DNA of 64,000 bases from a phage. Each line of letters opens with the position of its first letter. Positions within the stretch are counted from its first letter, which is position 1. The stretch lies in sequence record PZ445427.1. The stretch is one strand, 5' to 3'. Shown here in pieces: positions 1 through 64,000 of this stretch. The notes below the pieces were generated by a model. It was not told where the DNA came from and searched no databases. It saw only the letters and a program-made list of their open reading frames with translations. The position numbers and the translations under genes were made by a program.

Positions 1-63
1 GTAAAATCACCTGTATCTGGATTATACTCGAAAAGTTCTTTGAGCTTATCTTGTGTTATCATT

Positions 64-1410
64 TTATGCCTTAAATACTTCCTGGGCTAATCTAACTGCT
101 TTCTCCGGAGTCATAGTAATAGTTTTCCACGCATTATTGCGATACACGGCCATACGTCCAGAAGCCTGTCTTAAACCAGTACCTCCTTTCATAATTAGAT
201 CTACAACAATCGGATCTAGCTTTCCGTCAACAATACGTTGAACGCGGCCTGCTAACTGTTCTATGAGAGATTCATTATTAATGAGACTTCCCATTATTAA
301 ACAAGACAGCTCGTTAAGAGAAATACCTTCTGAGAAGATACTCTGAGCTGCTGCAAGCACACAGGGTCCGCCCTCCGCTACATCTTTCTGGATTCTCAAT
401 CGGTCATCCAAAGGAGTTGCACCTATAATCTCATAGGTTGTAACACCACGTTGTGCGAGAGCTTCTAATATTGTTTGGATTAGTTCCGTCCTATCACTTA
501 CAAAGAGAACCTTATGCCCCATAGACACATATAAATGTGCTAGGTTTATAATAGTTTCCCGATATTCAGGATGATTATATACATCATTAGCACGTAGTGC
601 CCACGGTACGTTCTGGTTTCCTGATAATTCTACAGGCACGGAGTACCTATGGATTGTGGGTGGAACAGTATTATTAACCGGAGGACTAAAGATCTTATAT
701 CCAAAGAAGTCTTTGAACATAACTTGTAGCCCATCTTTACGTTTTAATGTACCTGATAGACCGATCTTGTAGCGAGCACATGAGATCTCTAGGAAATTAG
801 TGAAAGTTGTAGCTACACAGTGGTGAACTTCATCAACTATAACAGTACCGAATACCTTAGAAAGATTATTCGCATGTTTGTTCACTGTTTGTATATTACT
901 GACCACGATTGGTGGATCAATGTTATACTTTCCAGAACCTATAATACCCGGCTCGAATCCAAACCATTTACGAACTTCTGCAGCCCACATTTCACGAATG
1001 GATGTGTTAGTGCAGATTACCAGAGTTTTCTGGCCAAACTTATATGCAAGAGCTAGAGCTAGGATAGTTTTACCAAATCCAGGCTTACCATTAATAATAC
1101 AGGTATCATCGCACTCTTCATATATAGGAAGCTGATCTTCTTCACGTAGCTTGAACTGAGGTTCTGGTATTTCTACCGGAGCTAATGTGCGTTTATCAAC
1201 TAATTCGTATTTTACTCCCTTAGCATCTAGCAAATCCAGACGCGTAATGGGAATCCACTTAATCTCTTTAGCAACAACACCACTATTCTTATACATAATA
1301 GGGTATTTACTAGTCATTGTCTCGATGTGGTAAGTGGTTTGTTTACTACAATAATCCCAGAGTTCATCATCGGGCTTGAAATAGGCTTTATTAGATATAA
1401 CAACCTTCAT
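64..1410 (-). CDS. SF2 DEAD/DEAH-type DNA helicase (T5 D10-like)
   Basis: 448-aa ORF; Walker A GKPGFGKT and DEVH-type box (IVDEVHH); lies next to the polymerase gene. Confidence 0.8.
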   Translation of the reverse strand: MKVVISNKAYFKPDDELWDYCSKQTTYHIETMTSKYPIMYKNSGVVAKEIKWIPITRLDLLDAKGVKYELVDKRTLAPVEIPEPQFKLREEDQLPIYEECDDTCIINGKPGFGKTILALALAYKFGQKTLVICTNTSIREMWAAEVRKWFGFEPGIIGSGKYNIDPPIVVSNIQTVNKHANNLSKVFGTVIVDEVHHCVATTFTNFLEISCARYKIGLSGTLKRKDGLQVMFKDFFGYKIFSPPVNNTVPPTIHRYSVPVELSGNQNVPWALRANDVYNHPEYRETIINLAHLYVSMGHKVLFVSDRTELIQTILEALAQRGVTTYEIIGATPLDDRLRIQKDVAEGGPCVLAAAQSIFSEGISLNELSCLIMGSLINNESLIEQLAGRVQRIVDGKLDPIVVDLIMKGGTGLRQASGRMAVYRNNAWKTITMTPEKAVRLAQEVFKA

Positions 1411-1904
1411 AATTTTATTCTAAGTCTAGGAATTTCAGGCTCCTCTTGATGGACTTGATAAATAACAGGGCTATTATTTACCAGAATATAGCTTATATAA
1501 GCTGGAACATAGGATAGCACGAATGGATATGGGACTTTAGCCACATAGCATTGATACTTTCCATTATAAATTCTTGCAGAATGCAGAACTTTAGACGTGA
1601 TAACATCGTAGAACGTAGTTTTCTTCCAGTTAATGAGATTTCCATCAGAATCTATGAACTGGCTACGCTTTGACCCAACTAATTGGGACAACATTGATAT
1701 TCTACCACGAATAGGATAGAGCTTATAAGGTAATTCTTTCCGCTTCTCAAATAAGGCTAACCTACGTTGAGAGAATGTGCCAGGCAACTCCCTGTTATCT
1801 AGCACATATTTATTATATCTTGTTGTAATTACGGAATAATCACCTTCCTGCTCAATTGATACAAATGCCCGTAAAGCATATACGGGCAATTTGAAATCAA
1901 GCAC
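1407..1904 (-). CDS. hypothetical protein (165 aa)
   Basis: ORF overlaps both neighbours by a few nt (operon-like coupling); no motif recognised. Confidence 0.45.
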   Translation of the reverse strand: MLDFKLPVYALRAFVSIEQEGDYSVITTRYNKYVLDNRELPGTFSQRRLALFEKRKELPYKLYPIRGRISMLSQLVGSKRSQFIDSDGNLINWKKTTFYDVITSKVLHSARIYNGKYQCYVAKVPYPFVLSYVPAYISYILVNNSPVIYQVHQEEPEIPRLRIKL

Positions 1905-4464
1905 CTAAAATCCTTTTCACATTATCCAGATCTTTACATACAGCAATAAACTTATCATCCTTGTACTTGCTGTGGTCTGGATGCTCTTTATCCATTGCAG
2001 CTAACTTCTTATACTCGAAATCTGCATCGAGTAATACACCCTTAACATAACGAGTATATTCATCATCATCAATACAAGCGATTGATGGGTGCTGTTTCTT
2101 CATCTTACCACAAGAGTAGTCACGAGAACCACCTTTCTCAGAATCAGAATCAATACCGATTGGGCAGCCAGGGATACTAATACCACGATCCTTCTGGATG
2201 TTACGAATCAGAATCTCGTTATACTGATCAATCAGATCTTCACGTACAATAGCAACCACGGAGTCGTGAACCAACATGACAATCTTCATCTCTTTTCCTA
2301 GACCCAGGGACAGGATTTCTTCATCAGCATCAATAGCACCTAACAACAGGCTATCAGAAGATGCAGACTGAATGATTGCGTTAAATCCAGAACGGATTTC
2401 TTCACCCTGAACACCACGATCTTCGGAGTGGATATTGTGCAGACGACGCTTACGACCAAAGTGACTATAGATGAATCCAAAGTTCTTGATCTGATCGTGG
2501 CACTTATCAATCCAACGCTTAAGCTGAGGGAACTGACCGAAGTAAGTTTCGATATAGTCCTTCGCATCTGCAACGGTACATTCAACAAACGGTTCGCCTG
2601 TCTTAGCGGCCTGTTCCAGAAGAGCTTCGTTAACAGAGTGAGCGACTTTAGCTGGGCCAGAACCATACAGAATACCGAAGGTAATTGCCTTAGCAGCCTG
2701 ACGCAGAGCTGGGAACAACTTCTTAACATCACGCGGTTCACAGGTCAGTTTAAATACCATGTGTGCGATGTTTGAGTGGAAGTCAGGGTATTTATCAGGC
2801 TCATTCTTCATGTTGATAAATACTTGTTGCATATTTCTGTCACCAGACAGAACAGCAGCATAATAAACTTCCGCAGTTGTTAAGTCCCATGCGATTACAC
2901 GATATCCAGGAGGAGCTACTACACAACCCTTGATAATAGATTCATCACGTGGTAGCTGTTGCAGGTTCAGCTTACCAGAAGAACTCAGACGACCAGAAGT
3001 AGTCATATGTTCATGGAAACCAGTACGAATGCAACCATCTGCATCAATGCTCAGAAGAATCTTCTCAACATAAGTAGAGATCAGCTTAGTCAGCTTACGA
3101 ATCTCTAGCAGAGTCTTAGCAATTGGATGCTGAGTAGCCAGTTCGTTCAGAGCTTCTGCGTTTGTAGAATCTGCACCTGTATCTGTCAGCTTACCAGTTG
3201 GAGTCAGACCAACATAATCAAATAAAAGAACACGGAGCTGCTTAACAGAGTTAGGGTTAAATGCTTCGTTCTGGTCTTTTTCTAGCTGAACGACTTCTGG
3301 ATAAGTATACAGTTTCTCACGAGCCTTGTTCAGATTGTGAGTTAGCTGATACTGAGCTTCTTTCAAGCGATCAACAGAAATCGGTACACCACGATCTTCC
3401 ACACGTTGCAAGAATACACAACCAGGCATCAGAACGTCATAGTATAGACTGCAAAGCTTTTCATTCTTCTCAATTTTCGGTAAGAAGAAGTTATGCAGAC
3501 GCAGAGTAGCATCGGTATCTTTTGCAGCATAAGGCCACATAATATCAAATGGAATCAGATCATAGCTGAAATCTTCTTTCTTGATCTTATGTGCTTTGCA
3601 ATAATCCTCCTTGAACTTATCCAGTTCAAAGTCATAATCACCCATGTCAGTATACTTCATAGCCAGAGATTTCAGGCCGTGAGTACCACGACGTTCATCA
3701 AGAACATAGTGTTGTAACATGGTATCGTGAAGTCTACGCTCTTTATGTGCTTTCTCAAAGGAAAGTCCTAGATGATAGGAGTAAAAGTGCATATCAAACT
3801 TCAAGTTATGAAAAACGATCTGATGATTCTTGCTATCCAGAATTTTCTGGAGATAATGTACAGCTACTTCGGTGATACTGTCAGAGTCAATATAGACACC
3901 CTGATACTCTTGGTGAGACATAGAAACACCAAGCAGATAACCATCACGAGCATACAGAGCCGAGGTTTCGGAGTCGAATGCGATAGGCCCGATAACCATG
4001 TTATACACCATCTTGATGTATTCTTCAGCTTCATCTGGATCAGTAATAGGACGATAGTCACCGGCTTTTGCAATCTTCTCACGACCATTAATAATGTCGT
4101 GAATACTTTCTACAGTTGCTTCAAAGACCGGTTTCATTTCAGGCTTAAAGTGTAGCTGAGCTGGACTGATACTTGCAATCCAGTTGGCGTAGCCACCATG
4201 CTCTACACGTTTACCAGTATAATCACCGATACCTTTCTTACCTGCGAAATACAGGAAAGGTTCAGCACCAACTAGTACCACAAAATCGTAATCGTTCGGA
4301 TCGAACGGGTTATCTGGAGTTCCGATTGTAATATGCTTTTTCAGCAGACGACCAGATAACTTCTCGTTACACATATGGAATACATCAACTTCCTCACCAT
4401 AGAGTTGGAAGTGTTTATCATAACGAGTGTTATTTAGAGCTTTATCAACTACTGCAATTTTCAA
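1897..4464 (-). CDS. DNA polymerase, family A, with 3'-5' exonuclease domain
   Basis: 855-aa ORF; exo motif FDSETS; pol motif B RQAAKAITFGILYG; motif C LVHDS; length as recalled for T5 DNA polymerase. Confidence 0.95.
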   Translation of the reverse strand: MKIAVVDKALNNTRYDKHFQLYGEEVDVFHMCNEKLSGRLLKKHITIGTPDNPFDPNDYDFVVLVGAEPFLYFAGKKGIGDYTGKRVEHGGYANWIASISPAQLHFKPEMKPVFEATVESIHDIINGREKIAKAGDYRPITDPDEAEEYIKMVYNMVIGPIAFDSETSALYARDGYLLGVSMSHQEYQGVYIDSDSITEVAVHYLQKILDSKNHQIVFHNLKFDMHFYSYHLGLSFEKAHKERRLHDTMLQHYVLDERRGTHGLKSLAMKYTDMGDYDFELDKFKEDYCKAHKIKKEDFSYDLIPFDIMWPYAAKDTDATLRLHNFFLPKIEKNEKLCSLYYDVLMPGCVFLQRVEDRGVPISVDRLKEAQYQLTHNLNKAREKLYTYPEVVQLEKDQNEAFNPNSVKQLRVLLFDYVGLTPTGKLTDTGADSTNAEALNELATQHPIAKTLLEIRKLTKLISTYVEKILLSIDADGCIRTGFHEHMTTSGRLSSSGKLNLQQLPRDESIIKGCVVAPPGYRVIAWDLTTAEVYYAAVLSGDRNMQQVFINMKNEPDKYPDFHSNIAHMVFKLTCEPRDVKKLFPALRQAAKAITFGILYGSGPAKVAHSVNEALLEQAAKTGEPFVECTVADAKDYIETYFGQFPQLKRWIDKCHDQIKNFGFIYSHFGRKRRLHNIHSEDRGVQGEEIRSGFNAIIQSASSDSLLLGAIDADEEILSLGLGKEMKIVMLVHDSVVAIVREDLIDQYNEILIRNIQKDRGISIPGCPIGIDSDSEKGGSRDYSCGKMKKQHPSIACIDDDEYTRYVKGVLLDADFEYKKLAAMDKEHPDHSKYKDDKFIAVCKDLDNVKRILGA

Positions 4465-4526
4465 ATTTAGTCTCCTTTTGGTAAGTAAGTATAACTTCAG
4501 TGTTTCTTCTCTAACTTACCAATATA

Positions 4527-5417
4527 TTATACCAAATCTTTGAGCGATTCGGCAACTAAAATTTCAATACGTTGAGCCAACATATCGATCTCTTCTTTAT
4601 TTAAATCACCCGGGTCTTTACCTTCTGGAAGAAGGAAGTTACCAATTACAGGTGATAAACGTGTTTTTGTACGAATTAGCTTCGCCAATGCTTGCGCAGC
4701 TTTATTACCAGAAGCATCGTTATCTAGCAAGATAACTACTACTCTTACTCCAGCAATAATGTAAGGGCTGAATTTATCAGCAACGTTATCAGGTGTGAAC
4801 TGATGTGTACCAAAACAGCAAGAAGCATAATCCACACCGTTATCTTCTAGGTTTAACATATCAAAGATACCTTCAACTAGAACAAGAACTGGTGTATTAT
4901 ATCGTACGGGGAAAATCGGTGGTGAAACTTGTTTTGGTTTTACTAAGTATTTAGGAGGGGCAGAACTGTTTATAGAACGTCCCAGGAATAGGATATTGCG
5001 TCCAACAGCATCTGTTATTGGGAATACAATTCTGCCTTCCCAGTCTGCTTGATGTTGGAAAGCAAAATATTTCTTCAAGGTCTTAGAACTGATACCTCGG
5101 AAATCACCTTCGAAAAGGTAAGCAGATTCAGGAATTGCAAGATTCGTAGATCCATTCCTAATCTCTGAAATCTTTTTACGTACTTGTGACAATCTTGGTG
5201 ACTGTCTGTACTGAGTCTCATTAAAATAATGGTAAATGCTCGGTATTCCTCTACCGAAGCCACAACTCAAGCAATGCATAATTCCTGATTCAGGATCAAT
5301 ACGCAAACTTGGGTGTTTATCATCATGATCTGGATTGAGACAACAGATGAGGATATCCCCACCTGTGTCTTTGTATTCAATGCCTTTCAGATCAAGTAGT
5401 TCTGTTATTCTACTCAT
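4527..5417 (-). CDS. DNA primase (CHC2 zinc finger + TOPRIM)
   Basis: 296 aa; Cys/His cluster HCLSCGFGRG; TOPRIM-like LVEGIFDMLNL and VILLDNDASG. Confidence 0.8.
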   Translation of the reverse strand: MSRITELLDLKGIEYKDTGGDILICCLNPDHDDKHPSLRIDPESGIMHCLSCGFGRGIPSIYHYFNETQYRQSPRLSQVRKKISEIRNGSTNLAIPESAYLFEGDFRGISSKTLKKYFAFQHQADWEGRIVFPITDAVGRNILFLGRSINSSAPPKYLVKPKQVSPPIFPVRYNTPVLVLVEGIFDMLNLEDNGVDYASCCFGTHQFTPDNVADKFSPYIIAGVRVVVILLDNDASGNKAAQALAKLIRTKTRLSPVIGNFLLPEGKDPGDLNKEEIDMLAQRIEILVAESLKDLV

Positions 5418-6886
5418 ATATCGCTGGCCTGTTCACCTGTTGAATTTTCAGCTTTGTCTTTCTTAGCACGTTTAGGTTGAGCTGGTTTATCCTTTTCAAT
5501 AGGAATAACGAACTCAGCTTCCATTTGCGCAATATCTTCCATTGCTAGGTTGGTAGTGTTATCCATTCGCAGAGTTTCCCAGTTCATCTTAGGCATAAAC
5601 TTCACACTATCAGAGGAACGAGTCTTAACGAAGTCAAACATAATAGCACCTTGACCGTTATCAGCTTTTGCAGCATTAAGATTAGCAGCCATATCTGCGG
5701 AATCAAGAATCCCTTTAGACATACGCGTTCTACCATCTTGGTCAATCTGGTAAGGGGCAACACCAGCCACGTTATGTTTCTGGCAGATAGATTTGAAAGA
5801 TGAACTAACAACCATCTGTTCTTTCCAGTCATACATATCAATGGTCTTTGAATCTGGAAGTCTTGTTTGGTTAATATAGTCTAGAAGAGCTACAGTAACC
5901 TTATCACCATACTTAGCAACTAGTTTATTTAATTCTACATCAACCGTCGTAATAGACAGTTCAGGATCGTAAACGATGATCATAGGAGTGTGAAGCTCAT
6001 AGCCTTCAAGGAGTTTACTTTCCATATCATAGAAGTCACTCATTTTAGCCATAGTGTATTGCTTAACGAAGTTATCGAAAAGCTCTTCACCACCATTAAA
6101 CATCCTAGCCCTAGTTCTGGCTAATCTCAACAGAGCAGCACCTTCAAGAGTGTTATTACGCATTGCTAATGCAGATACTCCAGCTAACATAGCCAGATTA
6201 CGTCTAAACACTTCGTGCTCTTTCATCTCAATTGAGAAATATGGAGCAATGTCTCCATTCAAATATTGCTGAACCTGTATGTTTGAACAGATAATGGATT
6301 TACCAGTACCACGCCAACCACCAAGCAGTAACGTTTCTGTGCGAGCTAAACCAATTTGAGCGTCGAACTCATTACAAATACCAAGAGCGATCAAGTTCAG
6401 TTTGGTATCTTCTTCTCTCTGGAAAATACGCATTGTGTCTGCGTTGAATACCTTTCCAGTATTCGTTACTTTCTCTTCTAATTTTAAGTGAAGGGAGGCA
6501 ACTCGGTTGAGAATTTCTCCCTGATCCAGCATTGTTAAATCTTGAAGCACGTCTGTTTCTAGAAGTTTCAGGAATAGATCCTGCGTATATTCAGCTTCTA
6601 GGACTTCAAGTGCCTGTTCCATGCTCACTTCTGGAATTTGAGTGTTAGCTAAGACGACAAGAGCTTGAGAAAGGCGGGCGTTCCTATTGGCCTCAAGCAT
6701 CAGTGCGTCAATGGACGGCATTGCGTTATATTTCTTATAATAATTCTGGACGGCTTGGTAAATTGAGGAGAAAGCGTCATTAAAATGATCTTTATGCAGT
6801 TTTGAGAATGTTTCCAATGCTACTTGCTTCTGTTCAGAAGCGAGAAGCATCTTCAACACTACAGCTTGCACGTTAAACAAGGTCAT
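5414..6886 (-). CDS. DnaB-like replicative helicase / RecA-fold ATPase
   Basis: Walker A GGWRGTGKS; start placed at internal ATG (6886, SD AAGGAGA) because the upstream ATG at 6937 sits inside a terminator hairpin. Confidence 0.6.
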   Translation of the reverse strand: MTLFNVQAVVLKMLLASEQKQVALETFSKLHKDHFNDAFSSIYQAVQNYYKKYNAMPSIDALMLEANRNARLSQALVVLANTQIPEVSMEQALEVLEAEYTQDLFLKLLETDVLQDLTMLDQGEILNRVASLHLKLEEKVTNTGKVFNADTMRIFQREEDTKLNLIALGICNEFDAQIGLARTETLLLGGWRGTGKSIICSNIQVQQYLNGDIAPYFSIEMKEHEVFRRNLAMLAGVSALAMRNNTLEGAALLRLARTRARMFNGGEELFDNFVKQYTMAKMSDFYDMESKLLEGYELHTPMIIVYDPELSITTVDVELNKLVAKYGDKVTVALLDYINQTRLPDSKTIDMYDWKEQMVVSSSFKSICQKHNVAGVAPYQIDQDGRTRMSKGILDSADMAANLNAAKADNGQGAIMFDFVKTRSSDSVKFMPKMNWETLRMDNTTNLAMEDIAQMEAEFVIPIEKDKPAQPKRAKKDKAENSTGEQASDI

Positions 6887-6918
6887 TCTCCTTTGCACGC
6901 TTTCGTGCCTTCTAAATG

Positions 6919-6950
6919 CAAAAAGGGGAAGGAGCATAGCCCCCTCCCCT
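6919..6950 (-). terminator. rho-independent terminator (minus strand)
   Basis: minus-strand GGGGAGGGGGC-TAT-GCTCCTTCCCC hairpin followed by T-run, just after stop of the 6969..7736 gene. Confidence 0.6.
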
Positions 6951-6968
6951 TAGGTTTAATTTACCAGA

Positions 6969-7736
6969 TTATTCAGCAGCCGCAGCTTTTGCATCCAGTT
7001 TAGCACGCTTAGCGGCACCATCATAGTCCTTAGCAACCAGACCACGACGAGACAGCATAGATTTAACACCGCGCTCAGACTTACCAGTTTTCTCAGCGAT
7101 CTCAGCAACAGTCATGTTAGCCAGATCCAGACCTTCTAACAGATCTTCACGAGTTTTAGCACTTGAAGTTTCCTGTACCGGCATAGCAGCGATACGACCT
7201 TCACGAAGCAGGCTCAGAGCTTTACCACGAATCTGCTTAATATTGCGACCGAAGTGAGCAGCGATAGCTTCAATAGTAGCACCAGCAACAACCTGATTAA
7301 CGAAATCAGTTTCTTCGTCAGGAGTGAAGGAACGAACAGCAGCAGCTTTTTCAGTTGGCTTAACAGAAGCGGTCATTTCCAGACTCAGGATCTTACCCTG
7401 TACCTGCTTAGCACCGAACTGACCACCAGCTACAGCAGCAGCGATTTCAGCGTAAGTATACTGACCAGCATGAGCGTTCAGGAAATCAACTAGTTCAGCT
7501 TCCTGCTCAGGAGTCCACGGGGATTTCTGTACTTCGTTAGCTTTCTGTACTTCGAAACCTTCTTTACGCAGCTTAGAGCCAACAGAGCGAGCGGTAACGT
7601 CTTTGCCAGTCTCGGTAGCCAGTTCAGCAGCGATAGCAGCTACTTGTTCTTGAGAGATTACAGCAACACCCAGAGCAGTGGCTTTTGCTTTCAGAGACTC
7701 GGTTACACCTTCTACGTTCCAGTTCAGTTTAGACAT
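6969..7736 (-). CDS. Ala-rich protein with repeated HTH-like units, putative DNA-binding regulator
   Basis: 255 aa; repeated segments resembling helix-turn-helix (e.g. MTVAEIAEKTGKSERGVKSMLSRRGL). Confidence 0.45.
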   Translation of the reverse strand: MSKLNWNVEGVTESLKAKATALGVAVISQEQVAAIAAELATETGKDVTARSVGSKLRKEGFEVQKANEVQKSPWTPEQEAELVDFLNAHAGQYTYAEIAAAVAGGQFGAKQVQGKILSLEMTASVKPTEKAAAVRSFTPDEETDFVNQVVAGATIEAIAAHFGRNIKQIRGKALSLLREGRIAAMPVQETSSAKTREDLLEGLDLANMTVAEIAEKTGKSERGVKSMLSRRGLVAKDYDGAAKRAKLDAKAAAAE

Positions 7737-8511
7737 TATTATTTTTCTCCAATAGTTCTTTAATCGACAGGATTTCTATCCCATTCGTTTCGGCTTTCTT
7801 ATAAGATGAGGAAGAACGTTTTGATTCATCCTCACAGATTAGGTATTTGACGTCTTTGGTAACGGACTTCTTGACCGTATATCCTAGACTTTCTAAATAG
7901 TTTGTTGCATCCGTTCGATTTGCAAAGTCTTGCAAAGATCCGGTAATACAGACCGTGATTCCATTTGGCTGGGCAACTAAATCATCTGTAATGATGATAT
8001 CAGCTTTAGCACCTCGAATACCAGTTGAGAATTTCCACGGTAGTTCAATAACATCCTTGCCTTGTGGGGAATTTAGCCAGGTTTTGTAATTTTCTCCAGC
8101 CTTGCCGTCAGCCTTCACATCGTGGAAGCTAGTGCAATTTTGGGACAGTTTCTTTGCTGCAACCTCTCCAATAAGAGGAATTCCTAAAGAACCGAGAACT
8201 GAACCAAAGTCAATGTCTCCGCGAACCTTAGTATTTAACTCGCTAATCAACTTAGCGGCAACCTTGCTACCCACAGCTCCTACCAAATCTTCTTCGGTCA
8301 GGTAAAACAGTTCTGAGATCTTAGTCAGCTCCAGCTTCTCAATAGTTTTCGGGCCAAAGCCCTTTAACTTCATTTTTGTGCAGAAGTTCTCGATTAACTT
8401 ACTTGATTGCGCTGGACAGTTGGACTTATTCCTACAGAATAATTGCCCGTTGACAAGATCTAGCTTAGAACCACAAGAGGGACATTGTGTTGGAATTTCG
8501 ATTTTCATCAA
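7729..8511 (-). CDS. NAD-dependent DNA ligase, C-terminal part (Zn finger, HhH, BRCT-like)
   Basis: 260 aa; Cys4 cluster CPSCGSK...CRNKSNC; HhH-like LKGFGPKTIEKL; separate ORF from the adenylation domain. Confidence 0.75.
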   Translation of the reverse strand: MMKIEIPTQCPSCGSKLDLVNGQLFCRNKSNCPAQSSKLIENFCTKMKLKGFGPKTIEKLELTKISELFYLTEEDLVGAVGSKVAAKLISELNTKVRGDIDFGSVLGSLGIPLIGEVAAKKLSQNCTSFHDVKADGKAGENYKTWLNSPQGKDVIELPWKFSTGIRGAKADIIITDDLVAQPNGITVCITGSLQDFANRTDATNYLESLGYTVKKSVTKDVKYLICEDESKRSSSSYKKAETNGIEILSIKELLEKNNNV

Positions 8512-8538
8512 ATTTCTTCCTTATCAATTTATATAAAT

Positions 8539-8567
8539 ATTATAGCAAGTATTTAAGCATTTAGCAA
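8539..8567 (-). promoter_or_regulatory. promoter cassette (minus strand) inside the ligase split
   Basis: minus-strand TTGCTA-N17-TATAAT plus conserved leader ATTTATATAAATTGATAAGGAAG directly upstream of ATG 8511. Confidence 0.6.
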
Positions 8568-8710
8568 CTACAATTTTAACTAACTTTGCTTACCCTCGCC
8601 ATAACTTTCTATCCCTCAACTGAATGATAATAGTATATACCTAAGCGGCGAAAATGTCAATAACCACTTTATAATTCCGACATGGTAAACGGGTAGCAAA
8701 GGGTTACGAA

Positions 8711-9682
8711 TTAGTCGTATACTCGCTCTACTATACAAGGGATTACACCACCAGCACGAATCACTCGAATCTGGCAACCGATCTCTAAATCGAGAGCGTT
8801 AATATAATCAACGTTATTAAGAGTTGCTTTAACGATTGTGGCATCATCAATAATCACCGGTTCGAAATAACCAACTGGAGTTACTTTACCAGAAGCCCCT
8901 ACTTGCCATTCAACTTTAACAAGTGTGGTAATTTCGCCTTCTTCATCCTCTTTAATAGCAAATGCACCACGAGGAAATTTATTAGTCCAACCTTCACGGA
9001 AGAATTTGTTGTTATCATTAATACGAACAACTTTACCATCCGTCGGAATCCACTTAAAGAAGGAACGAACATTAACAACTGTCAAGAAGTTCTCATTCTC
9101 TAGCCAAAGCATATCTTTTAAATAGGCTTCTGTAATACCGACTGTTTCCGCTGAACACTGGATACCATATGCAACGAAGATTAAACCACCTTCACCAATA
9201 CGTTGCATGAAATCATCGCTGTCTTTCAGGTTAATAGCACCCGAAGCGTAGTTACGTTTGTTCTCTACTTCTTTAGTAATGAGAACTTCACCAGTGATTT
9301 GAGTTGGTACTTTTTGGGAAATAGTTTTGGGGATGTTTAGCATTTTAACATTATGCGTTACATCATTCCCTAGAATACCGTTACCACGAGTTAACGCTTG
9401 AACAAATTCACCATTAATATATAACAGAGAAATTGCACAGCCATCTAACTTATCAGTTTCAACCTGACCTAATGGATTGAATGGAGCTTTATCACCACGA
9501 CCGTAATAGACTTTCTGCAAAGAATACATACGATACAAGTGAGGAATATCACCTTTCGGTCCGATTTCTTCCTCTAGTGGGAATCTTTTAATCAGACGAT
9601 CATATTCTTCATCGGAAATAAGACTCATTCCCTGGTAGTACGCTTCTTGACAACGTTTGATAAAGTCTTTTACATTATTCAT
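8711..9682 (-). CDS. NAD-dependent DNA ligase, N-terminal adenylation domain
   Basis: 323 aa; adenylation lysine motif KLDGCA; OB-fold region follows. Confidence 0.8.
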   Translation of the reverse strand: MNNVKDFIKRCQEAYYQGMSLISDEEYDRLIKRFPLEEEIGPKGDIPHLYRMYSLQKVYYGRGDKAPFNPLGQVETDKLDGCAISLLYINGEFVQALTRGNGILGNDVTHNVKMLNIPKTISQKVPTQITGEVLITKEVENKRNYASGAINLKDSDDFMQRIGEGGLIFVAYGIQCSAETVGITEAYLKDMLWLENENFLTVVNVRSFFKWIPTDGKVVRINDNNKFFREGWTNKFPRGAFAIKEDEEGEITTLVKVEWQVGASGKVTPVGYFEPVIIDDATIVKATLNNVDYINALDLEIGCQIRVIRAGGVIPCIVERVYD

Positions 9683-9875
9683 CGTCTGCGATTTCCATTT
9701 TGAGTTCTTTATTATACTGAGCAGCCATACCAGCTAAATCAGCAGCTTCTTTTAACCACGCATCTTTGTACGCTTTCTGGTTTGGAGTGCCAATATTGTC
9801 CTGATAATTGATCTTTGCTATGGAAAGCAAATTAAGTTTTGCTTGAATCTTTGGAAGTGTTATTGTCATTGCCAT
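9675..9875 (-). CDS. hypothetical small protein
   Basis: ORF to 9893; first ATGs lie in the conserved leader, so start placed at ATG after GAGAGG. Confidence 0.4.
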   Translation of the reverse strand: MAMTITLPKIQAKLNLLSIAKINYQDNIGTPNQKAYKDAWLKEAADLAGMAAQYNKELKMEIADDE

Positions 9876-9904
9876 AATTGATCCTCTCATCAATTTATAT
9901 AAAT

Positions 9905-9933
9905 ATTATATATGAAAACTGAGTCGAAAGCAA
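9905..9933 (-). promoter_or_regulatory. promoter cassette (minus strand)
   Basis: minus-strand TTGCTT-N17-TATAAT followed by ATTTATATAAATTGATGAGAGG leader. Confidence 0.6.
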
Positions 9934-9960
9934 GTACATTTATAAAGAAAAAGCCAAGAA

Positions 9961-10269
9961 CTAGGCATTCTTGGCTTTGAGTTCTTCAGCTCGTTTCTGT
10001 ACTTCATGCAAGACCTCGGATTCACTGAGGATTTGCGTAAAAGCGTAGAATAGCTGTGACGTAGTTTCTAGGGTATAAGGAAAAGAGAAGCCGGATTTCG
10101 TTGGAAACCACTCTCCAGTAATATCTTGGAGCCAGTAACGAATTCCCATGTATAGATTCCCACGAAATTCAGATACGGTTAGTCTTACTTGTTCTCCCTC
10201 CTTCTCCCAAAGCATGATGGACTGGTCGTCAACGTGTCCTTCATAGTTTTGATTTACCTGATCGCTCAT
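9961..10269 (-). CDS. hypothetical protein (102 aa)
   Basis: clean ORF in gene-dense minus-strand block. Confidence 0.5.
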   Translation of the reverse strand: MSDQVNQNYEGHVDDQSIMLWEKEGEQVRLTVSEFRGNLYMGIRYWLQDITGEWFPTKSGFSFPYTLETTSQLFYAFTQILSESEVLHEVQKRAEELKAKNA

Positions 10270-10319
10270 TTACATATCCCAAATACACAAAAAGCCCCAT
10301 ATAGGGGCTAATTGGTTTC

Positions 10320-10616
10320 TTATCGGCCTACTGGAGAAGCACGATCTAACTCTGACTGGAGGCTCGTCACACGGCGAACTTTCGCAACAGGAATGAAACG
10401 GAAGCTATCGTTAGTACGAGAGAAAACGAGGATTTCATCTTCTTTCGGCTTACGGATGCGCTCACGTTTAATACGCTCAGCCAGGTATTTATCCTGAGCT
10501 GGATCAAATTCCATCGTACCCTGAAGGTACGTGGTTCCTTTCTGACGAAGTTTTTCGTAATGAAGATAAAACTCACCAAATTTTTCGCATTGAGCAATAA
10601 TTTCAGCTTTATTCAT
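10320..10616 (-). CDS. hypothetical protein (98 aa)
   Basis: clean ORF; basic C-terminus. Confidence 0.5.
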   Translation of the reverse strand: MNKAEIIAQCEKFGEFYLHYEKLRQKGTTYLQGTMEFDPAQDKYLAERIKRERIRKPKEDEILVFSRTNDSFRFIPVAKVRRVTSLQSELDRASPVGR

Positions 10617-10652
10617 AACTGTATTCCTTGTGTTGGTGGATTTATCTAAGAA

Positions 10653-11063
10653 TTACTTAGTGATAGCTCGGATAGCTTCTGCCAGATGAGCAGCTGCTTT
10701 ACCGGTCAGCTTGTCGATGATTGCGTCGTCCAGGAAGTCCGGTGCTAAGCCAGCATCAGAGAATGCAGAGCGAAGATCGGAGTGAGCCTGAGCTTTGGAA
10801 GTACGAGAACCACCAGAAGCTTTTTCTCCAGTAGATGCGTTTGATTTAGAAGTAGAGCCAGCAGCTTTCTTGATATACAGACCTGCTTTGGTCAGCTTCA
10901 TACGGAAACCGTTCGGAGTTACACCATTTTCCTGAGCAATTTCGCTAACAATTTCCATGCTAACGCCCGGACGCTCATCTTCTGGGAATTGCTCCATACG
11001 AGCAACGTAGTCGGAAGACATTTTTTCGAACAGTTCATCAGTCCACTGAGTTGGAGTAGTCAT
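10653..11063 (-). CDS. hypothetical protein (136 aa)
   Basis: ORF with SD AAGGAAA upstream; promoter cassette at 11122-11150. Confidence 0.5.
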   Translation of the reverse strand: MTTPTQWTDELFEKMSSDYVARMEQFPEDERPGVSMEIVSEIAQENGVTPNGFRMKLTKAGLYIKKAAGSTSKSNASTGEKASGGSRTSKAQAHSDLRSAFSDAGLAPDFLDDAIIDKLTGKAAAHLAEAIRAITK

Positions 11064-11121
11064 ATTTTTCGATTTCCTTAATTAAGAATTAAACAGAATA
11101 GTTCTTTCAAACTATGAGAAT

Positions 11122-11150
11122 ATTATATCAAGAATTACAGGATTAAGCAA
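11122..11150 (-). promoter_or_regulatory. promoter cassette (minus strand)
   Basis: minus-strand TTGCTT-N17-TATAAT. Confidence 0.55.
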
Positions 11151-11170
11151 CTGAAATTTTTCAGTAACTG

Positions 11171-11425
11171 CTACACATCTAGTTCAACGATCTCCCAATC
11201 GTCGGCCAGAGCTTCGTCTAGAGTTAGCTCAGTGGTTTTCCACGATGCATCGTCTAGCGTGAGTTTAGTACGCCCATCTTTAGACCACCACCAAGTAAAT
11301 TCTATAATGTCGTTATTATCAACATCTACTTTGATGATAGTGGTAGAATAAGTATTATTTTCCCAGCTATCTCGCTGGAGATATTTTACGTCTCCAGCTT
11401 TTAACAGATCAGTTAGTTTACTCAC
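11171..11425 (-). CDS. hypothetical protein (84 aa)
   Basis: ORF overlapping upstream gene stop (translational coupling). Confidence 0.5.
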   Translation of the reverse strand: MSKLTDLLKAGDVKYLQRDSWENNTYSTTIIKVDVDNNDIIEFTWWWSKDGRTKLTLDDASWKTTELTLDEALADDWEIVELDV

Positions 11426-12122
11426 GGCGTTTTCCTTTCTCTTTATCGAGTTTCAGTGCAGCTTTAACAGCTTCATTAACCAACGTGATAACTTCTTCAC
11501 GGCTCCATTTAAAGCCAAGAGCCTTAACATCAACTCCCAGCTTTTCCAGATGTTTAACAGAAGCTAATTCGTAGTGCATATAGTGAACGTTCTGTTGTTT
11601 ACCTTCTGATAACAACCAAACACGGTAGCAGCCAACTGGGTTAGTCATTGCTTTCTTGATTTCACCAATACACTGATAGCCAGGAACCCAAACAAGTTCA
11701 CCAACTTCAAATTCTTCTGCCATTGCATCATCAGGAATCAACGGAGGATTCAATGGATCAACAATATCGTTTAAACGAAGTAGAGCACCATAACGTTCCA
11801 GAACAGATTTAATCATCGCTACAGAACGATAGTTACGATCAGCAATTTCTTCAAAAGAATCACCAGAAAGATACTGTTCAATTACGTTTGCAAGCTCAAC
11901 CCCCTCAATCAGTGTTCCGCGCTTCTTCTTTTTCATTTCCGCAACTTGAACCTGACGATCTCTCCATTCCTCGATCATTCGTTCCATAGTTGGGTTAGAA
12001 GAAACGCCGAGCATTTCACATGCTGCTTTCTTAGTACCACCATTCTCCAGATGTTCAATAACCTTTTTAAAGGTTTCATCAGGGATTTCATGGATAAGTT
12101 TCTTTCTACGAGAACCAGCCAT
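11418..12122 (-). CDS. putative HTH DNA-binding protein (234 aa)
   Basis: N-terminal HTH-like TKKAACEMLGVSSNPTMERM; promoter cassette immediately upstream. Confidence 0.5.
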   Translation of the reverse strand: MAGSRRKKLIHEIPDETFKKVIEHLENGGTKKAACEMLGVSSNPTMERMIEEWRDRQVQVAEMKKKKRGTLIEGVELANVIEQYLSGDSFEEIADRNYRSVAMIKSVLERYGALLRLNDIVDPLNPPLIPDDAMAEEFEVGELVWVPGYQCIGEIKKAMTNPVGCYRVWLLSEGKQQNVHYMHYELASVKHLEKLGVDVKALGFKWSREEVITLVNEAVKAALKLDKEKGKRRE

Positions 12123-12153
12123 ATTTAAACTCCTCTCTCAAATTTATGAATCT

Positions 12154-12182
12154 ATTATACAGAAAAATTTTCCTAAAAGCAA
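12154..12182 (-). promoter_or_regulatory. promoter cassette (minus strand)
   Basis: minus-strand TTGCTT-N17-TATAAT plus AGATTCATAAATTTGAGAGAGGAG leader ending at ATG 12122. Confidence 0.6.
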
Positions 12183-12190
12183 ATAAATTT

Positions 12191-12424
12191 TTACGATTCT
12201 TTGAGCAAAGAAGCAAGTTCAGCATAGACTTTATCTAACTCAAAGCCAATGCGAAGAGACACACGAGTCTTCCGTTGTTTAAGTAACCATATGGAGACGT
12301 TAGGGATGCCAGCGAGACGAGGTGGTACAACCCTACATAGTTTCTCCGCAGTATCGTAAACAGAAGTTTTACGTTCTTTTACGGGAAACTTCCTTGTTTC
12401 CCACTTTTTATTCTTCGCTGTCAT
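12191..12424 (-). CDS. hypothetical small protein
   Basis: ORF to 12475; start moved to ATG 12424 (MTAKNKK) to limit overlap with upstream gene end. Confidence 0.35.
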   Translation of the reverse strand: MTAKNKKWETRKFPVKERKTSVYDTAEKLCRVVPPRLAGIPNVSIWLLKQRKTRVSLRIGFELDKVYAELASLLKES

Positions 12425-15198
12425 TTCTAGCCCCCAATTCAGCAAGAGCTTCCTCATGCATCTGACGTTCTTCATCTGTCATAAACTTAACTGGAATCGG
12501 CATACATTCGATCTTACAGTAAGTTCTGTACCAGTCCACAATCTTTTCCGTATCCAGATCTTTACCGATACCCATCATGCCAAGATACATACGAGCATAT
12601 TTTGGGTTAGCGCTCTGACCTGTCTTAAGGAAGAAATCCTTCTTCTTATTCTTAAGAGCTTCGATAAACGGTTTGATTGTTACGTTTGAACACTTTTTAA
12701 TATCTTCCCAGAACATGTCGTGCATCTTATGGAAGAATGCAGCTCTATCGTTTGGTTTATCCTTGATATACTGTTCAACGTGTTCCACTGTTACATCTTT
12801 AATAGAATCCAGATGATAATAGCGAACCAGAAGTAACTTGGCTTCATAGGCATCTGCATGACGTGGTGCACAATATTCAGGAGTTGAGTGCAAAATAGCT
12901 TTGATTCGCTCTTCTGTATACTCTTTTCCTGCACCTTCGATAGTTCCCCAGCTTTCGCTGAAAATATCGATAGTTGCACCCTGATCAAGCAGATAATAAC
13001 GCAAAGTACTAGTATAGTTTCTAGATTCCAGCTCACGACGACGTGCGTACAGTTGTTGGGCTAACTCAATCCAACCTTCGTCAATATTATATTGCTCGGA
13101 ACCCGCAGAAAATCCACTCGTAGATTTATCAATAAAATAATAAATGTTCTGAGCACCACGGTCGCGCCTGATTGCTTGAAAACGCATGTTTGGCGCTTGG
13201 TTTGAGGTTCGAGTGATAACAAATACGTTATCAAAATAGTTAAAGTCAACACCACTTGTTACAGATGGACTACATAATAAACAATCAATCTGTTGATCAA
13301 TTAGCTCATTAGTTGTATAATCCAGAATACGACGGATATCTACATCAGACGTAGAGTTTGAGTGAATTTCTTTAACTAACGCACCTGTATTACGACGTAA
13401 TGCCATTCCCTTTTCATTCAGTTCATCCGGTCCACAGTCAGATACTAGGATTGATTTCTCACCCATCTCTAGAGATGTTTGAAGTGCAACCCAAATACTG
13501 GATTCGTCAGGGAATTCATAAGCGTGAGCTTTCGCCAGCATTTTACGGTGGTGATTATAAAATGCGACTGGTTTATCAAAATCAATCAAAGAACCATAGG
13601 CTTCAATCGTTTCTGCACTGATATCACCATCAGATAAGATCACCGTTTTAGCAGTAATAAGAATATCGCGAAGAACCTGTATACATTCACGACGGTTTTT
13701 AACAACCGGAGCGAATAACAGATCATTCATTACTGCGTCACATTCATCAATAAAGATCGTATCAATCTGACCCACAAAGCTCTTGAACTTATGGATAGAG
13801 TGAATAGTTGAAGACATACGATCAATGGCACCACGTTTGAAGTTCAGCATATCAACTGACTTATCATACTGACCAGCACTGAATTTCTTCGCGTTTGAAG
13901 ATACAAGTGCCCTAGTATTCGTGATTGCAATAAAGTTTCCTGGAAGAACACCTGCATCTAGCCACTTAGTTACTGCTGTGGTTTTACCTGTACCAAGACT
14001 TGCCTTAACAAATGTTAAATGTCCTTTTGGTGGTACAATGTTAATTTTCAGGTATGGAACTTCTGGTGGAGAATCTGTATCCAGACGTTTTAATGGTACG
14101 CCTTTTAAGTTGGGCGGAATCTCACGTTTGGAGTTATTTACAAAGGCTTTGAGAGCCTGCTTACGACCGTTATTAAAGTAATCTTGAATATTACGACTAT
14201 TATCTTTAGTTGCAATATATTCAGATAAAGCTGGTTTAATCTCACGTTCTAACCACGTAAAGTCAACACCATCTTCTAACGCTCTGTGATAAAGTTTTGG
14301 GATAATACGCAGGTACACCCCATCCTCAGCTTCTTCTAGTTCGCTGATGGTTTCTTCCACTTTATCAGATGCAGCCTTCTTGCCTTTAATTTGGTCAAGT
14401 AAGGAGTAGAATTCTTCTTTAAACTCACCTCTAGTTGTTTCAAAGTCAACTAGGTTATTGGGTAGATTCACTTTCGAACCCTTAACATACACAAGACGTG
14501 GTTTATTCTCCGCTTTAAACGGATCGACTATACCATCATCAAATAAGGGATCTGCGAAATAGTGAAGCTGAACAGAAGAATAATAAGCTAAGTCAGCAAT
14601 ATCAAAGCCATACTTTTGCTTACTACTGTCATTGATGGATGTAAATAAGAATTTTAATTGCCCCTGCGTTACCTTGACATTAGATTCTAGCATTAAGTGC
14701 ATTCGGATACCTGGTTTTAATCCAGCCGAAGACGATGCATGAGCAATAAACCCTGCATCAAGAGGAAACATATCCTCACTAATACTATTCAACATCTTAA
14801 TAATATGACGTGCCATGCCAACAAGATTAAACTTGTCATAGCCACCAGTATCTACAATACCATCCACGTCCATAGCGATAATATGACTAGGATTGGATAC
14901 GTTAAAGTTTCCTCTGGTACGACGCACATTATCTTTTGGGGCTAGACATTTACCACGAATAGCTACAATATGCGGGTCTTTGGTAAGACGACGCATGATA
15001 GGTAACATTTCAGCAAGGTTTTGCGGGTCAAGTTCTTCAAGTACATCAAATTTGAAGGGCATGGAAGCTGGTTTACCTTCTGGATGCTCTTTAGAGAATC
15101 GCTTTGCAAAGGTGTAATCTTCCACTTTGATCTCTTTCCAGATGCCAGTGGCTTTATCTCTGGAAAATCCTGCGTGACCTTGTAGGATTGAGAACACA
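12408..15198 (-). CDS. large P-loop NTPase, putative replication-origin-binding helicase (T5 D2-like?)
   Basis: Walker A GTGKTTAV and helicase-like motifs; ORF runs to 15320 but GTG 15198 has AGGAG 6 nt upstream and the N-terminal extension looks non-coding. Confidence 0.6.
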
Positions 15199-15693
15199 AC
15201 AATACTCCTATGTTGGTTATTCGGATATCTTTCTTTAGGACTATTCAAAAGAATAGAACAACTATTACTACCATTTACACAAACATTAATCATCATCAAG
15301 CAGTATGAATAAGTTATCATACCTCAGTGCTGCGCTCTCTTAACTCTTATCCAGATCAGAACCTAGGTCATTGGCCGCTAAGCCGATTCTGATTGCCCTC
15401 ACTATCCTATTGGTAGGTGGCTACTGGACGTGTCACCATTCGCTGCTCTTTTCGTTCGCACCCCCATATAAAGCTCTGCCTATATAACGAGCTAAATATG
15501 CACGGTTTGGATTTACCTTTCCGAATTCAGGGTACGCAGATCACTTAATTGATAATTAACTAATGCAGTATAAACACTAGTAATAGTTAAAACAACCCTT
15601 AATGGGGCAGCCTAACTGTTCCGTATTGCGGATTGTAAACAAGAAAAATTAGCAAAATCAATTTTTACTAATGTCTCTCAATTCAATATAAAT

Positions 15694-15722
15694 ATTATAT
15701 CAAGATTTTGAGCATCCTGCAA
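15694..15722 (-). promoter_or_regulatory. promoter (minus strand) about 490 nt upstream of the large NTPase gene
   Basis: minus-strand TTGCAG-N17-TATAAT followed by the conserved ATTTATATTGAATTGAGAG leader but no nearby start codon. Confidence 0.5.
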
Positions 15723-15813
15723 GTAAAATTTTTCCGAAGGTGCTATCAGTGTCTTTGAGCACAGAGAAAACCGAGCCAAAATGACTCGGTAATCAGGATT
15801 GGACTAATGAAAA

Positions 15814-16209
15814 TCAATCATCATTTAGGCCTGGAACATAGATCCCAATGCGATTTAATTGACCTTTAGCTTCTTCGAGAATATCTTCGGTGTACTCCCA
15901 AATATCATCTTCTACTTGCAAAAGATAAGGGGATTCACCAGTTTCGGGGTCACGTGTAATGGCTAAGCCACGTGGATGGAATATAGAGAAGTTGAGGGCA
16001 ACAATCAAGCCCATACTGGACAATTCATTCCAGTCAGCTTCCCAACCATCATCTTCATCTTCGTCCACAAAGACACCTACACTAGGGTCTGTTACAGAAG
16101 TAAACGGAAATGTTACACTAACCTTGTCAACCCCCAACCAACGTGCAAGGAGCCCTTCAGCACGCTCTACCAAACTAGGATCTATCTGACGCCAAAATAC
16201 TTGTTCCAT
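15814..16209 (-). CDS. hypothetical protein, paralog of 16219..16647
   Basis: 131 aa; shared blocks MGLIVALN..F.P and GE.P...V...GW.Y with neighbour. Confidence 0.5.
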   Translation of the reverse strand: MEQVFWRQIDPSLVERAEGLLARWLGVDKVSVTFPFTSVTDPSVGVFVDEDEDDGWEADWNELSSMGLIVALNFSIFHPRGLAITRDPETGESPYLLQVEDDIWEYTEDILEEAKGQLNRIGIYVPGLNDD

Positions 16210-16218
16210 TCTGCCTCC

Positions 16219-16647
16219 TTAAGCAGTTAAACCTGGGATCATATACCCGAAACGACGAAGTTTCTGAATCCCCTCATTTACTTCTTCGGGCGAATATGAC
16301 CAGCCCTCACGTTCATTTACCTGGAAAGCAGGAGCTTCACCAGTGCGATAGTTTACAATAAGACGGTGATTTGCAGGCATAAACAGCTTATGGTTCAAGG
16401 CAAAAACCAGACCCATTTCATCGAGTTCTTTCCAGTCTACAATTTCTTCTACTCCCTCACCTAAATCCACGCTAACTCCAATACATGGAGCTTCCTCTAG
16501 TGGGCCTTTAAAGGATAGGAAGATATCGTTATTCTCACACCAAATCTTAAGCAGATTGATGGTTTCATTATACATACCATTAGGGAGAGAACGCCAGAAG
16601 TTGAGGAGCATAGGGTTTACCTCTTTCATGAAAAGATTATCGAACAT
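16219..16647 (-). CDS. hypothetical protein, paralog of 15814..16209
   Basis: 142 aa; tandem duplicate. Confidence 0.5.
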   Translation of the reverse strand: MFDNLFMKEVNPMLLNFWRSLPNGMYNETINLLKIWCENNDIFLSFKGPLEEAPCIGVSVDLGEGVEEIVDWKELDEMGLVFALNHKLFMPANHRLIVNYRTGEAPAFQVNEREGWSYSPEEVNEGIQKLRRFGYMIPGLTA

Positions 16648-16649
16648 AT

Positions 16650-17165
16650 TTACACCTTAAGTTTCTGAAGAGCCTTACACATTTCAAGATCTGGACTAAA
16701 CTCCAGCATATAGCTGATAGCATTTAAATCTTGAAGGTTTATTCCAGTCCTGCCATTTACAATAACAGTAGGGAATTGGTACATCATAGCACCAGCATCA
16801 TCTAGGACACACCAATGCTTGAGCTTATATTTTTCGACGAAACGTAAAACAGAATTACCCCGAGATAAACCACCTCCAGTAAAATCTGTTGTACCAAGGA
16901 AACGATCGATCAAACCGAGTCCGGTCATAATCTGAACGTTCTCCATTTCATTTCGTACAGAAAACCATGAAGAGACCCCAACAATCATTATTGGGGAGGG
17001 TTTAAGAAAGTTCTGAAAAGCCTGGAGTAATGGCTTATAAACCCAATCACTGCCAAAGAACAGCTTTTCACTGTCTGGAGCATGATGGTGAGAGATGCTC
17101 GAATTGAGCACCCCATCAATATCCAGGAAAATCACAGGAGTATTACTTATTTCCACCAGTAGCAT
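16650..17165 (-). CDS. HAD-superfamily phosphatase-like protein
   Basis: N-terminal motif I IFLDIDGVLN (DxDG[V/T]). Confidence 0.5.
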   Translation of the reverse strand: MLLVEISNTPVIFLDIDGVLNSSISHHHAPDSEKLFFGSDWVYKPLLQAFQNFLKPSPIMIVGVSSWFSVRNEMENVQIMTGLGLIDRFLGTTDFTGGGLSRGNSVLRFVEKYKLKHWCVLDDAGAMMYQFPTVIVNGRTGINLQDLNAISYMLEFSPDLEMCKALQKLKV

Positions 17166-17328
17166 CCCACGTCCAGACTTTAACTTCCTCAGTAAAAGGA
17201 ACCGGAACCTTCAATTCACCTTTACCCCACATAACAGATAGGAACAGAGAATAAATGGTAATCATACCGATTAGGTTGACAAACCATACTAGACCTTTCC
17301 AGATACCCTTAAAAATCTTCTTTATCAT
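17143..17328 (-). CDS. small membrane protein (61 aa)
   Basis: hydrophobic core LVWFVNLIGMITIYSLFLSVMW. Confidence 0.35.
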   Translation of the reverse strand: MIKKIFKGIWKGLVWFVNLIGMITIYSLFLSVMWGKGELKVPVPFTEEVKVWTWDATGGNK

Positions 17329-17540
17329 TCGTTCTCCTCTAGGAACGCTTTATGTTCCGGTGTGTCGATATAGATTACACAGAAATCATCTGACATATAA
17401 TCCATTTCCCACAACTCTTCACGATAGCACCATGTTTTATCTGGCCATACAATTATATCATCAGGGTGTCTTTTAGGCGATTTGTAAAATCGGGGGTCTG
17501 ATCCCATATCTCCCATTTTACCCTTATTAGGATGCGACAT
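17325..17540 (-). CDS. hypothetical protein (71 aa)
   Basis: ORF in frame-coupled operon. Confidence 0.4.
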   Translation of the reverse strand: MSHPNKGKMGDMGSDPRFYKSPKRHPDDIIVWPDKTWCYREELWEMDYMSDDFCVIYIDTPEHKAFLEENE

Positions 17541-18369
17541 AAATAGTTCCTTCCATAAAGGCTTCTACTTGACCAATGAAATGCTTGTTACCAAAAACTT
17601 CGGCAGCTCCAGCCCGCCATACAGTAACACCACGTTTCTCATATTCAAGCTGTTCATCATAGCGAACTTGAGGGTTAACAACCATCATCTTAGTTCCACG
17701 ACATACAGCAGGGAATAGTTCCCAGTTGAAGTCAATCACTTGGTTGCTACAACCTACCACAATAACCATATCATTACTAGTAAGCGTATCAAACAGGTTA
17801 ATCTGACCCATATACCACGGAGCCGTCTCACCAAAGAATGTTACGTTTGGTTTTACCCATTCGTAATCTTCAGGGGCAATCGCAGTATACCCAACATCTT
17901 CGATGATTTGATTGCGACCCTGACGATAGATCACCTCTTTCAAGTACCCGTGAGCGTGAATGATTTCATCACGAGGGATACCAGCACGTTCCAGAAGGTC
18001 ATCAACGTTAGTAGTGAAGTTCTTCACGCTATCCGCATCATAACGCTGGAACCATTCTGCAATTCGCAGATGGGCAATGTTAGGCTCAACAGTCTGTAAT
18101 TCCTGACGACGCATGTTGTAGAACTCATGAGTCTTGAGATACAGATCGTTACCATCTTCATCAATGCCAGGGAAACGAGCACTGAAGTAGTTAGGATCAT
18201 CTTCACCACAGAAGCGACGGAAGCCAGCTTCAAAGTTAGGCAAGCTACATACTTCCTCTAGATCGTACTCATCCCACAAGGATTTCCCACTAGCAGTATC
18301 AGTACGGAAAGCACGAACACCACTATCTACACTCAAACCTGCACCACTAACAACGATTAGTCTACGCAT
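17527..18369 (-). CDS. Sir2-family NAD-dependent deacylase-like protein
   Basis: N-terminal VVSGAGLSVDSGVRAFR resembles Sir2/CobB GAGIS..SGI..FR NAD-binding motif. Confidence 0.65.
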   Translation of the reverse strand: MRRLIVVSGAGLSVDSGVRAFRTDTASGKSLWDEYDLEEVCSLPNFEAGFRRFCGEDDPNYFSARFPGIDEDGNDLYLKTHEFYNMRRQELQTVEPNIAHLRIAEWFQRYDADSVKNFTTNVDDLLERAGIPRDEIIHAHGYLKEVIYRQGRNQIIEDVGYTAIAPEDYEWVKPNVTFFGETAPWYMGQINLFDTLTSNDMVIVVGCSNQVIDFNWELFPAVCRGTKMMVVNPQVRYDEQLEYEKRGVTVWRAGAAEVFGNKHFIGQVEAFMEGTIYVAS

Positions 18370-18563
18370 TATACGATTCCTTGCTTGAATCCTTCGATGA
18401 TATTTTGGAGCAGAATTGCTTCTTCTGGGCGAACCTTCTCTTGCTTAATAAGTATATCCAAACCAGCAATACAGGTAGCTACTCCAGCATTATACCCAGC
18501 ATTCCACTGCTCCATGAGCATATTTTCTAAATTACTTTTTAGATTCTGATTCAAGAAGTCCAT
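18369..18563 (-). CDS. hypothetical small protein
   Basis: internal ATG with GGAGG 7-11 nt upstream; overlaps upstream gene. Confidence 0.4.
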   Translation of the reverse strand: MDFLNQNLKSNLENMLMEQWNAGYNAGVATCIAGLDILIKQEKVRPEEAILLQNIIEGFKQGIV

Positions 18564-18735
18564 AAAGTTTTTCCTCCAATTCCATAATACGATTTTCGTA
18601 AGAAGCACGCAGCTTCTCGATGGACAAAGCACGAACTGTAACTTCATCTGAATTGATCGCTAGCTGAGCTAGATCTTCTGTTTCCATACGTCCGTTGTAA
18701 ATTAAGCGATATTTAAGATGTTTTACGTTTTTCAT
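18532..18735 (-). CDS. hypothetical small protein (67 aa)
   Basis: ORF. Confidence 0.4.
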   Translation of the reverse strand: MKNVKHLKYRLIYNGRMETEDLAQLAINSDEVTVRALSIEKLRASYENRIMELEEKLYGLLESESKK

Positions 18736-18744
18736 TCTTGTTCC

Positions 18745-19026
18745 TTAGTTCTGTACTGTAAATTCATTCTTATCACAGTGAGCATAATAATACCCATACA
18801 TACGATAAATTTTAACAGCCTTAGTAGATCCTTTGGATTCTTCATAATCAATCCAGAGCCACTTGTCTTTACCTACATAATGTACCCGAAACTTCTTAAC
18901 TTTCTTATCATTCCATGTTGCAACAACACGACGATAATCAAATCCGCCTAACCAATCGAGAGCCTTACGTTCATCACTAGGCTCTCCAAGATGTGAAACA
19001 TCTACTTTAGGAAGCAATTCGCTCAT
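18745..19026 (-). CDS. hypothetical protein (93 aa)
   Basis: ORF with promoter cassette upstream. Confidence 0.5.
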   Translation of the reverse strand: MSELLPKVDVSHLGEPSDERKALDWLGGFDYRRVVATWNDKKVKKFRVHYVGKDKWLWIDYEESKGSTKAVKIYRMYGYYYAHCDKNEFTVQN

Positions 19027-19054
19027 AGCTTTCTCCTCTCAAATTTATAAATCA

Positions 19055-19083
19055 ATTATACATAAGTTTTAGCTCGAAAGCAA
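19055..19083 (-). promoter_or_regulatory. promoter cassette (minus strand)
   Basis: minus-strand TTGCTT-N17-TATAAT plus TGATTTATAAATTTGAGAGGAG leader. Confidence 0.6.
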
Positions 19084-19124
19084 ATAAAATAAAAGCCAGG
19101 TCGACTAGCAACCTGGCTGATTCA

Positions 19125-20999
19125 TTATTTAGCGCGAATGTCCTGATGTTTCACTCGACCCATAACCTCATGTTGTTTGCCTGGGTTAAATGGACGAGCA
19201 CCTGGATTTCCAAGATATCCGCAAACTCGACGAGTTACCTCAAGAGTCTCAGGATCATGATTGCCACAAATTGGGCATTTGAAACCATCCTCAGAAGCTA
19301 TAGTTTCACCCAAGAACCCACATTCCCCACAAGAGTCTACTGGAGTATTAATACCGAAGTAATGAACTTTACTTGCAGCATAGTTAATAACCCATTCCAG
19401 TGCATCAGGGAATCGTTTCATATCCGGTAATTCCACATAGGAAATGCACCCACCAGAAGCAATAGGAGTAAAGTTAGACTCATAATCAAACTTCACATTT
19501 GGAGCAACCTTACGTTCTACATCAAGGTGATGGGAATTAGTGTAATATCCTTTAGCCAGAATATCTTCATGCTCTGGGAAATACTCACGGTCTAGGCGAC
19601 AGAAGCGATCACATAGAGATTCAGATGGTGTAGCATACAGACTATACCCTAATTGAGTCTCTTCCTTCTTCTGATCAGCACGATCACGCATGTATTGTAG
19701 CACACGTTGAACGAACTTGATACAAGACTCAGACATTGTATCTACATCTTTACCAAACATGAGTTGCAACATTTCGTGGCAGCCAATATATCCTAGGGAT
19801 ACAGAAGCACGCTTGTAGAAATGATCAAATACATATTCATCTGGCCCCAGACGTAATCCAAAGGCTCCTGACATATAGAGGATGGGCGCAGCTTTAGCTT
19901 GAATGTATTTTAAGCGATCAACCCTCCACTCCAATCCTTTTAACGCGGTATCCACACGCAGCTCAAGCAGATCGAAGAATAGATCAATATTTCCTTCCGC
20001 TTCGATAGCAATTCGAGGAAGGTTCACAGAAACAACACCTAAGTTATTACGGCCAGAAGTTTCACCATCTTCCGCAGCAGCTAGGAATGAACGACAGCCC
20101 ATAGAGACTTTGTAGTCACCAGTAACTTCTACAACCTTATCATAACTGATATAGTCAGGATACATACGTTCAGCAGTACATTTCATAGCTAACTTCTTGA
20201 TATCATAGTTAACATCACCAGGTTTCATGTTAACACCATCACGAAGTACAAATACCAGTTTAGGGAAGATAGCTGTACGTTTATTAATACCCAAACCATC
20301 CATACGCACTTCTAAGATTGCTTTCTGTACAAGACGTGCTTCCCAAGAAGTTCCTAGACCAAAACCAAAGGTAATAAATGGACTCTGACCATTAGAGTTG
20401 AACATCGTATTGATCTCATACTCTAGACCCTGACAGGCATCGTAAACTTCCTTCTCAGTCATTTCCGTAGCCATTACAGATGCTTTAGCTTCATCCTTAG
20501 TCCAACGTTTTGCAAACGCATGATTCTTATCATAAGACTTACGAACATAAGGAGCCAATACTTCATCTAATCGGTCTACAGAAGTACCACCATATTGATG
20601 TGAACTAACCTGAGTGATAATCTGAGCTGTGATAGCAGCCGCAGTAGTAATAGAGTTTGGCGTACTGATTTCAGCATTACCAACCTTCATACCGTTTTTC
20701 AACATATCTTCCAAAGCAACCAGGCAACAGTTAGTCATACCTAACGCAGCGTAATCAGCATCATGGAAGTGAATATCACCAATCATGTGAGCATTTCGAA
20801 TCTGGATTGGCATTTCTTCCAGAATCAGATATTTACTCAATTCCCCTGCAAGCATGTCCCTTTGTGTAGGGAAACGTTCTGAGGGCTTATTGGCATTATT
20901 AAACAGCAGCTCTTCATCTGCTGAACCTTCGATAATTTCTTTGCAGTTTCGAATCAAGGACTGCATTCCTTTATACTTTAGTTCTTCATTGCGATTCAT
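19125..20999 (-). CDS. nrdD: anaerobic ribonucleoside-triphosphate reductase (class III RNR)
   Basis: 624 aa; C-terminal Zn-ribbon CGECG...CPICG and glycyl-radical motif RVCGYLG. Confidence 0.85.
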   Translation of the reverse strand: MNRNEELKYKGMQSLIRNCKEIIEGSADEELLFNNANKPSERFPTQRDMLAGELSKYLILEEMPIQIRNAHMIGDIHFHDADYAALGMTNCCLVALEDMLKNGMKVGNAEISTPNSITTAAAITAQIITQVSSHQYGGTSVDRLDEVLAPYVRKSYDKNHAFAKRWTKDEAKASVMATEMTEKEVYDACQGLEYEINTMFNSNGQSPFITFGFGLGTSWEARLVQKAILEVRMDGLGINKRTAIFPKLVFVLRDGVNMKPGDVNYDIKKLAMKCTAERMYPDYISYDKVVEVTGDYKVSMGCRSFLAAAEDGETSGRNNLGVVSVNLPRIAIEAEGNIDLFFDLLELRVDTALKGLEWRVDRLKYIQAKAAPILYMSGAFGLRLGPDEYVFDHFYKRASVSLGYIGCHEMLQLMFGKDVDTMSESCIKFVQRVLQYMRDRADQKKEETQLGYSLYATPSESLCDRFCRLDREYFPEHEDILAKGYYTNSHHLDVERKVAPNVKFDYESNFTPIASGGCISYVELPDMKRFPDALEWVINYAASKVHYFGINTPVDSCGECGFLGETIASEDGFKCPICGNHDPETLEVTRRVCGYLGNPGARPFNPGKQHEVMGRVKHQDIRAK

Positions 21000-21028
21000 T
21001 ATACCCTCCTTCTCTAACTAAGACTACT

Positions 21029-21057
21029 ATTATAACTCATTCGAAGGCGGATGTCAA
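21029..21057 (-). promoter_or_regulatory. sigma70-consensus promoter for nrdD (minus strand)
   Basis: minus-strand TTGACA-N17-TATAAT; differs from the reiterated TTGCTT-type cassette. Confidence 0.6.
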
Positions 21058-21084
21058 CAATATTTTACTATAACATTCTGTAAA

Positions 21085-21098
21085 TTGATCTGAGTCAA
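21085..21098. promoter_or_regulatory. FNR/CRP-like palindrome TTGAT-N4-GTCAA upstream of nrdD promoter
   Basis: TTGATCTGAGTCAA centred about 70 nt upstream of predicted nrdD start site. Confidence 0.35.
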
Positions 21099-21249
21099 AA
21101 AATTTTATTTGCCAACCTCTATTAAAAATAGTATAATCACGCGCCCGTGTACGCGATATAAAATGATTATCTAGTACCACACATCTCCCAATAAAAGCAA
21201 GCAAATTTTTTATTTAAAAGCAATATCATAGGCTTATTTAAAATTGTAG

Positions 21250-21278
21250 TTGCTTTCTCCCGTATATATTGGTATAAT
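21250..21278 (+). promoter_or_regulatory. promoter cassette (TTGCTT-N17-TATAAT)
   Basis: hexamers at 21250-21255 and 21273-21278 upstream of phoH. Confidence 0.6.
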
Positions 21279-21342
21279 ATATTTGTAAGTTGATAAACAA
21301 GATCTTTTTGTTGATCCTCTGTTAGCGAAGTACACTATAGGA

Positions 21343-22104
21343 GTGTTATTTATGGGAAAAGCACGTCAAAAAAGAGAGAACCGCAATGGTTCAAGAAAGC
21401 GTGGCAACAAGTACGAGAGTAACGTAATTCAAGCAGATTTCTCTGGTGATTACGCCAATCCAGTTGCTAAATCCCTAGTTGGTAAAAACCGTGAGCAAAA
21501 ATCATATATCAATATGATCAAGAACAACACAGTGACTGTGGGTATTGGTGAACCAGGTACTGGTAAAACCTTTATTCCATCCGTTCTTGCAGCTCAGGAA
21601 CTCGTAGACATTCACTCAGATATTGAGCAAGTGATCCTCGTGCGTCCGAACGAACCTCTAGGTAAATCTCTTGGTATGCTCCCAGGTGATCTGGCAGAAA
21701 AGCTAGAGCCTTGGTTGGAACCAATAGCCGATGGCATGAAATGGGCAATCGGTGATCACGCCTACAAAGGATATGTCGAACGTCAGAAAATTAAATTCCT
21801 GGCTATCGAACATGCCCGTGGCCGAACTTTCAACAACTCCTATGTAATTGTCGATGAAGCTCAGAATATCTCCGTTGAAGCAATGATCTGTCTCTTGACT
21901 CGTGTAGGACAAGATTGTCGTTTAATTATCTGTGGGGATATAGCGCAGAAAGACATCAAGGGTGATTCAGGTCTAGCACTTCTTATGGAAGTCTATGAGA
22001 AGTATGAAAACTCTCCTTTCTCTATGATCGAACTGATCGACAACGTTCGCTCACCAGAGTCTAAAGCATTCTACGATATCTTTAAGGATATGGGGAAGGT
22101 GTAA
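21343..22104 (+). CDS. phoH: PhoH-like ATPase
   Basis: 253 aa; Walker A GEPGTGKT; Walker B IVDEAQN. Confidence 0.8.
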   Translation: MLFMGKARQKRENRNGSRKRGNKYESNVIQADFSGDYANPVAKSLVGKNREQKSYINMIKNNTVTVGIGEPGTGKTFIPSVLAAQELVDIHSDIEQVILVRPNEPLGKSLGMLPGDLAEKLEPWLEPIADGMKWAIGDHAYKGYVERQKIKFLAIEHARGRTFNNSYVIVDEAQNISVEAMICLLTRVGQDCRLIICGDIAQKDIKGDSGLALLMEVYEKYENSPFSMIELIDNVRSPESKAFYDIFKDMGKV

Positions 22105-22105
22105 T

Positions 22106-22348
22106 ATGGGAAACGTCGTACATCTGCACCGCAAAACTAAGATCCACCGTACTTCACTGAGTGCTGCTAATATGATTACACGTAAGGAAGGGGAAGAAAG
22201 TCCTAAGACTACCCTAGCGTGGAAAATTGTAGCCTCTAATCCAAATCGGCCTTTTAATTATAATGAACTTTCAACATCAGTAGATATTCTTCTGAGGGCG
22301 AATGCGAAAGCAAAAGTAATTAATCAAGCCGAAAAACTAGACTGGTAA
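22106..22348 (+). CDS. hypothetical protein (80 aa)
   Basis: ORF coupled to phoH stop. Confidence 0.4.
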   Translation: MGNVVHLHRKTKIHRTSLSAANMITRKEGEESPKTTLAWKIVASNPNRPFNYNELSTSVDILLRANAKAKVINQAEKLDW

Positions 22349-22469
22349 TATAGAAGGCCTGGGTATGAAAATACTCGGGCCTTTTCTATCAGAAAATTTT
22401 ATTTGCCAAATGACTGAGAATAAAGTAAACTATTTCCTAAATCCTGATAACTACAAAAAGGAAAGCCAA

Positions 22470-24800
22470 ATGAGCCATCGCATAGAAAAAGTAATCAAAC
22501 GTGACGGTACTGTAGAAGACTTTGCTCCTGAAAAACTCAATGGTTGGGCAGTGTATGGCTGCAAAACAGTTGATGTAAGCTGGTCATCCATCACTATGGC
22601 TGCTCAAAAAACTCTACCTAAAGGTGTTGTAGACTCCGACACCCTAATGGATGCGTTAATTAAAGCCGCTGAAGGTCTTATCAAAGATAACCCAGCATAT
22701 GATGTGCCAGCTAAGGAATTACGTCTTGCGCAGATGCGTAAACGTCTATATGACTCCTTCGAGCCTCCTTCTCTGCGTTTCTTCCACGATCATATGGTTA
22801 GTGTTGGAGCTTGGGAAGACATGAGTGCATGGATTAGCGATGATCAGTTTGATGCTCTGAATCAAGTTATCGATCATGATCGCGATCGTTTATTCACCAG
22901 TGGTGGACTGAAACAGTTCTTCGACAAGTATTCCCGTCGTAATATTGCAACTGGTGAAATTTATGAAACCCCGCAGTTTGCCTACATGGGCATGGCAATG
23001 GCGATGTTATCTCAACCTAACTGGACAATCCTAGATGCAATCGACCTCTACAATGCAATGTCGCTCCACAAAATCAACGTTCCTACTCCACCTCTCGTGG
23101 GTCTTAGGAGCAGCGACCGCGGTTTTGCTTCTTGTTGTCTTGTTGATAGTACTGATACCCTCGATTCAATCGACACAGCCGAGCATATCGTCTTCAAAAT
23201 GGTCGCAGCCAGAGCGGGAATCGGGTATCATCTTGAAAGCCGATCAATTGCTGATCCGGTGCGAAATGGGGCATTCCCGCATTCCGGAAAACTGCCATAT
23301 TATCGACACATTGACCGTTCAGTAAAAGCTAACACTCAGCAAACCCGTGGCGGTTCTGCTACTGTGTCTTATCCATACTTCGATCCTGAAATCATTCAGT
23401 TGATGCAGGTTAAGCAGCAACGTGCTACAGACGAGAATAAAATCGATAAGATGGATTATTCTCTGAGCTTTAACAACCTTCTGTTAAAACGTTACCTGAA
23501 AAACGAAGATATTACGCTAATGTCCTACTTCTACGCACCAGAAGTTCATGAAGCGTTTTATGGTGAAGATGAGGCTAAGTTTGAAGAAATCTACGTGGCA
23601 GCGGAGAAACGTGTGGCATCTCTTACAAAGACCGACCACGAAGGAAAAACAATTCCAGCAGCTCCTAGAATCTCTGCAAAAGAAATCCTAGATACTTGGT
23701 TACGTATCCGTATGGAAACAGGGCGTATGTATGCTCATCACATTGGTGAATCTAACCGTCATGGTAACTTCCTTGACCCGATTCGTATGACCAACCTTTG
23801 TGTTGAAATTACTCAGCCAACCCGTCCATTCCATCACATTACGGAACTGTATAAAACCCAAGATCAGTTAGACGATATGCGTCCAGAAGATATTGGTGAA
23901 GTATCTCTGTGTAACTTAGGTGGTGTTGTACTAGGCCGCATGGAATCTCTGGCTGAATGGGAGAAAACTTGCTACATCCTTCTGAAATTCGTTGATACAA
24001 TCATCGAGATTCAGGATTACCCATTCCCAACTATGGAATACACGGCTAAGAAACGTCGAAACGTTGGTATTGGCCTGATGAACGCAGCAGGTGCAATGGC
24101 AGCAGAAGGTTTGGCTTACGAAGGTGTTGAAGCTCGTAACTGGATTCACCGTGAAGCTGAAAAACTGTCTTACTTCCTGCACAAAGCATCTGTACGTCTG
24201 GCTAAAGAACAAGGTGCATGTGACTGGTTTAATCGTACTAAGCCATCCAAAGGAACTCTGGTAATCGACACGTACAAGAAAACTGTTGATGAACTGGTAA
24301 CCGTAGGTCTAGAAATGGATTGGGAATCTCTGCGTGCAGATATCCTGAAATACGGTATGCGTAACTCTGTTCTGACTGCTCAGATGCCGGGTGAAAGTTC
24401 CTCTGTACTGCTAGGTGTTACTAACTCTATTGAACCACCTCGTAAGATTGTATCTATCAAGGGTAGTGCAGTGAATAAAGTAATTGCAATTGCTCCAGGT
24501 GCAACCGATTGGGATACATTAATGAGCTATAAACTGGCTTATGATGTAGATCGTATCGAGTGGATCAAATGGGTAGCAACCATGCAGAAATTTTTCAGTC
24601 AGTCTATCAGTACGAATATGTACTATGACTACACCAAGTTTGAGAATGAAATCATTCCTGGTCCAGTAGTAGTTCGTGATTTCATGACTGCTGTTAAGTA
24701 CGGTTGGAAAACTTGGTACTACGCTAACTTCAACACTGAAAATGGTGGTGGAGCTGGTGAAGAAGCAGCAGGTTGTGCATCCGGTGGTTGTAACCTATAA
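22470..24800 (+). CDS. nrdA: ribonucleoside-diphosphate reductase alpha subunit (class Ia)
   Basis: ATP-cone KRDGTVEDF at chosen start; catalytic-site region EVSLCNLGG; ORF extends to 22365 but upstream part looks like leader. Confidence 0.85.
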   Translation: MSHRIEKVIKRDGTVEDFAPEKLNGWAVYGCKTVDVSWSSITMAAQKTLPKGVVDSDTLMDALIKAAEGLIKDNPAYDVPAKELRLAQMRKRLYDSFEPPSLRFFHDHMVSVGAWEDMSAWISDDQFDALNQVIDHDRDRLFTSGGLKQFFDKYSRRNIATGEIYETPQFAYMGMAMAMLSQPNWTILDAIDLYNAMSLHKINVPTPPLVGLRSSDRGFASCCLVDSTDTLDSIDTAEHIVFKMVAARAGIGYHLESRSIADPVRNGAFPHSGKLPYYRHIDRSVKANTQQTRGGSATVSYPYFDPEIIQLMQVKQQRATDENKIDKMDYSLSFNNLLLKRYLKNEDITLMSYFYAPEVHEAFYGEDEAKFEEIYVAAEKRVASLTKTDHEGKTIPAAPRISAKEILDTWLRIRMETGRMYAHHIGESNRHGNFLDPIRMTNLCVEITQPTRPFHHITELYKTQDQLDDMRPEDIGEVSLCNLGGVVLGRMESLAEWEKTCYILLKFVDTIIEIQDYPFPTMEYTAKKRRNVGIGLMNAAGAMAAEGLAYEGVEARNWIHREAEKLSYFLHKASVRLAKEQGACDWFNRTKPSKGTLVIDTYKKTVDELVTVGLEMDWESLRADILKYGMRNSVLTAQMPGESSSVLLGVTNSIEPPRKIVSIKGSAVNKVIAIAPGATDWDTLMSYKLAYDVDRIEWIKWVATMQKFFSQSISTNMYYDYTKFENEIIPGPVVVRDFMTAVKYGWKTWYYANFNTENGGGAGEEAAGCASGGCNL

Positions 24801-24809
24801 TAAAAACAA

Positions 24810-24836
24810 GGAGATCTTCGGGTCTCCTTTTTCTTT
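24810..24836 (+). terminator. rho-independent terminator after nrdA
   Basis: GGAGATC-TTCG-GGTCTCC hairpin followed by TTTTTCTTT. Confidence 0.6.
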
Positions 24837-24846
24837 GAAATTTTAC

Positions 24847-24875
24847 TTGCTAATCGCTACCAGATTTGCTATAAT
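24847..24875 (+). promoter_or_regulatory. promoter cassette (TTGCTA-N17-TATAAT)
   Basis: upstream of nrdB. Confidence 0.6.
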
Positions 24876-24906
24876 ATTCCTGAAATAGTGAGAAAGAGGA
24901 AAATCA

Positions 24907-26052
24907 ATGACTACTTTACTAAACCTGAATTGGGATCATACTAACGCTGACCTTTTCCTGGGCGATTCTCTTGGTATCGCAGATTACGTTCGTGTAGCAC
25001 ATCCTGAACTTGAGCGTCTAGCACTTCTGCAACGTTCTCAATTTTGGACTGAAACTGAAATCAGTCTGGAAGCTGATAAGAAACAATGGCCAAACCTCCC
25101 GCGTGATATCCAGGAAATTACTCTCCTGAACTTAGCATGGCAAACTCAAACAGATTCTTTCATTAGTCGTGCTCCTGAGGCAGCTATTATGCCACTTGTA
25201 AGCCGTCCTGAATTGGAAGGTATGCTCAAGCAGTGGAGCTACTTCGAAGATCTACATAGCCGTGCGTATAGTAACATTATTCGTAACGTTCTGACTGACC
25301 CAGCAGAATTTATTGATTCTGTAACTAAAAACCAAGAAGCATTTGCACGTATCGCAGATTCTGTTGAACTGTTTGATGAATTGTATCTGTTAGGTCAGTA
25401 TTTCCTTGCAGTACGTGATCATCAGGGTGATAATACTTATCCAGAAACTGAGTTCCCTGAAGTTAAACGTGAAACTCAGGCTAAGCTGTTAGATGCTTAC
25501 TTTGCAATCTACGGTCTGGAAGCAATGCAGTTCTACGCATCTTTTGCATGTACCTTTGCTCTAGCAGAGAACGATATTCTGCAAGGTATTGCCAAGAACC
25601 TGCAACTAATTGCTAAAGATGAAGCTCTGCACACTCAAATGTCTAAAGCTATCATCCAGATTATGTTTCAGCAGTTTGATAAAGATCTGGTAGATGAAGC
25701 ATTAGCTAAAGCACCAGCACAACTCCTAAAAACTCTGAAAACTGAGATTGAATGGGGTCACTTTATCTTTAAAGGCCGTAGTCTGATTGGTTTGAACGCA
25801 GAACTGCTTGAAGAATATCTTTACTTTGTAGGACGTAACGCATTTATGCATATTGGTGTAGAATGGCCAAGCCACTTACCTGTAATTACTAAGAACCCTA
25901 TTCCGTGGATTATGAACTGGTTGGATACTACGTCTTTACAACCTGCTCCGCAAGAGATTCAGATTGGTGCGGCATACCGCGTAGGTCAGGTCACAGAAAC
26001 CTCTGCTGATACTCTGAAAGATCTTGGCAACGAATTTGAGGGTATGTTCTAA
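24907..26052 (+). CDS. nrdB: ribonucleoside-diphosphate reductase beta subunit
   Basis: 381 aa; di-iron ligand region (EALHT, helix with E/H pairs); follows nrdA. Confidence 0.85.
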   Translation: MTTLLNLNWDHTNADLFLGDSLGIADYVRVAHPELERLALLQRSQFWTETEISLEADKKQWPNLPRDIQEITLLNLAWQTQTDSFISRAPEAAIMPLVSRPELEGMLKQWSYFEDLHSRAYSNIIRNVLTDPAEFIDSVTKNQEAFARIADSVELFDELYLLGQYFLAVRDHQGDNTYPETEFPEVKRETQAKLLDAYFAIYGLEAMQFYASFACTFALAENDILQGIAKNLQLIAKDEALHTQMSKAIIQIMFQQFDKDLVDEALAKAPAQLLKTLKTEIEWGHFIFKGRSLIGLNAELLEEYLYFVGRNAFMHIGVEWPSHLPVITKNPIPWIMNWLDTTSLQPAPQEIQIGAAYRVGQVTETSADTLKDLGNEFEGMF

Positions 26053-26582
26053 TGATAGCAGCAATCTATGCAACTGGGCCGAATGGGGAGTTCGGCCTCA
26101 ACGGTAAACTCCCTTGGGGTTCTTTCAAAGAAGAACTAGATATCTTCTACGCTACTTTGGATTCTCTAGCACCTGATAATATTATTGTAGGAGCAGGAAC
26201 TTGGTTAGCCTTCCCTGAGACTCTGCAAAAAAGAATACTAGGAGATTCTGACCTATTTATTTATGCAAATAGACCACTACCTAACTCTGTAGGATCAGCC
26301 ACACGCATAAGTAACATTGGATACAGTCTACCTGATTTCCTCAAGGAAGAAGTAACTGTAGTATTAGGGGGAGCAACTCTGCTTCTTGAAATGTATGTCA
26401 AAAATCATCTAGATATGGCGTATATCTCTACTATTACTTCAGCTACACCATTATCTGCTGATGTACATCTGCATCATCACATTACTTTAACTAATTCAAT
26501 GGCAACTAGAATGGACTATGTAGCAGGACAGAATGCAGATAAAACACTTTCTTTCTTACAAGAATTGGTGATATTTAAATGA
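26052..26582 (+). CDS. dihydrofolate reductase
   Basis: 176 aa; N-terminal [15 protein letters not shown] pattern; coupled to thymidylate synthase gene. Confidence 0.7.
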
Positions 26583-27433
26583 GGCAATATATTGAAACTG
26601 GAAAACGTATTCTAGAAGAGGGTGTATGGGTAACGAATCCTAGAACAGGGGTTCGTTGCCTAACTATTATTGATGCAGACTTTACCTTTAACGTAGGAGC
26701 AGGAGAACTGCCGCTAGTAACTACTCGTAAAGCATTTGCTAAACAAGCAATAATGGAAATGATCGGATATCTCCGTGGGTACGACTCAGCAGCACAATTC
26801 CGCGCTATTGGTGTTAATACATGGAATGCTAATGCAAATGAAAATATTGCCTGGCTAGGTAATCCATTCCGTAAAGGCGAGGATGATATGGGACGAGTCT
26901 ATGGTGTTCAAGGACGTCATTGGACTAATTCTGATGGTATGGTATTTGATCAGTTAGCCAAAGTCTATCATAATTTGAAAAGAGGGATTGACGATCGTGG
27001 AGAAATTTTAACTTTTTGGAACCCTGGGGAATTTCGTAAAGGATGCCTACGTCCGTGTATGCATACCCATCAATTCTCTATTTTAGGTGATACACTATAC
27101 CTAAACTCTTTCCAGAGGTCTAATGATTTCTTGCTGGGCCAAGTATTTAATATGGTGCAATGTTATGCACTTCTAGCTATTATGGCACAGATTACAGGTC
27201 TTAAGCCAGGTATTGCTCGTCAAAAGATTATCAATCTTCATATCTATGAAGATCAGTATAATGTTCTGATGGAGCACAAGCAATTCGATCGTAAACCTTT
27301 TGCATCTCCTACTTTAGAAATCAATCCAAATATCCAAACTTTGGATGATGTATTAACGTGGGTAAATAAGGATGATTTTACTGTTCGTGGCTATGAACAC
27401 CATCCTGCTATTGCATACCCATTCACAGTCTAA
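26579..27433 (+). CDS. thyA: thymidylate synthase
   Basis: 284 aa; ThyA-like blocks incl. catalytic Cys region [10 protein letters not shown] and [13 protein letters not shown]. Confidence 0.9.
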
Positions 27434-27440
27434 TTCAAAT

Positions 27441-27463
27441 AGCCCTTCGGGGCTATTATATTT
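27441..27463 (+). terminator. UUCG-tetraloop hairpin / terminator
   Basis: AGCCC-TTCG-GGGCT followed by ATTATATTT. Confidence 0.5.
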
Positions 27464-27472
27464 AAATTTCAT

Positions 27473-27501
27473 TTGCTTACTGAGTGAAATTCAAATATAA
27501 T
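27473..27501 (+). promoter_or_regulatory. promoter cassette (TTGCTT-N17-TATAAT)
   Basis: overlaps the 5' end of ORF 27484; real start likely ATG 27526. Confidence 0.6.
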
Positions 27502-27525
27502 ATATTTTATAAATTGGAGACACTT

Positions 27526-27780
27526 ATGGGACTCTTTAAAAAGAAAGTTTATTTAACACAAAGTCAAGAACGCAGGTTCTTAGCTCTGTCTCAGTATTAC
27601 CATTTACCTTTCGATCATTTCATAGAACGGGCGTTAGAACAATTCCTAGAAAAGGAATTAAGGGCAATTAGACCTGAACCGCCAAGAGCACCAAATGATG
27701 CACAGAGAGGTCATCCACGTATCCCACCTATGCCGCCAGTTCCACCAGCGACTAGGGTCATTATAGAAGGTGAAAAATAA
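27526..27780 (+). CDS. hypothetical protein (about 85 aa), Pro-rich C-terminus
   Basis: ATG after GGAGACAC; upstream ATG 27484 lies inside the promoter. Confidence 0.45.
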   Translation: MGLFKKKVYLTQSQERRFLALSQYYHLPFDHFIERALEQFLEKELRAIRPEPPRAPNDAQRGHPRIPPMPPVPPATRVIIEGEK

Positions 27781-28049
27781 TGTCTATTCTTTTATCTGCT
27801 TTAGAAGCAAAACAAAATACTATTGCTAGTATTAAAAAGGAAGTAATTGACTTAGAGTCACTTATTGCCGTAGAGATTGACAAAGCCATCAAAGATAAAG
27901 AATTTAACTGTCACATCCAGGGATTGACTGAATATTCAGAAAATGCTAGAAATAGCGTCATGCAAAAACTTAGCAAACTAGGTTATGTTGTGGAAGCTAA
28001 GTATGAGCAACGTGAAGGTTTTTGGCTTGAAATTGATTGGAGCAAATAA
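27780..28049 (+). CDS. hypothetical protein (89 aa)
   Basis: ORF coupled to neighbours. Confidence 0.45.
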   Translation: MSILLSALEAKQNTIASIKKEVIDLESLIAVEIDKAIKDKEFNCHIQGLTEYSENARNSVMQKLSKLGYVVEAKYEQREGFWLEIDWSK

Positions 28050-28525
28050 TGTCGGTTTTCCACATATATACAGATGGTGCATGTAAGGGCAATCCTGGTT
28101 TAGGTGCGTGGGGATTCGTTGTCTATAATGATAATGATGATCGTATTGGCTCTAAATCTGGCTTCAGCCATAAAACTACTAATAACGAAATGGAACTTAC
28201 TGCAATTGTTGAAGTTCTTCGTTGGTCTACTAAGAAAGATAATCGTCCAGTAATTATCTACACTGATTCTGCTTACTGCAAAAATGGTATGGAAAGCTGG
28301 ATGTGGTCTTGGCAGAAGAAAGGATGGAAGAAAGGAGATGGTGAAACTCCTCTTAATCTAGAACTCTGGCAAGAAGCGTTTAAACTAACTCAACAGTATA
28401 TTAATTTCCATGATACTAACCCAACCTTTGTTAAGGTTAAAGGTCACTCAGGTATTCGTGGTAATGAAGAAGTTGATGCTCTATGCAATACTGTAATTAC
28501 TGAGCAAGAACTTGCTGAGATGTAA
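28037..28525 (+). CDS. ribonuclease H
   Basis: 162 aa; RNase H-like N-terminus IYTDGACKGNPGLGAWGF and downstream acidic/His residues. Confidence 0.8.
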   Translation: MEQIMSVFHIYTDGACKGNPGLGAWGFVVYNDNDDRIGSKSGFSHKTTNNEMELTAIVEVLRWSTKKDNRPVIIYTDSAYCKNGMESWMWSWQKKGWKKGDGETPLNLELWQEAFKLTQQYINFHDTNPTFVKVKGHSGIRGNEEVDALCNTVITEQELAEM

Positions 28526-28545
28526 TAAATAATTTAAAAATTCAC

Positions 28546-28574
28546 TTGCTTAAAGCCCTCGAATTTAGTATAAT
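28546..28574 (+). promoter_or_regulatory. promoter cassette (TTGCTT-N17-TATAAT)
   Basis: followed by leader with GAGGAGGG SD and ATG 28602. Confidence 0.6.
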
Positions 28575-28601
28575 ATTCGTATTGAAAGTGAGGAGGGCTT
28601 T

Positions 28602-28880
28602 ATGCGAATTTACAACTCAAATTCATTAGGATTTAAACCTTTGAGAAAACGCGCACAATCTCCGCGTCAGATCAGAAAGGCAAATATTGGTGAGCCAGAA
28701 ACTAGGCTTCCACCACCTCCGGAGCAGCGTCTAGTTTATCTAGATGAAGAATTAGCCGAAAGGGAACGCAAAGCTCAAGAAGAAATTGAGCGCAAGAAAC
28801 TGTGTACTGCTCCTGCATATAACAAGGGTGGTTATCAGTACGTTTCCAGTGAGGAACAAGCTAAGATGATCGGCAGATAA
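28602..28880 (+). CDS. hypothetical protein (92 aa)
   Basis: ORF after promoter cassette. Confidence 0.45.
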   Translation: MRIYNSNSLGFKPLRKRAQSPRQIRKANIGEPETRLPPPPEQRLVYLDEELAERERKAQEEIERKKLCTAPAYNKGGYQYVSSEEQAKMIGR

Positions 28881-28896
28881 TTTTTAAAAAATTCAT

Positions 28897-28925
28897 TTGC
28901 TAAACGCTTCAAAATTTCGTATAAT
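28897..28925 (+). promoter_or_regulatory. promoter cassette (TTGCTA-N17-TATAAT)
   Basis: upstream of 28964 gene. Confidence 0.6.
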
Positions 28926-28963
28926 ATATCTCATAAATTGATCAACAAAAAGGAAAACAAATA

Positions 28964-29479
28964 ATGGCTAAGCAGAAAAACGCAAAAACTCAGGCAGCTC
29001 CGGCAGTTAAAACTTTCGCTCAGACCGAAGCCAATCGTAAGGCTCGTCTGGAACGTCATCTGCGTAAGCATCCTACTGATGCTCAGGCTCAGACTGCCCT
29101 GAAGTCTGCGGCTCCGGTTCGCCAGAAGCCGAAGGCCAAGAACTCTACTCGCGCAACTGCTAAGCAGATTGTGTTCATCAAGGATGAAGGTCATAAGTCT
29201 GTACCGGTAACTCTGAGCTTTAACGGCGGTGCTGAGATGTTCGCCCGCAACGGTATGGCTCTGAAAGACTACGAAAAAGCAGTCAATCAGAAGCGTAAGC
29301 CAATGGCTGACGTAATGCGTGAATCCCGTGGACAGTTTGGCTCCGTTAAACCGAATATTTTCGGTGTAGAGTATAGCCGTGACAACGTTCGCGCTCTGTG
29401 CTACGGTATCGGTATTAAGTTTACTGGTGCTTCTGATCGTAAATCCGCTAAACCTACTCGTAAGCGTAAAGCGAAGTAA
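28964..29479 (+). CDS. highly basic Lys/Ala-rich protein (171 aa), probably abundant early protein
   Basis: codon usage shifts to CTG/CGT/GCT-rich; antisense ORF 28931..29503 judged spurious. Confidence 0.6.
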   Translation: MAKQKNAKTQAAPAVKTFAQTEANRKARLERHLRKHPTDAQAQTALKSAAPVRQKPKAKNSTRATAKQIVFIKDEGHKSVPVTLSFNGGAEMFARNGMALKDYEKAVNQKRKPMADVMRESRGQFGSVKPNIFGVEYSRDNVRALCYGIGIKFTGASDRKSAKPTRKRKAK

Positions 29480-29487
29480 TGATTGAT

Positions 29488-29501
29488 GGGGCGAAAGCCC
29501 C
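29488..29501 (+). other. GNRA-tetraloop hairpin GGGGC-GAAA-GCCCC
   Basis: perfect 5-bp stem with GAAA loop right after stop codon; no T-run. Confidence 0.5.
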
Positions 29502-29540
29502 ATATACTAACTCTTTCTCTGACTAATTAAGGATATTTTT

Positions 29541-29756
29541 ATGTTCTCTAAGAAACCACGTTCCGTTACTGAAATCGTTGCTTCCTTTACCACTATTACT
29601 GATGAACTTCAAGCTCGTATTGAAGCTGACCAGAAAACTGCTGCTGATATTCAGAAACAGCAGGAAGAACTCGCTCTGAAACTGGCTGAAACCAATAAGA
29701 GTGAAAAATCTGCTCAAACTATTAAGGAAAATATCCTTAAACTGCTGGGCAAGTAA
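29541..29756 (+). CDS. hypothetical protein (71 aa)
   Basis: ORF with host-like codon usage. Confidence 0.5.
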   Translation: MFSKKPRSVTEIVASFTTITDELQARIEADQKTAADIQKQQEELALKLAETNKSEKSAQTIKENILKLLGK

Positions 29757-29765
29757 TTTAAATCA

Positions 29766-29788
29766 GGGGGCGAAAGCCCCTCTTATTT
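29766..29788 (+). terminator. GNRA-hairpin terminator
   Basis: GGGGC-GAAA-GCCCC followed by TCTTATTT. Confidence 0.5.
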
Positions 29789-29797
29789 GGAGAAACT

Positions 29798-30010
29798 ATG
29801 CGTAACTTCGTTGCAAAGAATGATTTTAACCGTGCTAGCACTCACAAGTCTGCTAGAGACTACACTCGTCTTTCTAAACATGAGCTTCTAGAAGAAATCA
29901 TGGAAGAAAACTGGGATGTTAGTGAAAATGGAACAGACCTGTTTGAAGAAGAGGAACTTCCTCTGAAAGACCCCAAACAGTGGGAGTCTATTAAAGAGAC
30001 AGCTCTTTAA
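29798..30010 (+). CDS. hypothetical acidic protein (70 aa)
   Basis: ORF. Confidence 0.5.
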   Translation: MRNFVAKNDFNRASTHKSARDYTRLSKHELLEEIMEENWDVSENGTDLFEEEELPLKDPKQWESIKETAL

Positions 30011-30040
30011 TAGTTTTCTACAACAATAAAGGACATAATT

Positions 30041-30742
30041 ATGAAATTCAAGCCCTTTGGTATGCTGGACATTGAATCTCTAGGTACTCCAGGAAATTGC
30101 GGTACTACTCATATTGCAATGCCTTCTTTCGCTTTTGTAGCGATGCACGGAATTGATAAAGATCCTGATCTGGTATTCGTTACTCTAGACGTTCAAGATC
30201 AGCTTAATGCGGGTGCTAAGGTAACTGCCTCTACTATTGCATTCTGGATGGATCAAGCTAAAAACAGTCCATCTGCGCTCCATATTATGGAGGCTCTAAA
30301 TGGTCGTAATCCTAAACTGATTGCCTTCCGTGATGGTAAGCATCACTGCACTAATGACGTAGGCTCTAATTATGCTGCCTTCTCTATGGCTCAGAACATT
30401 ATGGAATTGTCTCTAGGAGATAATGCTCTGTATTACGGCAATGGCCCAGAGTTTGATATGACAATCTACTCTGCAAATACGTTCCATGCCGGAACCCATG
30501 AAGAAATAGTTCCGTGGAAATTCTGGAACTTAGGTAACGTTCGATCTTTCCGTAATCAGTGGATGCAAGCTGGTTATAGCTATAAAGATCTAGAAGCCGA
30601 AGGTGCTAGCTGGGCAAAAGCTAAAATGGAAAAGATGGACACCATTCGTTATGGAATCTATCCTGTGAAGCATGATCCAGCATTCGATGCTTTAGTTGAA
30701 AGTTATTGTGTAGCCGTCATGATCGAAAAAATCAAAATTTGA
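30041..30742 (+). CDS. hypothetical protein (233 aa)
   Basis: ORF with SD AAAGGA. Confidence 0.6.
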   Translation: MKFKPFGMLDIESLGTPGNCGTTHIAMPSFAFVAMHGIDKDPDLVFVTLDVQDQLNAGAKVTASTIAFWMDQAKNSPSALHIMEALNGRNPKLIAFRDGKHHCTNDVGSNYAAFSMAQNIMELSLGDNALYYGNGPEFDMTIYSANTFHAGTHEEIVPWKFWNLGNVRSFRNQWMQAGYSYKDLEAEGASWAKAKMEKMDTIRYGIYPVKHDPAFDALVESYCVAVMIEKIKI

Positions 30743-30743
30743 T

Positions 30744-30772
30744 TTGCTTTCAGCTCCAAAATTCTGTATAAT
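30744..30772 (+). promoter_or_regulatory. promoter cassette (TTGCTT-N17-TATAAT)
   Basis: -35 begins right after upstream stop. Confidence 0.6.
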
Positions 30773-30812
30773 ATATTCATAAATTTGAGAGAACAACAAA
30801 AGGAAAACAATT

Positions 30813-30995
30813 ATGCCAGTATCTAAAAACGTCCGTAAAAATGGTAAAGTAGCAAAACGTAACCTGGGTCTGCGTCGTATGGCTGAACGTCAGTCCGGCA
30901 TCCAGAAAATCTTTAACGTACTGAATCGCGCCAATCCGAATATTGATAACAGTTCTGATACTGTTCTGCGCACTCTGCTCGCAATCGGTCTGTAA
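30813..30995 (+). CDS. small basic protein (60 aa)
   Basis: ORF after promoter cassette. Confidence 0.5.
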   Translation: MPVSKNVRKNGKVAKRNLGLRRMAERQSGIQKIFNVLNRANPNIDNSSDTVLRTLLAIGL

Positions 30996-31049
30996 TAGAC
31001 CGTTTTTAAAACAAATTCAAATCTCAAACTTCATATAAGGAAGCAAATA

Positions 31050-31688
31050 ATGACTACTCGTATCTCTAAAACTCGTGCTCTGGCAACTATCAAGTCTCTG
31101 GAAGCTAAAATCCGTAAAGCTACTGAACAACAGCTTTTGATTGCTGTTGGTGAAGGTAAAGACAAGAATCAAGTTGTCGTTGGTGCTGCAATCGAAGTAG
31201 ATGCTCTGTCTACTCGTATTAAAACTGATTTCCAGTCTCTGCTGGATATGATGACCCAGCGTGATCATCTGAAAGCAGCGCTGATCAAGAGCAATGCTGA
31301 AACTGTTGTAGAGATCGGTTCCCGCTCTATGACTGTTGCGGAAGCAATCGAAGCTAAGCGTTCTATGGAACTCAAAGCTCAGTTGCTGGCTAACATGCGT
31401 AAGCAGTTCCATGCTGCTACTGTTAAGTTTAACACTCAAAAGGCTCAGTTTGATGCCAAGTATGAGCGTTTGCAGGATACCATGGCTACCCGTGACAAGA
31501 AGACTTCCGAGGATGAAGTTAAGATGCAGCTTAACCTGCTGGAACTCAAGAACACTCCGTTCCTGATCGATCCGCTGGAGCTGGAAAAGCTGATCAAGCA
31601 ACACGACGAAGAGTACCAGGACTTTGCAACCAACGTTGACTTTGTTCTGTCTGAGTCCAACGCCTCTACTTTTATCGAAGTAGAGTAA
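31050..31688 (+). CDS. hypothetical protein (212 aa), predicted helical
   Basis: ORF; three overlapping antisense/alternative ORFs judged spurious. Confidence 0.6.
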   Translation: MTTRISKTRALATIKSLEAKIRKATEQQLLIAVGEGKDKNQVVVGAAIEVDALSTRIKTDFQSLLDMMTQRDHLKAALIKSNAETVVEIGSRSMTVAEAIEAKRSMELKAQLLANMRKQFHAATVKFNTQKAQFDAKYERLQDTMATRDKKTSEDEVKMQLNLLELKNTPFLIDPLELEKLIKQHDEEYQDFATNVDFVLSESNASTFIEVE

Positions 31689-32072
31689 TAATTTAAAAGA
31701 CTAGTAAATCGGTAGACGAAAGCCCAAGCATCTTACCTCGCAGCAGCGGTTGAAATACGAGGTTAAATAAGACCGCTGACCATACTATAAAGTATAATCT
31801 ATTGGAGATTATGTTTATTACATCAGACATTTAATCTGACACGTAAAAACAAAAGGTCGTTGGTAGTACCAACACAACTTCAAAGATCAACGCTCAAGTA
31901 TGAAAGCTGAAAAGTTAAAAGCACTCAAACTTCTAACCTTCTAAAGCTAAAAGATGCAAAGTATTCGTTGATGATTCAAACCCTAGATCAAAGGTACATG
32001 GCTCATAAGATATGGCCTGTGGCGCCTCTAGGCTGTTTATCGGTTTACTAGTCTCTCAATTTAAAAATGTAT

Positions 32073-32101
32073 TTGCTAATTAGTTTAGTTTTCTATATAA
32101 T
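32073..32101 (+). promoter_or_regulatory. promoter cassette (TTGCTA-N17-TATAAT)
   Basis: ends a 440-nt ORF-free segment. Confidence 0.6.
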
Positions 32102-32131
32102 ATATTTTTAAATTGATGAGACGAGGCTATT

Positions 32132-32449
32132 ATGATTTTTCATATTCTGATTGATGATGTGCGTAACCTTCATGGAATGGACATTATCATTCGAACCCCC
32201 GAAGCCGCTGTTGAGTTTCTGAATAAAACCGATACCACAGGTCATTTCGTTTATATGGATAACGATCTGGCTGTAGATGGTATGGAAGGTTATCAAATTC
32301 TTCGTTTACTCCTAGAATTTGGTCAGAGACCCAAGAAAGTGGTACTAGTAACCTCGAACCCAGTAGCTAAAGAGACCATGCGTAATGATCTCTTAGACGA
32401 AGGGTATCAAGAAAGCCCTAATCGTATTGAGTACGATTGGCCGGAGTAA
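32132..32449 (+). CDS. hypothetical protein (105 aa), receiver-domain-like fold suspected
   Basis: ORF; weak pattern only. Confidence 0.45.
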   Translation: MIFHILIDDVRNLHGMDIIIRTPEAAVEFLNKTDTTGHFVYMDNDLAVDGMEGYQILRLLLEFGQRPKKVVLVTSNPVAKETMRNDLLDEGYQESPNRIEYDWPE

Positions 32450-32454
32450 ATAAA

Positions 32455-32904
32455 ATGAAGGCAGCTTTGCTTTTAATAGCTGCCCTAACCTATAGCTTCA
32501 ATAGTCATGCGACCTACGACTCAAAGCAGATTGATTGCATTGCAAAAAATATCTACTTCGAAGCACGAGGTGAGGGCACTAAAGGAATGATCGCAGTTGC
32601 ACAGGTTACTAAAAACCGTGTTAACTCTGGTACTTTTCCTGATTCTTACTGTAAAGTAGTATATCAGTCTAACCAGTTCTCTTGGGTGGCCAAGAGACCA
32701 AAAGTTGATAAAACCGATGAGGCTTGGCAAGTTGCTAAGAATTTAGCTAGAGTGATATACTACGTTGATTTACCACAAGATCCAACACATGGAGCGTTAT
32801 ACTTCCATAGTGGTAAAGATAAACCGTACTGGACAAAGAAGTTTAAGAAAACAACGAAGATTCAAGGCCATACGTTCTACAAGCCTGTGGTTAAGAAAAC
32901 TTAA
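32455..32904 (+). CDS. SleB-like cell-wall hydrolase with signal peptide
   Basis: signal-like MKAALLLIAALTYSFNSHA; block NIYFEARGEG...AVAQVTKNRV typical of Hydrolase_2 family. Confidence 0.55.
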   Translation: MKAALLLIAALTYSFNSHATYDSKQIDCIAKNIYFEARGEGTKGMIAVAQVTKNRVNSGTFPDSYCKVVYQSNQFSWVAKRPKVDKTDEAWQVAKNLARVIYYVDLPQDPTHGALYFHSGKDKPYWTKKFKKTTKIQGHTFYKPVVKKT

Positions 32905-32912
32905 AAATTCGA

Positions 32913-32941
32913 TTGCTTAAAGCCTTAAATTTCTGTATAAT
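32913..32941 (+). promoter_or_regulatory. promoter cassette (TTGCTT-N17-TATAAT)
   Basis: followed by conserved leader and ATG 32973. Confidence 0.6.
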
Positions 32942-32972
32942 ACTTTCATAAATTAATGAGAGGAAGCGAAAT

Positions 32973-33143
32973 ATGAAATCAGTTGTAATTATTGGTGTTA
33001 ATACTCGTGGTATCCGTACTACGAAAACAGTTAAAACTACTAACGTTGCTGAAATTACTACAAACCCTAAGAAGTTTGATTTCGCTAAAGTCTCGGCAGT
33101 TATGACAGAACAATCTTTTAACCAAGCACTGGGAATTAAATAA
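32973..33143 (+). CDS. hypothetical small protein (56 aa)
   Basis: ATG after GAGAGGAAG; stop overlaps next start (TAATG). Confidence 0.4.
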   Translation: MKSVVIIGVNTRGIRTTKTVKTTNVAEITTNPKKFDFAKVSAVMTEQSFNQALGIK

Positions 33144-33586
33144 TGGAAGAGAATATTCTAAATGTTTTGCGTAGGGCTTTGCAGGAATCTAAGGTTGATG
33201 GTTCTGATAAAGAAGTAGCTAAAAGCTACCAGACCATAATCGGAGATCTTCAGCGTGTTGATAAAGACTTCATTACTTCTGAACAGTTTGTATCTTATCT
33301 AAAAGCTCAACTGAAAAGCATTAATCAGACGAAAGCTAAACTTCACGGTCAAGACCTTGATAATTATAGCTTGCAGTCTGCTCAGTATGAGTATATACTG
33401 AACAAATGGCTACAACAGTATCTGCCGCCTCAGTTATCTGATTCTGAGATTCGCAAATACTTTGCAGAATTAGTTAAGTTGAACCCTGGGATTACAAAAG
33501 GTATGCTGATGAAAGCGATTAAGGAAGAGTTTCCTGGTCGTTACGACGGTGGCATTGCTGCTCAGGTTGCTGGCGAATTTAATTAA
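33143..33586 (+). CDS. YqeY/GatB-C-terminal-domain-like protein
   Basis: 147 aa; blocks YLPPQLSDSEIRKYF and C-terminal GxxKGxLMKAIKEE...G resemble YqeY family. Confidence 0.45.
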   Translation: MEENILNVLRRALQESKVDGSDKEVAKSYQTIIGDLQRVDKDFITSEQFVSYLKAQLKSINQTKAKLHGQDLDNYSLQSAQYEYILNKWLQQYLPPQLSDSEIRKYFAELVKLNPGITKGMLMKAIKEEFPGRYDGGIAAQVAGEFN

Positions 33587-33594
33587 AAATTGAT

Positions 33595-33623
33595 TTGCTA
33601 AACGCCTCAAAATTCTGTATAAT
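33595..33623 (+). promoter_or_regulatory. promoter cassette driving an ORF-free region
   Basis: TTGCTA-N17-TATAAT at 33595-33600/33618-33623; no start codon within normal distance. Confidence 0.6.
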
Positions 33624-33629
33624 AGATTC

Positions 33630-34482
33630 ATAAATTAGAGAACAGCGAGCCGATTACGCTGAGTGAGTTTAGTGATTCCTACTAGGATAGCTATTCCACT
33701 GAATAGAGTCGGTGAGTTGGAGACTAGTAAGTACTCTGAGAGAGGCTACGAGCTAACGCTTATTGCTATTGATAGGGAACTGAAAATCTGCGGAAAACTC
33801 GGGAGCTGTCCCGAAATCTCGTAAACTCTTCTCTAGTTTATGTTAGTGGGGTGTCGAACTGACTTATGTGATAACACTGCCGTCCTAGTATAAACGGTAA
33901 TATCAAACCGTAACTGGTGGAAGATGCAGGTTCGAATCCTGCGGTCGGAAAGAATCAGATAACTCGGGCTTATACCGGATAAGCATTCGCTGCTGGAGTA
34001 CATACTATGACGGTTCAGGAGGTACGCCACCTGATCAGTATTAGGTTAGAATCGAAACAGCTAAACCACGAGGAAACCTGACGGCCTCAACCAAACTCGG
34101 AACTCGGGATCACTGCCTAGTGTGTGCCCCGTTTAACCTGAGACTAGGCATCCAGCTTCGCATCGAAAATCGGAGGTGCGATTCTAACAGACCGCGTGAA
34201 TATGAGAGTGGGAAACGCTGACATGAGAGATGTCACTAATGGTGCCCAATAGTACAGGTAATTCGCGATAATTCCTGTTGAGCGGCAGCAGTAGGCTGGG
34301 AGTCATGACCTAAGCCTAACCGAGTTCTTCACATACGGAGAACATAACCACAAAGTCACCCTGACTTAAACTGGAAGATATTGTCTGACGGAAGGGCTGC
34401 AGAGCTTAATCTGAGGGGGCTGACCCTACCTACCGTCGGGTATCTTTAAGAGCTTTTATAAGAGTTCTTAAAAATACCTAAA
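33630..34482 (+). ncRNA. candidate large structured non-coding RNA (about 850 nt), class unknown
   Basis: no plus-strand ORF >=60 aa; balanced composition unlike AT-rich spacers; hairpins (e.g. GCCTAGT...ACTAGGC); three AACTCGGG repeats; internal partial tRNA copy. Confidence 0.45.
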
Positions 34483-34557
34483 CGGGGTGTAGTCTAAGGG
34501 ATAGGCAGGAGTCTTCTAAATTCCTTTATGCAGGTTCGAATCCTGTCACCTCGGCCA
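34483..34557 (+). tRNA. tRNA-Arg (anticodon UCU)
   Basis: acceptor CGGGGTG/CACCTCG; anticodon stem GGAGT/ATTCC with loop CTTCTAA; T-arm GCAGG-TTCGAAT-CCTGT; CCA encoded. Confidence 0.7.
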
Positions 34558-34583
34558 ATTTTATTAACTGCTAGGAAAATAAA

Positions 34584-34784
34584 GTGAAAACACGATATAT
34601 AGTAAAAGTAGTAGGTGAACATTCACAAGTAAATACCACCGATGTTACAGCGCTAGCATTTGAAGTAGTCTCCGGTATAGTCATATTTCATAACGGAGAT
34701 ATCAAAGCTCCTGAATTTGCTGTGGATGCTAGCCTGTTTATTTCTGCAACTAAAGTAACTGTAGTAGCTAACTCTTCTAAATAA
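34584..34784 (+). CDS. hypothetical protein (66 aa)
   Basis: ORF with SD AGGAAAATAAAG. Confidence 0.4.
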   Translation: MKTRYIVKVVGEHSQVNTTDVTALAFEVVSGIVIFHNGDIKAPEFAVDASLFISATKVTVVANSSK

Positions 34785-34795
34785 TAAGGAAATAT

Positions 34796-35740
34796 ATGTT
34801 TACTAAAAACACTAAAGAACTGACTTCCGATCAAAAAGTAATTCGTACTATTAAACGTTGGGGTGTTGGTGCTGTAGTTGGTCTTGGCGCTCTTATTCTG
34901 GCTCTCAATTCCTACACAGTTGTTCAGGATGGTACTGTTAAGACTCAAACCTTCCTGGGTAAAGTTAGCCCGAACCCTGTACTGCCAGGCTTCCATATTG
35001 TTAACCCATTTGCTTCTTTTGATACTTTTAGTACGAAAGATATTTCTATGAAACTGGATAAACTTCAGGTTCCTAGCCAGGATAAGTTTAAGTCTACTGT
35101 TGACATTACCGTTATGTTGCAGTTTGATGGTGCTAAAGCTCCTATGAACCGTGTTAACGCAGGTACTCAGGATCAGGCTCTGAACAAGTACGTTGAAGAG
35201 AAGATGCTATCTACGATTCGTGAGTTTGGTAAGTCTGTACCAAAAGCACAAGATCTGTTCGACGCTAAGATTCAGGCTCAACTGCAAACTGCTATTCAGC
35301 AAGAAGTAGAGGAGTATGCGCGTCCTTATGGTTACACCGTTAAGCAAGTATTCCTTCAGGATATTACTCTGCCACCGGTAATCATGGAACAGGTACAGAA
35401 CACCAAAGTTCGTGAAGAACAAGTTAACGCTGCAAAAGCTGAACTGGCTCGTGTTGAACAAGAAGCACAACAGAAAGTTAAGCAAGCTGAGGCAGATCGT
35501 TCTGCTCGTGAAAACATGGCAGTAGCTAACGAACGTGACGCAGATGCTAAACTGTACGCAGCTAAGAAAGAAGCTGAAGCTAACGCCGCTCTGCAACGTA
35601 CCATTACTCCTGAAATGATTCGTTGGAAGCAGCTGGAAGTTGAAATGCTTCGTGCTGAAAAATACCAAGGTGGTGTACCGCAGACTGTTGTTGGTACTGG
35701 CTATGATGGTCAAATGATCATGGATATGCGTAACAAGTAA
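34796..35740 (+). CDS. SPFH/band-7 (HflK/C-, prohibitin-like) membrane protein
   Basis: 314 aa; N-terminal TM helix, SPFH-like core, long Ala/Glu/Gln-rich coiled-coil tail. Confidence 0.65.
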   Translation: MFTKNTKELTSDQKVIRTIKRWGVGAVVGLGALILALNSYTVVQDGTVKTQTFLGKVSPNPVLPGFHIVNPFASFDTFSTKDISMKLDKLQVPSQDKFKSTVDITVMLQFDGAKAPMNRVNAGTQDQALNKYVEEKMLSTIREFGKSVPKAQDLFDAKIQAQLQTAIQQEVEEYARPYGYTVKQVFLQDITLPPVIMEQVQNTKVREEQVNAAKAELARVEQEAQQKVKQAEADRSARENMAVANERDADAKLYAAKKEAEANAALQRTITPEMIRWKQLEVEMLRAEKYQGGVPQTVVGTGYDGQMIMDMRNK

Positions 35741-35763
35741 TAGTTACACGTAATCTTCGAACC

Positions 35764-35798
35764 AAGCCCGCGTTTCCTCCGAGAGCGCGGGCTTTTCT
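35764..35798 (+). terminator. rho-independent terminator
   Basis: GCCCGCG...CGCGGGC hairpin followed by TTTTCTGT. Confidence 0.6.
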
Positions 35799-35814
35799 GT
35801 ATTTAAGACAAAAG

Positions 35815-35850
35815 AAAAGCCCCTTACCTTTCGGCAGGGGCTTTGTTTTT
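35815..35850. terminator. bidirectional terminator between convergent transcription units
   Basis: GCCCCTT...AGGGGC hairpin flanked by T-runs on both strands. Confidence 0.6.
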
Positions 35851-36057
35851 GGTTTAGAACCATATACTCTTGTTACAGCAACCACCCATACGGGAGACCA
35901 ATCTTGACTGAAAATCTACTCTAGGGGGCAGGATAAGAGTAGGCTTAAAGGCAAACGGATTGAACACCGGTATTTGCGTAAACATTGCTGGAGAGCAACA
36001 ACGTGCTACAGGCATTGGGCAGCATGATGTAGGTTTTCTACAACACATATAAACTCC

Positions 36058-36477
36058 TTAGGATTTCTCCCCATTTTGCGCTTTTGCAACTTGACTTTGA
36101 CAGAAACTATTAAACTTACCCATAAGTGAAACAAGTTGCTTCCCATCCTCTGTTTTAGCGAAGTCTTCGAAAAGGGCTAGAACAGCCTGTCCTTCCGCAG
36201 ATACCTGCGGTTGTTGGGTTTGTTGAGTCATCTGCTGCTGTGGTTGCATTTGCTGAGGCATCATCTGCTGAGGCACCATTTGTTGCATTTGCATTTGCGG
36301 CTGCATTTGCATCTGGTTGATGTTTCCCTGCGGGTTTTGCAGGGAATTTTGCATTTGCTGTGCTTCTGCCAATCTCTGTTGCAACTGTTGTAAGTAGGGG
36401 TTATCCAGCCCCGGAACGGGCTGCTGGGAGCCCATACTTTGATTAAATCCGTTGTTCACAAAACCATATTTACTCAT
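36058..36477 (-). CDS. Gln/Met-rich low-complexity protein (139 aa)
   Basis: about 40% Q in central region (QMQPQMQMQQMVPQQMMPQQMQPQQQ); structured C-terminus. Confidence 0.55.
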   Translation of the reverse strand: MSKYGFVNNGFNQSMGSQQPVPGLDNPYLQQLQQRLAEAQQMQNSLQNPQGNINQMQMQPQMQMQQMVPQQMMPQQMQPQQQMTQQTQQPQVSAEGQAVLALFEDFAKTEDGKQLVSLMGKFNSFCQSQVAKAQNGEKS

Positions 36478-36499
36478 GATGGGCTCCTCCCCTTAATTA

Positions 36500-37495
36500 T
36501 TAAGCCGGCAGTTTAGCCTGCAGACCAGCCAGAGTCTGAGTGATAGCACCAAGACTTACAGCGATTTGGTTGATTACCTGACCGTTAGCACCGCTACCCT
36601 GAGCGATAGCTTCACGCAGACGGCATTCGTTCAGTTCGTCCTGAATACGCGCAGTAGTTACACCAGCGATTGCAGACTGAAGTTCACAGCAGCATTCAGC
36701 GATCTGACGTTCCAGAGCGTTCTGGTTAGCACAAGCCTGAGCAGCTACAGCAGCGAACTGGTTGTTAGTCTGGATAGACTGAGCAAACATGATCTGAGCG
36801 GTATCGAACTTGTCTTGAGCACGTGCGATCTGGTTAGCAGCGAAAGCTTGATCCATTTGACGAGAAAGATCGAACTGACCCTGAATAACATTACGAGTTT
36901 CCTGACAGATCTGGTTGGACAGGTTAGCACCAGTACCGTAGATCGTAGTCAGAAGCTGTTGAGTACTAGCAGCTTGAGCAGCTCCTACACCATTTACTGC
37001 ACTCAGAACAGCACCAGTACCCTGATTAGCTTCAGTACGAGTAGTGTTGATTGCAGCTAGAATACTTGCAGTATCCTGGTTAGAAAGGATCGCATCCACA
37101 GCAGTTCCCTCAGCGGCAACACCAGCACCGCGGCCAAAACCACCGAAACCACCGAATCCGCCTGTTAATAGAGCACCGATTAGGATAGCTCCGAATAGAC
37201 CCATACCTTCACCACCGAAAGCACCATTAGCAACTGCTGGGTAACCACCCATTAGGCCAGGGAAGCCACTAGTGAATACGTTTACTGGTTCTTGCATTTT
37301 ATGTTTTCCATGTTTATGACAATGTTCATCATCGTCATCTTCTTCATCATTTTCATCGTGTTCACGATGTTCTTTTTCGTAGGCCTTGACCTTCTCCCAC
37401 TTTTTCTTGTCTGATTCTTCGTGACGACGCAGTTCTGCTGCTACGCCAGCGACCGTATCAGGACTCTTAGCTACTTCTTCTGTCATTTTTGACAC
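36500..37495 (-). CDS. membrane protein with His/acidic N-terminus and glycine-zipper segment (331 aa)
   Basis: HREHDENDEEDDDDEHCHKHGKH; Gly-zipper GGFGGFGGFGRG with hydrophobic stretch; Ala/Gln-rich C-terminal half with CCCELQ. Confidence 0.55.
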   Translation of the reverse strand: MSKMTEEVAKSPDTVAGVAAELRRHEESDKKKWEKVKAYEKEHREHDENDEEDDDDEHCHKHGKHKMQEPVNVFTSGFPGLMGGYPAVANGAFGGEGMGLFGAILIGALLTGGFGGFGGFGRGAGVAAEGTAVDAILSNQDTASILAAINTTRTEANQGTGAVLSAVNGVGAAQAASTQQLLTTIYGTGANLSNQICQETRNVIQGQFDLSRQMDQAFAANQIARAQDKFDTAQIMFAQSIQTNNQFAAVAAQACANQNALERQIAECCCELQSAIAGVTTARIQDELNECRLREAIAQGSGANGQVINQIAVSLGAITQTLAGLQAKLPA

Positions 37496-37547
37496 CTCCT
37501 AGTATATAGAAAATGTGTGTCTCTTTGATCACTCATCCATATCATAT

Positions 37548-37576
37548 ACTTTACATTACCCCAGCGAAAATGTCAA
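37548..37576 (-). promoter_or_regulatory. sigma70-like promoter for the 37495..36058 operon (minus strand)
   Basis: minus-strand TTGACA-N17-TAAAGT, then AGGAGGTG SD and ATG 37495. Confidence 0.5.
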
Positions 37577-37692
37577 GGGGTCTTTAAAAATTGCCCCCGG
37601 ATTTTTAGTGGGGTAACAATTTCTGGACTTCACCACTCACCTGCTACCCTTAAGTGCCCTGCGATTTTCCACTAAAAAGTTTAAAAATTCGA

Positions 37693-37721
37693 TTGCTTGA
37701 ATGCTAAATTCTCTGTATAAT
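37693..37721 (+). promoter_or_regulatory. promoter cassette (TTGCTT-N17-TATAAT)
   Basis: leader AAATTTGAGAGAGGAATCAAAT then ATG 37752. Confidence 0.6.
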
Positions 37722-37751
37722 ATATTTATAAATTTGAGAGAGGAATCAAAT

Positions 37752-38807
37752 ATGATTAAGACTGGTCTAGTAATTGGTAAGTTCGCACCATTAACGCGTG
37801 GTCATATTAACCTAATAAACACAGCAGCAACTATGTGTGAACGAGTTATTGTTGTAGTTAGTCATGATAATCGTTGGCTGGATAAGCAGAACACACGTGA
37901 TCAGGAAGTATTACAGTTAAAGAATCGACTTCGTTGGTTAGAACAAACTTACGCGGATATTGAGCACATTTCGGTAGAGTACATTATTGAAGATGATATT
38001 CCTGAATATCCGAATGGTTGGCCGGAATATGCTAGAATCCTTAATGAAAATTACGGACATTTGCCTGAGATCACCATTTTCTCTAGCGAACTAGACTATG
38101 ATGCAGAATATAAGAAATATCTGCCGAAGTTTGGTCATTATATTGTAGATTCTGATCGGACTCGTGTTCCAATCTCAGCTACAATGATTCGTAATGATCT
38201 TATGAAGTATTGGGAGTTTCTTCCTAGCGTAGTTCGTAAAGATTACGTGCGTAAGGTTGTAATCATTGGGACTGAAAGCTCGGGAAAGACTACTTTAACA
38301 AAATACCTTGCGAAGCTATACAACACTTCGTGGGTAGAAGAATATGGCCGAACGTATTGTGAAGTTGATCTAGTTGGTAACGAAAATCTACTTACCAGTG
38401 AAGATTATAGTAAAATTGCGTTCAGACACAAAGAGCTAGAGTTTGAAGCAGAACGTACTGCAAATAAGATCATGTTTGTGGATACAAATGCTTTTATTAC
38501 TGAGTTCTACCACAGACTTTATGAACATCGTAAGAATCCTGTGGTTACAGCAATTGCAAAAGAAGAACATTACGATTTAGTAATTGTTCTAGCGCCTACT
38601 GTTAAGTGGGTAGATGATGGTTTACGTATTAACTCCGATCGTTCAATTACTTCTGAACTGTTCGAGCAGATGAAGAAAGAATTTCCAAATCAGTTCCCTG
38701 AAGGGCGTACTGTTTACATCGACTCCCCGGACTACAAAGTTCGTATGGACGAAGCAGTAAACGCAGTAGACTGGCTGATTCATCACTTTAACGTTGGAGA
38801 GTTTTAA
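37752..38807 (+). CDS. NadR-like bifunctional NMN adenylyltransferase / ribosylnicotinamide kinase
   Basis: nucleotidyltransferase motif GKFAPLTRGH; Walker A IIGTESSGKTTL (compare NadR GGESSGKS); start at internal ATG after SD. Confidence 0.7.
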   Translation: MIKTGLVIGKFAPLTRGHINLINTAATMCERVIVVVSHDNRWLDKQNTRDQEVLQLKNRLRWLEQTYADIEHISVEYIIEDDIPEYPNGWPEYARILNENYGHLPEITIFSSELDYDAEYKKYLPKFGHYIVDSDRTRVPISATMIRNDLMKYWEFLPSVVRKDYVRKVVIIGTESSGKTTLTKYLAKLYNTSWVEEYGRTYCEVDLVGNENLLTSEDYSKIAFRHKELEFEAERTANKIMFVDTNAFITEFYHRLYEHRKNPVVTAIAKEEHYDLVIVLAPTVKWVDDGLRINSDRSITSELFEQMKKEFPNQFPEGRTVYIDSPDYKVRMDEAVNAVDWLIHHFNVGEF

Positions 38808-38808
38808 T

Positions 38809-39486
38809 ATGACTAACTATCTTGTAAATGACTTTAAAAACTGGAAACCTTTGGAATATCTGTGGCTGTTTATAGCAGTCGCCTTTATTAGTTTAGCAAA
38901 CTATAATGGTACAGCTCTAGATTGGGCTACTGCAATAACCAATGTGGTTTGTGTTATTCTGGTTGCAAAAGGACGTGTTTCCAACTATATTTGGGGCTTA
39001 GTGGGTGTTCTTACATATGGTATTACAGCTTTAAACGCAGATCTTTATGGTAACGCTGCACTAAACCTGCTATACTACGTTCCTATGCAGTTTTATGGAA
39101 TGTACTTATGGCATAAAAATAAGCCAAGTAATCTGCCAGATGTTCCAACTAAGGTTCTGACTAAAGCCCAAGCTCTGCTGACTCTAGGGATTCTAGCAGT
39201 AGCCACGTTAGGGTATGGTAGTTTCTTAGCTACTACGGCTGATCCATTCCCAATGTTGGATGCATTTACTGCGGTAGGTAGTGTGATCGCTATGTGGCTT
39301 ATGGTTAAGCAGTATGCCGAGCAGTGGCTGATCTGGATTGCTATTAACATTGGTACTGTGTACATTTGGCTTGTAACTGCTCAATCTACAGGTGCATCTT
39401 ATGCAATCCTAGCAATGTGGCTAGTATTCTTAGGTAACTCTATTATGGGAGCCTATAAAGGATACTTTGTACGCGTTAACAAATAA
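38809..39486 (+). CDS. PnuC-like nicotinamide riboside transporter
   Basis: about 225 aa polytopic membrane protein with W-rich helices; immediately follows NadR-like gene. Confidence 0.6.
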   Translation: MTNYLVNDFKNWKPLEYLWLFIAVAFISLANYNGTALDWATAITNVVCVILVAKGRVSNYIWGLVGVLTYGITALNADLYGNAALNLLYYVPMQFYGMYLWHKNKPSNLPDVPTKVLTKAQALLTLGILAVATLGYGSFLATTADPFPMLDAFTAVGSVIAMWLMVKQYAEQWLIWIAINIGTVYIWLVTAQSTGASYAILAMWLVFLGNSIMGAYKGYFVRVNK

Positions 39487-39494
39487 AGTAGTTA

Positions 39495-39520
39495 TAGCCC
39501 TCGCTTAGAGGGCTATTATA
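39495..39520 (+). terminator. rho-independent terminator
   Basis: TAGCCCTC-GCTTA-GAGGGCTA hairpin followed by TTATAC. Confidence 0.5.
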
Positions 39521-39533
39521 CAGAAATTTTCAC

Positions 39534-39562
39534 TTGCTTTATATAGAAAATTTCTGTATAAT
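39534..39562 (+). promoter_or_regulatory. promoter cassette (TTGCTT-N17-TATAAT)
   Basis: upstream of 39593 gene. Confidence 0.6.
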
Positions 39563-39592
39563 ATATTTATAAATTTGAGAGAGGAATCAAAC

Positions 39593-39889
39593 ATGAAACG
39601 CATTGTACTTGCATTGACTCTAGTATCTACTTCTGTATTTGCTGTTCCACAACAGGAACTTTGTCAAGTTCAGGTTTGTAATAAGTTAGAACGATTTACT
39701 TTGGATATTTGGTCACACATTAAAGATAATATGGGTGAACAGTGTTTTGATATTGTTCTGCCAAAAGAGCAGGCTGTTCCTGGTGCTGTTCTTAGCTCAG
39801 AGTCACGTTGGTGGCAGGGTTCTTCTATCAACCCAACTAAGAAGTCAGTGACACGTATCAAACAGGTATATCAGTGCAATGTTCAGTAA
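39593..39889 (+). CDS. secreted small protein with signal peptide (98 aa)
   Basis: MKRIVLALTLVSTSVFA signal-like N-terminus; 4 Cys. Confidence 0.5.
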   Translation: MKRIVLALTLVSTSVFAVPQQELCQVQVCNKLERFTLDIWSHIKDNMGEQCFDIVLPKEQAVPGAVLSSESRWWQGSSINPTKKSVTRIKQVYQCNVQ

Positions 39890-39897
39890 AATTTCAC

Positions 39898-39926
39898 TTG
39901 CTTAATGCCGAAATTTTCTGTATAAT
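39898..39926 (+). promoter_or_regulatory. promoter cassette driving tRNA operon
   Basis: TTGCTT-N17-TATAAT; first tRNA starts about 15 nt after predicted TSS. Confidence 0.6.
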
Positions 39927-39940
39927 ATATTCATAAATTT

Positions 39941-40034
39941 GGAAGATTAACCCTAAAGGTAAGGGAGCTGTTTGCTAAACAGCCAGTAACTGTGGAGACA
40001 CGGTGTGCCAGTTCGAATCTGGCATCTTCCTCCA
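39941..40034 (+). tRNA. tRNA-Ser (anticodon GCU), class II
   Basis: acceptor GGAAGAT/ATCTTCC; anticodon stem GCTGT/ACAGC loop TTGCTAA; long variable arm; T-arm GCCAG-TTCGAAT-CTGGC; CCA encoded. Confidence 0.75.
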
Positions 40035-40039
40035 AATTT

Positions 40040-40117
40040 GGTTCTCAAGCTCATTTGGTATGAGCCGTCGCCTCATAAGCGAAAGGTAGGTAGGTTCGAA
40101 TCCTCCGGGAGCCACCA
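40040..40117 (+). tRNA. tRNA with anticodon CAU (Met or Ile-lysidine type)
   Basis: acceptor GGTTCTC/GGGAGCC (2 G-U); anticodon loop CTCATAA; T-loop TTCGAAT; CCA encoded. Confidence 0.6.
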
Positions 40118-40134
40118 ATTAATTAGGAGACTAT

Positions 40135-40320
40135 ATGTCTAGATTCTACGAAATGAAGAAAGCATTAGAAGAATGTCGGTGTAAGGACTGTCATGGTGGT
40201 GGTAGGCAGGATGATGCAGAACCTGGGGATATTTTCTGTAGAGAATGGGAATGTCCTACATGTAAAGGTACTGGTATCAACCCTGAATATGCAATTTGTC
40301 TAGACATTGAGCGAGGCTAA
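40135..40320 (+). CDS. small Zn-ribbon protein (61 aa)
   Basis: CxxC...CxxC (CRCKDC / CPTCKG). Confidence 0.5.
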   Translation: MSRFYEMKKALEECRCKDCHGGGRQDDAEPGDIFCREWECPTCKGTGINPEYAICLDIERG

Positions 40321-40660
40321 GATGGATATTTTTACTACTCCGGCAATAAACCTTTTAGGTGTTGGCTTGTTCCAAGCTACGGTGTATCGTACCGATGATT
40401 CTACTGATGTGGTAACGTTCATCGTACCTGAGTTCTTCCTAGAAAAGTTCTTTGAAGAGTTTGAGCAGTTCCGTGAAGAACACAATGCTCATTCCGATAT
40501 GGAAGATCTAGCAGCTATGTTCCCTGCGGTTTACGGCTATATCTTTGAAGGTAATGGCCTAGATCTTAATAAATCTGAACTCGTTGAACTTAATTGGGGC
40601 ATCAATTTTGAGGTTGGCTCTCCATTCCCTCGATATTTCCAGGGTTTAGAGATTCGCTAA
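40307..40660 (+). CDS. hypothetical protein (117 aa)
   Basis: ORF. Confidence 0.5.
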   Translation: MSEAKMDIFTTPAINLLGVGLFQATVYRTDDSTDVVTFIVPEFFLEKFFEEFEQFREEHNAHSDMEDLAAMFPAVYGYIFEGNGLDLNKSELVELNWGINFEVGSPFPRYFQGLEIR

Positions 40661-40668
40661 GATTACAT

Positions 40669-40745
40669 GGGGGTGTAATCGAATTGGCATAGGTACTGGA
40701 CTTAAAATTCAGGTTTTGTGGGTTCGAATCCCACCACCCCTACCA
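40669..40745 (+). tRNA. tRNA, anticodon UAA (Leu-type anticodon but class I length)
   Basis: acceptor GGGGGTG/CACCCCT; anticodon stem CTGGA/TTCAG loop CTTAAAA; T-arm GTGGG-TTCGAAT-CCCAC; D-arm not resolved. Confidence 0.5.
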
Positions 40746-40896
40746 AATTAAGGAAATAAAATGAAAGCTATTAAGAAAGCACTACGTAAATTTATGTACT
40801 GTCGTTTCCATAGTATTAAGGCTTCAACTAATGGTACGACTTACGATCGCTATGATCCTAAGTTTGGCTTACATTCTAAATAACTGGAGATAATAA

Positions 40897-41103
40897 ATGG
40901 CTAATCCTGAAATTACTGCACAGCGCTTTATGCTGAAAGGTATTATTGCTGAAGCAGGCATGACAGAAGAAGTTGCAGATTTTCAAAAGCAGTTCCTAAA
41001 TATTCTCACTCAAGCCAAAGAGCTAGGAGAGAAAGAACATGGCGCGGCTATTATGGCAATCACATTGGTTGGGCTTGATCTGGCAGAAGAATCAGGAGTT
41101 TAA
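40897..41103 (+). CDS. hypothetical protein (68 aa)
   Basis: ORF. Confidence 0.45.
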   Translation: MANPEITAQRFMLKGIIAEAGMTEEVADFQKQFLNILTQAKELGEKEHGAAIMAITLVGLDLAEESGV

Positions 41104-41133
41104 CTCCTCCAAGCAGAAATTTTAAAAATGTAC

Positions 41134-41163
41134 TTGCTTTTTACTTAAGATTTCTGCTATAAT
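41134..41163 (+). promoter_or_regulatory. promoter cassette (TTGCTT-N18-TATAAT)
   Basis: upstream of 41194 gene. Confidence 0.55.
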
Positions 41164-41193
41164 AGTTATATAAATTGATGAAGGAGTTAACGA

Positions 41194-41469
41194 ATGTCAA
41201 AACGTGTTACTTCAACTGGTGTTGAAAGTGCTGTTTGTAAATCCTGGGGTGGCTGGGAAGGTGAGATTGAATGGCTTTATTTCTACGATGTAGAACTTCT
41301 GCCGGAAGTCAAAGCTAAATGTGTGGAAGCTGGTATGGCTCCTGATGCAAAGGCTGATATCGAAATCACCATGACTAAGCTAGAAGGTCGTGTAATTACG
41401 CTCAATGATGATTATGAAGAAGTGTTCGAGCTTCCATTCAAACTGAGTGTCACTCCTAGCTTCGAGTAA
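41194..41469 (+). CDS. hypothetical protein (91 aa)
   Basis: ORF after promoter. Confidence 0.5.
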   Translation: MSKRVTSTGVESAVCKSWGGWEGEIEWLYFYDVELLPEVKAKCVEAGMAPDAKADIEITMTKLEGRVITLNDDYEEVFELPFKLSVTPSFE

Positions 41470-41505
41470 CTGATATAGCACTGAGCAAGTTCTTTAAAAT
41501 TTGAC

Positions 41506-41534
41506 TTGCTCAGTCCTTCAAAACTTGATATAAT
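41506..41534 (+). promoter_or_regulatory. promoter cassette (TTGCTC-N17-TATAAT) driving tRNA-Tyr
   Basis: hexamers 41506-41511 / 41529-41534. Confidence 0.55.
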
Positions 41535-41599
41535 ATTTATCTAATTTGGAAACATATTTAAAAGTGTTTAAATGAGAATTTTTGAATACTTCTAAATAT

Positions 41600-41687
41600 G
41601 GGCGTTTATTCCGTAAGTGGTAGCGGAGGGGATTGTAAATCCCTGGTCATTGCGACTCGAGTGGTTCGACTCCATTAACGCCCACCA
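41600..41687 (+). tRNA. tRNA-Tyr (anticodon GUA), class II
   Basis: perfect acceptor GGGCGTT/AACGCCC; D-stem TCCG/CGGA; anticodon loop TTGTAAA; long variable arm; T-loop TTCGACT; CCA encoded. Confidence 0.75.
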
Positions 41688-41704
41688 AATTAAAGGTAAA
41701 GGAT

Positions 41705-42196
41705 ATGTATATTGATCGGATAATTCAAGAAGCTGCAAATAGGGGTATTATACAGTTGGGTTCACCCGCTGATATAAATAAAGATCTAATATTAGAAAGC
41801 CTCACATTTGGTACAGCTAACTTTGGTCGCGATAGTAATCGTCGATATAGCTTGAAGTTATCTGCACTATCTTTTATCAAGTATAACAAAAGTATTGGAG
41901 AAAAATCCAGCTGTGGTTTTATTTACGCAATAACTAACCCAGCTTGGGATAACTATGTAAAAATTGGTATGTCTTCTGATCCTAAAACAAGATTAAGAAA
42001 TTACCAAACCTATTCTCCTTTACGTGATTATAAGTTAATACATTGGTCATTCTGGTTTAATGCTAGAGAAGCGGAGAAAATGCTTCATAATAGCTTTCCT
42101 GAACGGCTTAACGAATGGGTAGTGTTAGACAGAGGTGTAGACGAAATACTTTCCGAGTTTAACAATTTATCCAATAAGCAATTTAAGTCCTGTTAG
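41705..42196 (+). CDS. T5orf172/GIY-YIG-like domain protein (putative homing-endonuclease-type)
   Basis: 163 aa; block GFIYAITNPAWDNYVKIGMS...RL..Y resembles GIY-YIG/T5orf172 core; 3' end overlaps tRNA-Glu by about 10 nt. Confidence 0.55.
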   Translation: MYIDRIIQEAANRGIIQLGSPADINKDLILESLTFGTANFGRDSNRRYSLKLSALSFIKYNKSIGEKSSCGFIYAITNPAWDNYVKIGMSSDPKTRLRNYQTYSPLRDYKLIHWSFWFNAREAEKMLHNSFPERLNEWVVLDRGVDEILSEFNNLSNKQFKSC

Positions 42197-42263
42197 ACAA
42201 ACTGGTAAAGTCACTACCCTTTCAAGGTAGGATTTGCGGGTTCGATCCCCGCACAGGACGCCA
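42187..42263 (+). tRNA. tRNA-Glu (anticodon UUC)
   Basis: acceptor GTCCTGT/ACAGGAC; anticodon stem CTACC/GGTAG loop CTTTCAA; T-arm GCGGG-TTCGATC-CCCGC; CCA encoded. Confidence 0.7.
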
Positions 42264-42272
42264 ATTTCTGCA

Positions 42273-42348
42273 TTCCTAGAGTGTTACTGGACAGCATGTC
42301 GGTCTCCAAAACCGTACGGTCTAGGTTCGAGTCCTAGTAGGTTTGCCA
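42273..42348 (+). other. tRNA-like element with Trp-type anticodon arm (CCA); possible degenerate tRNA
   Basis: anticodon arm CGGT-CTCCAAA-ACCG and T-arm CTAGG-TTCGAGT-CCTAG are canonical, but acceptor pairing is only 5/7. Confidence 0.35.
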
Positions 42349-42354
42349 ATATTT

Positions 42355-42429
42355 GCACCTTTAGCTGAGATGGATTAGCGCTTGCCTGAAGAGCTTGAGA
42401 GGTTCGTTCAATTCGAACAGGGTGCACCA
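42355..42429 (+). tRNA. tRNA, anticodon probably GAA (Phe); CUG not excluded
   Basis: acceptor GCACCTT/AGGGTGC; D-stem GCTG/TAGC; anticodon loop CTGAAGA with weak stem; T-arm GTTCG-TTCAATT-CGAAC; CCA encoded. Confidence 0.55.
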
Positions 42430-42448
42430 ATTAATCAATATAAGGCTT

Positions 42449-42829
42449 ATGGAAACAAAAACGTGTAATAAGTGTGGAAATACATTTCCCTTGAGTACGG
42501 ACTACTTCTTTAAAAGTGGTAAGCAAGTCTCAGGAAAACAAAAATGGAAACCTATGTGCAAACAATGCGAAAGTATATCTCGTATTGAATACTATAATAA
42601 TACAATTGCCGAGGTTTTTCCTGACTTACATTGTGCTATTTGTGGGTATAACAAGTGTCCACAGGCGATTGATTTCCATCATTTAGAGCAGGATGATAAA
42701 GAGTTTAATATTAGTGAAGCTAGACGGGGTACGTTTAACAAAGAAAAACTAATAGAAGAGCTTGAGAAATGTGTACCTTTATGCTGTAGGTGTCACAGAG
42801 AATATCATGCTGGAGTTATTGAGCTTTAA
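42449..42829 (+). CDS. HNH homing endonuclease
   Basis: HNH motif DFHHLEQDDKEFN...CCRCHREYH with Zn-binding Cys pairs; start placed after upstream tRNA. Confidence 0.75.
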   Translation: METKTCNKCGNTFPLSTDYFFKSGKQVSGKQKWKPMCKQCESISRIEYYNNTIAEVFPDLHCAICGYNKCPQAIDFHHLEQDDKEFNISEARRGTFNKEKLIEELEKCVPLCCRCHREYHAGVIEL

Positions 42830-42843
42830 ACTGAAAAATGTAG

Positions 42844-42872
42844 TTGCTTAAATCCTTAAAGTTCTGTATAAT
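42844..42872 (+). promoter_or_regulatory. promoter cassette (TTGCTT-N17-TATAAT)
   Basis: upstream of 42901 gene. Confidence 0.6.
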
Positions 42873-42900
42873 TATTATATAAATTGAACTGGAGAACTAG

Positions 42901-43089
42901 ATGAAAGCACCTAAACCGAAATTAGTTAAGTTCGACTGCTGTGACACTGAAATCTTATTTACTAAGTTTGGTGAATTTAAGATGTGTGAATGTGGAACAT
43001 GTGGTTATGATCATGGTGATGGATATTATTGCAGAACCCTCGGGCCTTCTGAACTAATCCACTTCTCATGGCCGGAAAGTAAAGAATAA
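42901..43089 (+). CDS. small Cys-rich protein (62 aa)
   Basis: CC...CEC..C...C pattern. Confidence 0.45.
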   Translation: MKAPKPKLVKFDCCDTEILFTKFGEFKMCECGTCGYDHGDGYYCRTLGPSELIHFSWPESKE

Positions 43090-43091
43090 TA

Positions 43092-43167
43092 CGACCGTTG
43101 GCTGAATGGCTTAGGCGGAGGCCTGCAAAACCTCCTTATGTGAGTTCGAATCTCATGCGGTCGTCCA
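43092..43167 (+). tRNA. tRNA-Cys (anticodon GCA)
   Basis: acceptor CGACCGT/GCGGTCG; anticodon loop CTGCAAA (stem GAGGC/ACCTC with one mismatch); T-arm GTGAG-TTCGAAT-CTCAT; CCA encoded. Confidence 0.6.
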
Positions 43168-43174
43168 AATTTTA

Positions 43175-43257
43175 GGGTCGTTAGCCAAGCGGTTTGGCGG
43201 TGGACTGTTAATCCATGTCGAAAGACAACGTAGGTTCGAATCCTACACGGCCCGCCA
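43175..43257 (+). tRNA. tRNA, anticodon GUU (Asn-type) with unusually long variable arm
   Basis: acceptor GGGTCGT/ACGGCCC; anticodon stem GTGGA/TCCAT loop CTGTTAA; 13-nt variable hairpin; T-arm GTAGG-TTCGAAT-CCTAC; CCA encoded. Confidence 0.55.
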
Positions 43258-43360
43258 TATTCTGTGTAGAGTTAAGTAAACCGGTAGCCAACCAGCTATC
43301 ATTGCTGATATCGAATTCAGTCACAGATACCATTTTTCATTAACAACTGAGGAAATAGAT

Positions 43361-43546
43361 ATGACAACTCGTGCAATTGCTCGACTAGAAGCTGATCGTG
43401 ATAGTCTGATTAATAATATTAAGGTTTGGGATCAAGAAATTGAAAACCAAAAACTGACATTAATTCAAGATATGCAACAACAGAATGCCCGTCGTGAAGC
43501 TCTAAAAGAGGTTGAGGAAGCTATCGAAAAACTCAAAACTGAGTAA
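43361..43546 (+). CDS. hypothetical coiled-coil protein (61 aa)
   Basis: ORF with SD GAGGAAATAG. Confidence 0.45.
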   Translation: MTTRAIARLEADRDSLINNIKVWDQEIENQKLTLIQDMQQQNARREALKEVEEAIEKLKTE

Positions 43547-43554
43547 ATAAATTA

Positions 43555-43632
43555 TGCGATCGGGGCTGGCTTGGTAATGGTACTCCCCTGTCACGGGAGA
43601 GAATGTGGGTTCGAATCCCATCGGTCGCGCCA
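43555..43632 (+). tRNA. tRNA-Asp (anticodon GUC)
   Basis: acceptor GCGATCC/CGGTCGC (6/7); anticodon stem CTCCC/GGGAG loop CTGTCAC; T-arm GTGGG-TTCGAAT-CCCAT; CCA encoded. Confidence 0.65.
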
Positions 43633-43638
43633 AATAAT

Positions 43639-43714
43639 ACATCCATAGCTCAATGGTTAGAGCTACCGCCTCTTAAGCGGAGGGTTCTAGGTTCAAGTCC
43701 TAGTGGGTGTACCA
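43639..43714 (+). tRNA. tRNA-Lys (anticodon CUU)
   Basis: acceptor ACATCCA/TGGGTGT; D-stem GCTC/GAGC; anticodon loop CTCTTAA; T-arm CTAGG-TTCAAGT-CCTAG; CCA encoded. Confidence 0.65.
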
Positions 43715-43794
43715 AACATCAGAGCAGCGTGATGTACTGCAAAGACCCAAAGTCCGGGGTGGACTTCTTGATTCAAAGGAGCAGGCATTAATTA

Positions 43795-43905
43795 TCATTC
43801 TAGCGTGGTGGAGAGGGGACACCAGCTTGCCGAGGGTAGAAGCTCGTTCGATTCGAGTGAAAGAATGGTTCTCGTAAATCCGCACAAGTGATAGTAGGTT
43901 CAAGT
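43795..43905 (+). other. unresolved tRNA-like structured segment
   Basis: contains T-arm-like GCTCG-TTCGATT-CGAGT and GTAGG-TTCAAGT-CCTAC but no acceptor pairing at tRNA spacing. Confidence 0.3.
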
Positions 43906-43927
43906 CCTACCTAGATTGACTCATTAT

Positions 43928-44001
43928 GCGTTCGTAGTTAAAAGGTATAATTTTTGGTTGCCAACCAGAAGTTGAGGGTTCGATTCCCTCCGACCGCACC
44001 A
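43928..44001 (+). tRNA. tRNA-Gly (anticodon GCC)
   Basis: acceptor GCGTTCG/CGACCGC (6/7); D-stem GTTA/TAAT; anticodon stem TTTGG/CCAGA loop TTGCCAA; T-arm GAGGG-TTCGATT-CCCTC; CCA encoded. Confidence 0.65.
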
Positions 44002-44249
44002 AATTTAGGTTTCTGCTTCCTAGAGAACTGACTCCTAGATAAACAAGGCGATGAGTTTCCGGCCGGTTCTAGTCGCTGAAAATCCTCCCGACCAGGTAGG
44101 TGTAAGTAAACGAAAGTTTACTTATTAAGTAAGTCCGACACATCGGCGGGTGTGTTCTAGTACTTAAAGAAGGTCTCGCAAACTTTCTCGCTAGCATGAG
44201 TTGATAGCTCGGTGACTTACCTAATAAGTAAATTTATTAAAAAATGTAG

Positions 44250-44278
44250 TTGCTATTTAGCTTAATTCTCTGTATAAT
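44250..44278 (+). promoter_or_regulatory. promoter cassette driving tRNA-Pro/CAU operon
   Basis: TTGCTA-N17-TATAAT. Confidence 0.6.
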
Positions 44279-44310
44279 ATATTTTATAAAGTGAGTTAAC
44301 AAAGAATATT

Positions 44311-44388
44311 CTCCGTGTAGCTCAGTTTGGCCAGAGCGTTTCGTTTGGGGCGATAGGGTCGGGGGTTCAAATCCTCCCACGGAGACCA
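44311..44388 (+). tRNA. tRNA-Pro (anticodon UGG)
   Basis: perfect acceptor CTCCGTG/CACGGAG; D-stem GCTC/GAGC; anticodon loop TTTGGGG; T-arm GGGGG-TTCAAAT-CCTCC; CCA encoded. Confidence 0.7.
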
Positions 44389-44394
44389 AACAAT

Positions 44395-44472
44395 TGCGGG
44401 TTAGATCTCTGGTAGAGATCGCTAGTCTCATAAGCTAGAAAGAGGTAGGTTCGATTCCTACACCCGCTTCCA
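44395..44472 (+). tRNA. tRNA with anticodon CAU (second copy; Met/fMet/Ile2 type)
   Basis: acceptor TGCGGGT/ACCCGCT (1:72 mismatch, as in initiator tRNAs); D-stem GATC/GATC; anticodon stem CTAGT/GCTAG loop CTCATAA; CCA encoded. Confidence 0.65.
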
Positions 44473-44493
44473 ATTTAATAGAAGGATTTCGAA

Positions 44494-44658
44494 ATGAAAT
44501 TATTTCGTTTAAAAGTAAGTGATCTACGTTCTAGCAAAGATCGTAAGAAGTATCCACTAGCCCATTACGGTAAAGATGAAAATGAAGTGATGGCGGAATT
44601 TGGTATTAATCATCCTTACTTGAAAGTTCACTCTATTAAAGAAGTATACATGTATTAA
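44494..44658 (+). CDS. hypothetical small protein (54 aa)
   Basis: ATG after AAGGATTTCGAA; below 60-aa threshold of ORF track. Confidence 0.35.
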   Translation: MKLFRLKVSDLRSSKDRKKYPLAHYGKDENEVMAEFGINHPYLKVHSIKEVYMY

Positions 44659-44660
44659 AT

Positions 44661-44738
44661 TGACCGTTAACTCAACTGGATAAGAGTACCGAGCTTTTAC
44701 CTCGTAGGTTCTGGGTTCGAATCCCAGACGGTCAACCA
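44661..44738 (+). tRNA. tRNA-Lys (anticodon UUU)
   Basis: perfect acceptor TGACCGT/ACGGTCA; D-stem ACTC/GAGT; anticodon loop CTTTTAC; T-arm CTGGG-TTCGAAT-CCCAG; CCA encoded. Confidence 0.65.
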
Positions 44739-44755
44739 ATTTAAAGGAATTTGTT

Positions 44756-45073
44756 ATGAATATTAACAAAGTTCTAGGAACAATATCAGAAATGTCTGGT
44801 AGAGCTGGAAAACGCTTTACTGAATTATGTATTAAAAATCAAAAAGTACCAGAACATCAATGTCATTATTGTCGAGACTGTGAACAATACCATGAAATGT
44901 GTGTGGTTGAAGATTGGGTCTGGGATCAGATAAGAAAAGAACAATCCAAAGATATTGTTCTATGTTTTACTTGTATGGAACGACGTTTAGGACGTAAAAT
45001 TACTCTTAAAGATCTTAAACATGTTCCCTGTAACGCTCCTTACTTCATTGGTTTTAGAATGGAGAGATTTTGA
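44756..45073 (+). CDS. Cys-rich protein (105 aa)
   Basis: CHYCRDC and CFTC clusters (Zn-binding likely). Confidence 0.5.
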   Translation: MNINKVLGTISEMSGRAGKRFTELCIKNQKVPEHQCHYCRDCEQYHEMCVVEDWVWDQIRKEQSKDIVLCFTCMERRLGRKITLKDLKHVPCNAPYFIGFRMERF

Positions 45074-45206
45074 TGATAATCTGGTTTTACTTAATGAAAC
45101 AAAAAGTCAAGCAGTACAACGTATTTTCTGCTGATTTTACTATTGGAATGTTCTTAGCGGGATTATGTGAGTTTCTGTTTGAAGCCTACATCATAGGAAG
45201 TCTTTT

Positions 45207-45280
45207 GCTCGGTTAGTTTAATGGGAGAACCCCGTCTTTACACGGCGGTTGCGATAGTTCGATTCTATCACCGAGTACCA
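45207..45280 (+). tRNA. tRNA-Val (anticodon UAC)
   Basis: acceptor GCTCGGT/ACCGAGT; anticodon stem CCGTC/GGCGG loop TTTACAC; T-arm GATAG-TTCGATT-CTATC; CCA encoded. Confidence 0.65.
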
Positions 45281-45299
45281 ATTAACTCAAAATAAGGAA

Positions 45300-45659
45300 T
45301 TGCAAATGCAATTATCAAGCAAGGTTCAAGGCTATTTCGGGCATGTAACAATGGAGTTCGCTATCTCTAAAGGTTGGGACTTCGAACAAGATCTAGCTGA
45401 ATTCTACAAAGATATTGATCTGAATGTACCGTACATAGGACTCTCTACTGGTCAAGAGATCACAGAAGGCGATGTGTTCAAGGCAAGTCAAGGTGAGGTA
45501 ACACCTAGTTTTGCCGAGTTCTGGTTAGGTATTACTTTGAAAGAAGATGCACCGGATGGTGGTGTGGTTATGCAGAGTATGCACTCTGGAAGCTCTGACT
45601 ACCTTTTCGTTAGTGACGTTAAGGAAATACAAGAAATCTGCAAAAATGTACTTGCTTGA
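45300..45659 (+). CDS. hypothetical protein (119 aa)
   Basis: ORF. Confidence 0.5.
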   Translation: MQMQLSSKVQGYFGHVTMEFAISKGWDFEQDLAEFYKDIDLNVPYIGLSTGQEITEGDVFKASQGEVTPSFAEFWLGITLKEDAPDGGVVMQSMHSGSSDYLFVSDVKEIQEICKNVLA

Positions 45660-45680
45660 TGCTTAATTTCTTGTTATAAT
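45652..45680 (+). promoter_or_regulatory. promoter cassette followed by about 245-nt leader
   Basis: TTGCTT-N17-TATAAT; next ATG only at 45924. Confidence 0.55.
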
Positions 45681-45923
45681 ATTTATATAAATTGATGGGG
45701 AGAAATCCTCATCAAAGTTCACTAAGGTATTAGCTCGACCTAGGACTGGCTGCCAAAAAGCACGATCCCTACGACTTGGGAGAAGTTCTAGATTAGTCCA
45801 CTAGATTCAGTGGCAACTGAATAGTGTATCGGGTTTGTGAAGAGCGGTTATCCTCTACTGGCTAATGTCTGAGGGTAATACGCACACCGAGCTAATAGCC
45901 TTAGTAAACTAGAAGGAATATCT

Positions 45924-46187
45924 ATGTTTGATCTTAAAGATATGGCTAAGAAACTAATGTCGCAACGTTATCAACAAAGAACCCTCCATAAACGAGTTTC
46001 CGATATGAAGAAACGTTGCAATAATGCTAAGTATTATAATAGTCTTAATAAACTATCTGATGTAGATCTTGCTAAAACTGAAGCAATATATAATCACTTA
46101 GTAGTAGAATCTGATATAGTGAATAAAGATATTGCTAGGCTAGAAGCTCAGATTGTAGCAACTGTTCTCGATATGTATAGAGAATAA
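45924..46187 (+). CDS. hypothetical protein (87 aa)
   Basis: ORF with SD AGAAGGAATATC. Confidence 0.5.
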   Translation: MFDLKDMAKKLMSQRYQQRTLHKRVSDMKKRCNNAKYYNSLNKLSDVDLAKTEAIYNHLVVESDIVNKDIARLEAQIVATVLDMYRE

Positions 46188-46196
46188 ATAAATTTT

Positions 46197-46275
46197 GGGG
46201 AATGGGTCTGCATGGAGTGGACACCTCGCTTGCACCGAGGACATCAGAACGGTTCGATTCCGTTATTCTCCACCA
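46197..46275 (+). tRNA. tRNA-Ala (anticodon UGC), copy 1
   Basis: acceptor GGGGAAT/ATTCTCC with G3-U70; anticodon stem CCTCG/CGAGG loop CTTGCAC; T-arm AACGG-TTCGATT-CCGTT; CCA encoded. Confidence 0.55.
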
Positions 46276-46281
46276 AAATTC

Positions 46282-46357
46282 GGGGTCATAGGTTATTTGG
46301 TTAAACTTACTGCCTTGCAAGCAGTGGAACTCAGTTCAATTCTGAGTGACTCCACCA
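46282..46357 (+). tRNA. tRNA-Ala (anticodon UGC), copy 2
   Basis: acceptor GGGGTCA/TGACTCC with G3-U70; anticodon stem ACTGC/GCAGT loop CTTGCAA; T-arm CTCAG-TTCAATT-CTGAG; CCA encoded. Confidence 0.7.
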
Positions 46358-46376
46358 AACAAATTAAGGAAATAAT

Positions 46377-46595
46377 ATGGTATTCTTAGCAGCCTCTGTA
46401 GTTCTTGCAGCTTTAGCACTAGCTATCTATTTTAGAACTATTAAAGATTTAGCTAAAGAAAAGAAAACTTTCTTTACTGATTATTCTTGGGGCGCTCCAT
46501 ATACCGTCCGCTTTATCAGCTTAGAAGCTATGCTGATAATGGTATTCAGTGGTATAGGTTCCGTTGTTACAGGGTTACTATTTATTTCTAACTAA
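46377..46595 (+). CDS. small membrane protein (72 aa)
   Basis: two hydrophobic helices. Confidence 0.5.
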   Translation: MVFLAASVVLAALALAIYFRTIKDLAKEKKTFFTDYSWGAPYTVRFISLEAMLIMVFSGIGSVVTGLLFISN

Positions 46596-46602
46596 ATAAA
46601 AT

Positions 46603-46683
46603 GGGGATGTGGCGAAATTGGCAGACGCGCTAGATTTAGGCTCTAGTCTTCGGGTGTGGGTTCGAGTCCCTCCATCCCTACCA
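46603..46683 (+). tRNA. tRNA-Leu (anticodon UAG), class II
   Basis: acceptor GGGGATG/CATCCCT; Leu-type D-arm GGCGAAATTGGCAGACGCGC; anticodon stem CTAGA/TCTAG loop TTTAGGC; CCA encoded. Confidence 0.65.
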
Positions 46684-46857
46684 AACATTGGATTAACTCA
46701 TGATGAAAACTCCTATAACTGATATCTGGTTAGCTGTTAATACATTAACTAAAGAGTATGTGTTTATAGAGTATGGTCAGAGGTATGACCAAAAGATGTA
46801 TAATCTCATACTTCCAGTATCCGCTAATGAAGTTTATGATTTAATCCTGAGATCTAC

Positions 46858-46948
46858 GGAAGAGCAAATCGATTAGGTGACGAAAACCGCTTGGAAAGTG
46901 GCTGACTGGTAAAACGGCTTGAGAGTTCGAATCTCTCTTCTTCCGCCA
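46858..46948 (+). tRNA. tRNA-Ser (anticodon GGA), class II
   Basis: acceptor GGAAGAG/TTCTTCC; anticodon loop TTGGAAA; long variable arm; T-arm GAGAG-TTCGAAT-CTCTC; CCA encoded. Confidence 0.55.
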
Positions 46949-46970
46949 AACAACTTACTAGGAAACTAAT

Positions 46971-47327
46971 ATGTCAGAAGTGACAATCTATAATGAAATG
47001 CTTGGCAAAATTTTTACTAGTGTATGCCAAGACCAAGATACTCTTATCTTCATTTGTACTGATGGTAAGAACTATAAGTTTTATCATGAGCAGGACTGCT
47101 GTGAAGATGTTCATATAGATGATATTATTGGTGATTTACATGACCTTTTAGGTTATCCAATCATAGAAGCAGAGGAAGTAATCACACACGCTACAGAAGA
47201 TTGGGATTCAGTAACCCATACATGGTATAAGTTTGCCACAGCTAAAGGCTGTGTAACCGTTAAATGGCATGGTTCTAGTAATGGTTATTACTCTGAATCT
47301 GTAAACTTTGTAATATACGAACAATAG
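46971..47327 (+). CDS. hypothetical protein (118 aa)
   Basis: ORF; stop overlaps start of next tRNA by 2 nt. Confidence 0.5.
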   Translation: MSEVTIYNEMLGKIFTSVCQDQDTLIFICTDGKNYKFYHEQDCCEDVHIDDIIGDLHDLLGYPIIEAEEVITHATEDWDSVTHTWYKFATAKGCVTVKWHGSSNGYYSESVNFVIYEQ

Positions 47328-47415
47328 AAGATAGGACGTAGTGGTACGTAACCGGTCTTGAAAACCGGCCCGCTGTAGTGATATGGTGATGGTTCGACTC
47401 CATTATCTTCTGCCA
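47326..47415 (+). tRNA. tRNA-Ser (anticodon UGA), class II
   Basis: perfect acceptor AGAAGAT/ATCTTCT; anticodon stem CCGGT/ACCGG loop CTTGAAA; long variable arm; T-arm GATGG-TTCGACT-CCATT; CCA encoded. Confidence 0.7.
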
Positions 47416-47560
47416 AATCTTGAAGTATGCCGGAATCGGTAGACGGGGCTTCCTAAAGGGCGTAAGGGGAACATCCACTCCTCATAAGATACCCGAAAAC
47501 GAGGCTGAGATAAATGGTCTATCTCGTGAAGGTTCAAGTCCTTCTGCTTCTTGATATTCA
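47416..47560 (+). other. unresolved tRNA-like structured segment
   Basis: Leu-type D-arm-like CCGGAATCGGTAGACGGGG and T-arm GAAGG-TTCAAGT-CCTTC, but no acceptor or anticodon arm at tRNA spacing. Confidence 0.3.
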
Positions 47561-47773
47561 ATGGCTCAAAGAGTAACGGTGCACCTTTCTAGAGAATTTC
47601 CTGGGCGAGAATCCAGGTGTAATCAACTAGTTGTTAGTGTGATGAGTTTCGGAGAGCCGCCACAATTGAAAATTCGTACTCGTCTTGAGCTTCGTGCAAT
47701 AGAAGATAACTTGATTAGTATTCTAGAAAATGCTATTTGAGGATGGTTTCGCTAACCCTGCGAGTTTTCAATT

Positions 47774-47850
47774 GTGGCTATATCATAATTGGTTAATGAT
47801 CCTGATTGTGAATCAGGCCTATGTGGATTCGAGTTCCACTAGCCACCCCA
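47774..47850 (+). tRNA. tRNA-His (anticodon GUG)
   Basis: perfect acceptor GTGGCTA/TAGCCAC; D-stem TCAT/ATGA; anticodon stem CCTGA/TCAGG loop TTGTGAA; CCA encoded. Confidence 0.75.
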
Positions 47851-47856
47851 AATATT

Positions 47857-47931
47857 GCGTCCTTATTTCAACGGAAAGAATGTAAAGCTACGAACTTTAC
47901 GATCGGGGTTCGATTCCCTGAGGATGCACCA
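47857..47931 (+). tRNA. tRNA-Arg (anticodon ACG)
   Basis: acceptor GCGTCCT/AGGATGC; anticodon stem GTAAAG/CTTTAC loop CTACGAA; T-arm CGGGG-TTCGATT-CCCTG; CCA encoded. Confidence 0.65.
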
Positions 47932-47954
47932 ATTAACTTAAACAGGAAAATAAT

Positions 47955-48156
47955 AATGGCTGATTTCTGTAAAGAATGCTCTATCGATATGTGGGGCAAA
48001 GATACACAAGATCTTTCTGGTCTTATCACTGAAGCCGAGGTTAAAGAGGGCTACGGTGCTGTAGTAATCTGCGAAGGTTGTGGTATTATCCGTGTTGATC
48101 ATGAAGGCAAACGCCTTGAAGAACCTGAGCCAATCGCAACGGTTCCTGTAGAGTAA
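47955..48156 (+). CDS. small Cys-rich protein (67 aa)
   Basis: start placed after tRNAs (ORF 47821 otherwise overlaps two tRNAs); CxxC...CxxC. Confidence 0.45.
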
Positions 48157-48164
48157 AGAATTAT

Positions 48165-48240
48165 TGGGATGTAGATCAATTGGCAGATCGTCGGCCTCTG
48201 ACTCCGAAGGTTCCACGTTCGATCCGTGGCATCCCAGCCA
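48165..48240 (+). tRNA. tRNA-Gln (anticodon CUG)
   Basis: perfect acceptor TGGGATG/CATCCCA with U1-A72 and G73 (Gln-like); D-stem GATC/GATC; anticodon loop CTCTGAC; CCA encoded. Confidence 0.7.
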
Positions 48241-48246
48241 AACAAT

Positions 48247-48322
48247 TGGAGAGTAGTGTAACGGTTAGCACAACGGCCTTTGACTCCGTTAATGGTAGGT
48301 TCGATTCCTCCTTCTCCAGCCA
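48247..48322 (+). tRNA. tRNA-Gln (anticodon UUG)
   Basis: acceptor TGGAGAG/TTCTCCA, G73; anticodon loop CTTTGAC; T-loop TTCGATT; CCA encoded. Confidence 0.65.
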
Positions 48323-48328
48323 ATTTAT

Positions 48329-48403
48329 GCGTGATTAGTTCAGTGGCTAGAATAACTGGCTTCCAACCAGTAGACACGAGTTCGACTCTCGTATCCCGCA
48401 CCA
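48329..48403 (+). tRNA. tRNA-Gly (anticodon UCC)
   Basis: acceptor GCGTGAT/ATCCCGC (6/7); D-stem GTTC/GAAT; anticodon stem ACTGG/CCAGT loop CTTCCAA; CCA encoded. Confidence 0.65.
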
Positions 48404-48419
48404 AATATAAGGAAACGTT

Positions 48420-48662
48420 ATGGACGTTTTTGAGTTTCGTAATAAAAGCCCCAATAGGCGCGTTTTGATTATTGGTGAAACATATCGAGCTTATGAGCAA
48501 GAAGATGGTTCGGTTTTACTAAACGATGAAAAGCAAGGTTATAGCTTTTATCCAGAAGAAACGTATGAAGAATTTCGTACCAAGTTTCTCTTACCAGACT
48601 GGCTAGCAGTAGCCGAGCAACGAGAATCCGAAGATGGCAGAAAACCTAAAATTAAAGGTTGA
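48420..48662 (+). CDS. hypothetical protein (80 aa)
   Basis: ORF with SD AAGGAAACG. Confidence 0.5.
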   Translation: MDVFEFRNKSPNRRVLIIGETYRAYEQEDGSVLLNDEKQGYSFYPEETYEEFRTKFLLPDWLAVAEQRESEDGRKPKIKG

Positions 48663-48785
48663 CAAACAAAAGAAATACGTTGAGGTTGAATTAGGCGAAG
48701 AACGCTTAAAGCTATCCTTCGAGTTTCTTCAGCAGTTGGCGATGACAGTAATGTCTGATAAGTCTCCTGTATTTGAGAAAGAAAT

Positions 48786-48808
48786 CCCGTTGAAATGACG
48801 GGTTTATT
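48786..48808 (+). terminator. hairpin CCCGT-TGAAATGA-ACGGG followed by TTTATT
   Basis: directly upstream of tRNA-Thr; may be terminator or processing signal. Confidence 0.35.
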
Positions 48809-48883
48809 GCTCCTAAAGCATTGCTGGCGATGCAGTTGCCTTGTAAGCATCTGAACCGGGTTCGATTCCTGGTGGGAGCACCA
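48809..48883 (+). tRNA. tRNA-Thr (anticodon UGU)
   Basis: acceptor GCTCCTA/TGGGAGC; D-stem GCAT/ATGC; anticodon loop CTTGTAA; T-arm CCGGG-TTCGATT-CCTGG; CCA encoded. Confidence 0.65.
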
Positions 48884-48898
48884 AATTTAAAAATTCAT

Positions 48899-48927
48899 TT
48901 GCCTTCTCTCTTATTTCTTGTTATAAT
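48899..48927 (+). promoter_or_regulatory. promoter cassette (TTGCCT-N17-TATAAT)
   Basis: followed by AATTAATGAGAGGGAAACC leader and ATG 48958. Confidence 0.55.
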
Positions 48928-48957
48928 ATTTATATAAATTAATGAGAGGGAAACCAA

Positions 48958-49251
48958 ATGAAACGTTATCTTTCTGTCGTATTCCAAACGGGTGGTCAAC
49001 GCTACACTTACGAATTTCCTGAGTCTTGGAAAATCAAAGAGGGTGATCAAGTTGTTGTGTTAACACCTCGTGAAGGCTTCAAAGTAGTAACGGTTAAACA
49101 AGTATTTCCAAAAGATCACGAACCATCTAAGTCTCTTAACTATAAGATGATTCATGGTCTGGTACGAAAAGTACCTAGAACAGAAGTCGAAGTAGATAAA
49201 ACTGGAGAAGCTAAATACCAGTATACCTCTTACTTAGACGAAATGATGTAA
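48958..49251 (+). CDS. hypothetical protein (97 aa)
   Basis: ORF after promoter. Confidence 0.5.
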   Translation: MKRYLSVVFQTGGQRYTYEFPESWKIKEGDQVVVLTPREGFKVVTVKQVFPKDHEPSKSLNYKMIHGLVRKVPRTEVEVDKTGEAKYQYTSYLDEMM

Positions 49252-49252
49252 T

Positions 49253-49328
49253 GCTCCGATAGTTCAAACGGTTAGAACAGGCGACCGATAATCGTCAAAT
49301 CTTGGTTCGATCCCAAGTCGGAGTACCA
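49253..49328 (+). tRNA. tRNA-Ile (anticodon GAU)
   Basis: acceptor GCTCCGA/TCGGAGT; D-stem GTTC/GAAC; anticodon stem GGCGA/TCGTC loop CCGATAA; T-arm CTTGG-TTCGATC-CCAAG; CCA encoded. Confidence 0.7.
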
Positions 49329-49334
49329 AATTAT

Positions 49335-49407
49335 AGTTAGTTGGCAGAGTGGTTATGCACCTCCTTCATACGGAGTGACTACAGTGGTTCAAATCCACTA
49401 CTAACTA
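49335..49407 (+). tRNA. tRNA with anticodon CAU (third copy); CCA not encoded
   Basis: perfect acceptor AGTTAGT/ACTAACT; anticodon loop TTCATAC; T-arm AGTGG-TTCAAAT-CCACT; 3' end followed by CTA. Confidence 0.55.
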
Positions 49408-49779
49408 CTAAACAGAGGATCAGGTCATTGTACCAGATCCTGCTGAGAAGAGAGTCCACATTCTATAAATGGCCGGGCGTGACAGCAGGAAGTAGACTGC
49501 AACTCCATGCTATCCAGGAGTATAAATGTAGAAGCTAGGACTTTAGATAGCCATTGTCTTAGCGTGAGCAATCACGTAGTTGCAACAGACCTGGAAGATC
49601 GCAACGTTAAAATCAAAGTTCCAGTGCTTATTTATCTAATCGAGACCATCAATCTCACCGGAATGCTAGCACCCCAACAGTAGCTAGTGATTAGATAATA
49701 AGCAAGCCTGCCTTCCAGTTTTTATCTTGCTTCTGGGTTAACAAAAAGCTGAGCCAAATTCTAACATCAGGGAGATCTA

Positions 49780-50148
49780 ATGAAAGCATATCAAAGTCTT
49801 AAGTCTGGCGTAATTAACATTGTTCATAACAATCAGATCATTCAACTATATTCTAAAGATGGTGAACTTAAACAGAAAGTTCTAGTCGAAGATCTAGAAG
49901 GTATCACACCTCACTTTGACCCTGAGGCCTTTCGCATTGTAGATGTGGAAGTGGTTCCTCAAGTCGAGGGTGGTCAGCACCTAAATGTCAATGTGTTAAG
50001 CCGTGATCAGCTTTTGGATGCACAGAAACATCCTGAAAAATATCCTCAGTTGACCATCCGTGTCTCTGGCTATGCTGTTCGATTTAACGCATTGACGCGT
50101 GAACAACAGAACGACGTTATTAGTCGTACATTTACTCAGGCGATATAA
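49780..50148 (+). CDS. autonomous glycyl-radical cofactor (GrcA/YfiD-like)
   Basis: 122 aa; C-terminal glycyl-radical signature [25 protein letters not shown]. Confidence 0.7.
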
Positions 50149-50229
50149 TGGGGTTTGGATACGATTTCTCCCAGCTACGCAAGGTAGTCGAGCAAACTCC
50201 ATTTATCTCCCAAGTTTTAGGAGAAATGT

Positions 50230-50529
50230 GTGGATCGAGCATTAAGACGCCATCACCGGCAACGTGTGAAAAACAACCGAAAGAAGTATTGGACAGTATT
50301 CCCTCATGAAGAAAGTCCTAAGCGGTTAGGCATTATTACTACCACGCCTTGCATCTGTTCTTGTTGGATGTGTGGGAATCCTCGCAAATACTATAAGAAT
50401 AGTAAAGCAGGTATGAAAATCTCGGAGATTAAAAAGATGGATGCAATGATTATGGGCACCACCTTTACAGGTGGTATCTCTGATGAATTCGACGGTTTTG
50501 TAACTCAAGATATTGTTGAAATTATCTAA
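50230..50529 (+). CDS. short radical-SAM-like protein, possible glycyl-radical activase (NrdG/PflA-like core)
   Basis: 99 aa; CxxxCxxC (CICSCWMC) preceded by Gly/Thr-rich strand and followed by GGISDE (compare GGEP of activases). Confidence 0.4.
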   Translation: MDRALRRHHRQRVKNNRKKYWTVFPHEESPKRLGIITTTPCICSCWMCGNPRKYYKNSKAGMKISEIKKMDAMIMGTTFTGGISDEFDGFVTQDIVEII

Positions 50530-50537
50530 TTAATAAT

Positions 50538-50575
50538 AAACCCCAGCTATTGAATAAGTAGTCTGGGGTTTTCTT
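50538..50575 (+). terminator. rho-independent terminator
   Basis: AACCCCAG...CTGGGGTT hairpin followed by TTCTTG. Confidence 0.55.
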
Positions 50576-50593
50576 GTATGTAGGATTTTCGAA

Positions 50594-50779
50594 ATGAAAA
50601 TTTTTAAAGTGAACTATAGAGGCCTGTGGTTAGGTGGTACAGCTATTGTTGTTGCGGAAACTGCGGAAGAAGCAATCGAACTGGCTAGAAACCATAGAAG
50701 TTCTATAGAGTTCGAAGATGCGAGGGTAGAAGAACTCCCAAGCAGTGGGGTAGTATACAACGACAACGGAGATTACTAA
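50594..50779 (+). CDS. hypothetical protein (61 aa)
   Basis: ORF. Confidence 0.45.
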   Translation: MKIFKVNYRGLWLGGTAIVVAETAEEAIELARNHRSSIEFEDARVEELPSSGVVYNDNGDY

Positions 50780-50837
50780 TGTTATATTTTGAAGTTCGTC
50801 CACATTAAGTTAATTCAAAAGACTTAATGGAGGTAAT

Positions 50838-51185
50838 ATGAGCCGTACTTATCGTAAACAATCTGGTGATCAGTGGTGGAAATCAAAAGCTAAGTATACT
50901 CAGGAGTACACTCTCCTCAAAGGTAGTGGCTACTGGATTCGAGTTACTTACGCTAAATCCTGGGATGAAGTAGAGCAGGAAATGAAGGAAGCAACTATCC
51001 GCAACGAGAAAAAGGATGGTTACAACTGGGATTCTGTTAGCAAGAATGTTAAGTGGCATTCTAACAAAATGGTTCGTCAAGGGAATCGTCAAGAACTCCA
51101 CCGTGTAATGAGAGATCCAGAAAATTACGACTATAATCGCGACCATGACATGCGTAAGCGTGGTTTATGGTGGTGCTACGACTAA
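50838..51185 (+). CDS. hypothetical protein (115 aa)
   Basis: ORF with SD GGAGGTAATATG. Confidence 0.5.
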   Translation: MSRTYRKQSGDQWWKSKAKYTQEYTLLKGSGYWIRVTYAKSWDEVEQEMKEATIRNEKKDGYNWDSVSKNVKWHSNKMVRQGNRQELHRVMRDPENYDYNRDHDMRKRGLWWCYD

Positions 51186-51191
51186 GGAAAT

Positions 51192-51689
51192 ATGGAAACC
51201 TGGAAAGACATAACAGGTTTTGAGGGTAAATACCAGATATCTAATAAGGGGAATGTCTCTAGTTATTTATCTGGTAAAATTCTCAAACCCCAAGTAAATA
51301 GACAAGGGTATCTTGTCATCAACCTATATTATGAAGTAGGTAAAGCTAGAAAATTTAGGATACACAGACTTGTAGCTGAGCACTTTATACCTAATCCAGA
51401 TAATAAACCCTTCGTTAATCATCTGGATGGTGATAAGTCAAATAATGACGAGGATAACCTAGAATGGAGCACCTCGGAAGAGAATAATAGACATGCCCGT
51501 GAAAATGGTTTAGCTAATTGGGCGAAAGGGGAACAGCATGGTAGGTGTAAACTATCTGATGCAGATATCTTTTGGATAAGAAGTCATTATCAGCCAAGAA
51601 ACCGAGAATTTGGTCAAGCTGCTTTAGCTAGGATGTTCGGTGTAAGTCAACCTCACATATCGTATATAATTAACGGGCATAAAAGGTAA
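51192..51689 (+). CDS. HNH homing endonuclease (NUMOD4-HNH type)
   Basis: N-terminal FEGKYQISNKGNV; HNH region HRLVAEHF...NHLDGDKSNNDEDNLEW. Confidence 0.7.
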   Translation: METWKDITGFEGKYQISNKGNVSSYLSGKILKPQVNRQGYLVINLYYEVGKARKFRIHRLVAEHFIPNPDNKPFVNHLDGDKSNNDEDNLEWSTSEENNRHARENGLANWAKGEQHGRCKLSDADIFWIRSHYQPRNREFGQAALARMFGVSQPHISYIINGHKR

Positions 51690-51705
51690 AAATGAAATAA
51701 TTCAT

Positions 51706-51734
51706 TTGCTAAAGAACCTCTTTATTGATATAAT
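51706..51734 (+). promoter_or_regulatory. promoter cassette (TTGCTA-N17-TATAAT)
   Basis: leader AATTGATAGAGAGGGCTTTGAA then ATG 51766. Confidence 0.6.
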
Positions 51735-51765
51735 ATTTATATAAATTGATAGAGAGGGCTTTGAA

Positions 51766-52047
51766 ATGAAAACTCGCCTAGACTGTGCTGTTCATGTACT
51801 TGAGCATGATATTGTTGGGACTTGTATGTCTTATCATGAAGCAGGTAAAATGATTGTTAAACGTGTTGCTGATGTTTGTAGTTTGAAAATCACCGAAGAT
51901 GAAGCAGACGAACTGCTTGGACAGGCAATAGAGAAAACAGAAATTTTCTTGTGCGATTCTTGTTCTTGGTGGTGTGAAGCTCACGAACATTCTTTCAATG
52001 ATTATGATGTATGCCGTGACTGTAAAGAGGACGATGAAGATGAATAA
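51766..52047 (+). CDS. Cys-rich acidic protein (93 aa)
   Basis: CDSCSWWC...CRDC clusters. Confidence 0.5.
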   Translation: MKTRLDCAVHVLEHDIVGTCMSYHEAGKMIVKRVADVCSLKITEDEADELLGQAIEKTEIFLCDSCSWWCEAHEHSFNDYDVCRDCKEDDEDE

Positions 52048-52339
52048 GTTTATTATTGCTCTGGTAATTTCAGCAGTCAGTTTCGGTTCTCTGGCATCTA
52101 CCAAAGTTTCTATGAAAAATGGTAATGTTAAAGTTCAGCAGAATGGCATTACCACCGAATATGGTAAAGTACGTGATGTAAAAGAACGTAATGGCAAAGT
52201 AGAAATATATACTAATAAAAACTTCTCTACTCCGGCTGTTACTGTTAGTAAACGTGGTGAAATCACTACTCAACGTACTAATAGTTCTGATTCTTTTACT
52301 TGCCGTTATGACTGCGGCTTTGAAGGTGAAGATGAGTAA
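52040..52339 (+). CDS. secreted protein with signal peptide (99 aa)
   Basis: start at MNKFIIALVISAVSFGSLAS; upstream in-frame extension overlaps previous gene. Confidence 0.5.
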   Translation: MNKFIIALVISAVSFGSLASTKVSMKNGNVKVQQNGITTEYGKVRDVKERNGKVEIYTNKNFSTPAVTVSKRGEITTQRTNSSDSFTCRYDCGFEGEDE

Positions 52340-52751
52340 TTTAGACCCTAGAATTAAACATGCAGTTGAAGAAATCCAAGATCAAATCGATGAGGATTTC
52401 ACTGTTTGGTCAAGATTTGGTAATGGTGAAGGTTGTCAGCTTTATAGCATGAAAATGGGTATCTCGATTGAACTTAGTATCAATCCCGAGGGTAACGTAG
52501 AAGCCCAACCCATGTTCAGTGTTCCAGGCTTCTCTGGATTTGTTATGGGCATGAAACTATGTCTACCAAATAAACATCTTTACCGTGTTATCTGTCAGCT
52601 AGAAACAATTAAACATTTCTTGCCAGAAGATAACATTAATGACTACTATCATGAAGTTGTAGCAGCTTACATGATGAAAGAACGCAAACGTCGGAGAGCA
52701 GAACGTGAAAGAGCTAAATCTCAACAGTCTAGTACAGATTCCAGCAACTGA
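52332..52751 (+). CDS. hypothetical protein (139 aa)
   Basis: start at ATG overlapping previous stop (ATGAGTAA). Confidence 0.5.
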   Translation: MSNLDPRIKHAVEEIQDQIDEDFTVWSRFGNGEGCQLYSMKMGISIELSINPEGNVEAQPMFSVPGFSGFVMGMKLCLPNKHLYRVICQLETIKHFLPEDNINDYYHEVVAAYMMKERKRRRAERERAKSQQSSTDSSN

Positions 52752-53001
52752 TGCTGTACTAGACTTCCTCAAGCAGGAACATATTAAGTTCTGGACTAAC
52801 TATGCAGAACAGTACGAAGAAACTTCTAGTGCAATAACATTCGCGGATAAACGAATAGCTGAGTATACAGATCCTAGAGTTAAAAATGGTATGATTACCT
52901 TACCACTTTGGGATGTAATGGAAAAGTTTGGTAAAGATTTGTGCCCAGGTTGTATACCATTGTTTGTTACTATTCTAATTGACGAAAAGGATCTTAAATG
53001 A
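52705..53001 (+). CDS. hypothetical protein (98 aa)
   Basis: ORF; overlaps previous gene by 47 nt in another frame. Confidence 0.4.
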   Translation: MKELNLNSLVQIPATDAVLDFLKQEHIKFWTNYAEQYEETSSAITFADKRIAEYTDPRVKNGMITLPLWDVMEKFGKDLCPGCIPLFVTILIDEKDLK

Positions 53002-53282
53002 TTATCTCTCCATTTGCTTTGTGGTTTGTTATTGGTGCAGTTGTCGCGATTTACAGTCTGATTGATGATCTGTATATCTCTAAAAATAAAGATGTTATTC
53101 TTTATGTTATAAACAAATATCGTCCGCCAGAATTAGCAGAATTTGACGATGAAAAGATGTTCAAATTCATTATGTCAGGTATGCTTATTATGGACACCTT
53201 GTTCGGGCCAGTAGCTACTTATTTCTTCTTCCGTAAAACTCGTAAGATGAAAAAGTTCCGTGCTGAAATGCAGAGCAAGTAA
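52998..53282 (+). CDS. small membrane protein (94 aa)
   Basis: N-terminal TM helix; basic C-terminus. Confidence 0.5.
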   Translation: MIISPFALWFVIGAVVAIYSLIDDLYISKNKDVILYVINKYRPPELAEFDDEKMFKFIMSGMLIMDTLFGPVATYFFFRKTRKMKKFRAEMQSK

Positions 53283-53398
53283 AGAACTCGCGTAGGACCG
53301 AGTTGCGTCACCTGCAACTGTTACGGATAAGGGAGTCGTGCCCCTTAGTGCGGTAAGTGGTGAGTTGGTCGCTGACCTCAACTTTAACTGGAGATATC

Positions 53399-53746
53399 AT
53401 GAGCTTTATTTTATTTATTGTAGCAGCATGGTTTATTATTGGTTTAGGCTATGCTATTGCAGTTATTCGTCATCTGGATGAATATTCTGCTGAATGGTTT
53501 ATTAAGTACCTACGTTTAGACGATCAAGAACACGAGTTCGACAGTGCTGAGGAAAGACAGGCTGTCCAGTCAATGACTCCCAAAGAATGCTTGCTTTACA
53601 TGCGTGTAATTGGTTTCTTTGGACTGTTGGTAGCGGGGCCGCTAGGTCTTACTATTGCTCCCTACAAAGAAGTTGTTGACGACATTAAACTATGGAGAAC
53701 CGCTGGATCGCTACGTCGTGCTAGAGAATTAAGTAAACAAGAGTGA
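53399..53746 (+). CDS. membrane protein (115 aa)
   Basis: start at ATG after GGAGATATC; two TM helices. Confidence 0.5.
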   Translation: MSFILFIVAAWFIIGLGYAIAVIRHLDEYSAEWFIKYLRLDDQEHEFDSAEERQAVQSMTPKECLLYMRVIGFFGLLVAGPLGLTIAPYKEVVDDIKLWRTAGSLRRARELSKQE

Positions 53747-53781
53747 TGATAATCACCTCCTAGCAAGAATAATAATGACAA

Positions 53782-53817
53782 AGCCCAGCCTGCAATTTTG
53801 CGACTGGGCTATTTTTG
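53782..53817 (+). terminator. rho-independent terminator
   Basis: AGCCCAG...CTGGGCT hairpin followed by ATTTTTG. Confidence 0.6.
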
Positions 53818-53831
53818 TAATAAAATTTCAG

Positions 53832-53860
53832 TTGCTCAGATGCCACAAGTATTGTATAAT
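53832..53860 (+). promoter_or_regulatory. promoter cassette (TTGCTC-N17-TATAAT)
   Basis: upstream of 53892 gene. Confidence 0.6.
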
Positions 53861-53891
53861 ATGTTTATAGATTGAGGCAAAAGGATAATTT

Positions 53892-54590
53892 ATGAGAATC
53901 ATTTCAAAGTTCAATGATGTATACGATTTGCAGAATAGTTTATTTGATCCAGATCGTGTCTGGGAGCGTAAAACTGAAGAGCTGCTAGTAAAAGTAACTG
54001 ACGATGTAGAAAAGAATATCGTTCATAATCGTCAGGTGTTTCGTGAGGGTTCCTTATCCTTCCGTGGTGACTTCGAATACTCAGTAAATCCACTGTTTAT
54101 TGCAGGCGAAGTTTACTGGTTACATGAACTGTCCTGCTGGCATCCAGCATTCAGTTTCAAAACGTTCAACATCGATGCTGTGTTCGATAAAATGGAAGAA
54201 ATGGGATTACATGCCCGTTCTTACTTACTAGATAAGAATCGTGGTGATGTTCGTGAAACCATGCGAGATATGTTGGTTGAAGCAAAACCTAAAGCAGAAC
54301 GTATCTTATCTGAACTGCGCGTACCAATTGCATATGTGAAAGGTATTAAGAAGAACGATAACGATGATGTTCGTAACTTCGTAATTCAGACAAACATTCG
54401 TTTCCATCAGTCAGGTATTCCGTGGCAGGAAATTGAAAGTAACTTATACCGTTTACACCAAGTTCTCGAACAGTATATCTTCGGTGTACTAGGAACTGGT
54501 GAGCCTGATATGATTACCGTATCAGATAAAGACAGGTTAGCAGCACATGGATTTGATACAAAAACTTCTTTCAGGAATATGGCAAGGTAA
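53892..54590 (+). CDS. hypothetical protein (232 aa)
   Basis: ORF with SD AAAAGGATAA. Confidence 0.55.
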   Translation: MRIISKFNDVYDLQNSLFDPDRVWERKTEELLVKVTDDVEKNIVHNRQVFREGSLSFRGDFEYSVNPLFIAGEVYWLHELSCWHPAFSFKTFNIDAVFDKMEEMGLHARSYLLDKNRGDVRETMRDMLVEAKPKAERILSELRVPIAYVKGIKKNDNDDVRNFVIQTNIRFHQSGIPWQEIESNLYRLHQVLEQYIFGVLGTGEPDMITVSDKDRLAAHGFDTKTSFRNMAR

Positions 54591-54996
54591 GTGGTATATC
54601 CTGGGAGCTGGTCTTGCGATAGGTATCGGATTCGGTGCTTATCACTTAGTAAATAAGGTTGAAACCCTAGCTGGGGATCTTGCAATTGCGACTAAAAAGA
54701 TCTCCACTCTAGAGACTTCCCTTAATAAGGTGAAAACTGAGAGTGAACTTCGTGAGACTCGAATGAACCAGTATTTCACAATGAATAATATTTCGCAAGC
54801 AGATCTAGACAAAAAGATTAAGCAGTTAGATAAAGCTCTTAGTCGTCAAGATGTTATCGCTGCAAAGCCTGGATTGGTAACATTAATTGCTAAAAAGCAG
54901 AATAAAGAGTTCGAGGAAAGATTAGCATGTTTAACTGGAAACTTGGAGTACTGCTCGCAGCCGCAATCACAATCACAGGCTGTGCAGAAGAAATAA
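54547..54996 (+). CDS. membrane-anchored coiled-coil protein, candidate i-spanin
   Basis: N-terminal TM helix WYILGAGLAIGIGFGAY then long helical periplasmic part; next gene starts inside it. Confidence 0.4.
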   Translation: MDLIQKLLSGIWQGKWYILGAGLAIGIGFGAYHLVNKVETLAGDLAIATKKISTLETSLNKVKTESELRETRMNQYFTMNNISQADLDKKIKQLDKALSRQDVIAAKPGLVTLIAKKQNKEFEERLACLTGNLEYCSQPQSQSQAVQKK

Positions 54997-55280
54997 AACC
55001 AGAGCCATCTCATGAGTTAAAGCAAGCTCATGTTGACTGGCCTAAAGGACTTCAGCCGTGTAGCTTTGATTTCAAATTCGAAAAGAAATTAGCTACAAAT
55101 GGTGAAGATGGCGTAGTAGTTGTTGTACCTTACAAAGATTGGAATGCAAAAGCAAAATGCGAGGAAGCAGTTTACTCTTACATTTCACGACTGACCGGTA
55201 TGGTTTGCTTCTATCGTCAAGATTTACAAGAAAAACGTTGCTTAGTTTACTATCCACCCATTACAAATAGGAAAGATTAA
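54927..55280 (+). CDS. lipoprotein, candidate o-spanin
   Basis: lipobox LAAAITITGC after signal helix; embedded start within previous gene (Rz/Rz1-like architecture). Confidence 0.4.
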   Translation: MFNWKLGVLLAAAITITGCAEEIKPEPSHELKQAHVDWPKGLQPCSFDFKFEKKLATNGEDGVVVVVPYKDWNAKAKCEEAVYSYISRLTGMVCFYRQDLQEKRCLVYYPPITNRKD

Positions 55281-56032
55281 TGTCAGTATTAGTCGGTTTA
55301 CATGGTGAGGCTGGTGCGGGAAAAGATACCGTTGCAGAATTAATGATTGACTGGTGTAATGACACGTTCCCAACGTGTTTATCCCGTCGTTATAGTTTTG
55401 CTAAACCCGTTTACGAACTTGCATCCGTAATCCTCGGGGTAACCCCAGAGTTTCTGGGAGAGCGCAGGGGAAAAGAGATTGACCAATGGTTTACAGTCAC
55501 ACAATCTCAATTGGAGCGAGCTAGAGACGTATGGTTTAAGTATGGTATCGATAAGTTTGAGGACTTCTCGTACGTTTGGCCGATATTTGAAGGAAAATAC
55601 CTTGATCCTCAGCAGTTAATTGGGCAAGCTGATGATGCGCTGTATAGCGTATTTATCTCCCCAAGAAAAATGCTACAGCTTGTAGGTACTGAGTTAGGAA
55701 GGCAGCTGGTGCATGAACGCATTTGGCTCATAATTCTGGAGCAATCCATCGATAAAGACGACCCAGACGTCGCAATCGTTACCGATGTGCGTTTCCCCAA
55801 TGAGGGAGAGCTAATCATGGAAACCAATACTCTAGATATGGATTCCATGCTTATTAAGGTTGAATCTGGTATTACTAATAAGTATCGCATCGAGACAGAT
55901 CATCCGTCTGAAAGCGGTATTCCTGAAAAATACATTTCTCATAAATTTGAGAATACCTTCAACGGACTTGATGCACTTCGTACCGATGTGTACCACTTCT
56001 GTGACTTAGAGCTAGAACCACTAGTTGGATAA
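55280..56032 (+). CDS. deoxynucleoside monophosphate kinase-like P-loop kinase
   Basis: 250 aa; P-loop GLHGEAGAGKDT (compare T4 gp1 GxxRSGKDT). Confidence 0.6.
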   Translation: MSVLVGLHGEAGAGKDTVAELMIDWCNDTFPTCLSRRYSFAKPVYELASVILGVTPEFLGERRGKEIDQWFTVTQSQLERARDVWFKYGIDKFEDFSYVWPIFEGKYLDPQQLIGQADDALYSVFISPRKMLQLVGTELGRQLVHERIWLIILEQSIDKDDPDVAIVTDVRFPNEGELIMETNTLDMDSMLIKVESGITNKYRIETDHPSESGIPEKYISHKFENTFNGLDALRTDVYHFCDLELEPLVG

Positions 56033-56044
56033 TTAAGGATCACT

Positions 56045-56644
56045 ATGACTAATAAGAAAGAAGAAAAGACTAACCTGTTTCACACTGTTCGCCAATCTAA
56101 CGAATATACCTTTTTCTTTGATGAAGAATTAGGCTCACCGGATGAGTATCGTGATCTATCAATGATACTGATGCAGGCTGGTGAAGATGATGAAATTAAT
56201 CTGATGATTAATGGGCCTGGTGGTTACGTTGATACTGCTGCACAACTATCTAACCTAATCGCTAACTGTCGTGGAACGGTTATTGGACACCTGCTCGGTC
56301 CTAGTGCTTCTGCTTACTGCACAATCTTCCTGTCTTGCCATGGTTGGGTTGTACATCCACATGCTACGCTTATGGGACATACGTTCTCTGGCGGATTCTG
56401 TGAGAAAGGTCAAGAAATCAAGAAAGCCTATGAATCTTACAACCAGTTTGTAGAAGATATGATGCTCGATGTTTACTTCCCGTTCTTCTCTATTGACGAG
56501 ATCGAGGACATGGTAAAAGAGAATAAGAATATCTACCTCAACAGCAAAGAAATCAATAAGCGTATTGAAATTTTGGCGAATTATCGCAAAGAGCAATATA
56601 GTAAAGCTCAAGCTCCACATCCAGAAGAACATGGAGAAGTGTAA
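56045..56644 (+). CDS. ClpP/S49-like serine protease fold protein (tentative)
   Basis: 199 aa; LMINGPGGYVD and GPSASA segments resemble ClpP-family cores. Confidence 0.4.
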   Translation: MTNKKEEKTNLFHTVRQSNEYTFFFDEELGSPDEYRDLSMILMQAGEDDEINLMINGPGGYVDTAAQLSNLIANCRGTVIGHLLGPSASAYCTIFLSCHGWVVHPHATLMGHTFSGGFCEKGQEIKKAYESYNQFVEDMMLDVYFPFFSIDEIEDMVKENKNIYLNSKEINKRIEILANYRKEQYSKAQAPHPEEHGEV

Positions 56645-56800
56645 GTAGTTTTAAGCCAGAGTTTAACGACTCTGGCTTTTCTTTTGCCTAAAATTCTTCT
56701 TGACAACGACAAAAAATTATGCTCCAGAAGTGATCTTTAAAAACACGTTGTAATTTTCCTCTAGAATTAGTATAATGGTAATGGTTAGAGGAGGTTACAA

Positions 56801-57457
56801 GTGGAAAAGTTTCTACAACTATTAACGGTACTGCTCCAAGAAGCGAAAGATCCAGCTTCGCTACTAAAACGTCTGCTAACTATCTTAGTTGCTGTCATTA
56901 TTTTCTTGTTTGTAAGTAACACTAGCGAGGTGATGTCATTTTTAAAGACTTTCTCCACGTCTGCGGTTTTACAGGATGTTCAAACCCAAAGGATAGATAA
57001 CTTTCCTAATGTAGCACGAGAAAAGAGCATGGTTCTTTTCTCTCAGACGGGTGCGGATGCTGTTTTTGTAGTCAAGTATAAACCCGATGCTATAAACGAT
57101 TATTCGAACATTATTGCATGGGAAAGCAATGCGCAATTGGATAGGGCTGACTTGGCCGATAAAGCAGTAAACAAGACGTCTGAACTTTATAGACGTCACC
57201 TGGAAGGCTTTAACTACGCTTCGGATTTAAGTGTAAAAGTAAATAAATATATGGGGTCAAATATACCCGCGTTTAAGAACGTTACTTTTAATTACGTCTA
57301 TACTTGTCCGTATTTCAACCTAAATAATATCTATGCTGGATACATAGGTATTGCCTGGAAGGATAAACCCGTAGATACAGCTGACTCGGAACAATTTAAG
57401 GAGTACTTAACAAAGCTTTGCTCACCGCAGCAAAGATCATTAGGTAGATCTATATGA
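56801..57457 (+). CDS. holin-like membrane protein (218 aa)
   Basis: GTG start after GAGGAGG; single N-terminal TM helix LLTILVAVIIFLFV; immediately upstream of and overlapping endolysin. Confidence 0.55.
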   Translation: MEKFLQLLTVLLQEAKDPASLLKRLLTILVAVIIFLFVSNTSEVMSFLKTFSTSAVLQDVQTQRIDNFPNVAREKSMVLFSQTGADAVFVVKYKPDAINDYSNIIAWESNAQLDRADLADKAVNKTSELYRRHLEGFNYASDLSVKVNKYMGSNIPAFKNVTFNYVYTCPYFNLNNIYAGYIGIAWKDKPVDTADSEQFKEYLTKLCSPQQRSLGRSI

Positions 57458-57867
57458 GTTTTAAATTTGGTAAAAATAGCGAAAAACAATTAGCAACTGT
57501 TAAGCCCGAGCTACAAAAGGTAGCTCGTAGGGCTTTAGAACTATCCCCATATGATTTCACAATCGTACAAGGTATTCGTACAGTAGCACAAAGTGCCCAA
57601 AACATTGCTAATGGTACTTCATTTTTGAAAGACCCTAGCAAAAGTAAGCATGTAACTGGAGACGCTATCGATTTTGCACCATATATTAATGGTAAGATTG
57701 ATTGGAAAGATCTGGAAGCATTTTGGGCTGTTAAGAAGGCTTTTGAACAAGCTGGTAAGGAACTTGGTGTCAAACTTCGTTTTGGTGCCGACTGGAATAG
57801 TTCTGGTGATTATCATGATGAGATCGATCGTGGTACTTACGACGGTGGTCACGTAGAATTAGTCTGA
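57454..57867 (+). CDS. endolysin, M15-family L-alanyl-D-glutamate peptidase
   Basis: 137 aa; Zn-ligand motifs H..GDAIDF and DGGHVE; N-terminus MSFKFGKNSEKQL as recalled for T5 endolysin. Confidence 0.85.
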   Translation: MSFKFGKNSEKQLATVKPELQKVARRALELSPYDFTIVQGIRTVAQSAQNIANGTSFLKDPSKSKHVTGDAIDFAPYINGKIDWKDLEAFWAVKKAFEQAGKELGVKLRFGADWNSSGDYHDEIDRGTYDGGHVELV

Positions 57868-57876
57868 TAATAAATC

Positions 57877-57901
57877 AAGGCGGGGTAATTCCCGCCTTTT
57901 A
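57877..57901 (+). terminator. rho-independent terminator after endolysin
   Basis: GGCGGG-GTAATT-CCCGCC followed by TTTT. Confidence 0.65.
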
Positions 57902-57942
57902 AAGCAAAGGGGGCTTTAAAAACTTAATGATAGGAGAAAGCC

Positions 57943-58359
57943 ATGTTTGCAGAACTATTCACCATGATATTACTAGGAATATGGAAAATAAGCCTAGTAG
58001 TTTTCATCTTAATGATAATTCTCACTGTTGTCGCACTAGTTACCCAAAATGATACATTAAAGAAAGTCGTTCATGGGCTAGAGTATATAATTATGGGCAC
58101 ATTCGGCGTTTGCAAATGCAACTGCCAGAGGAATACGAAATATTGTTGGCTTTGGATGGAGTTAGAGAACTGCATCACAGTAGCCCTGGCTGTCTCATTC
58201 GGTATGATTCTTATGGCCCTTACTCTAGCATTGATACCACTGATGTTAGCTGGGGGAGTCACGGCTTATTTCACCCTTTTCTCCCCTATACTTATGTATT
58301 CAATATATCCAATAACTATGTACTTAGTTAGGAAGAGATTCCCACATCAAGCACACTAA
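57943..58359 (+). CDS. polytopic membrane protein (138 aa)
   Basis: several hydrophobic helices; Cys cluster CKCNCQ. Confidence 0.5.
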   Translation: MFAELFTMILLGIWKISLVVFILMIILTVVALVTQNDTLKKVVHGLEYIIMGTFGVCKCNCQRNTKYCWLWMELENCITVALAVSFGMILMALTLALIPLMLAGGVTAYFTLFSPILMYSIYPITMYLVRKRFPHQAH

Positions 58360-58372
58360 TATAAAAAAGTAG

Positions 58373-58401
58373 TTGACTTTCCGCTGAAATTTTTATATAA
58401 T
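58373..58401 (+). promoter_or_regulatory. promoter cassette (TTGACT-N17-TATAAT)
   Basis: upstream of 58435 gene. Confidence 0.6.
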
Positions 58402-58434
58402 ATTTGTATAAATTGAATCAGAGGAGTTTCACAA

Positions 58435-58845
58435 ATGTCAGATCGTTACTATACTCAGATGGCTAACCATTACAATATGGCTCCGTATGAATTGAACATC
58501 GCATTACGTGACCTCGATTCACCAGAGCGTGCAAAACTTGAGAAAAAGGCGGGAATTCGTATGTCTAGCAATGGCAAGAAACTTACTCGTATTGACTTAA
58601 ATACCATGCTAATGGAAGAGCTTGGCGTGAATATTGAAGGTCAGAAGTTGCCTCTCAATGTTCTTGAAACGATGCTGGATATAGTCAAAAAGAAAACCTA
58701 TAAGAAAGTACAAGTACCGGAAGGCAGGCTAAAAGCCCCTTATCAGGCTGCTGTATCTGAGTGCTTAGGTGCTACCTTAGATCTTAGCACTGCAACTGTT
58801 AAAGTGATGAAGGCATTTTTGGAGGCCATTAATAAACATGAGTAA
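58435..58845 (+). CDS. hypothetical protein (136 aa)
   Basis: ORF. Confidence 0.5.
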   Translation: MSDRYYTQMANHYNMAPYELNIALRDLDSPERAKLEKKAGIRMSSNGKKLTRIDLNTMLMEELGVNIEGQKLPLNVLETMLDIVKKKTYKKVQVPEGRLKAPYQAAVSECLGATLDLSTATVKVMKAFLEAINKHE

Positions 58846-59128
58846 ATTAGTATATCTATTAAAGGGATCTACCTGCAATCCGTGCAAAATGTTCGAGCCT
58901 GTATTTGATAAAGTAGTACAGGACTACAGTCTAGAAGTTCATAAAGAGACTGATAACACAGAACTTATGCAGAAATTTGGCGTTCGTCAGGTTCCTGTAG
59001 TAGTTTTAGCAGATCGTCTCCCGAATGGTCGTGTGGAAGCCAACCACATTCTGATTGGTCGTCAGCTTCGTAAAGAAACTATGCACGATGCAATCAAAAA
59101 CTTCCTGGAAGATAATCCAGAAGATTAA
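58838..59128 (+). CDS. thioredoxin-fold protein
   Basis: 96 aa; CxxC active-site-like CNPC near N-terminus. Confidence 0.5.
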   Translation: MSKLVYLLKGSTCNPCKMFEPVFDKVVQDYSLEVHKETDNTELMQKFGVRQVPVVVLADRLPNGRVEANHILIGRQLRKETMHDAIKNFLEDNPED

Positions 59129-59136
59129 TAAATCCA

Positions 59137-59168
59137 ACCCAGATCTTAGCTGATCTGGGTTTTTTATT
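59137..59168 (+). terminator. rho-independent terminator
   Basis: ACCCAGATC-TTAGCT-GATCTGGGT followed by TTTTTATT. Confidence 0.65.
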
Positions 59169-59170
59169 AC

Positions 59171-59199
59171 TTGCTTTCTGCTAAAAATTTTGATATAAT
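59171..59199 (+). promoter_or_regulatory. promoter cassette (TTGCTT-N17-TATAAT)
   Basis: leader AAATTGATGAGAGGAGTATCACA then TTG start 59231. Confidence 0.6.
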
Positions 59200-59230
59200 A
59201 TATGTATAAATTGATGAGAGGAGTATCACA

Positions 59231-59611
59231 TTGAATTACGCATATCTTATAATACATAACAACGTGGTCTGTGGTACTCGTGCTGTAGAGATGGGAATCA
59301 CAGAAGAAAAGTATAAGTCACTGCCTGAAAAGGAGCAAGAATATTATGTTGAGCAAGCTGCTTGGGAATATGCTGAAGTTTATCCCGAAGAACGTGAAGG
59401 CCGTGTTACTATTGTTGTTGCTCTGGGGCTGGTGGGCTGTGATACCGAAGTTGATACAGATCTAGAAACACTTGAAGAATGGGAAGAGCTGGATATTGCA
59501 GAGCAAAATGCTATTATCCGTGAATCTTTCTGGGAAGCAGTAGACTGTCACGTTGTATTTGAGCCAAACGATACAGAAGCTGAAAAACACACTAATTGGA
59601 TGACTCGATAA
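59231..59611 (+). CDS. hypothetical acidic protein (126 aa)
   Basis: TTG start after GAGAGGAG. Confidence 0.45.
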   Translation: MNYAYLIIHNNVVCGTRAVEMGITEEKYKSLPEKEQEYYVEQAAWEYAEVYPEEREGRVTIVVALGLVGCDTEVDTDLETLEEWEELDIAEQNAIIRESFWEAVDCHVVFEPNDTEAEKHTNWMTR

Positions 59612-60474
59612 TGAAAAAAGAATTTAACCTGCATGAAATGTTAGTAGTACCAGATGATGTTAACCTGTTCTTCGTAGGAGATATTCACGGCTGTAATGAT
59701 ATGCTGGAAGATGCTCTTAAACTAGCAGGGTATAAAGAGAAGCGTGATTATGTTGTCTGTGTTGGCGACCTAATTGACCGTGGCCCGCAGAACTTACAGG
59801 TTCTAGCCAAATTCTTATATAACCCACGCTTCCGTAGCGTTCGTGGCAACCATGATCAGTTTATGATTGCTGGTGACTATGCCAACTGGATGTATAATGG
59901 TGGAATGTGGGCAATGAATGATCTGGATACCGATACAATTAAAGGTATCGCAGAAGATATGGCAGTTAAAATGCCAGTATTCATGACTGTACTCCATCGT
60001 GGCAAGAAATACGGTGTTGTTCATGGTGGAATACCATTCCAATATAAAGATGCGGGATTCGATGTACATACACCTAATTGGGACGATATTATTGATCATA
60101 TCGCTGCAAGTGAAAATGATCCTAATGATCATCCTAGTTATTACATTGAGCCATATCTATGGGATCGTGATGTAATTCAGGAAATTGGTTTTCATCTGTC
60201 TAAGCAAGGTGCAGAGCACCCCTATTTCCAGCGTTATACAGGATTTAAAGATGAACTGACTGTGGAAGTGCCAGAAGTTGAAAGTGTAGATTTCGTATTC
60301 CATGGTCACACTGGTGTTCCTTACCCAATTCTGTACAAGAACCGTGTTTATCTCGATACTGGCGGTGTTTTCAACGGGCAGTTGACGGTTGCGCAAGTTA
60401 ATGATGAAGCTGGTAAGATTATGACATTTACCACTGACAAAGATGATAGCTGTGGTGTACAGAGGATTCTATAA
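59596..60474 (+). CDS. Ser/Thr protein phosphatase (PPP-family metallophosphoesterase)
   Basis: motifs GDIHG, GDLIDRG, GNHD characteristic of lambda-PP-like phosphatases. Confidence 0.8.
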   Translation: MDDSIMKKEFNLHEMLVVPDDVNLFFVGDIHGCNDMLEDALKLAGYKEKRDYVVCVGDLIDRGPQNLQVLAKFLYNPRFRSVRGNHDQFMIAGDYANWMYNGGMWAMNDLDTDTIKGIAEDMAVKMPVFMTVLHRGKKYGVVHGGIPFQYKDAGFDVHTPNWDDIIDHIAASENDPNDHPSYYIEPYLWDRDVIQEIGFHLSKQGAEHPYFQRYTGFKDELTVEVPEVESVDFVFHGHTGVPYPILYKNRVYLDTGGVFNGQLTVAQVNDEAGKIMTFTTDKDDSCGVQRIL

Positions 60475-60842
60475 TGGAACGTGAAGAACGTTATGTAGTT
60501 ATAAAGCTGTCTGATATTGAGAAAGCCCTAGAATTAGGGCATATCACTCAGAGTAACTTTACCACTTTGGAACATATCTTGTCCAAACTATGGTATAGTC
60601 GAGCACAACGTGGTAAAGAAGATCTCAAAACCGTCGTGGTAGAGCATGATTGGCCAGAGTACGAAGAAGTCTGGAAAATGCTAGAGAATCGTGTTGGTTT
60701 TGAGCAAGCACGACAGGAAGAACTTGACAAAGGATATCAAGAAGCGAAAGAGCACCATGAGGTTTATGATGAAATATTCAAACTTCGTGGTATTAGTAGT
60801 TATTGTCAGGGTTGGAATAAATATGCGGAGGAAGTTCTGTAA
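60474..60842 (+). CDS. hypothetical protein (122 aa)
   Basis: ORF coupled to neighbours. Confidence 0.5.
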   Translation: MEREERYVVIKLSDIEKALELGHITQSNFTTLEHILSKLWYSRAQRGKEDLKTVVVEHDWPEYEEVWKMLENRVGFEQARQEELDKGYQEAKEHHEVYDEIFKLRGISSYCQGWNKYAEEVL

Positions 60843-61048
60843 TGAAGAGATTACTACTAGTATCAGTACTAATACTAGCTGGATGTGATCCTTATGATAA
60901 TAGTATGAGATTCACCGCAGAAGATACTAGACACTTGTGTGATGTAGCTGGAGGTGAGCTGGATAATTCCAGCATCCAAATTGGACTCACAAAAGGTATA
61001 TTCTACGATAGTTATACTATTACCTCAACTTGTGTAAGGAATAAGTAA
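60842..61048 (+). CDS. small lipoprotein (68 aa)
   Basis: signal + lipobox VLILAGC. Confidence 0.5.
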   Translation: MKRLLLVSVLILAGCDPYDNSMRFTAEDTRHLCDVAGGELDNSSIQIGLTKGIFYDSYTITSTCVRNK

Positions 61049-61638
61049 TGAAAGTTAAATTCTGGTCGGATTTGCACCTAGACCATCCTGGAACTCTTCG
61101 CTTCCGTCCGTGGTTTAAGAACATGAAAGAGCACGATGAATATATCCTAGATACTTTGTCCAAGCACATTGGCAAGCGTACAAAACTTGTATTGCTAGGA
61201 GATATTGCCGTGGGGCGTGAAGGGTTGGCTAAATTGAAGTCGGTTATCCACAATGTGCCTAACCAATTAATCATGGGCAACCACGATGCTGAACGTCAGG
61301 GTCTGCGTATTAAAGATCTTGTAGACGTTTATGATGATATTCAGGCTCTAGGTAAGCAAACAGGTGGTGGCAAGAAGTTTTGGCTGTCACACTGTCCATT
61401 GCACGAAGCAGAACTTCGTGGTAAGCTAAACATTCACGGACATGTGCACACCAATTCTGTGCGTGACCCACGTTATATCAACGTCTCTTTTGAGATGAGC
61501 AAGACTCCTATTCCTCTAGAGGATATTGTGTCTGGCAAGTTCACAAGCTATGATAAAGTGGTTAACTGCACTACTGGTGAAATACTCCAAATCGATGAAG
61601 ATGTGGCGGCGGTATTGAGAGGAGATATCAATGTTTGA
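61048..61638 (+). CDS. calcineurin-like metallophosphoesterase
   Basis: 196 aa; GDIAVG, GNHDAE, GHVH metal-ligand motifs. Confidence 0.6.
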   Translation: MKVKFWSDLHLDHPGTLRFRPWFKNMKEHDEYILDTLSKHIGKRTKLVLLGDIAVGREGLAKLKSVIHNVPNQLIMGNHDAERQGLRIKDLVDVYDDIQALGKQTGGGKKFWLSHCPLHEAELRGKLNIHGHVHTNSVRDPRYINVSFEMSKTPIPLEDIVSGKFTSYDKVVNCTTGEILQIDEDVAAVLRGDINV

Positions 61639-61740
61639 TTTTGATGGCATGGCTCGTGAGATATTTATAGCAATAGGTATAGTAGTTCTTATCTCTTTCT
61701 TTACGGGCCTAGGCTTAGGCCTTTTATTTTAAAACTTCAT

Positions 61741-61769
61741 TTGCTAAAATGCTTAGTTTTCTGTATAAT
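61741..61769 (+). promoter_or_regulatory. promoter cassette (TTGCTA-N17-TATAAT)
   Basis: upstream of 61800 gene. Confidence 0.6.
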
Positions 61770-61799
61770 TACTTTATAAATTGATGAGAAGGAATCAAA

Positions 61800-62231
61800 A
61801 TGCAAAAGATTGATAAAGCACTCTTAATCGCAACAGCAGATAAGTTTGAGCAAGTTAAAGCTACTTTTAAGGCAGTCTTTCAGTCCTATGTTCAAGACAA
61901 ATCGAACCCGATTTCTGAGCGTTTGATGATGTGGGAATGTTTTGCTTGCAATGCTCTGCTAATTTCCGATTATAAGGGAGAAGTATCTGAGGAATTGCAT
62001 GAGATCTTTATTAATGAGGATACTCCACGCTATCAGTTAGTGAACTTCCAAGATCTAGCTGAGCAAGTTATTCCTGATGATCTTTGGGACAAGTATTACG
62101 GTGATCCTGAAGAAGATGGTATGGAACCTGAGAAGTGCATCGAACTGATCTGTAAGGATCACCCTGAAATTGCTGAGAAATTTGAGCTAGTATTTGCTTC
62201 TGAGTTCTCAGGTTTCGTTAACGATTGGTAA
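61800..62231 (+). CDS. hypothetical protein (143 aa)
   Basis: ORF after promoter. Confidence 0.5.
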   Translation: MQKIDKALLIATADKFEQVKATFKAVFQSYVQDKSNPISERLMMWECFACNALLISDYKGEVSEELHEIFINEDTPRYQLVNFQDLAEQVIPDDLWDKYYGDPEEDGMEPEKCIELICKDHPEIAEKFELVFASEFSGFVNDW

Positions 62232-62248
62232 GTAAATAAAAAATTCAG

Positions 62249-62277
62249 TTGCTTTTAGCTTTAAAATTCTGTATAAT
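62249..62277 (+). promoter_or_regulatory. promoter cassette (TTGCTT-N17-TATAAT)
   Basis: leader ATAAATTAATGAGAGAGGAAATTCTA then ATG 62310. Confidence 0.6.
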
Positions 62278-62309
62278 AAGTTCATAAATTAATGAGAGAG
62301 GAAATTCTA

Positions 62310-62561
62310 ATGGAAAACATGACTAAAACTGAAATGGCTAACGTTCTGGCAATTCTCCTCGATATGCAGGGTTTTGAAGGTCAGCTCATGAAGATGTCTA
62401 TTCCGGCAATGAAAAAGATGTATGATTCTCTGAACAAGAATGCTATGGCATTCAACCTTGCAAAACAAGAAGCACGTTTTGCAAAAGAGCATCAGGCAAC
62501 TGCGGAACGTCGTGCAGCATCTTTTGAGCGTGAAGTTAAGCAACTGAAAGGTAAAAAATAA
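62310..62561 (+). CDS. hypothetical protein (83 aa)
   Basis: start after GAGAGAGG; upstream in-frame ATG lies in the leader. Confidence 0.5.
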   Translation: MENMTKTEMANVLAILLDMQGFEGQLMKMSIPAMKKMYDSLNKNAMAFNLAKQEARFAKEHQATAERRAASFEREVKQLKGKK

Positions 62562-62974
62562 TGACTTACGGCCAATTCTTCTATACACTAGGGCTTGGTG
62601 CCCTAGTTTCACTCTGTATTTCGATGGGCACGACGGGCTATATGCTTAGTCAAAGAGATGCAGATCTACCAAAACCAGTAACTAAAGAAGTATACGTTTA
62701 CTCCAGTCCTGAAGTACAAGCAATAGCGGAACGTAATAAAATGCTCGCAGAAGCAAACGTTGCACTTAAACAAACAGAATTAGATGAAGCGTTATCGAAA
62801 TATTCTGGGGTTGAAGTAGTAGATGCCTACAAAATGGAAGACTCAATTGAAGTCAAGCTTCAAATTGAAGAGGGTAAAAGATTCTGTAAAATGAATGATT
62901 CCTCCTTAGTAAAAATTAAGTTTTATGAAACTATAAGCCCCTACATTAAATGTAGTAATGGAGTAACGGATTAA
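62561..62974 (+). CDS. hypothetical membrane-anchored protein (137 aa)
   Basis: N-terminal hydrophobic helix. Confidence 0.5.
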   Translation: MTYGQFFYTLGLGALVSLCISMGTTGYMLSQRDADLPKPVTKEVYVYSSPEVQAIAERNKMLAEANVALKQTELDEALSKYSGVEVVDAYKMEDSIEVKLQIEEGKRFCKMNDSSLVKIKFYETISPYIKCSNGVTD

Positions 62975-63255
62975 TGATTACAGAAATTTTAATTGGATTG
63001 CTGGTTCTCACGACTTTAGCAGCAATTGGTGGAATCATTGGCATTCTTAATGCTAATAAAAATATGGAAGCAATGAAGGCCACCAATAATGCGCTTTGGG
63101 AAAAATATATAGCTGCTGAAAAAGATATCGAAGACACGCAAAGACGTTCAGATCTTCTTAAAGAAAAGCTAAAGAATGTTGAAGCTCTTGTTGGTAACAC
63201 TAAACTTCCTATTAAAGTCCTGCGCGCTCAGGTAATCACGGAGATTAAGAAATGA
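62974..63255 (+). CDS. small membrane-anchored coiled-coil protein (93 aa)
   Basis: N-terminal TM helix then helical segment. Confidence 0.5.
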   Translation: MITEILIGLLVLTTLAAIGGIIGILNANKNMEAMKATNNALWEKYIAAEKDIEDTQRRSDLLKEKLKNVEALVGNTKLPIKVLRAQVITEIKK

Positions 63256-63497
63256 TGTTAATTATCTTAGCTTTTTATCTGGTTATTGTTGGTGTTCTGG
63301 TTACTAAGTATCACACCTGGACTCCAAAGAACGTTGGTAAAGTAGCGCTGTTTGTTCTGCCAGTTCCTATCATCATTGTTGCTATGTTGTTCACGATGTT
63401 GGCAGGTAAAGTGACAAAAACTGATGTAAAACGCATTGTAGACGAACTACAGCAATCTTCTGACCTGATCGAGGATATTCTGAAAGATGAAGCTTAA
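63252..63497 (+). CDS. small membrane protein (81 aa)
   Basis: two TM helices. Confidence 0.5.
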   Translation: MMLIILAFYLVIVGVLVTKYHTWTPKNVGKVALFVLPVPIIIVAMLFTMLAGKVTKTDVKRIVDELQQSSDLIEDILKDEA

Positions 63498-63819
63498 TTT
63501 TAGTGAATTAACCCTGCTGGACGAGTTTCTAGGTTTTGTTACTGAACGTGGGTTTATTAACGTAGACCCCCAGACACTAGAAGTCCTTCAATCTATCCAG
63601 AATAAAACTAAAACAGATCTGGAAGACTTATGGCGACCGCTTTCTGAGTTAACTCCTCTTAATATGAAAGTGATTGTTAAAAATATTGAAACTGGTGAAG
63701 AACGTGAGATGGTTCGTAAAGAACTAGCTAATAGTTATTCTCCAGAGTCCTTAGTGATGCATCATGACGATGAACCAGAAACACTTTGGACAGCCCATTA
63801 CGTTTGGCGTCTACCTTGA
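63487..63819 (+). CDS. hypothetical protein (110 aa)
   Basis: ORF. Confidence 0.5.
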   Translation: MKLNFSELTLLDEFLGFVTERGFINVDPQTLEVLQSIQNKTKTDLEDLWRPLSELTPLNMKVIVKNIETGEEREMVRKELANSYSPESLVMHHDDEPETLWTAHYVWRLP

Positions 63820-64000
63820 TTGATTTAACAACTGTTACGGCAATCTTAATCTTCGGTTTAGTGGTTGCCGTTTTCATAATCATTGAGCAGGCCAAAGTAA
63901 TACGGAGACTTAAAAACAATGCTAAGACTTCTTAGTTCCAAGCTCTCCCAATCCATTTGGGAGTATTTTATAATTCTACCAGCTTTTATGTTAAGTTGTG

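What the first reader, a model, noticed from the sequence alone, without database searches (positions are those of the whole stretch)
49408..50575. Glycyl-radical cofactor gene followed by a 99-aa radical-SAM-like mini-protein, far from nrdD, which has no adjacent activase
Seen in sequence: 49780..50148 ends in an RVSGY...RT glycyl-radical signature (GrcA/YfiD-like). The next ORF (50230..50529) is only 99 aa but carries CxxxCxxC (CICSCWMC) and a GGISDE segment reminiscent of glycyl-radical activating enzymes, which are normally at least 150 aa. The class III RNR gene nrdD (19125..20999) has its own glycyl-radical C-terminus but no nrdG-like gene beside it. A 370-nt ORF-free stretch (49408-49779) precedes the pair. 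Inference: the phage may carry a minimal activase and a spare glycyl-radical domain to service NrdD or host enzymes.
Basis: partly seen in the sequence, partly recalled or inferred. Interest (0 to 1): 0.6.

Follow-up and report, generated by a model that had tools for sequence, protein, structure and literature searches.

The report
Phage GrcA spare part; no mini-activase
This T5-like phage carries an already known "spare part" for the host's oxygen-damaged pyruvate formate-lyase, and the small gene next to it is not a miniature activating enzyme but belongs to a large uncharacterised family of small cysteine-motif proteins; the non-coding stretch in front of the pair holds a possibly new structured RNA.

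Summary
The window is a T5-like phage (Demerecviridae), 98.5% identical to Escherichia phage SpoonbillGilly.

- **GrcA gene (49780..50148).** It is a genuine autonomous glycyl-radical cofactor. It is 52% identical over its full length to the T4-type vs.6/Y06I protein, and its C-terminal domain is PFL-type, not NrdD-type. This is already known and already annotated in related phages.
- **99-aa ORF (50230..50529).** It is a real gene but not a radical-SAM enzyme.
  - It has no radical-SAM HMM match.
  - The first Cys of "CxxxCxxC" is kept in only 42 of 119 relatives; the conserved motif is CxCxxC plus His.
  - "GGISDE" lies in an indel-variable segment.
  - The predicted fold is all-helical.
  - Relatives outside T5-like phages never sit near a glycyl-radical gene.
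- **NrdD (19125..20999).** It is intact and has no NrdG anywhere in the closest complete genome. This is a published pattern for T5-like phages, and host NrdG probably activates it.

Two side results are new. A 61-nt RNA with two hairpins and a covarying loop-loop helix (49502..49562) recurs in Demerecviridae tRNA arrays and has no Rfam match. The 99-aa family is also enriched inside phage tRNA arrays.

The main finding is ordinary. The side results are of moderate interest.

The parts
49253..49408 (+). tRNA-Ile(GAT) and tRNA-Met(CAT), the last two of 29 tRNA genes in the window's array (34483..49408)
   Evidence: ARAGORN; Rfam tRNA at 58.9 and 52.5 bits
49413..49445 (+). Hairpin directly after tRNA-Met, inside the lineage-specific insert
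   Evidence: MFE -14.4 kcal/mol, z=-3.2. Phage S124 carries two compensatory changes and one mismatch relative to the window (alignment A3, read by eye).
49502..49562 (+). Candidate structured RNA with three helices. Hairpin C is 49502-06 with 49517-21. Hairpin B is 49535-40 with 49557-62. The loop-loop (kissing/pseudoknot) helix A is 49509-14 with 49546-50 and 49552.
   Evidence: RNAalifold predicts hairpins C and B. With helix A added, 98-98.6% of cells pair, 6 of 17 pairs show compensatory change, 0 of 500 shuffles reach the score, and slid controls pair at 28-41%. The covariance model finds one copy in the window (93.6 bits) and detects the unseeded DU_PP_V copy (61.9 bits). There is no Rfam match at E<=10.
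49696..49779 (+). Conserved 5' leader of grcA with Shine-Dalgarno GGGAG (49770-49774)
   Evidence: The last 84, 40 or 26 nt are the only part of the gap shared by most T5-like phages. Sequence read.
49780..50148 (+). grcA-like gene: autonomous glycyl-radical cofactor, 122 aa, radical glycine G97 (codon 50068-50070)
   Evidence: Pfam Gly_radical E=4e-18; NCBIfam GrcA families at 116-118 bits, below their cutoffs; PDB 6owr E=2e-29; 52% identity over full length to RB3 vs.6, annotated GrcA, E=1e-39
50148..50309 (+). 53-aa ORF called by some annotators; probably not a gene
   Evidence: Where it overlaps the 99-aa ORF, 18 of 23 variable sites fall on the third codon position of the 99-aa frame and 19 of 24 on the first position of this frame. 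The non-overlapping part shows no third-position bias.
50230..50529 (+). 99-aa gene (T5 ORF053/T5.055 family, PHROG 4499): small basic protein with conserved His and a CxCxxC motif; not a radical-SAM enzyme
   Evidence: PHROG 4499 E=1.8e-38. Profile search finds 2148 cluster representatives; the 150 best listed are 69-183 aa. Conservation table. AF2 model pLDDT 73.6, all helical. No Pfam, NCBIfam or PADLOC family.
50538..50576 (+). Intrinsic-terminator-like hairpin (CCCCAG...CUGGGG) followed by UUUUCUU, closing the grcA-ORF99 unit
   Evidence: MFE -19.7 kcal/mol, z=-3.9
19125..20999 (-). nrdD, class III ribonucleotide reductase without an ATP-cone and with no cognate nrdG in the phage
   Evidence: It is 54% identical to E. 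coli NrdD, with a nearly identical C-terminal glycyl-radical segment. No NrdG by tblastn in the window or in the full SpoonbillGilly genome.

Best explanation
Window 49408-50575 is the downstream edge of the tRNA gene array of a T5-like phage. It holds three unrelated things.

- By analogy with the tested E. coli and T4 proteins, host pyruvate formate-lyase activase (PflA) would put a radical on Gly97.
- The small protein would then replace the C-terminal radical domain that oxygen cleaves off host PflB. That would keep fermentative acetyl-CoA and formate production running in micro-oxic infected cells.
- The homology is shown here. The activation and rescue steps are inferred.

**2. The 99-aa gene (50230..50529).** It is co-transcribed with grcA up to a terminator at about 50540-50576.
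- It belongs to a large uncharacterised family of small, arginine-rich, helical proteins.
- The family signature is RAxRRHHxxRLKxxR...TPxxCSCWMCGNPRK.
- It is most likely a metal-binding (Cys3-His) nucleic-acid-binding protein. That role is inferred.
- It is not an activase, and its adjacency to grcA is synteny specific to T5-like phages.

**3. The 370-nt gap.** It is a mosaic insert that contains a conserved 61-nt structured RNA.

**NrdD.** The phage NrdD is most likely activated by host NrdG. This is inferred from the lack of any phage activase, 54% identity to host NrdD, and a near-identical radical loop.
For: - **Phage identity.**
- **GrcA.**. Relatives are already annotated 'grcA' or 'glycyl radical cofactor'. 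The T4 Y06I biochemistry is Wagner et al. 2001, cited in PMC12338860.
- **GrcA is PFL-type, not NrdD-type.**
- **The 99-aa ORF is a real gene.** Variable sites show third-codon-position bias, and distant homologs exist.
- **It is not radical SAM.**, with NrdG as positive control.
- **No linkage to glycyl-radical genes elsewhere.**
- **Terminator.**
- **No phage NrdG.**. The NrdG query is validated against T4 nrdG and others.
- **Published pattern.** PMC3653736 states that many phages carry only nrdD along with nrdAB, and separately cites SPC35, EPS7 and T5 for phoH lying between their class III and class I genes.
- **NrdD resembles the host enzyme.**
Against: - No experiment exists on the T5-like GrcA itself.
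- It scores below the NCBIfam GrcA equivalog cutoffs (118 against 170), because its N-terminal half follows the T4 type.
- The metal-binding and nucleic-acid-binding role of the 99-aa protein rests only on composition and motif.
  - The AF2 model has moderate confidence (pLDDT 73.6, pTM 0.41).
  - A conserved 3-Cys motif could in principle bind an Fe-S cluster.
- From my memory of the T4 literature, T4 NrdD needs its own NrdG. Activation of T5 NrdD by host NrdG is therefore plausible but unproven.
The NrdG query was 153/154 identical to an annotated E. coli NrdG.
Confidence: 0.8

Rival explanations
1. One reading: the 99-aa protein is a minimal radical-SAM activase that installs the glycyl radical on the adjacent GrcA-like protein and/or on phage NrdD.
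For: - The window protein contains C-x3-C-x2-C (C41, C45, C48) and a GGISDE string.
- It is co-oriented and probably co-transcribed with grcA.
- The phage has no NrdG.
- Three cysteines are nearly invariant in the family.
Against: - No radical-SAM, Fer4_12, NrdG or PflA HMM match appears even at E<=1. The only hit is a chance-level HxsC match (E=0.09, 11.6 bits against a 268 cutoff).
- C41 is present in only 42 of 119 relatives, and the conserved spacing is CxCxxC.
- GGISDE is absent from close relatives.
- The family median length is 84 aa.
- The predicted fold is all helical, with none of the beta strands a radical-SAM barrel needs.
- There is no fold match in the PDB.
- Relatives in 52 non-T5 viral loci have no glycyl-radical enzyme or activase within 4 kb. 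In both the viral and the 80 bacterial loci, no neighbour protein recurs beyond groups of related contigs.
Confidence: 0.03
2. The 99-aa protein family acts on tRNAs or tRNA precursors, for example in binding, processing or protection from host anticodon nucleases. That would explain why it sits at the edge of the tRNA array here; its position next to grcA is incidental.
For: - 12 of 37 de-replicated non-T5 viral locus clusters have tRNA genes within 4 kb, and 8 have three or more. Among 120 random viral loci the figures are 6 and 0 (Fisher p=4e-5 and 5e-6).
- In six independent clusters the nearest tRNA is 13-94 nt away on the same strand.
- In Rhizobium phage TM39 the gene lies inside the tRNA array.
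- Erwinia phage Simmy50 gp88 lies about 540 nt downstream of an RNA 2'-phosphotransferase gene.
- The protein is very basic, with a Cys/His motif.
Against: - Two thirds of viral loci have no nearby tRNA, and only 4 of 80 bacterial loci do.
- tRNA arrays are known hotspots for small accessory ORFs, so the enrichment may reflect insertion tolerance rather than function.
- The control is not matched for genome size. For contigs of 50 kb or more it is about 7 of 21 against 2 of 18 of the first 80 control loci, by my count.
- No biochemical evidence exists.
Confidence: 0.2
3. The phage GrcA-like protein does not rescue PFL. Instead it acts as a decoy that titrates host PflA, or docks on PflB or TdcE to shut down or redirect host fermentation.
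For: - The C-terminal domain is about 80% identical to those of host GrcA and PflB, by my reading of the alignments. It should therefore bind the same partners.
- The N-terminal half differs from host GrcA and follows the T4 type.
Against: - The radical glycine and the whole RVSGYAVRF motif are intact.
- The homologous T4 protein was shown to reconstitute PFL activity (Wagner et al. 2001, cited in PMC12338860).
Confidence: 0.07

Closest known systems
Autonomous glycyl-radical cofactor GrcA (YfiD) of E. coli and Y06I/vs.6 of phage T4
   Same: - It is a small stand-alone protein of 122 aa.
- Its C-terminal 60-70 residues are a PFL-type glycyl-radical domain with the RVSGYAVRF motif.
- It is 52% identical over its full length to the T4-type protein.
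- Relatives occur in 1582 phage records, mostly T4-like and T5-like phages of enterobacteria.
   Different: - The N-terminal half is not recognisably like E. coli GrcA, so the protein falls below the NCBIfam equivalog cutoffs.
- In T5-like phages the gene sits at the end of the tRNA array. In T4-like phages it sits in the vs cluster near regB.
- The T5-like protein itself has not been tested.
Glycyl-radical activating enzymes NrdG and PflA (radical SAM)
   Same: The window's 99-aa protein happens to contain a C-x3-C-x2-C string and a GG-containing segment.
   Different: - There is no profile match, and the first Cys is not conserved.
- The predicted fold is all helical.
- The protein is half the minimum size of these enzymes.
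- It has no genomic association with glycyl-radical enzymes outside T5-like phages.
PHROG 4499 / T5 ORF053 (T5.055), a family of unknown function
   Same: The 99-aa protein is a full-length member, at E=1.8e-38, and the T5 homolog is P0058 or P0068.
   Different: - This work shows the family is far larger than the T5 group. There are 2148 representatives at 50% clustering, in many phage lineages and in bacteria.
- It has a defined His/CxCxxC signature.
- It is enriched in phage tRNA arrays.
Small stable RNAs encoded inside the phage T4 tRNA gene cluster (rnaC and rnaD, 'species 1 and 2'); recalled from memory, not checked here
   Same: The candidate RNA is a non-tRNA structured RNA. It lies within a phage tRNA array, on the same strand, shortly downstream of a tRNA, and so is presumably released from the same precursor transcript.
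   Different: - There is no sequence relationship.
- The 61-nt motif here has two hairpins joined by a 6-bp loop-loop helix.
- Its expression and stability are untested.
- It is not in Rfam.

Membership tests
Autonomous glycyl-radical cofactor (GrcA/YfiD/T4 Y06I) | C-terminal PFL-type glycyl-radical domain with an RVSGY motif | tested here: met
   Pfam Gly_radical E=4e-18; 6owr E=2e-29 and PFL 1h16 E=1.6e-26, with [10 protein letters not shown] identical
Autonomous glycyl-radical cofactor (GrcA/YfiD/T4 Y06I) | Small stand-alone protein without the PFL barrel or catalytic Cys pair | tested here: met
   122 aa. Only residues 61-121 align to PFL residues 698-758.
Autonomous glycyl-radical cofactor (GrcA/YfiD/T4 Y06I) | Score above the curated NCBIfam equivalog cutoff | tested here: not met
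   TIGR04365 at 118.3 against 170; GrcA3 at 116 against 158; GrcA2 at 90 against 145. Only the C-terminal half matches.
Autonomous glycyl-radical cofactor (GrcA/YfiD/T4 Y06I) | Full-length homology to the phage T4-type protein (vs.6/Y06I), which has been characterised biochemically | tested here: met
   52% identity over 122 aa to RB3 vs.6, annotated GrcA, E=1e-39. The biochemistry is cited in PMC12338860.
Autonomous glycyl-radical cofactor (GrcA/YfiD/T4 Y06I) | Radical installed by PflA; restores activity of oxygen-cleaved PflB | not testable with these tools
   Needs anaerobic biochemistry
Radical-SAM glycyl-radical activases (NrdG/PflA) | Match to radical-SAM, Fer4_12 or NrdG/PflA profiles | tested here: not met
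   No Pfam family at E<=1. The only NCBIfam hit is chance-level (HxsC, E=0.09). The E. coli NrdG control gives Fer4_12 at E=2.3e-56.
Radical-SAM glycyl-radical activases (NrdG/PflA) | Conserved CX3CX2C triad binding the [4Fe-4S] cluster | tested here: not met
   C41 is present in 42 of 119 relatives. CxxxCxxC occurs in 42 of 119 and CxCxxC in 116 of 119.
Radical-SAM glycyl-radical activases (NrdG/PflA) | Partial (beta/alpha) TIM-barrel fold, at least about 150 aa | tested here: not met
   The AF2 model built on 119 sequences has pLDDT 73.6, four helices and no strands. Family median length is 84 aa. No PDB fold match.
Radical-SAM glycyl-radical activases (NrdG/PflA) | Conserved glycine-rich SAM-binding motif | tested here: not met
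   GGISDE lies in an indel-variable region missing from close relatives and in a segment with pLDDT below 50.
Radical-SAM glycyl-radical activases (NrdG/PflA) | Genomic association with a glycyl-radical enzyme | tested here: not met
   GrcA is adjacent only in the 28 T5-like loci. None of 52 other viral loci has GrcA, NrdD, NrdG or PflA within 4 kb.
Class III ribonucleotide reductase system (NrdD + NrdG) | NrdD catalytic subunit with Zn-ribbon and glycyl-radical loop | tested here: met
Class III ribonucleotide reductase system (NrdD + NrdG) | Cognate activase NrdG encoded by the same genome | tested here: not met
   tblastn with E. coli NrdG against the window and the complete SpoonbillGilly genome gives a best E of 0.5. 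None is annotated.
Any Rfam family (for the 49502..49562 RNA) | Covariance-model match | tested here: not met
   cmscan of 49200..49900 at E<=10 returns only the two tRNAs plus chance hits

The most novel reading that the evidence does not exclude
The downstream edge of the tRNA array may carry two unrecognised array-associated elements, both serving phage tRNA biology (precursor processing, stability, or protection against host tRNA-targeting defences).

1. A new structured RNA family at 49502..49562. It has two hairpins locked by a covarying 6-bp loop-loop helix. It is conserved across at least three Demerecviridae genera and always lies 50-180 nt downstream of a tRNA.
2. A small Cys3-His protein family, represented by the 99-aa ORF, that is recurrently embedded in the tRNA arrays of unrelated large phages.

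I put the probability that the RNA motif alone is a genuine functional structured RNA at about 0.6.
Probability: 0.2. Interest if true: 0.6.

Novelty: already known. Interest (0 to 1): 0.3.

Why it matters
The headline claim does not hold. A 99-residue radical-SAM activase would have been remarkable.

What remains of the main finding is textbook material. T-even and T5-like coliphages carry a GrcA spare part, presumably to keep host pyruvate formate-lyase working when oxygen intrudes. T5-like phages also carry NrdD without NrdG, which implies reliance on the host activase.

Two by-products are worth recording:
- **A candidate new RNA motif.** It is covariation-supported, lies in Demerecviridae tRNA arrays, and is absent from Rfam.
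- **A very large uncharacterised family of small Cys/His proteins.** It has no Pfam model and is statistically enriched inside phage tRNA arrays.

Both offer concrete handles on the largely unexplored non-tRNA content of phage tRNA islands.

Tried and rejected
- **Radical-SAM reading of the 99-aa ORF.** Rejected by Pfam, NCBIfam, PADLOC and PDB sequence and profile searches, by fold prediction and Foldseek, by family conservation, and by gene context.
- **afdb50 fold search.** The library was unavailable.
- **Guilt by association for the 99-aa family.** Neighbour clustering in 52 viral and 80 bacterial loci found no recurrent partner protein beyond closely related contigs. Cluster member names were all absent or 'hypothetical protein'.
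- **The 53-aa ORF at 50148..50309, called in some GenBank records.** Rejected as coding on the codon-position pattern of its variable sites.
- **The 58-aa ORF at 49507..49683.** It is frameshifted in relatives and unrelated to the ORF that fills the same slot in phage ende.
- **Promoter scan of the gap.** It gave only weak sigma-70-like sites at chance frequency.
- **Possible NrdG vestige.** The 93-aa ORF just downstream of nrdD (18745..19026, minus strand) shares a 22-residue stretch with NrdG residues 87-108 (pairwise E=2e-4). It has no Pfam or NCBIfam hit at E<=10, and its only homologs are T5-like proteins with no domain. I did not adopt this reading.
- **Looking for distant copies of the RNA motif.** Pattern scans of viral and metagenome contigs found only Demerecviridae-type copies.
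- **Literature.** Searches found nothing on the 99-aa family or on the RNA motif.
Full report
**Identity of the window.** The region 49300..51300 is 98.5% identical to Escherichia phage SpoonbillGilly. It is 90-98% identical to hundreds of Epseptimavirus and Tequintavirus (T5-like, Demerecviridae) genomes (taxonomy). The window carries 29 tRNA genes between 34483 and 49408, all on the plus strand. The finding therefore sits at the downstream edge of the T5-type tRNA array.

**The GrcA-like gene.**
- ORF 49780..50148 (122 aa) matches Pfam Gly_radical at E=4e-18 over residues 62-103.
- It also matches the NCBIfam GrcA, GrcA2 and GrcA3 models and the PFL models through its C-terminal 60 residues, but below the GrcA equivalog cutoffs (118 against 170 bits).
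- Against solved structures, the best hits are E. coli GrcA (6owr, E=2e-29) and the last 61 residues of pyruvate formate-lyase (E=1.6e-26). The [10 protein letters not shown] radical motif is identical in these alignments.
- The radical glycine is G97, at codon 50068-50070.
- Over its whole length the protein is 52% identical (E=1e-39) to vs.6 of T4-like phage RB3, which is annotated as GrcA.
- tblastn finds relatives in 1582 phage records. The T5-like records carry products such as 'pyruvate formate-lyase', '2-ketobutyrate formate-lyase', 'grcA' or 'glycyl radical cofactor'.
- The T4 protein Y06I and E. coli YfiD were shown to act as autonomous glycyl-radical cofactors that rebuild oxygen-fragmented PFL. 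The source is Wagner et al. 2001, as cited in PMC12338860.
- The protein shows no similarity to the phage's own NrdD (E=17), so its client is PFL-type, not NrdD.

**The 99-aa ORF is a real gene.**
- It has a GTG start at 50230, preceded by AGGAG at a 6-nt spacing.
- In 29 T5-like sequences (21 distinct) across its first 27 codons, where it overlaps the 53-aa ORF, 18 of 23 variable sites fall on its third codon positions.
- The overlapping 53-aa ORF (50148..50309), which some annotators call instead, takes those same changes on its first codon positions. It is therefore probably spurious.
- The protein matches PHROG 4499, a family of unknown function, at E=1.8e-38. It corresponds to T5 ORF053/T5.055.

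**The 99-aa ORF is not a radical-SAM enzyme.**
- No Pfam family appears at E<=1. The only NCBIfam hit is a chance-level HxsC match (E=0.09, 11.6 bits against a 268-bit cutoff).
- In the same kind of scan, E. coli NrdG gives Fer4_12 at E=2.3e-56.
- A profile search of 1.84 billion representatives finds 2148 relatives at E<=1e-3. The 150 best listed are 69-183 aa long.
- In an alignment of 119 of them, the nearly invariant positions are R6, R7, H9, R12, R17, T39, C43, S44, C45, C48, G49, N50, R52 and E66.
  - The family signature is RAxRRHHxxRLKxxR...TPxxCSCWMCGNPRK...TxQE.
  - CxCxxC is present in 116 of 119.
- GGISDE lies in a segment that is deleted or replaced even among T5-like relatives.
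- AlphaFold2 with this alignment gives a moderate-confidence model (pLDDT 73.6) of four helices and no strands. The GGISDE segment falls below pLDDT 50.
- Foldseek finds no solved structure and returns only the protein's own family among viral models.
- A PDB profile search and PADLOC find nothing.

**Gene context of the 99-aa family.**
- Of 80 viral loci encoding relatives, only the 28 T5-like ones have GrcA next door. The other 52 have no GrcA, NrdD, NrdG or PflA within 4 kb.
- No other neighbour protein recurs beyond groups of related contigs, in either viral or bacterial loci.
- The same holds in annotated genomes: Erwinia phage Simmy50, Rhizobium phage TM39 and Psychrobacter phage D'Alembert.
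- The grcA-ORF99 adjacency is therefore synteny specific to T5-like phages.
- The pair ends at a terminator-like hairpin, 50538-50571, followed by UUUUCUU.

**NrdD and the missing activase.**
- NrdD (19125..20999, minus strand) is intact.
- It is 54% identical to E. coli NrdD, aligning from E. coli residue 113 onward, so it lacks the ATP-cone.
- Its C-terminal VTRRVCGYLG.P.ARPFN.GKQ.EV..RVKH segment is almost identical to the host's.
- Its neighbours are small ORFs, Sir2, a HAD-like protein, PhoH, NrdA and NrdB.
- tblastn with E. coli NrdG finds nothing in the window or in the complete SpoonbillGilly genome, with a best E of 0.5.
  - The same query retrieves T4 nrdG and 2273 phage records.
- The only CxxxCxxC strings in ORFs of 40 aa or more are the 99-aa ORF, an HNH-like ORF, and short unannotated ORFs of 41-148 aa.
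- Dwivedi et al. (PMC3653736) already noted that many phages carry nrdD with nrdAB but no nrdG. [quoted passage not shown]
- Reliance on host NrdG is the simplest inference.

**The 370-nt gap.**
- It is a mosaic slot. Only its last 26-84 nt, the grcA leader with Shine-Dalgarno GGGAG, are shared by most T5-like phages.
- In T5 proper, grcA starts 13 nt after tRNA-Met.
- Phage ende has a different small ORF in the slot.
- The 58-aa ORF at 49507..49683 is frameshifted in relatives.

**A candidate structured RNA inside the gap.**
- A 63-nt core is conserved in 226 phage records. Every record examined (about 40 listed) is a Demerecviridae-sized genome or is classified there: Epseptimavirus, Sugarlandvirus, Hongcheonvirus and phage Eos.
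- RNAalifold predicts two hairpins. I added a loop-loop helix between them.
- Counted on 9 and then on 13 distinct sequences, the three-helix structure is 98-98.6% paired.
  - 6 of 17 pairs show compensatory changes, spread over all three helices.
  - 0 of 500 column shuffles reach the observed covariation.
  - Slid controls pair at 28-41%.
- The G-U pairs fit only the plus strand.
- A covariance model finds one copy in the window, at 49500..49565 with 93.6 bits. It also recovers a divergent copy that was not in its seed, at 61.9 bits.
- Every copy examined lies in a tRNA array, on the tRNA strand, 50-180 nt downstream of tRNA-Met or tRNA-Val. That includes three metagenomic copies.
- Rfam has no match.
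- Caveats: the sequences are few and related, the number of independent substitution events is small, and expression is untested.

**A second side result: the 99-aa family and tRNA arrays.**
- 12 of 37 de-replicated non-T5 viral locus clusters have tRNA genes within 4 kb, and 8 have three or more. Among 120 random viral loci, 6 have one or more and none has three or more (p=4e-5 and 5e-6).
- In six clusters the nearest tRNA is 13-94 nt away on the same strand.
- Bacterial copies show no such association, at 4 of 80 loci.
- The control is not matched for genome size, and tRNA arrays tolerate small inserts. I treat this as a lead, not a conclusion.

**Verdict.**
- The sequence features are there.
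- The 'spare glycyl-radical domain' reading is right but already known.
- The 'minimal activase' reading fails every defining test I could run.
- The missing NrdG is a known property of T5-like phages.
- The finding as stated is ordinary. The RNA motif and the tRNA-array-associated small-protein family are the only parts that might repay further work.

Noticed in passing
window 49502..49562 (+): A conserved 61-nt candidate structured RNA with two hairpins and a covarying 6-bp loop-loop helix. It appears in 226 phage records, Demerecviridae where checked, always in the tRNA array downstream of tRNA-Met or tRNA-Val. It has no Rfam match.
   Followed up: yes
window 50230..50529 and loci L037-L088, L007: The 99-aa protein family has 2148 representatives and no Pfam model. 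It is enriched in phage tRNA arrays: 12 of 37 locus clusters have tRNAs within 4 kb against 6 of 120 random loci. In six clusters the nearest tRNA is under 100 nt away on the same strand. Bacterial copies show no such link.
   Followed up: partly
window 49413..49445 (+): A stable hairpin lies right after tRNA-Met (z=-3.2). In phage S124 it shows two compensatory changes and one mismatch, read by eye from alignment A3. A second small hairpin, GCAG/CUGC at about 49490-49505, also changes compensatorily to GCGG/CCGC.
   Followed up: partly
window 50175..50229 (+): About 55 nt upstream of the 99-aa ORF are almost invariant across 21 distinct T5-like sequences. The stretch contains UCUCC...GGAGA, which could pair with the Shine-Dalgarno sequence, so it may be a translational control element (pairing read by eye).
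   Followed up: no
window 18745..19026 (-): The 93-aa ORF immediately downstream of nrdD, where nrdG sits in E. coli, shares a 22-residue stretch with NrdG residues 87-108 (41% identity, pairwise E=2e-4). It has no HMM support, and its only homologs are T5-like proteins with no domain. A possible NrdG vestige; unresolved.
   Followed up: partly
window 19125..20999 (-): The phage NrdD lacks the N-terminal ATP-cone. The alignment to E. coli NrdD starts at host residue 113, and the NCBIfam model match starts at position 87.
   Followed up: no
window 51192..51689 (+): A NUMOD4 + HNH_3 homing-endonuclease gene lies just downstream of the locus. It is absent from many otherwise collinear relatives, whose matches stop at query position 1886.
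   Followed up: no
loci L062, L064, L065, L078, L084 (about 5640-6020): One lineage of large uncultured phages that encodes the 99-aa family inside its tRNA array also carries a tRNA with anticodon CUA. ARAGORN calls it tRNA-Pyl, which makes it an amber-suppressor candidate and hints at stop-codon recoding.
   Followed up: no
GenBank OR851003.1 (3544-bp record named Salmonella phage S.Kent 1-2-1): This record encodes an NrdG 94% identical to E. coli NrdG. It is probably a host-derived contig in a fragmented phage submission, not a phage nrdG.
   Followed up: no

What the first reader, a model, noticed from the sequence alone, without database searches (positions are those of the whole stretch)
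54547..57901. Lysis genes: holin-endolysin pair plus a separate embedded spanin-like pair
Seen in sequence: a 218-aa membrane protein overlaps the start of an M15-family endolysin (57454..57867) and a strong terminator follows. About 2 kb upstream, a TM + coiled-coil protein (54547..54996) contains in another frame the start of a lipoprotein with lipobox ITGC (54927..55280), the architecture typical of i-/o-spanin pairs. A dNMP-kinase-like and a ClpP-like gene lie between the two pairs. The spanin assignment is inference.
Basis: partly seen in the sequence, partly recalled or inferred. Interest (0 to 1): 0.4.

Follow-up and report, generated by a model that had tools for sequence, protein, structure and literature searches.

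The report
Known T5-type phage lysis genes
These are the ordinary, already catalogued host-lysis genes of a T5-like Salmonella/E. coli phage: a T4-type holin, the EndoT5 cell-wall peptidase, and, 2 kb upstream, an overlapping two-part spanin that breaks the outer membrane.

Summary
The window is a T5-like phage (Epseptimavirus), 99.7% identical over this stretch to Salmonella phages 100268_sal2 and 118970_sal2.

- **Holin:** 56801-57457 is a class III T-type holin (Pfam Phage_holin_T, E=1e-114), with one transmembrane domain.
- **Endolysin:** 57454-57867 is 96% identical to the solved EndoT5 L-alanyl-D-glutamate peptidase (PDB 2MXZ/8P3A). It has no signal or membrane segment.
- **i-spanin:** 54547-54996 matches phrog_739.
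- **o-spanin:** 54927-55280 matches phrog_812. It has the lipobox ITGC, with Cys19 followed by Ala at +2.
- **Overlap:** the two spanin genes share 70 nt. This is the "overlapped" architecture, not "embedded", and it equals the 70-bp overlap published for the T5 spanin family (Kongari 2018).

Both spanin subunits are detectably homologous to T4 PseT.3/PseT.2, which complement lambda Rz/Rz1 mutants. The two cysteines essential in T4 PseT.2 are conserved here as C94 and C105.

The spanins sit in an upstream transcription unit with dnk and a ClpP-like gene. Holin and endolysin form their own promoter-to-terminator unit, as annotated in T5 itself.

The "strong terminator" is a conserved GC-rich hairpin with only a four-T tail. 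No function was tested here. Low interest.

The parts
53782..53816 (+). Hairpin plus T-run that ends the preceding transcription unit. It marks the upstream boundary of the spanin-containing unit.
   Evidence: Fold of -16.3 kcal/mol, z=-3.5. It is nearly identical to the stretch annotated as a terminator in T5.
53832..53860 (+). Putative early promoter of the spanin-containing unit (TTGCTC, 17 nt, TATAAT).
   Evidence: Read from the sequence. It aligns with the promoter annotated upstream of T5.047 in NC_005859. The consensus scan did not call it because only 3 of 6 bases match in the -35 hexamer. This assignment is inference.
53892..54590 (+). 232-aa protein of unknown function (T5.047 homologue). 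It is the first gene of the unit and its 3' end overlaps the i-spanin start by 44 nt.
   Evidence: phrog_4243, unknown function, E=1.4e-115. It is 91% identical to T5.047. The overlap was computed.
54547..54996 (+). i-spanin (inner-membrane spanin subunit), 149 aa. It has an N-terminal Gly-rich TMD (about residues 17-35), helical periplasmic segments broken at the conserved AAKPGL motif, and a C-terminal tail carrying C128 and C136.
   Evidence: phrog_739 Rz-like spanin, E=7.5e-38. It is 86% identical to T5.045 and homologous to T4-type PseT.3. The AF2 single-sequence model gives helices 2-79, 84-99 and 109-129 at low confidence. Relatives annotate it as i-spanin.
54927..55280 (+). o-spanin (outer-membrane lipoprotein subunit), 117 aa. 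It has the signal peptide and lipobox ITGC (Cys19), Ala at +2, and a 98-aa mature part with C45, C78, C94 and C105.
   Evidence: phrog_812 Rz-like spanin, E=4.2e-30. The lipobox was found. It is 91% identical to T5.044 and homologous to T4 PseT.2. G18, C19, C94 and C105 are invariant across T5-like and T4-like homologues.
54927..54996 (+). 70-nt dual-coding overlap. It encodes the i-spanin C-terminal tail (including both of its cysteines) and, in another frame, the o-spanin signal peptide and lipobox.
   Evidence: Coordinates. The same 70-bp overlap is reported for T5 (PMC6139136).
55280..56032 (+). Deoxynucleoside monophosphate kinase (dnk). It is not a lysis gene. Its start shares one base with the o-spanin stop (TAATG).
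   Evidence: PF21448 at 33.8 bits against a 27.1 cut-off. phrog_139. It is 82% identical to T5 dnk.
56045..56644 (+). ClpP-like serine protease homologue (T5.042 homologue). Its role is unknown and there is no evidence that it acts in lysis.
   Evidence: PF00574 at 30.8 bits against a 20.2 cut-off. phrog_1827. It is 89% identical to T5.042.
56653..56678 (+). Intrinsic terminator that ends the spanin/dnk/clp unit.
   Evidence: 11-bp stem followed by TTTTCTTTT. Fold of -18.1 kcal/mol, z=-5.0. It is annotated in T5 and in Sw2. One stem position shows a compensatory change relative to T5.
56748..56776 (+). Promoter of the holin-endolysin operon (TTGTAA, 17 nt, TATAAT).
   Evidence: 10 of 12 consensus match. 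It aligns with the promoter annotated in T5.
56801..57457 (+). Class III (T4 gpt-type) holin, 218 aa, GTG start. It has a single TMD at about residues 21-39 and a C-terminal domain of about 180 aa that is periplasmic by analogy with T4 gpt.
   Evidence: PF11031 Phage_holin_T, E=1e-114. phrog_860. It is 97% identical to the T5 holin and about 28% identical to T4-type holins.
57454..57867 (+). Soluble endolysin: a Zn-dependent L-alanyl-D-glutamate peptidase of the M15C subfamily (EndoT5 orthologue), 137 aa.
   Evidence: E=1.8e-88 over the full length, about 96% identical to PDB 2MXZ/8P3A. PF13539. No hydrophobic segment (maximum Kyte-Doolittle 0.57). W114, critical in EndoT5 (PMC10487532), is present.
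57877..57898 (+). GC-rich hairpin followed by TTTT. It is the likely terminator of the holin-endolysin operon.
   Evidence: Fold of -16.4 kcal/mol, z=-2.2. It is conserved in T5 and annotated there as a putative terminator. The scan called it only on the minus strand.

Best explanation
This is the standard three-step lysis system of a T5-like (Demerecviridae, Epseptimavirus) phage, split over two adjacent early-region transcription units.

- Unit 1 (about 53832 to the terminator at 56653-56678) carries a gene of unknown function, the overlapped i-spanin/o-spanin pair, dnk and a ClpP-like gene.
- Unit 2 (promoter 56748-56776 to the hairpin at 57877-57898) carries the holin and the endolysin, translationally coupled through an ATGA overlap.

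The mechanism below is inferred from the characterised homologues.

1. The single-TMD T-type holin accumulates in the inner membrane and, at a set time, forms large holes.
2. The cytoplasmic, signal-less EndoT5-type peptidase escapes through these holes and cuts the L-Ala-D-Glu bond of the peptidoglycan stem peptides.
3. The spanin complex is then freed. It consists of the i-spanin, anchored in the inner membrane by its N-terminal TMD, and the o-spanin, lipid-anchored to the inner leaflet of the outer membrane through Cys19. The two are joined across the periplasm through their C-terminal regions and stabilised by disulfides.
4. Released from the murein meshwork, the complex collapses and fuses the inner and outer membranes, releasing virions.

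Shown here: the gene anatomy, the family membership and the homology. Inferred: the topology, the disulfides, the timing and the fusion activity.
For: - Identity of the phage: 99.7% identical over 4.6 kb to Epseptimavirus genomes. Several of these annotate the same ORFs as holin, endolysin, i-spanin and o-spanin; others, including the top hit, label them hypothetical.
- The endolysin is 96% identical to the solved EndoT5.
- The spanin pair has the full set of defining features: TMD, helical periplasmic domain, lipobox, no Asp at +2, adjacent overlapped genes and periplasmic cysteines.
- Both subunits are homologous to T4 PseT.3/PseT.2. That pair complements a lambda RzamRz1am lysogen, and its C87 and C98 are essential (PMC6139136). 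These two cysteines align with the invariant C94 and C105 here.
- The T5 spanin family is described as overlapped by 70 bp and includes EPS7.
- The T5 RefSeq record shows the same gene order, promoters and terminators, and already notes the PseT.2/PseT.3 similarity.
- The layout is conserved down to 44-48% o-spanin identity in Klebsiella and Pectobacterium T5-like phages.
Against: - No function was tested here. I found no direct experiment on T5-type spanins in the literature I could read, so the support rests on homology to T4 and on sequence features.
- The i-spanin TMD is Gly-rich and only moderately hydrophobic (19-aa Kyte-Doolittle 1.55, just under the usual 1.6 threshold). No dedicated TM or lipoprotein predictor was available.
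- The AF2 single-sequence models are of low confidence (pLDDT 62 and 54).
- Homology to T4 spanins is weak (24-33% identity; E=7.7e-4 and 1.9e-5 against the window).
- The hairpin after the endolysin has a short T-tract, so termination efficiency is uncertain.
Confidence: 0.93

Rival explanations
1. The TM protein and the lipoprotein are envelope proteins with another role, for example superinfection exclusion or receptor blocking like T5 Llp. They would then only resemble spanins superficially.
For: T5-like phages do encode small lipoproteins with non-lysis roles; Llp is mentioned in PMC4342426. The pair lies in a different transcription unit from holin and endolysin, next to nucleotide-metabolism genes. 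No direct experiment on T5-type spanins was found.
Against: Both subunits are homologous to T4 PseT.3/PseT.2, which is functionally validated and likewise not adjacent to the T4 holin or endolysin. The essential Cys pair is conserved. The pairing is conserved across Demerecviridae, even where a homing endonuclease has been inserted between the two genes. No other candidate spanin pair was noticed among the ORFs examined (about 51.8-61.6 kb).
Confidence: 0.04
2. The 54927-55280 ORF is a chance or mis-called overlapping frame, and only the 149-aa protein is real.
For: Overlapping ORFs in AT-rich phage DNA often arise by chance. Several GenBank records leave it unannotated or truncated.
Against: The ORF is conserved with an intact start, lipobox and four cysteines down to 44% identity, and it persists as a free-standing gene in SHSML-45. 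phrog_812 matches at E=4.2e-30. It is homologous to T4 PseT.2. A purine-rich stretch (GAGGAAAG) lies upstream of the ATG.
Confidence: 0.01
3. Lysis is driven by a pinholin/SAR-endolysin route, or the 138-aa multi-TMD protein at 57943-58359 is the true holin, rather than the 218-aa protein acting as a canonical large-hole holin.
For: A 3-4 TMD protein of unknown function (phrog_5944) lies directly downstream of the endolysin. Multi-TMD proteins next to endolysins are often holins.
Against: The endolysin has no SAR or signal segment. The 218-aa protein matches Phage_holin_T at 382 bits and is translationally coupled to the endolysin. The T5 hol gene is treated in the literature as a gpt homologue (PMC12894885). 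The 138-aa gene lies beyond the hairpin terminator.
Confidence: 0.02

Closest known systems
Bacteriophage T5 spanins T5.045 (i-spanin) and T5.044 (o-spanin): the 'T5 family' in SpaninDB (Kongari et al. 2018)
   Same: 86% and 91% identical. Same overlapped architecture with a 70-bp overlap. Same neighbours downstream (dnk, Clp-like, holin, lys). Same lipobox ITGC and the same six periplasmic cysteines.
   Different: T5 has the HNH endonuclease gene hegF inserted just upstream of the i-spanin, and the first ~15 residues of the i-spanin differ. In the window the T5.047 homologue instead overlaps the i-spanin start by 44 nt.
T4 PseT.3/PseT.2 two-component spanin (separated architecture), validated experimentally
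   Same: Detectable homology of both subunits. Conserved KPxL motif in the i-spanin. Conserved HxxWP motif and C-x10-C pair in the o-spanin; this pair is C87/C98 in T4, where both are essential. The o-spanin is longer and has predicted secondary structure, unlike lambda Rz1. The genes are not adjacent to holin or endolysin.
   Different: Only 23-33% identical. In T4 the genes do not meet the criterion for the overlapped class and the i-spanin has no cysteines. Here the i-spanin has a C-terminal extension of about 25 aa with two cysteines, encoded in the overlap, and the o-spanin has an extra Cys pair (C45/C78).
Lambda Rz/Rz1 (prototype spanin, embedded architecture)
   Same: Same functional design: a type II inner-membrane protein with a helical periplasmic domain, plus an outer-membrane lipoprotein encoded in another frame, and periplasmic cysteines.
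   Different: I did not test sequence similarity to lambda Rz/Rz1. Rz1 lies entirely inside Rz and its mature form is only 40 aa and proline-rich. Here only 70 nt overlap, and the mature o-spanin is 98 aa with predicted strands and a helix (low confidence).
T4 gpt holin (class III, Pfam PF11031)
   Same: Both are 218 aa, with a single N-terminal TMD and a large C-terminal domain. Full-length Pfam match. About 28% identity to T4-type holins.
   Different: No homologue of the T4 antiholins RI or RIII was detected in this 64-kb window. Here the holin is immediately upstream of, and coupled to, the endolysin, whereas T4 t and e are far apart.
EndoT5 (T5 Lys), L-alanyl-D-glutamate peptidase, PDB 2MXZ / 8P3A
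   Same: 137 aa, about 96% identical over the full length. W114 and the Ca-binding loop residues G118 and H121, named in PMC10487532, are present.
   Different: Five substitutions (V67I, K85N, V106I, S116A, D125K, written window to T5). One of them, S116A, lies in the 111-121 stretch that holds the loop residues named in PMC10487532; none changes a residue named there.

Membership tests
Two-component spanin (i-spanin + o-spanin) | i-spanin: a single N-terminal transmembrane domain (N-in, C-out). | tested here: met
   The only hydrophobic segment is residues 17-35, YILGAGLAIGIGFGAYHLV. Kyte-Doolittle is 1.73 over 15 aa and 1.55 over 19 aa. It is helical in the AF2 model and conserved in homologues. 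Caveat: hydropathy is borderline and no dedicated TM predictor was available.
Two-component spanin (i-spanin + o-spanin) | i-spanin: a periplasmic domain of helical/coiled-coil segments separated by a linker. | tested here: met
   All a/d heptad positions are hydrophobic in 28-residue windows across residues 33-65. AF2 gives helices 2-79, 84-99 and 109-129, with a break at the conserved AAKPGL motif (low pLDDT of 62).
Two-component spanin (i-spanin + o-spanin) | o-spanin: an SPase II signal peptide with a lipobox and the lipidated Cys. | tested here: met
   MFNWKLGVLLAAAITITG|C. The lipobox ITGC fits [LVI][ASTVI][GAS]C at residues 16-19. G18 and C19 are invariant in 7 homologues, including T4.
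Two-component spanin (i-spanin + o-spanin) | o-spanin is sorted to the outer membrane (no Lol-avoidance Asp at +2). | tested here: met
   Residue +2 is Ala20. The rule itself is established knowledge for E. coli. Localisation was not tested.
Two-component spanin (i-spanin + o-spanin) | The two genes are adjacent, in an embedded, overlapped or separated arrangement. | tested here: met
   70-nt overlap in different frames, which is the overlapped class. This matches the published T5 family.
Two-component spanin (i-spanin + o-spanin) | At least one periplasmic cysteine available for homotypic disulfides. | tested here: met
   The i-spanin has C128 and C136. The o-spanin has C45, C78, C94 and C105. 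C94 and C105 align with the essential T4 PseT.2 C87 and C98.
Two-component spanin (i-spanin + o-spanin) | Outer-membrane disruption activity (complementation of lambda Rz/Rz1 mutants). | not testable with these tools
   This needs an experiment. It has been shown only for the distant homologue T4 PseT.3/PseT.2.
Class III holin (Phage_holin_T, PF11031) | Sequence match to the family profile above the curated threshold. | tested here: met
   382.2 bits against a cut-off of 22.2, covering residues 3-217.
Class III holin (Phage_holin_T, PF11031) | One TMD with a large C-terminal periplasmic domain. | tested here: met
   A single hydrophobic segment at about residues 21-39 (Kyte-Doolittle 2.44), followed by about 180 hydrophilic residues.
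Class III holin (Phage_holin_T, PF11031) | Timed, lethal hole formation that releases the endolysin. | not testable with these tools
   This needs inducible expression. The T5 hol/lys operon has been studied experimentally (Chernyshov et al. 2024, cited), but that paper could not be read.
M15C L-alanyl-D-glutamate peptidase (EndoT5 type) | Full-length similarity to the characterised enzyme, with active-site and regulatory residues retained. | tested here: met
   E=1.8e-88 to 2MXZ/8P3A. H66, D73 and H133 are identical to EndoT5; their role as Zn ligands is from my own recollection and was not verified here. W114, G118 and H121 are present.
M15C L-alanyl-D-glutamate peptidase (EndoT5 type) | Soluble, holin-dependent export (no signal or SAR domain). 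| tested here: met
   Maximum 19-aa Kyte-Doolittle of 0.57, with no hydrophobic N-terminus.

The most novel reading that the evidence does not exclude
The T5-type spanin could be a mechanistic variant of the T4 type. Its i-spanin carries a C-terminal extension of about 25 aa with two conserved cysteines (C128, C136), encoded entirely within the 70-nt dual-coding overlap. Its o-spanin carries an extra conserved Cys pair (C45/C78) in what may be a small folded alpha/beta domain. If these extra cysteines form required disulfides, the overlap would be under functional constraint in both frames rather than serving only to compact the genome. A further open point is that the spanins sit in an early transcription unit, separate from the holin, so they may be deployed long before lysis.
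Probability: 0.25. Interest if true: 0.2.

Novelty: already known. Interest (0 to 1): 0.07.

Why it matters
It matters little beyond correct annotation. The region is the textbook lysis module of T5-like phages and is already described in the T5 genome annotation, in SpaninDB and in several GenBank records. The practical value lies in three points:

- It confirms that the overlapped 117-aa ORF is a real gene. Many deposited genomes still leave it unannotated, truncated or labelled "i-spanin".
- It corrects "embedded" to "overlapped".
- It flags that a different small lipoprotein at 60842-61048 is probably mislabelled "Rz-like spanin" in RefSeq.

Tried and rejected
- I searched the window for T4 antiholin homologues (RI, RI.1, RIII) by local tblastn and found nothing significant. 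There is therefore no evidence of a T4-like lysis-inhibition module here.
- A strict hydropathy threshold (19-aa Kyte-Doolittle >= 1.6) missed the i-spanin TMD. Re-examination with other window sizes showed a Gly-rich segment just below the threshold.
- Single-sequence AlphaFold models of both spanin subunits were of low confidence (pLDDT 62 and 54). I used them only for secondary structure and ran no fold search.
- I tried to read Chernyshov et al. 2024 (T5 holin/endolysin operon) and Summer et al. 2007 (Rz/Rz1 equivalents). Neither is held.
- I considered the 68-aa lipoprotein at 60842-61048 (phrog_6073 "Rz-like spanin") as a second o-spanin and rejected it. It has Asp at +2, no adjacent TMD partner, a patchy distribution, and no counterpart at this position in T5.
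- I considered the 138-aa multi-TMD protein after the endolysin as an alternative holin and rejected it (see the rival explanations).

Full report
**What the window is.** The 4.6-kb stretch 53800-58400 is 99.7% identical to Salmonella phages 100268_sal2 and 118970_sal2 (Demerecviridae, Markadamsvirinae, Epseptimavirus). It matches 459 phage records, almost all T5-like phages of Salmonella and Escherichia. Several of those records already annotate the ORFs as i-spanin, o-spanin, dNMP kinase, ATP-dependent (Clp) protease, holin and endolysin, at coordinates that map one-to-one onto the finding.

**Checking the observation.** All ORFs exist as described.

- **Holin (56801-57457).** The 218-aa ORF starts with GTG, six nt after a GGAGG. 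It has one strongly hydrophobic segment (residues about 21-39, Kyte-Doolittle 2.44). It ends in an ATGA overlap with the 137-aa ORF at 57454-57867.
- **i-spanin (54547-54996).** The 149-aa ORF has a single Gly-rich hydrophobic segment at residues 17-35. Kyte-Doolittle is 1.73 over 15 aa and 1.55 over 19 aa, which is borderline on the usual 1.6 threshold. A heptad-patterned region follows. A low-confidence single-sequence AlphaFold model makes it almost entirely helical, with breaks near residues 80-83 and at the AAKPGL motif.
- **o-spanin (54927-55280).** The 117-aa ORF starts 70 nt before the end of the i-spanin ORF, in a different frame. It begins MFNWKLGVLLAAAITITG|CAEE, giving the lipobox ITGC, Cys19 and Ala at +2.
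- **Genes in between.** These are a dNMP kinase (PF21448) and a ClpP-like protein (PF00574), both above the Pfam gathering scores.

Two details need correction.

1. The spanin genes are "overlapped", not "embedded". Only 70 of the 354 nt of the lipoprotein gene lie within the i-spanin gene.
2. The element after the endolysin is a 9-bp GC-rich hairpin (57877-57898, -16.4 kcal/mol, z=-2.2) followed by only four Ts. The consensus scan called it only on the minus strand. It is nevertheless conserved in T5, where it is annotated as a putative rho-independent terminator.

**What each part is.**

- **Holin.** The 218-aa protein matches Pfam Phage_holin_T over its full length (E=1e-114; 382 bits against a 22.2 cut-off). 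It is 97% identical to the T5 holin and about 28% identical to T4-type gpt holins. The literature treats T5 hol as a class III gpt homologue (PMC12894885).
- **Endolysin.** It is about 96% identical over its full length to EndoT5, the Zn-dependent, Ca-activated L-alanyl-D-glutamate peptidase solved as PDB 2MXZ/8P3A. It has no hydrophobic segment. It is therefore a soluble enzyme that depends on the holin for export.
- **Spanin pair.** The two upstream ORFs match the lysis PHROGs 739 and 812 ("Rz-like spanin") at E=7.5e-38 and 4.2e-30. They are 86% and 91% identical to T5.045 and T5.044.

**Link to a validated spanin.** Both subunits are detectably homologous to T4-type PseT.3/PseT.2.

- Pairwise BLASTP gives E=2e-6 and 2e-7 against T4, and 7e-8 and 3e-11 against the T4-like phage PEi26.
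- In a six-frame search of the whole window, T4 PseT.3 and PseT.2 hit only these two ORFs significantly (E=7.7e-4 and 1.9e-5).
- Kongari et al. 2018 showed that pseT.3/pseT.2 complement a lambda RzamRz1am lysogen, and that both PseT.2 cysteines (C87, C98) are essential.
- In a 7-sequence alignment spanning T5-like phages of Escherichia, Shigella, Klebsiella and Pectobacterium plus T4 and PEi26, the lipobox G-C and this C-x10-C pair are invariant. The pair is C94/C105 here. The i-spanin alignment shows an invariant KPxL motif.
- The T5 RefSeq record already notes the PseT.2/PseT.3 similarity.
- The same paper defines a "T5 family" of spanins (T5, EPS7, SPC35, Stitch, AKFV33, FFH1, DT57C) as overlapped by 70 bp. 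Shivani and phiR201 are separated variants, created by a homing-endonuclease insertion.
- I saw that variant directly in Shigella phage SHSML-45. There the o-spanin ORF is free-standing and unannotated, yet it keeps its lipobox, and the i-spanin keeps both tail cysteines.

**Transcription layout.** The region forms two units, matching the T5 annotation.

- **Unit 1.** A hairpin/T-run (53782-53816, -16.3 kcal/mol) and a promoter-like site (TTGCTC, 17 nt, TATAAT, about 53832-53860) precede the T5.047 homologue. The spanins, dnk and the Clp-like gene follow. The unit ends at a clear terminator, 56653-56678 (11-bp stem, -18.1 kcal/mol, z=-5.0). This terminator shows a compensatory stem change relative to T5.
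- **Unit 2.** A promoter (TTGTAA, 17 nt, TATAAT, 56748-56776) drives holin and endolysin as far as the 57877-57898 hairpin.

The promoter and terminator roles are inferred from sequence and from the T5 annotation. They were not measured here.

**Mechanism.** This is inferred from the characterised homologues.

1. The holin triggers and opens large lesions in the inner membrane.
2. The EndoT5-type peptidase reaches the murein and cleaves the L-Ala-D-Glu bonds.
3. The spanin complex is then free to act. The i-spanin is anchored in the inner membrane. The o-spanin is lipid-anchored to the outer membrane. The two are linked through their C-terminal regions and through disulfides.
4. The complex fuses the two membranes.

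**Differences from T4.** These are modest.

- The i-spanin has a C-terminal extension of about 25 aa carrying two conserved cysteines, encoded within the overlap.
- The o-spanin has an extra conserved Cys pair.
- No RI or RIII antiholin homologue is present in the window.

**Verdict.** The system is already known and widely annotated. What remains untested, for this phage and to my knowledge for T5 itself, is direct functional proof of the spanin pair. Interest is low.

Noticed in passing
window 60842-61048 (+): A 68-aa lipoprotein (MKRLLLVSVLILAGC|D...) with the lipobox LAGC but Asp at +2, which is the inner-membrane retention rule. It matches phrog_6073 "Rz-like spanin" and carries that label in RefSeq NC_031902. 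It has no adjacent TMD partner, occurs in only 147 phage records against about 550 for the real spanins, and has no counterpart between T5.034 and T5.035 in T5. It is probably an accessory lipoprotein mislabelled as a spanin.
   Followed up: partly
window 57943-58359 (+): A 138-aa protein with 3-4 predicted TMDs and a Cys-rich loop (CKCNCQRNTKYC) lies immediately after the endolysin hairpin. It is the T5.039 homologue (83% identical) and falls in phrog_5944, of unknown function. Its position next to the lysis operon is suggestive but untested.
   Followed up: partly
window 55456-55468 (inside dnk): The sequence GAGAGCGCAGG is conserved with the site annotated in T5 as a major single-strand DNA interruption (nick consensus around GCGC). 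This phage probably carries the same nick.
   Followed up: partly
window 54547-54590; L007 6246-6743; L008 1815-2513: Homing endonucleases come and go around the spanin genes. T5 has HNH hegF just upstream of the i-spanin, and SHSML-45 has an endonuclease between the i- and o-spanin genes. The window has neither; instead the upstream 232-aa ORF overlaps the i-spanin start by 44 nt.
   Followed up: partly
window 56045-56644 (+): An early-region ClpP-like protein (PF00574; also similar to head-maturation protease PHROGs) sits between the spanins and the holin. Its function in T5-like phages appears to be unknown.
   Followed up: no
window 52998-53282 and 53399-53746 (+): Two small proteins of unknown function (phrog_5265 and phrog_5468) lie just upstream of the spanin-containing unit. 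Relatives annotate each with two TMDs. They are homologues of T5.049 and T5.048.
   Followed up: no
L004 3501-3830 (Klebsiella phage vB_Kpn_K7_rec7); L008 2501-2854 (SHSML-45): In these deposited genomes the o-spanin is either truncated (annotated from an internal start, so the signal peptide is lost) or not annotated at all. In several other records it is labelled "i-spanin". Annotation errors are common for this gene.
   Followed up: yes

What the first reader, a model, noticed from the sequence alone, without database searches (positions are those of the whole stretch)
59596..61638. Two metallophosphoesterases close together
Seen in sequence: a PPP-family Ser/Thr phosphatase (59596..60474; GDIHG/GDLIDRG/GNHD) and a second calcineurin-like phosphoesterase (61048..61638) are separated by a lipoprotein gene. 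Inference: possible roles in dephosphorylating host proteins or degrading nucleotide signals.
Basis: partly seen in the sequence, partly recalled or inferred. Interest (0 to 1): 0.35.

Follow-up and report, generated by a model that had tools for sequence, protein, structure and literature searches.

The report
Two known T5-type phage phosphoesterase genes
Two real but unrelated metal-dependent phosphoesterase genes sit in one early operon of a T5-like Salmonella/E. coli phage; both are already annotated in hundreds of related phage genomes, so the finding is ordinary, although neither enzyme's substrate is known.

Summary
The window is a T5-like phage (Epseptimavirus), 99% identical here to Salmonella phage Sw2. 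The first gene (true start ATG 59611, to 60474) is a lambda-phosphatase-type PPP enzyme. All catalytic residues are conserved, and it is 79% identical to T5.035, the ORF to which the classical T5 gene C2 has been mapped. The second gene (61048-61638) is a complete but minimal metallophosphoesterase of the aq_1665 / PHROG 547 family. All seven metal ligands plus the catalytic His79 are invariant. It is not a PPP protein phosphatase, so the "Ser/Thr phosphatase" label on it in many records is unsupported. The two are not recent paralogs. Two genes separate them, not one: a 122-aa unknown and a 68-aa lipoprotein. All lie in a five-gene, translationally coupled operon bounded by terminators. In T5 itself the two enzyme genes abut; the stretch 60480-61715 has no DNA similarity to T5. 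The pairing is conserved in T5-like phages but rare elsewhere, where PHROG 547 genes mostly stand alone. No evidence supports degradation of nucleotide signals. Already known at annotation level; biochemically uncharacterised. Low interest.

The parts
59136..59161 (+). Intrinsic terminator-like hairpin plus T-run after the thioredoxin gene; upstream boundary of the operon
   Evidence: Scan, 10-bp stem then TTTTATT; annotated as a terminator at the same place in Sw2 and T5
59171..59199 (+). Probable sigma-70 early promoter: TTGCTT, 17-nt spacer, TGaTATAAT (extended -10)
   Evidence: Read by eye from the sequence; missed by the automatic scan; lies in the segment 85% identical to T5, where a promoter is annotated
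59231..59611 (+). First operon gene, 126 aa, DUF7167 / PHROG 6798, function unknown
   Evidence: no DNA homology to the positional T5 counterpart T5.036
59611..60474 (+). PP1: lambda-phosphatase-type PPP enzyme, 287 aa, ortholog of T5.035 (the ORF to which T5 gene C2 has been mapped)
   Evidence: Pfam, PHROG and NCBIfam matches; 1G5B E=2.7e-32; 79% identity to T5.035; invariant D24 H26 D53 N80 H138 R186 H233 and near-invariant D56 R57 H81; AF2 pLDDT 92.8 with Foldseek top hit 1G5B E=4e-20
60474..60842 (+). 122-aa acidic protein, PHROG 7810, function unknown, no transmembrane segment; absent from T5 at this position
60842..61048 (+). 68-aa lipoprotein (signal peptide, lipobox LAG|C, Asp at +2), labelled 'Rz-like spanin' in databases, probably wrongly; absent from T5 at this position
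   Evidence: the genuine spanin pair is at 54547-54996 and 54927-55280
61048..61638 (+). MPE2: minimal metallophosphoesterase, 196 aa, aq_1665 / PHROG 547 family, 53% identical to T5.034
61705..61722 (+). Intrinsic terminator-like hairpin; downstream boundary of the operon, followed by a promoter-like site at 61741-61769 for the next gene
   Evidence: a terminator is annotated at the same place in Sw2

Best explanation
This is the conserved early-gene pair T5.035 / T5.034 of T5-like phages (Demerecviridae), in its Epseptimavirus arrangement. PP1 (59611-60474) is a binuclear-metal phosphoprotein phosphatase of the lambda-phosphatase type, with an extra ~65-residue helical insert. It is made early in infection and most likely removes phosphate from Ser/Thr/Tyr residues of a host or phage protein. 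A paper states that the C2 mutation of T5 maps to the ORF of a putative ~32-kDa Ser/Thr phosphatase. The orthologous T5 ORF, T5.035, fits that description. C2 mutants lack a 90-kDa protein otherwise found with host RNA polymerase. The likeliest physiological role is therefore an indirect contribution to the remodelling of host RNA polymerase during the early phase. MPE2 (61048-61638) is an unrelated, minimal metallophosphoesterase of the aq_1665 / PHROG 547 family. It is predicted to be catalytically competent and is most likely a phosphodiesterase acting on a nucleotide or nucleic-acid substrate, not a protein phosphatase. The two are co-transcribed from one early promoter with three small genes, and all five are translationally coupled. 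Their proximity reflects lineage-specific synteny rather than an obligate two-enzyme system. Shown here: gene identity, orthology, intact active sites, predicted folds, operon structure and distribution. Inferred: the substrates, and the link to RNA polymerase and transcription.
Against: No biochemical data exist for either protein in what I could search. The C2 mapping rests on one sentence in one paper, which gives no ORF number; I could not see the primary mapping data. Lambda-type phosphatases also hydrolyse non-protein substrates such as 2',3'-cyclic nucleotides (from my own knowledge of Shuman-lab work, not checked here), so a 'protein' substrate is not proven. The helical insert has no counterpart in lambda phosphatase and could redirect specificity. 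The recurrence of the pair, in either gene order, in LAh_9, L028 and L029 leaves some room for functional coupling.
Confidence: 0.6

Rival explanations
1. Counter-defence by signal degradation. One or both enzymes hydrolyse host immune nucleotide messengers (cyclic oligonucleotides, cyclic ADP-ribose isomers, other NAD-derived products) and so disarm systems such as CBASS, Thoeris or Pycsar. This is the second half of the first reader's idea.
For: Both are early genes sitting among small accessory genes. The MPE fold includes cyclic-nucleotide and ADP-ribose-type hydrolases among the distant structural neighbours of MPE2, such as Rv0805 and the zebrafish dimetal phosphatase 2NXF. In Aeromonas phage LAh_9 the MPE2 homolog lies directly downstream of genes annotated ribose-phosphate pyrophosphokinase and nicotinate/nicotinamide phosphoribosyltransferase, which resemble the NAD+-reconstitution pair NARP1 described in bioRxiv 10.64898/2026.01.28.702374. 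PHROG 547 is spread across many virulent phage lineages, as accessory or anti-defence genes often are.
Against: Neither enzyme resembles a known anti-defence nuclease or phosphodiesterase. The phage phosphatase in the NARP1 work is a Macro-domain protein, not an MPE. There are no PADLOC hits. PP1 fails the ApaH and YfcE family cut-offs, and MPE2 matches neither model at all. The NARP1-like neighbourhood was seen in one locus out of about 80 and was not tested statistically. If T5 C2 is essential on ordinary laboratory hosts (conditional-lethal amber mutants, from my own knowledge), that fits a core function better than counter-defence.
Confidence: 0.1
2. Nucleic-acid processing. MPE2 is a small Mn-dependent DNA or RNA nuclease or end-processing phosphodiesterase (like Mre11/SbcD or the Pseudomonas nuclease MPE/PdeM). 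PP1 acts as an RNA 3'-end healing enzyme (2',3'-cyclic phosphodiesterase / 3'-phosphatase, like the phosphatase domain of bacterial Pnkp), for example to repair tRNAs cut by host anticodon nucleases.
Confidence: 0.15
3. PP1 is an ApaH-like dinucleoside-polyphosphate hydrolase / RNA decapping enzyme (Ap4A and Np4-capped RNA) rather than a protein phosphatase.
For: It has GNHD rather than the GNHE of lambda phosphatase. Its length (287 aa) is close to ApaH (280 aa). The N-terminal half matches ApaH models (PRK00166 E=2.3e-17) and ApaH structures. A putative Ap4A hydrolase, 2QJC, is the second-best fold hit.
Against: The ApaH matches cover only residues ~20-150 and fall far below the family cut-offs (63 against 176 bits; 39 against 222.85). 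PP1 keeps the full PPP motif GDLIDRG, including the Asp of the His-Asp dyad. Lambda phosphatase matches both halves and is the clear best hit. ApaH chains are not in the Foldseek top 50.
Confidence: 0.08

Closest known systems
Bacteriophage T5 T5.035 (putative Ser/Thr protein phosphatase; the ORF to which gene C2 has been mapped) and its orthologs in Demerecviridae
   Same: 79% identity over all 287 residues with no gaps, the same position after the thioredoxin gene and its terminator/promoter, and the same early-region context.
   Different: Nothing of substance. In this window the upstream small gene is a non-homologous 126-aa DUF7167 gene instead of T5.036.
Bacteriophage lambda Ser/Thr protein phosphatase (NinI, PDB 1G5B) and the host enzymes PrpA/PrpB
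   Same: PPP motifs GDxHG, GDxxDRG and GNH[DE], the downstream His, Arg and GH ligands, and the core fold (TM 0.81 on lambda phosphatase, 30% identity).
   Different: About 65 extra residues (roughly 150-220), predicted to form four helices and absent from lambda phosphatase and the short bacterial homologs. GNHD instead of GNHE. Scores far below the PrpA/PrpB equivalog cut-offs (95.6 against 326 bits).
Bacteriophage T5 T5.034 'phosphoesterase' / PHROG 547
   Same: Same family (E=1.6e-56) with all catalytic motifs, and the last gene of the same operon.
   Different: Only 53% identity, and 23 residues longer at the C-terminus. It lies in a 1.24-kb segment with no DNA similarity to T5 that also carries two extra genes.
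Aquifex aeolicus aq_1665 (PDB 1XM7), a structural-genomics protein of unknown function
   Different: A cellular (bacterial) protein, 26-29% identical; no function is known for it, so it transfers no functional information.
Mycobacteriophage metallophosphoesterases (A10ZJ24 Gp48, reported to damage host DNA, PMC12287305; Bxb1 gp47)
   Same: Early phage-encoded MPE-superfamily enzymes with five motifs; phosphodiesterase activity was shown for Gp48.
   Different: A different family: Bxb1 gp47 is PHROG 221 and has no detectable pairwise similarity to MPE2 (E=7.8). Function cannot be transferred.

Membership tests
PPP-family phosphoprotein phosphatase, lambda-phosphatase subgroup (for PP1) | Motifs GDxHG, GDxVDRG and GNH[DE] carrying the metal ligands and the His-Asp dyad | tested here: met
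   GDIHG (D24, H26), GDLIDRG (D53, D56, R57) and GNHD (N80, H81) are invariant or at least 90% conserved in 28 homologs
PPP-family phosphoprotein phosphatase, lambda-phosphatase subgroup (for PP1) | C-terminal-half ligands and phosphate-binding Arg (lambda phosphatase H139, R162, H186 from my knowledge of that structure) | tested here: met
   H138, R186 and H233 are invariant; both halves align to 1G5B
PPP-family phosphoprotein phosphatase, lambda-phosphatase subgroup (for PP1) | Fold of lambda phosphatase | tested here: met
   AF2 pLDDT 92.8; Foldseek 1G5B E=4e-20, target TM 0.81
PPP-family phosphoprotein phosphatase, lambda-phosphatase subgroup (for PP1) | Mn-dependent hydrolysis of phospho-Ser/Thr/Tyr in proteins | not testable with these tools
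   Needs an enzyme assay
Host PrpA/PrpB equivalogs (NF008516, NF007425) (for PP1) | Score at or above the curated equivalog cut-off | tested here: not met
   95.6 against 326 bits and 75.7 against 332 bits
ApaH, symmetrical Ap4A hydrolase (PRK00166 / TIGR00668) (for PP1) | Full-length match at or above the curated cut-off | tested here: not met
   63.2 against 176 bits and 39.2 against 222.85 bits; only residues ~24-150 match
Metallophosphoesterase (calcineurin-like) superfamily (for MPE2) | Five motifs: DxH, GD, GNH[DE], H, GHxH | tested here: met
   D8, H10, D52, N78, H79, H115, H132 and H134 are invariant in 33-34 homologs. Single-sequence Pfam scores are marginally under the cut-offs (21.4 against 21.5; 24.9 against 27), but profile and fold are unambiguous
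aq_1665 / PHROG 547 minimal MPE family (for MPE2) | Significant full-length profile and fold match | tested here: met
PPP-family Ser/Thr protein phosphatase (for MPE2, as labelled in many phage records) | GDxHG and GDxVDRG signatures | tested here: not met
PdeM, ligase-associated nuclease (TIGR04123) (for MPE2) | Score at or above the curated cut-off, and a ligase/helicase gene neighbourhood | tested here: not met
   24.4 against 150 bits; no such neighbours
Rz1-type outer-membrane spanin (for the 68-aa lipoprotein, PHROG 6073 label) | Lipoprotein signal with lipobox Cys | tested here: met
   MKRLLLVSVLILAG|C
Rz1-type outer-membrane spanin (for the 68-aa lipoprotein, PHROG 6073 label) | Partner inner-membrane spanin gene (N-terminal TMD plus coiled coil) embedded, overlapping or adjacent, within a lysis cassette | tested here: not met
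   The neighbouring 122-aa protein has no hydrophobic N-terminus. The genuine overlapping spanin pair is at 54547-54996 and 54927-55280. Holin and endolysin are 3 kb upstream, separated by terminators
Rz1-type outer-membrane spanin (for the 68-aa lipoprotein, PHROG 6073 label) | Sorting to the outer membrane (no Asp at position +2 in enterobacteria; rule from established Lol-pathway knowledge) | tested here: not met
   The mature protein starts Cys-Asp. This is a rule-based inference, not an experiment

The most novel reading that the evidence does not exclude
PHROG 547, of which MPE2 is a member, is present in at least 1182 sequenced phage genomes across unrelated virulent lineages and has no known substrate. 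It could be a broadly distributed phage enzyme that removes a host-made phosphodiester or pyrophosphate signal or toxic nucleotide, for example an NAD-derived product, as hinted by its position next to NARP1-like genes in Aeromonas phage LAh_9. In T5-like phages it might then work alongside the C2 phosphatase as an early host-takeover or counter-defence module.
Probability: 0.1. Interest if true: 0.55.

Novelty: already known. Interest (0 to 1): 0.15.

Why it matters
As a genome feature it matters little: both genes are conserved and already annotated in T5-like phages. Three modest points are worth keeping. (1) The small enzyme is widely mislabelled 'serine/threonine phosphatase', although it lacks the PPP signatures and belongs to the uncharacterised aq_1665 family. 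(2) The PP1 ortholog in T5 appears to be the old genetic locus C2, tied to modification of host RNA polymerase, so this enzyme is a concrete and testable handle on the still unresolved early-to-late transcription switch of T5-like phages. (3) PHROG 547 is a very widespread phage enzyme family with no known substrate, which makes it a reasonable target for a substrate screen.

Tried and rejected
1. Recent duplication: rejected. The two proteins align over only 45 residues around motifs II-III (E=0.002).

2. Obligate two-enzyme module: largely rejected. I fetched 80 IMG/VR loci encoding PHROG 547 relatives and scanned their ORFs with HMMs of both families. All 9 T5-type loci have the pair, but only 2 of 71 others do (L028, L029), plus Aeromonas phage LAh_9. 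Two further hits score only 34-36 bits. Flanks were up to 10 kb each side but shorter on many contigs.

3. Kinship with the experimentally studied mycobacteriophage MPEs (Gp48 of A10ZJ24, Bxb1 gp47): rejected, different PHROG and no pairwise similarity.

4. The 'phage phosphatases' that counter RES-type NAD+ depletion: irrelevant here, since that enzyme is a Macro-domain protein.

5. Defence-system components: no meaningful PADLOC hits.

6. ApaH, PdeM, YfcE, PrpA/B and Pnkp membership: every match (PP1 for all but PdeM, MPE2 for PdeM only) is far below its curated cut-off.

7. Literature searches for T5.034 / T5.035 function: I found only the use of T5.035 (orf5c) as a phylogenetic marker (PMC5816814) and the C2 mapping statement. 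Searches on phage T5 with late transcription, kinase, counter-defence and CRISPRi-ART gave nothing relevant.

8. The afdb50 fold library was unavailable, so cellular homologs with curated names were not surveyed.

Full report
**What the window is.** The region 59000-62300 is 99.0% identical over its full length to Salmonella phage Sw2 (Demerecviridae, Epseptimavirus). It matches 447 phage records, of which 179 cover at least 80% of the query. The surroundings are typical of a T5-like phage:
- a T-type holin (56801-57457) and an L-alanyl-D-glutamate peptidase-type endolysin (57454-57867) just upstream;
- a dNMP kinase, a Clp-like protease and an overlapping spanin pair further upstream;
- 29 tRNA genes at 34483-49408.

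In Sw2 the region lies at 16-19 kb of a 114-kb genome, in the early region.

**Checking the observation.** Both ORFs exist.

The first contains GDIHG, GDLIDRG and GNHD as stated. It matches Pfam Metallophos (E=6.7e-17, 63 bits against a cut-off of 21.5), PHROG 246 'NinI-like serine-threonine phosphatase' (E=3.7e-92) and the lambda phosphatase structure 1G5B (E=2.7e-32, two aligned stretches). The coordinate 59596 is only the first TTG of the open frame. The real start is ATG 59611, which overlaps the TAA of the upstream gene by one base. Sw2 and T5 are annotated this way, giving 287 aa, and the homologs all begin at that Met.

The second ORF (61048-61638, 196 aa) matches PHROG 547 'phosphoesterase' (E=1.6e-56). 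As a single sequence it falls just below the Pfam cut-offs (21.4 against 21.5 bits; 24.9 against 27).

It does not. In alignments of 33-34 homologs down to 24% identity, D8, H10, D52, N78, H79, H115, H132 and H134 are invariant. These are the DxH, GD, GNH, H and GHxH motifs.

One detail is wrong. Two genes lie between the enzymes, not one: a 122-aa acidic protein (60474-60842, PHROG 7810, function unknown) and the 68-aa lipoprotein (60842-61048).

**Anatomy of the locus.** A hairpin terminator follows the thioredoxin gene at 59136-59161. By eye, a strong sigma-70 promoter follows at 59171-59199: TTGCTT, 17 nt, TGaTATAAT. It lies in a segment 85% identical to T5, where a promoter is annotated.

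Five genes then run from 59231 to 61638, with one-base stop/start overlaps at 59611, 60474, 60842 and 61048. A second terminator sits at 61705-61722, followed by the next promoter-like site at 61741-61769. So the two enzymes are co-transcribed and translationally coupled with three small genes of unknown function.

**Comparison with T5.** T5 carries T5.035 ('NinI-like serine-threonine phosphatase', 287 aa) and T5.034 ('phosphoesterase', 173 aa) directly abutting. PP1 is 79% identical to T5.035 without gaps. MPE2 is only 53% identical to T5.034.

DNA similarity between the window and T5 runs through the thioredoxin-promoter segment and through PP1 (77%). It vanishes from 60480 to 61715 and resumes at 61716 (82%). 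The 122-aa gene, the lipoprotein gene and a divergent MPE2 allele therefore form a 1.24-kb mosaic segment in place of T5's 0.52 kb.

Consistent with two allele classes, tblastn identities of MPE2 against phage genomes are bimodal. About 250 records are at 90% or more, only one lies between 60 and 80%, and T5-type phages sit near 53%.

**What PP1 is.** Across 28 homologs, D24, H26, D53, N80, H138, R186 and H233 are invariant. D56, R57 and H81 are at least 90% conserved. This is the full PPP set, including the Asp that partners the catalytic His and the two phosphate-binding arginines.

The AlphaFold model is confident (pLDDT 92.8). Its best structural match is lambda phosphatase (E=4e-20, target TM 0.81, 30% identity). 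That is far ahead of a putative Ap4A hydrolase, the Pnkp phosphatase domain and eukaryotic PP1, PP2A and PP5.

Relative to lambda phosphatase, the T5-group proteins have about 65 extra residues (roughly 150-220), predicted to form four helices. PP1 does not reach the equivalog cut-offs for host PrpA/PrpB or for ApaH.

The only functional information I found is in Klimuk et al. 2020 (PMC7472727). It states that the T5 C2 mutation maps to an ORF for a putative ~32-kDa Ser/Thr phosphatase. It also states that the 90-kDa early protein seen with host RNA polymerase is absent in C2-mutant infections, so any effect of C2 on the polymerase is likely indirect. The paper gives no ORF number. T5.035 is the only ORF annotated as a Ser/Thr phosphatase in the 16-kb T5 region I examined. 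It is otherwise used only as a phylogenetic marker, 'orf5c' (PMC5816814).

Motif II is GDIAVGREG, without the PPP 'DRG', and motif I is SDLHLDH. MPE2 is therefore a generic minimal metallophosphoesterase, not a PPP protein phosphatase. The label 'serine/threonine protein phosphatase' in many records is not supported. The weak PdeM hit (24 bits against a cut-off of 150) does not make it a member of that family.

The family is widespread. There are 1182 phage records with a tblastn match, including T5-like phages, Ackermannviridae, T4-like Acinetobacter phages, Kayvirus, Kuravirus, jumbo phages, crAss-like phages and Arthrobacter phages. Many metagenomic contigs also carry it. Neighbouring genes are mostly small unknowns or replication and nucleotide-metabolism genes.

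**Are the two enzymes a system?** They are not recent paralogs. I fetched 80 viral loci encoding MPE2 relatives and scanned all their ORFs with HMMs of both families. All nine T5-type loci have the pair. Only L028 and L029 among 71 others have a strong PP1 homolog within the flanks held, which reach 10 kb each side at most and are shorter on many contigs.

Aeromonas phage LAh_9 also has both, in the reverse order and separated by three small genes. Its PP1 homolog is 33% identical (E=4e-40). L028 and L029 share a few other genes with the window, so they may be distant relatives of T5-like phages.

The pairing is thus conserved synteny within one broad lineage, with some rearrangement. Most members of the MPE2 family work without a PP1 partner.

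**Mechanism.** My best reading has two parts. PP1 is an early phosphoprotein phosphatase whose T5 ortholog appears to be C2, with an indirect role in remodelling host RNA polymerase. MPE2 is an independent phosphodiesterase of unknown substrate.

Gene identity, orthology, active-site integrity, fold, operon structure and distribution are shown here. The substrates and the transcription link are inferred.

Three rivals cannot be excluded, but none has positive evidence beyond generic fold similarity and one suggestive neighbourhood in LAh_9:
- degradation of immune nucleotide signals;
- nucleic-acid end processing or nuclease activity;
- ApaH-like Ap4A hydrolysis or RNA decapping by PP1.

PADLOC gives no meaningful hits. 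The recently described 'phage phosphatases' that counter RES-type NAD+ depletion are Macro-domain proteins. The mycobacteriophage MPE shown to damage host DNA belongs to a different family.

**The lipoprotein.** It has a clean lipobox (LAG|C) and two further cysteines. It is labelled 'Rz-like spanin' through PHROG 6073, but this is doubtful for three reasons:
- its neighbour has no transmembrane segment;
- the phage has a canonical overlapping spanin pair elsewhere (54547-54996 with an N-terminal TMD; 54927-55280 with lipobox ITG|C followed by Ala);
- its +2 residue is Asp, the enterobacterial inner-membrane retention signal (established rule, not tested here).

Its role is unknown. Superinfection exclusion is a guess.

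**Verdict.** The feature is an ordinary, already annotated part of T5-like phage genomes. The remaining interest lies only in the unknown substrates of both enzymes and in correcting two propagated annotations.

Noticed in passing
window 60842-61048 (compare 54547-54996 and 54927-55280): The 68-aa lipoprotein between the two enzymes is annotated 'Rz-like spanin' in RefSeq and PHROGs. It has Asp at +2 (an inner-membrane retention signal) and no inner-membrane-spanin partner. A canonical overlapping spanin pair exists 6 kb upstream, so the label is probably a propagated misannotation.
   Followed up: partly
window 60480-61715: There is no DNA similarity to phage T5 across this 1.24-kb stretch, although the flanks are 77-82% identical. 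It holds two genes absent from T5 at this position plus a divergent (53% aa) allele of the small phosphoesterase, which looks like a mosaic cassette replacement.
   Followed up: partly
window 59231-59611; L002 4304-4549 (T5.036): The first gene of the operon (126 aa, DUF7167) is not homologous at DNA level to its positional counterpart in T5. That counterpart, the 81-aa T5.036, is labelled 'major head protein' in RefSeq, an implausible name for an 81-aa early-region product.
   Followed up: no
L009 (Aeromonas phage LAh_9, MK838115) 1-5145: The MPE2 homolog lies directly after genes annotated ribose-phosphate pyrophosphokinase and nicotinate/nicotinamide phosphoribosyltransferase, which resemble the NAD+-reconstitution pair NARP1. 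It is followed by a small PHROG 335 'phosphatase' and a lambda-phosphatase-like gene. This could hint at an NAD/ADP-ribose-related substrate; it was seen once only.
   Followed up: partly
L006 6001-8114 (metagenomic contig, distant T5-like): Here the MPE2 homolog is two genes away from a third kind of metallophosphoesterase (272 aa, PHROG 1649) that is unrelated to PP1. Clustering of different MPE genes recurs with different partners.
   Followed up: partly
window 59611-60474, residues ~150-220 of PP1: T5-group lambda-type phosphatases carry a ~65-residue insert, predicted as four helices, that is absent from lambda phosphatase and the short bacterial homologs and grows stepwise across the family alignment. 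Its role is unknown; substrate selection or a partner-binding surface are possibilities.
   Followed up: partly
window 34483-49408: A cluster of 29 tRNA genes on the + strand, typical of T5-like phages.
   Followed up: no
many phage records: The small PHROG 547 enzyme is variously named 'serine/threonine protein phosphatase', 'phosphoesterase', 'metallophosphatase' or 'hypothetical protein'. The first name is not supported by its motifs or fold.
   Followed up: yes
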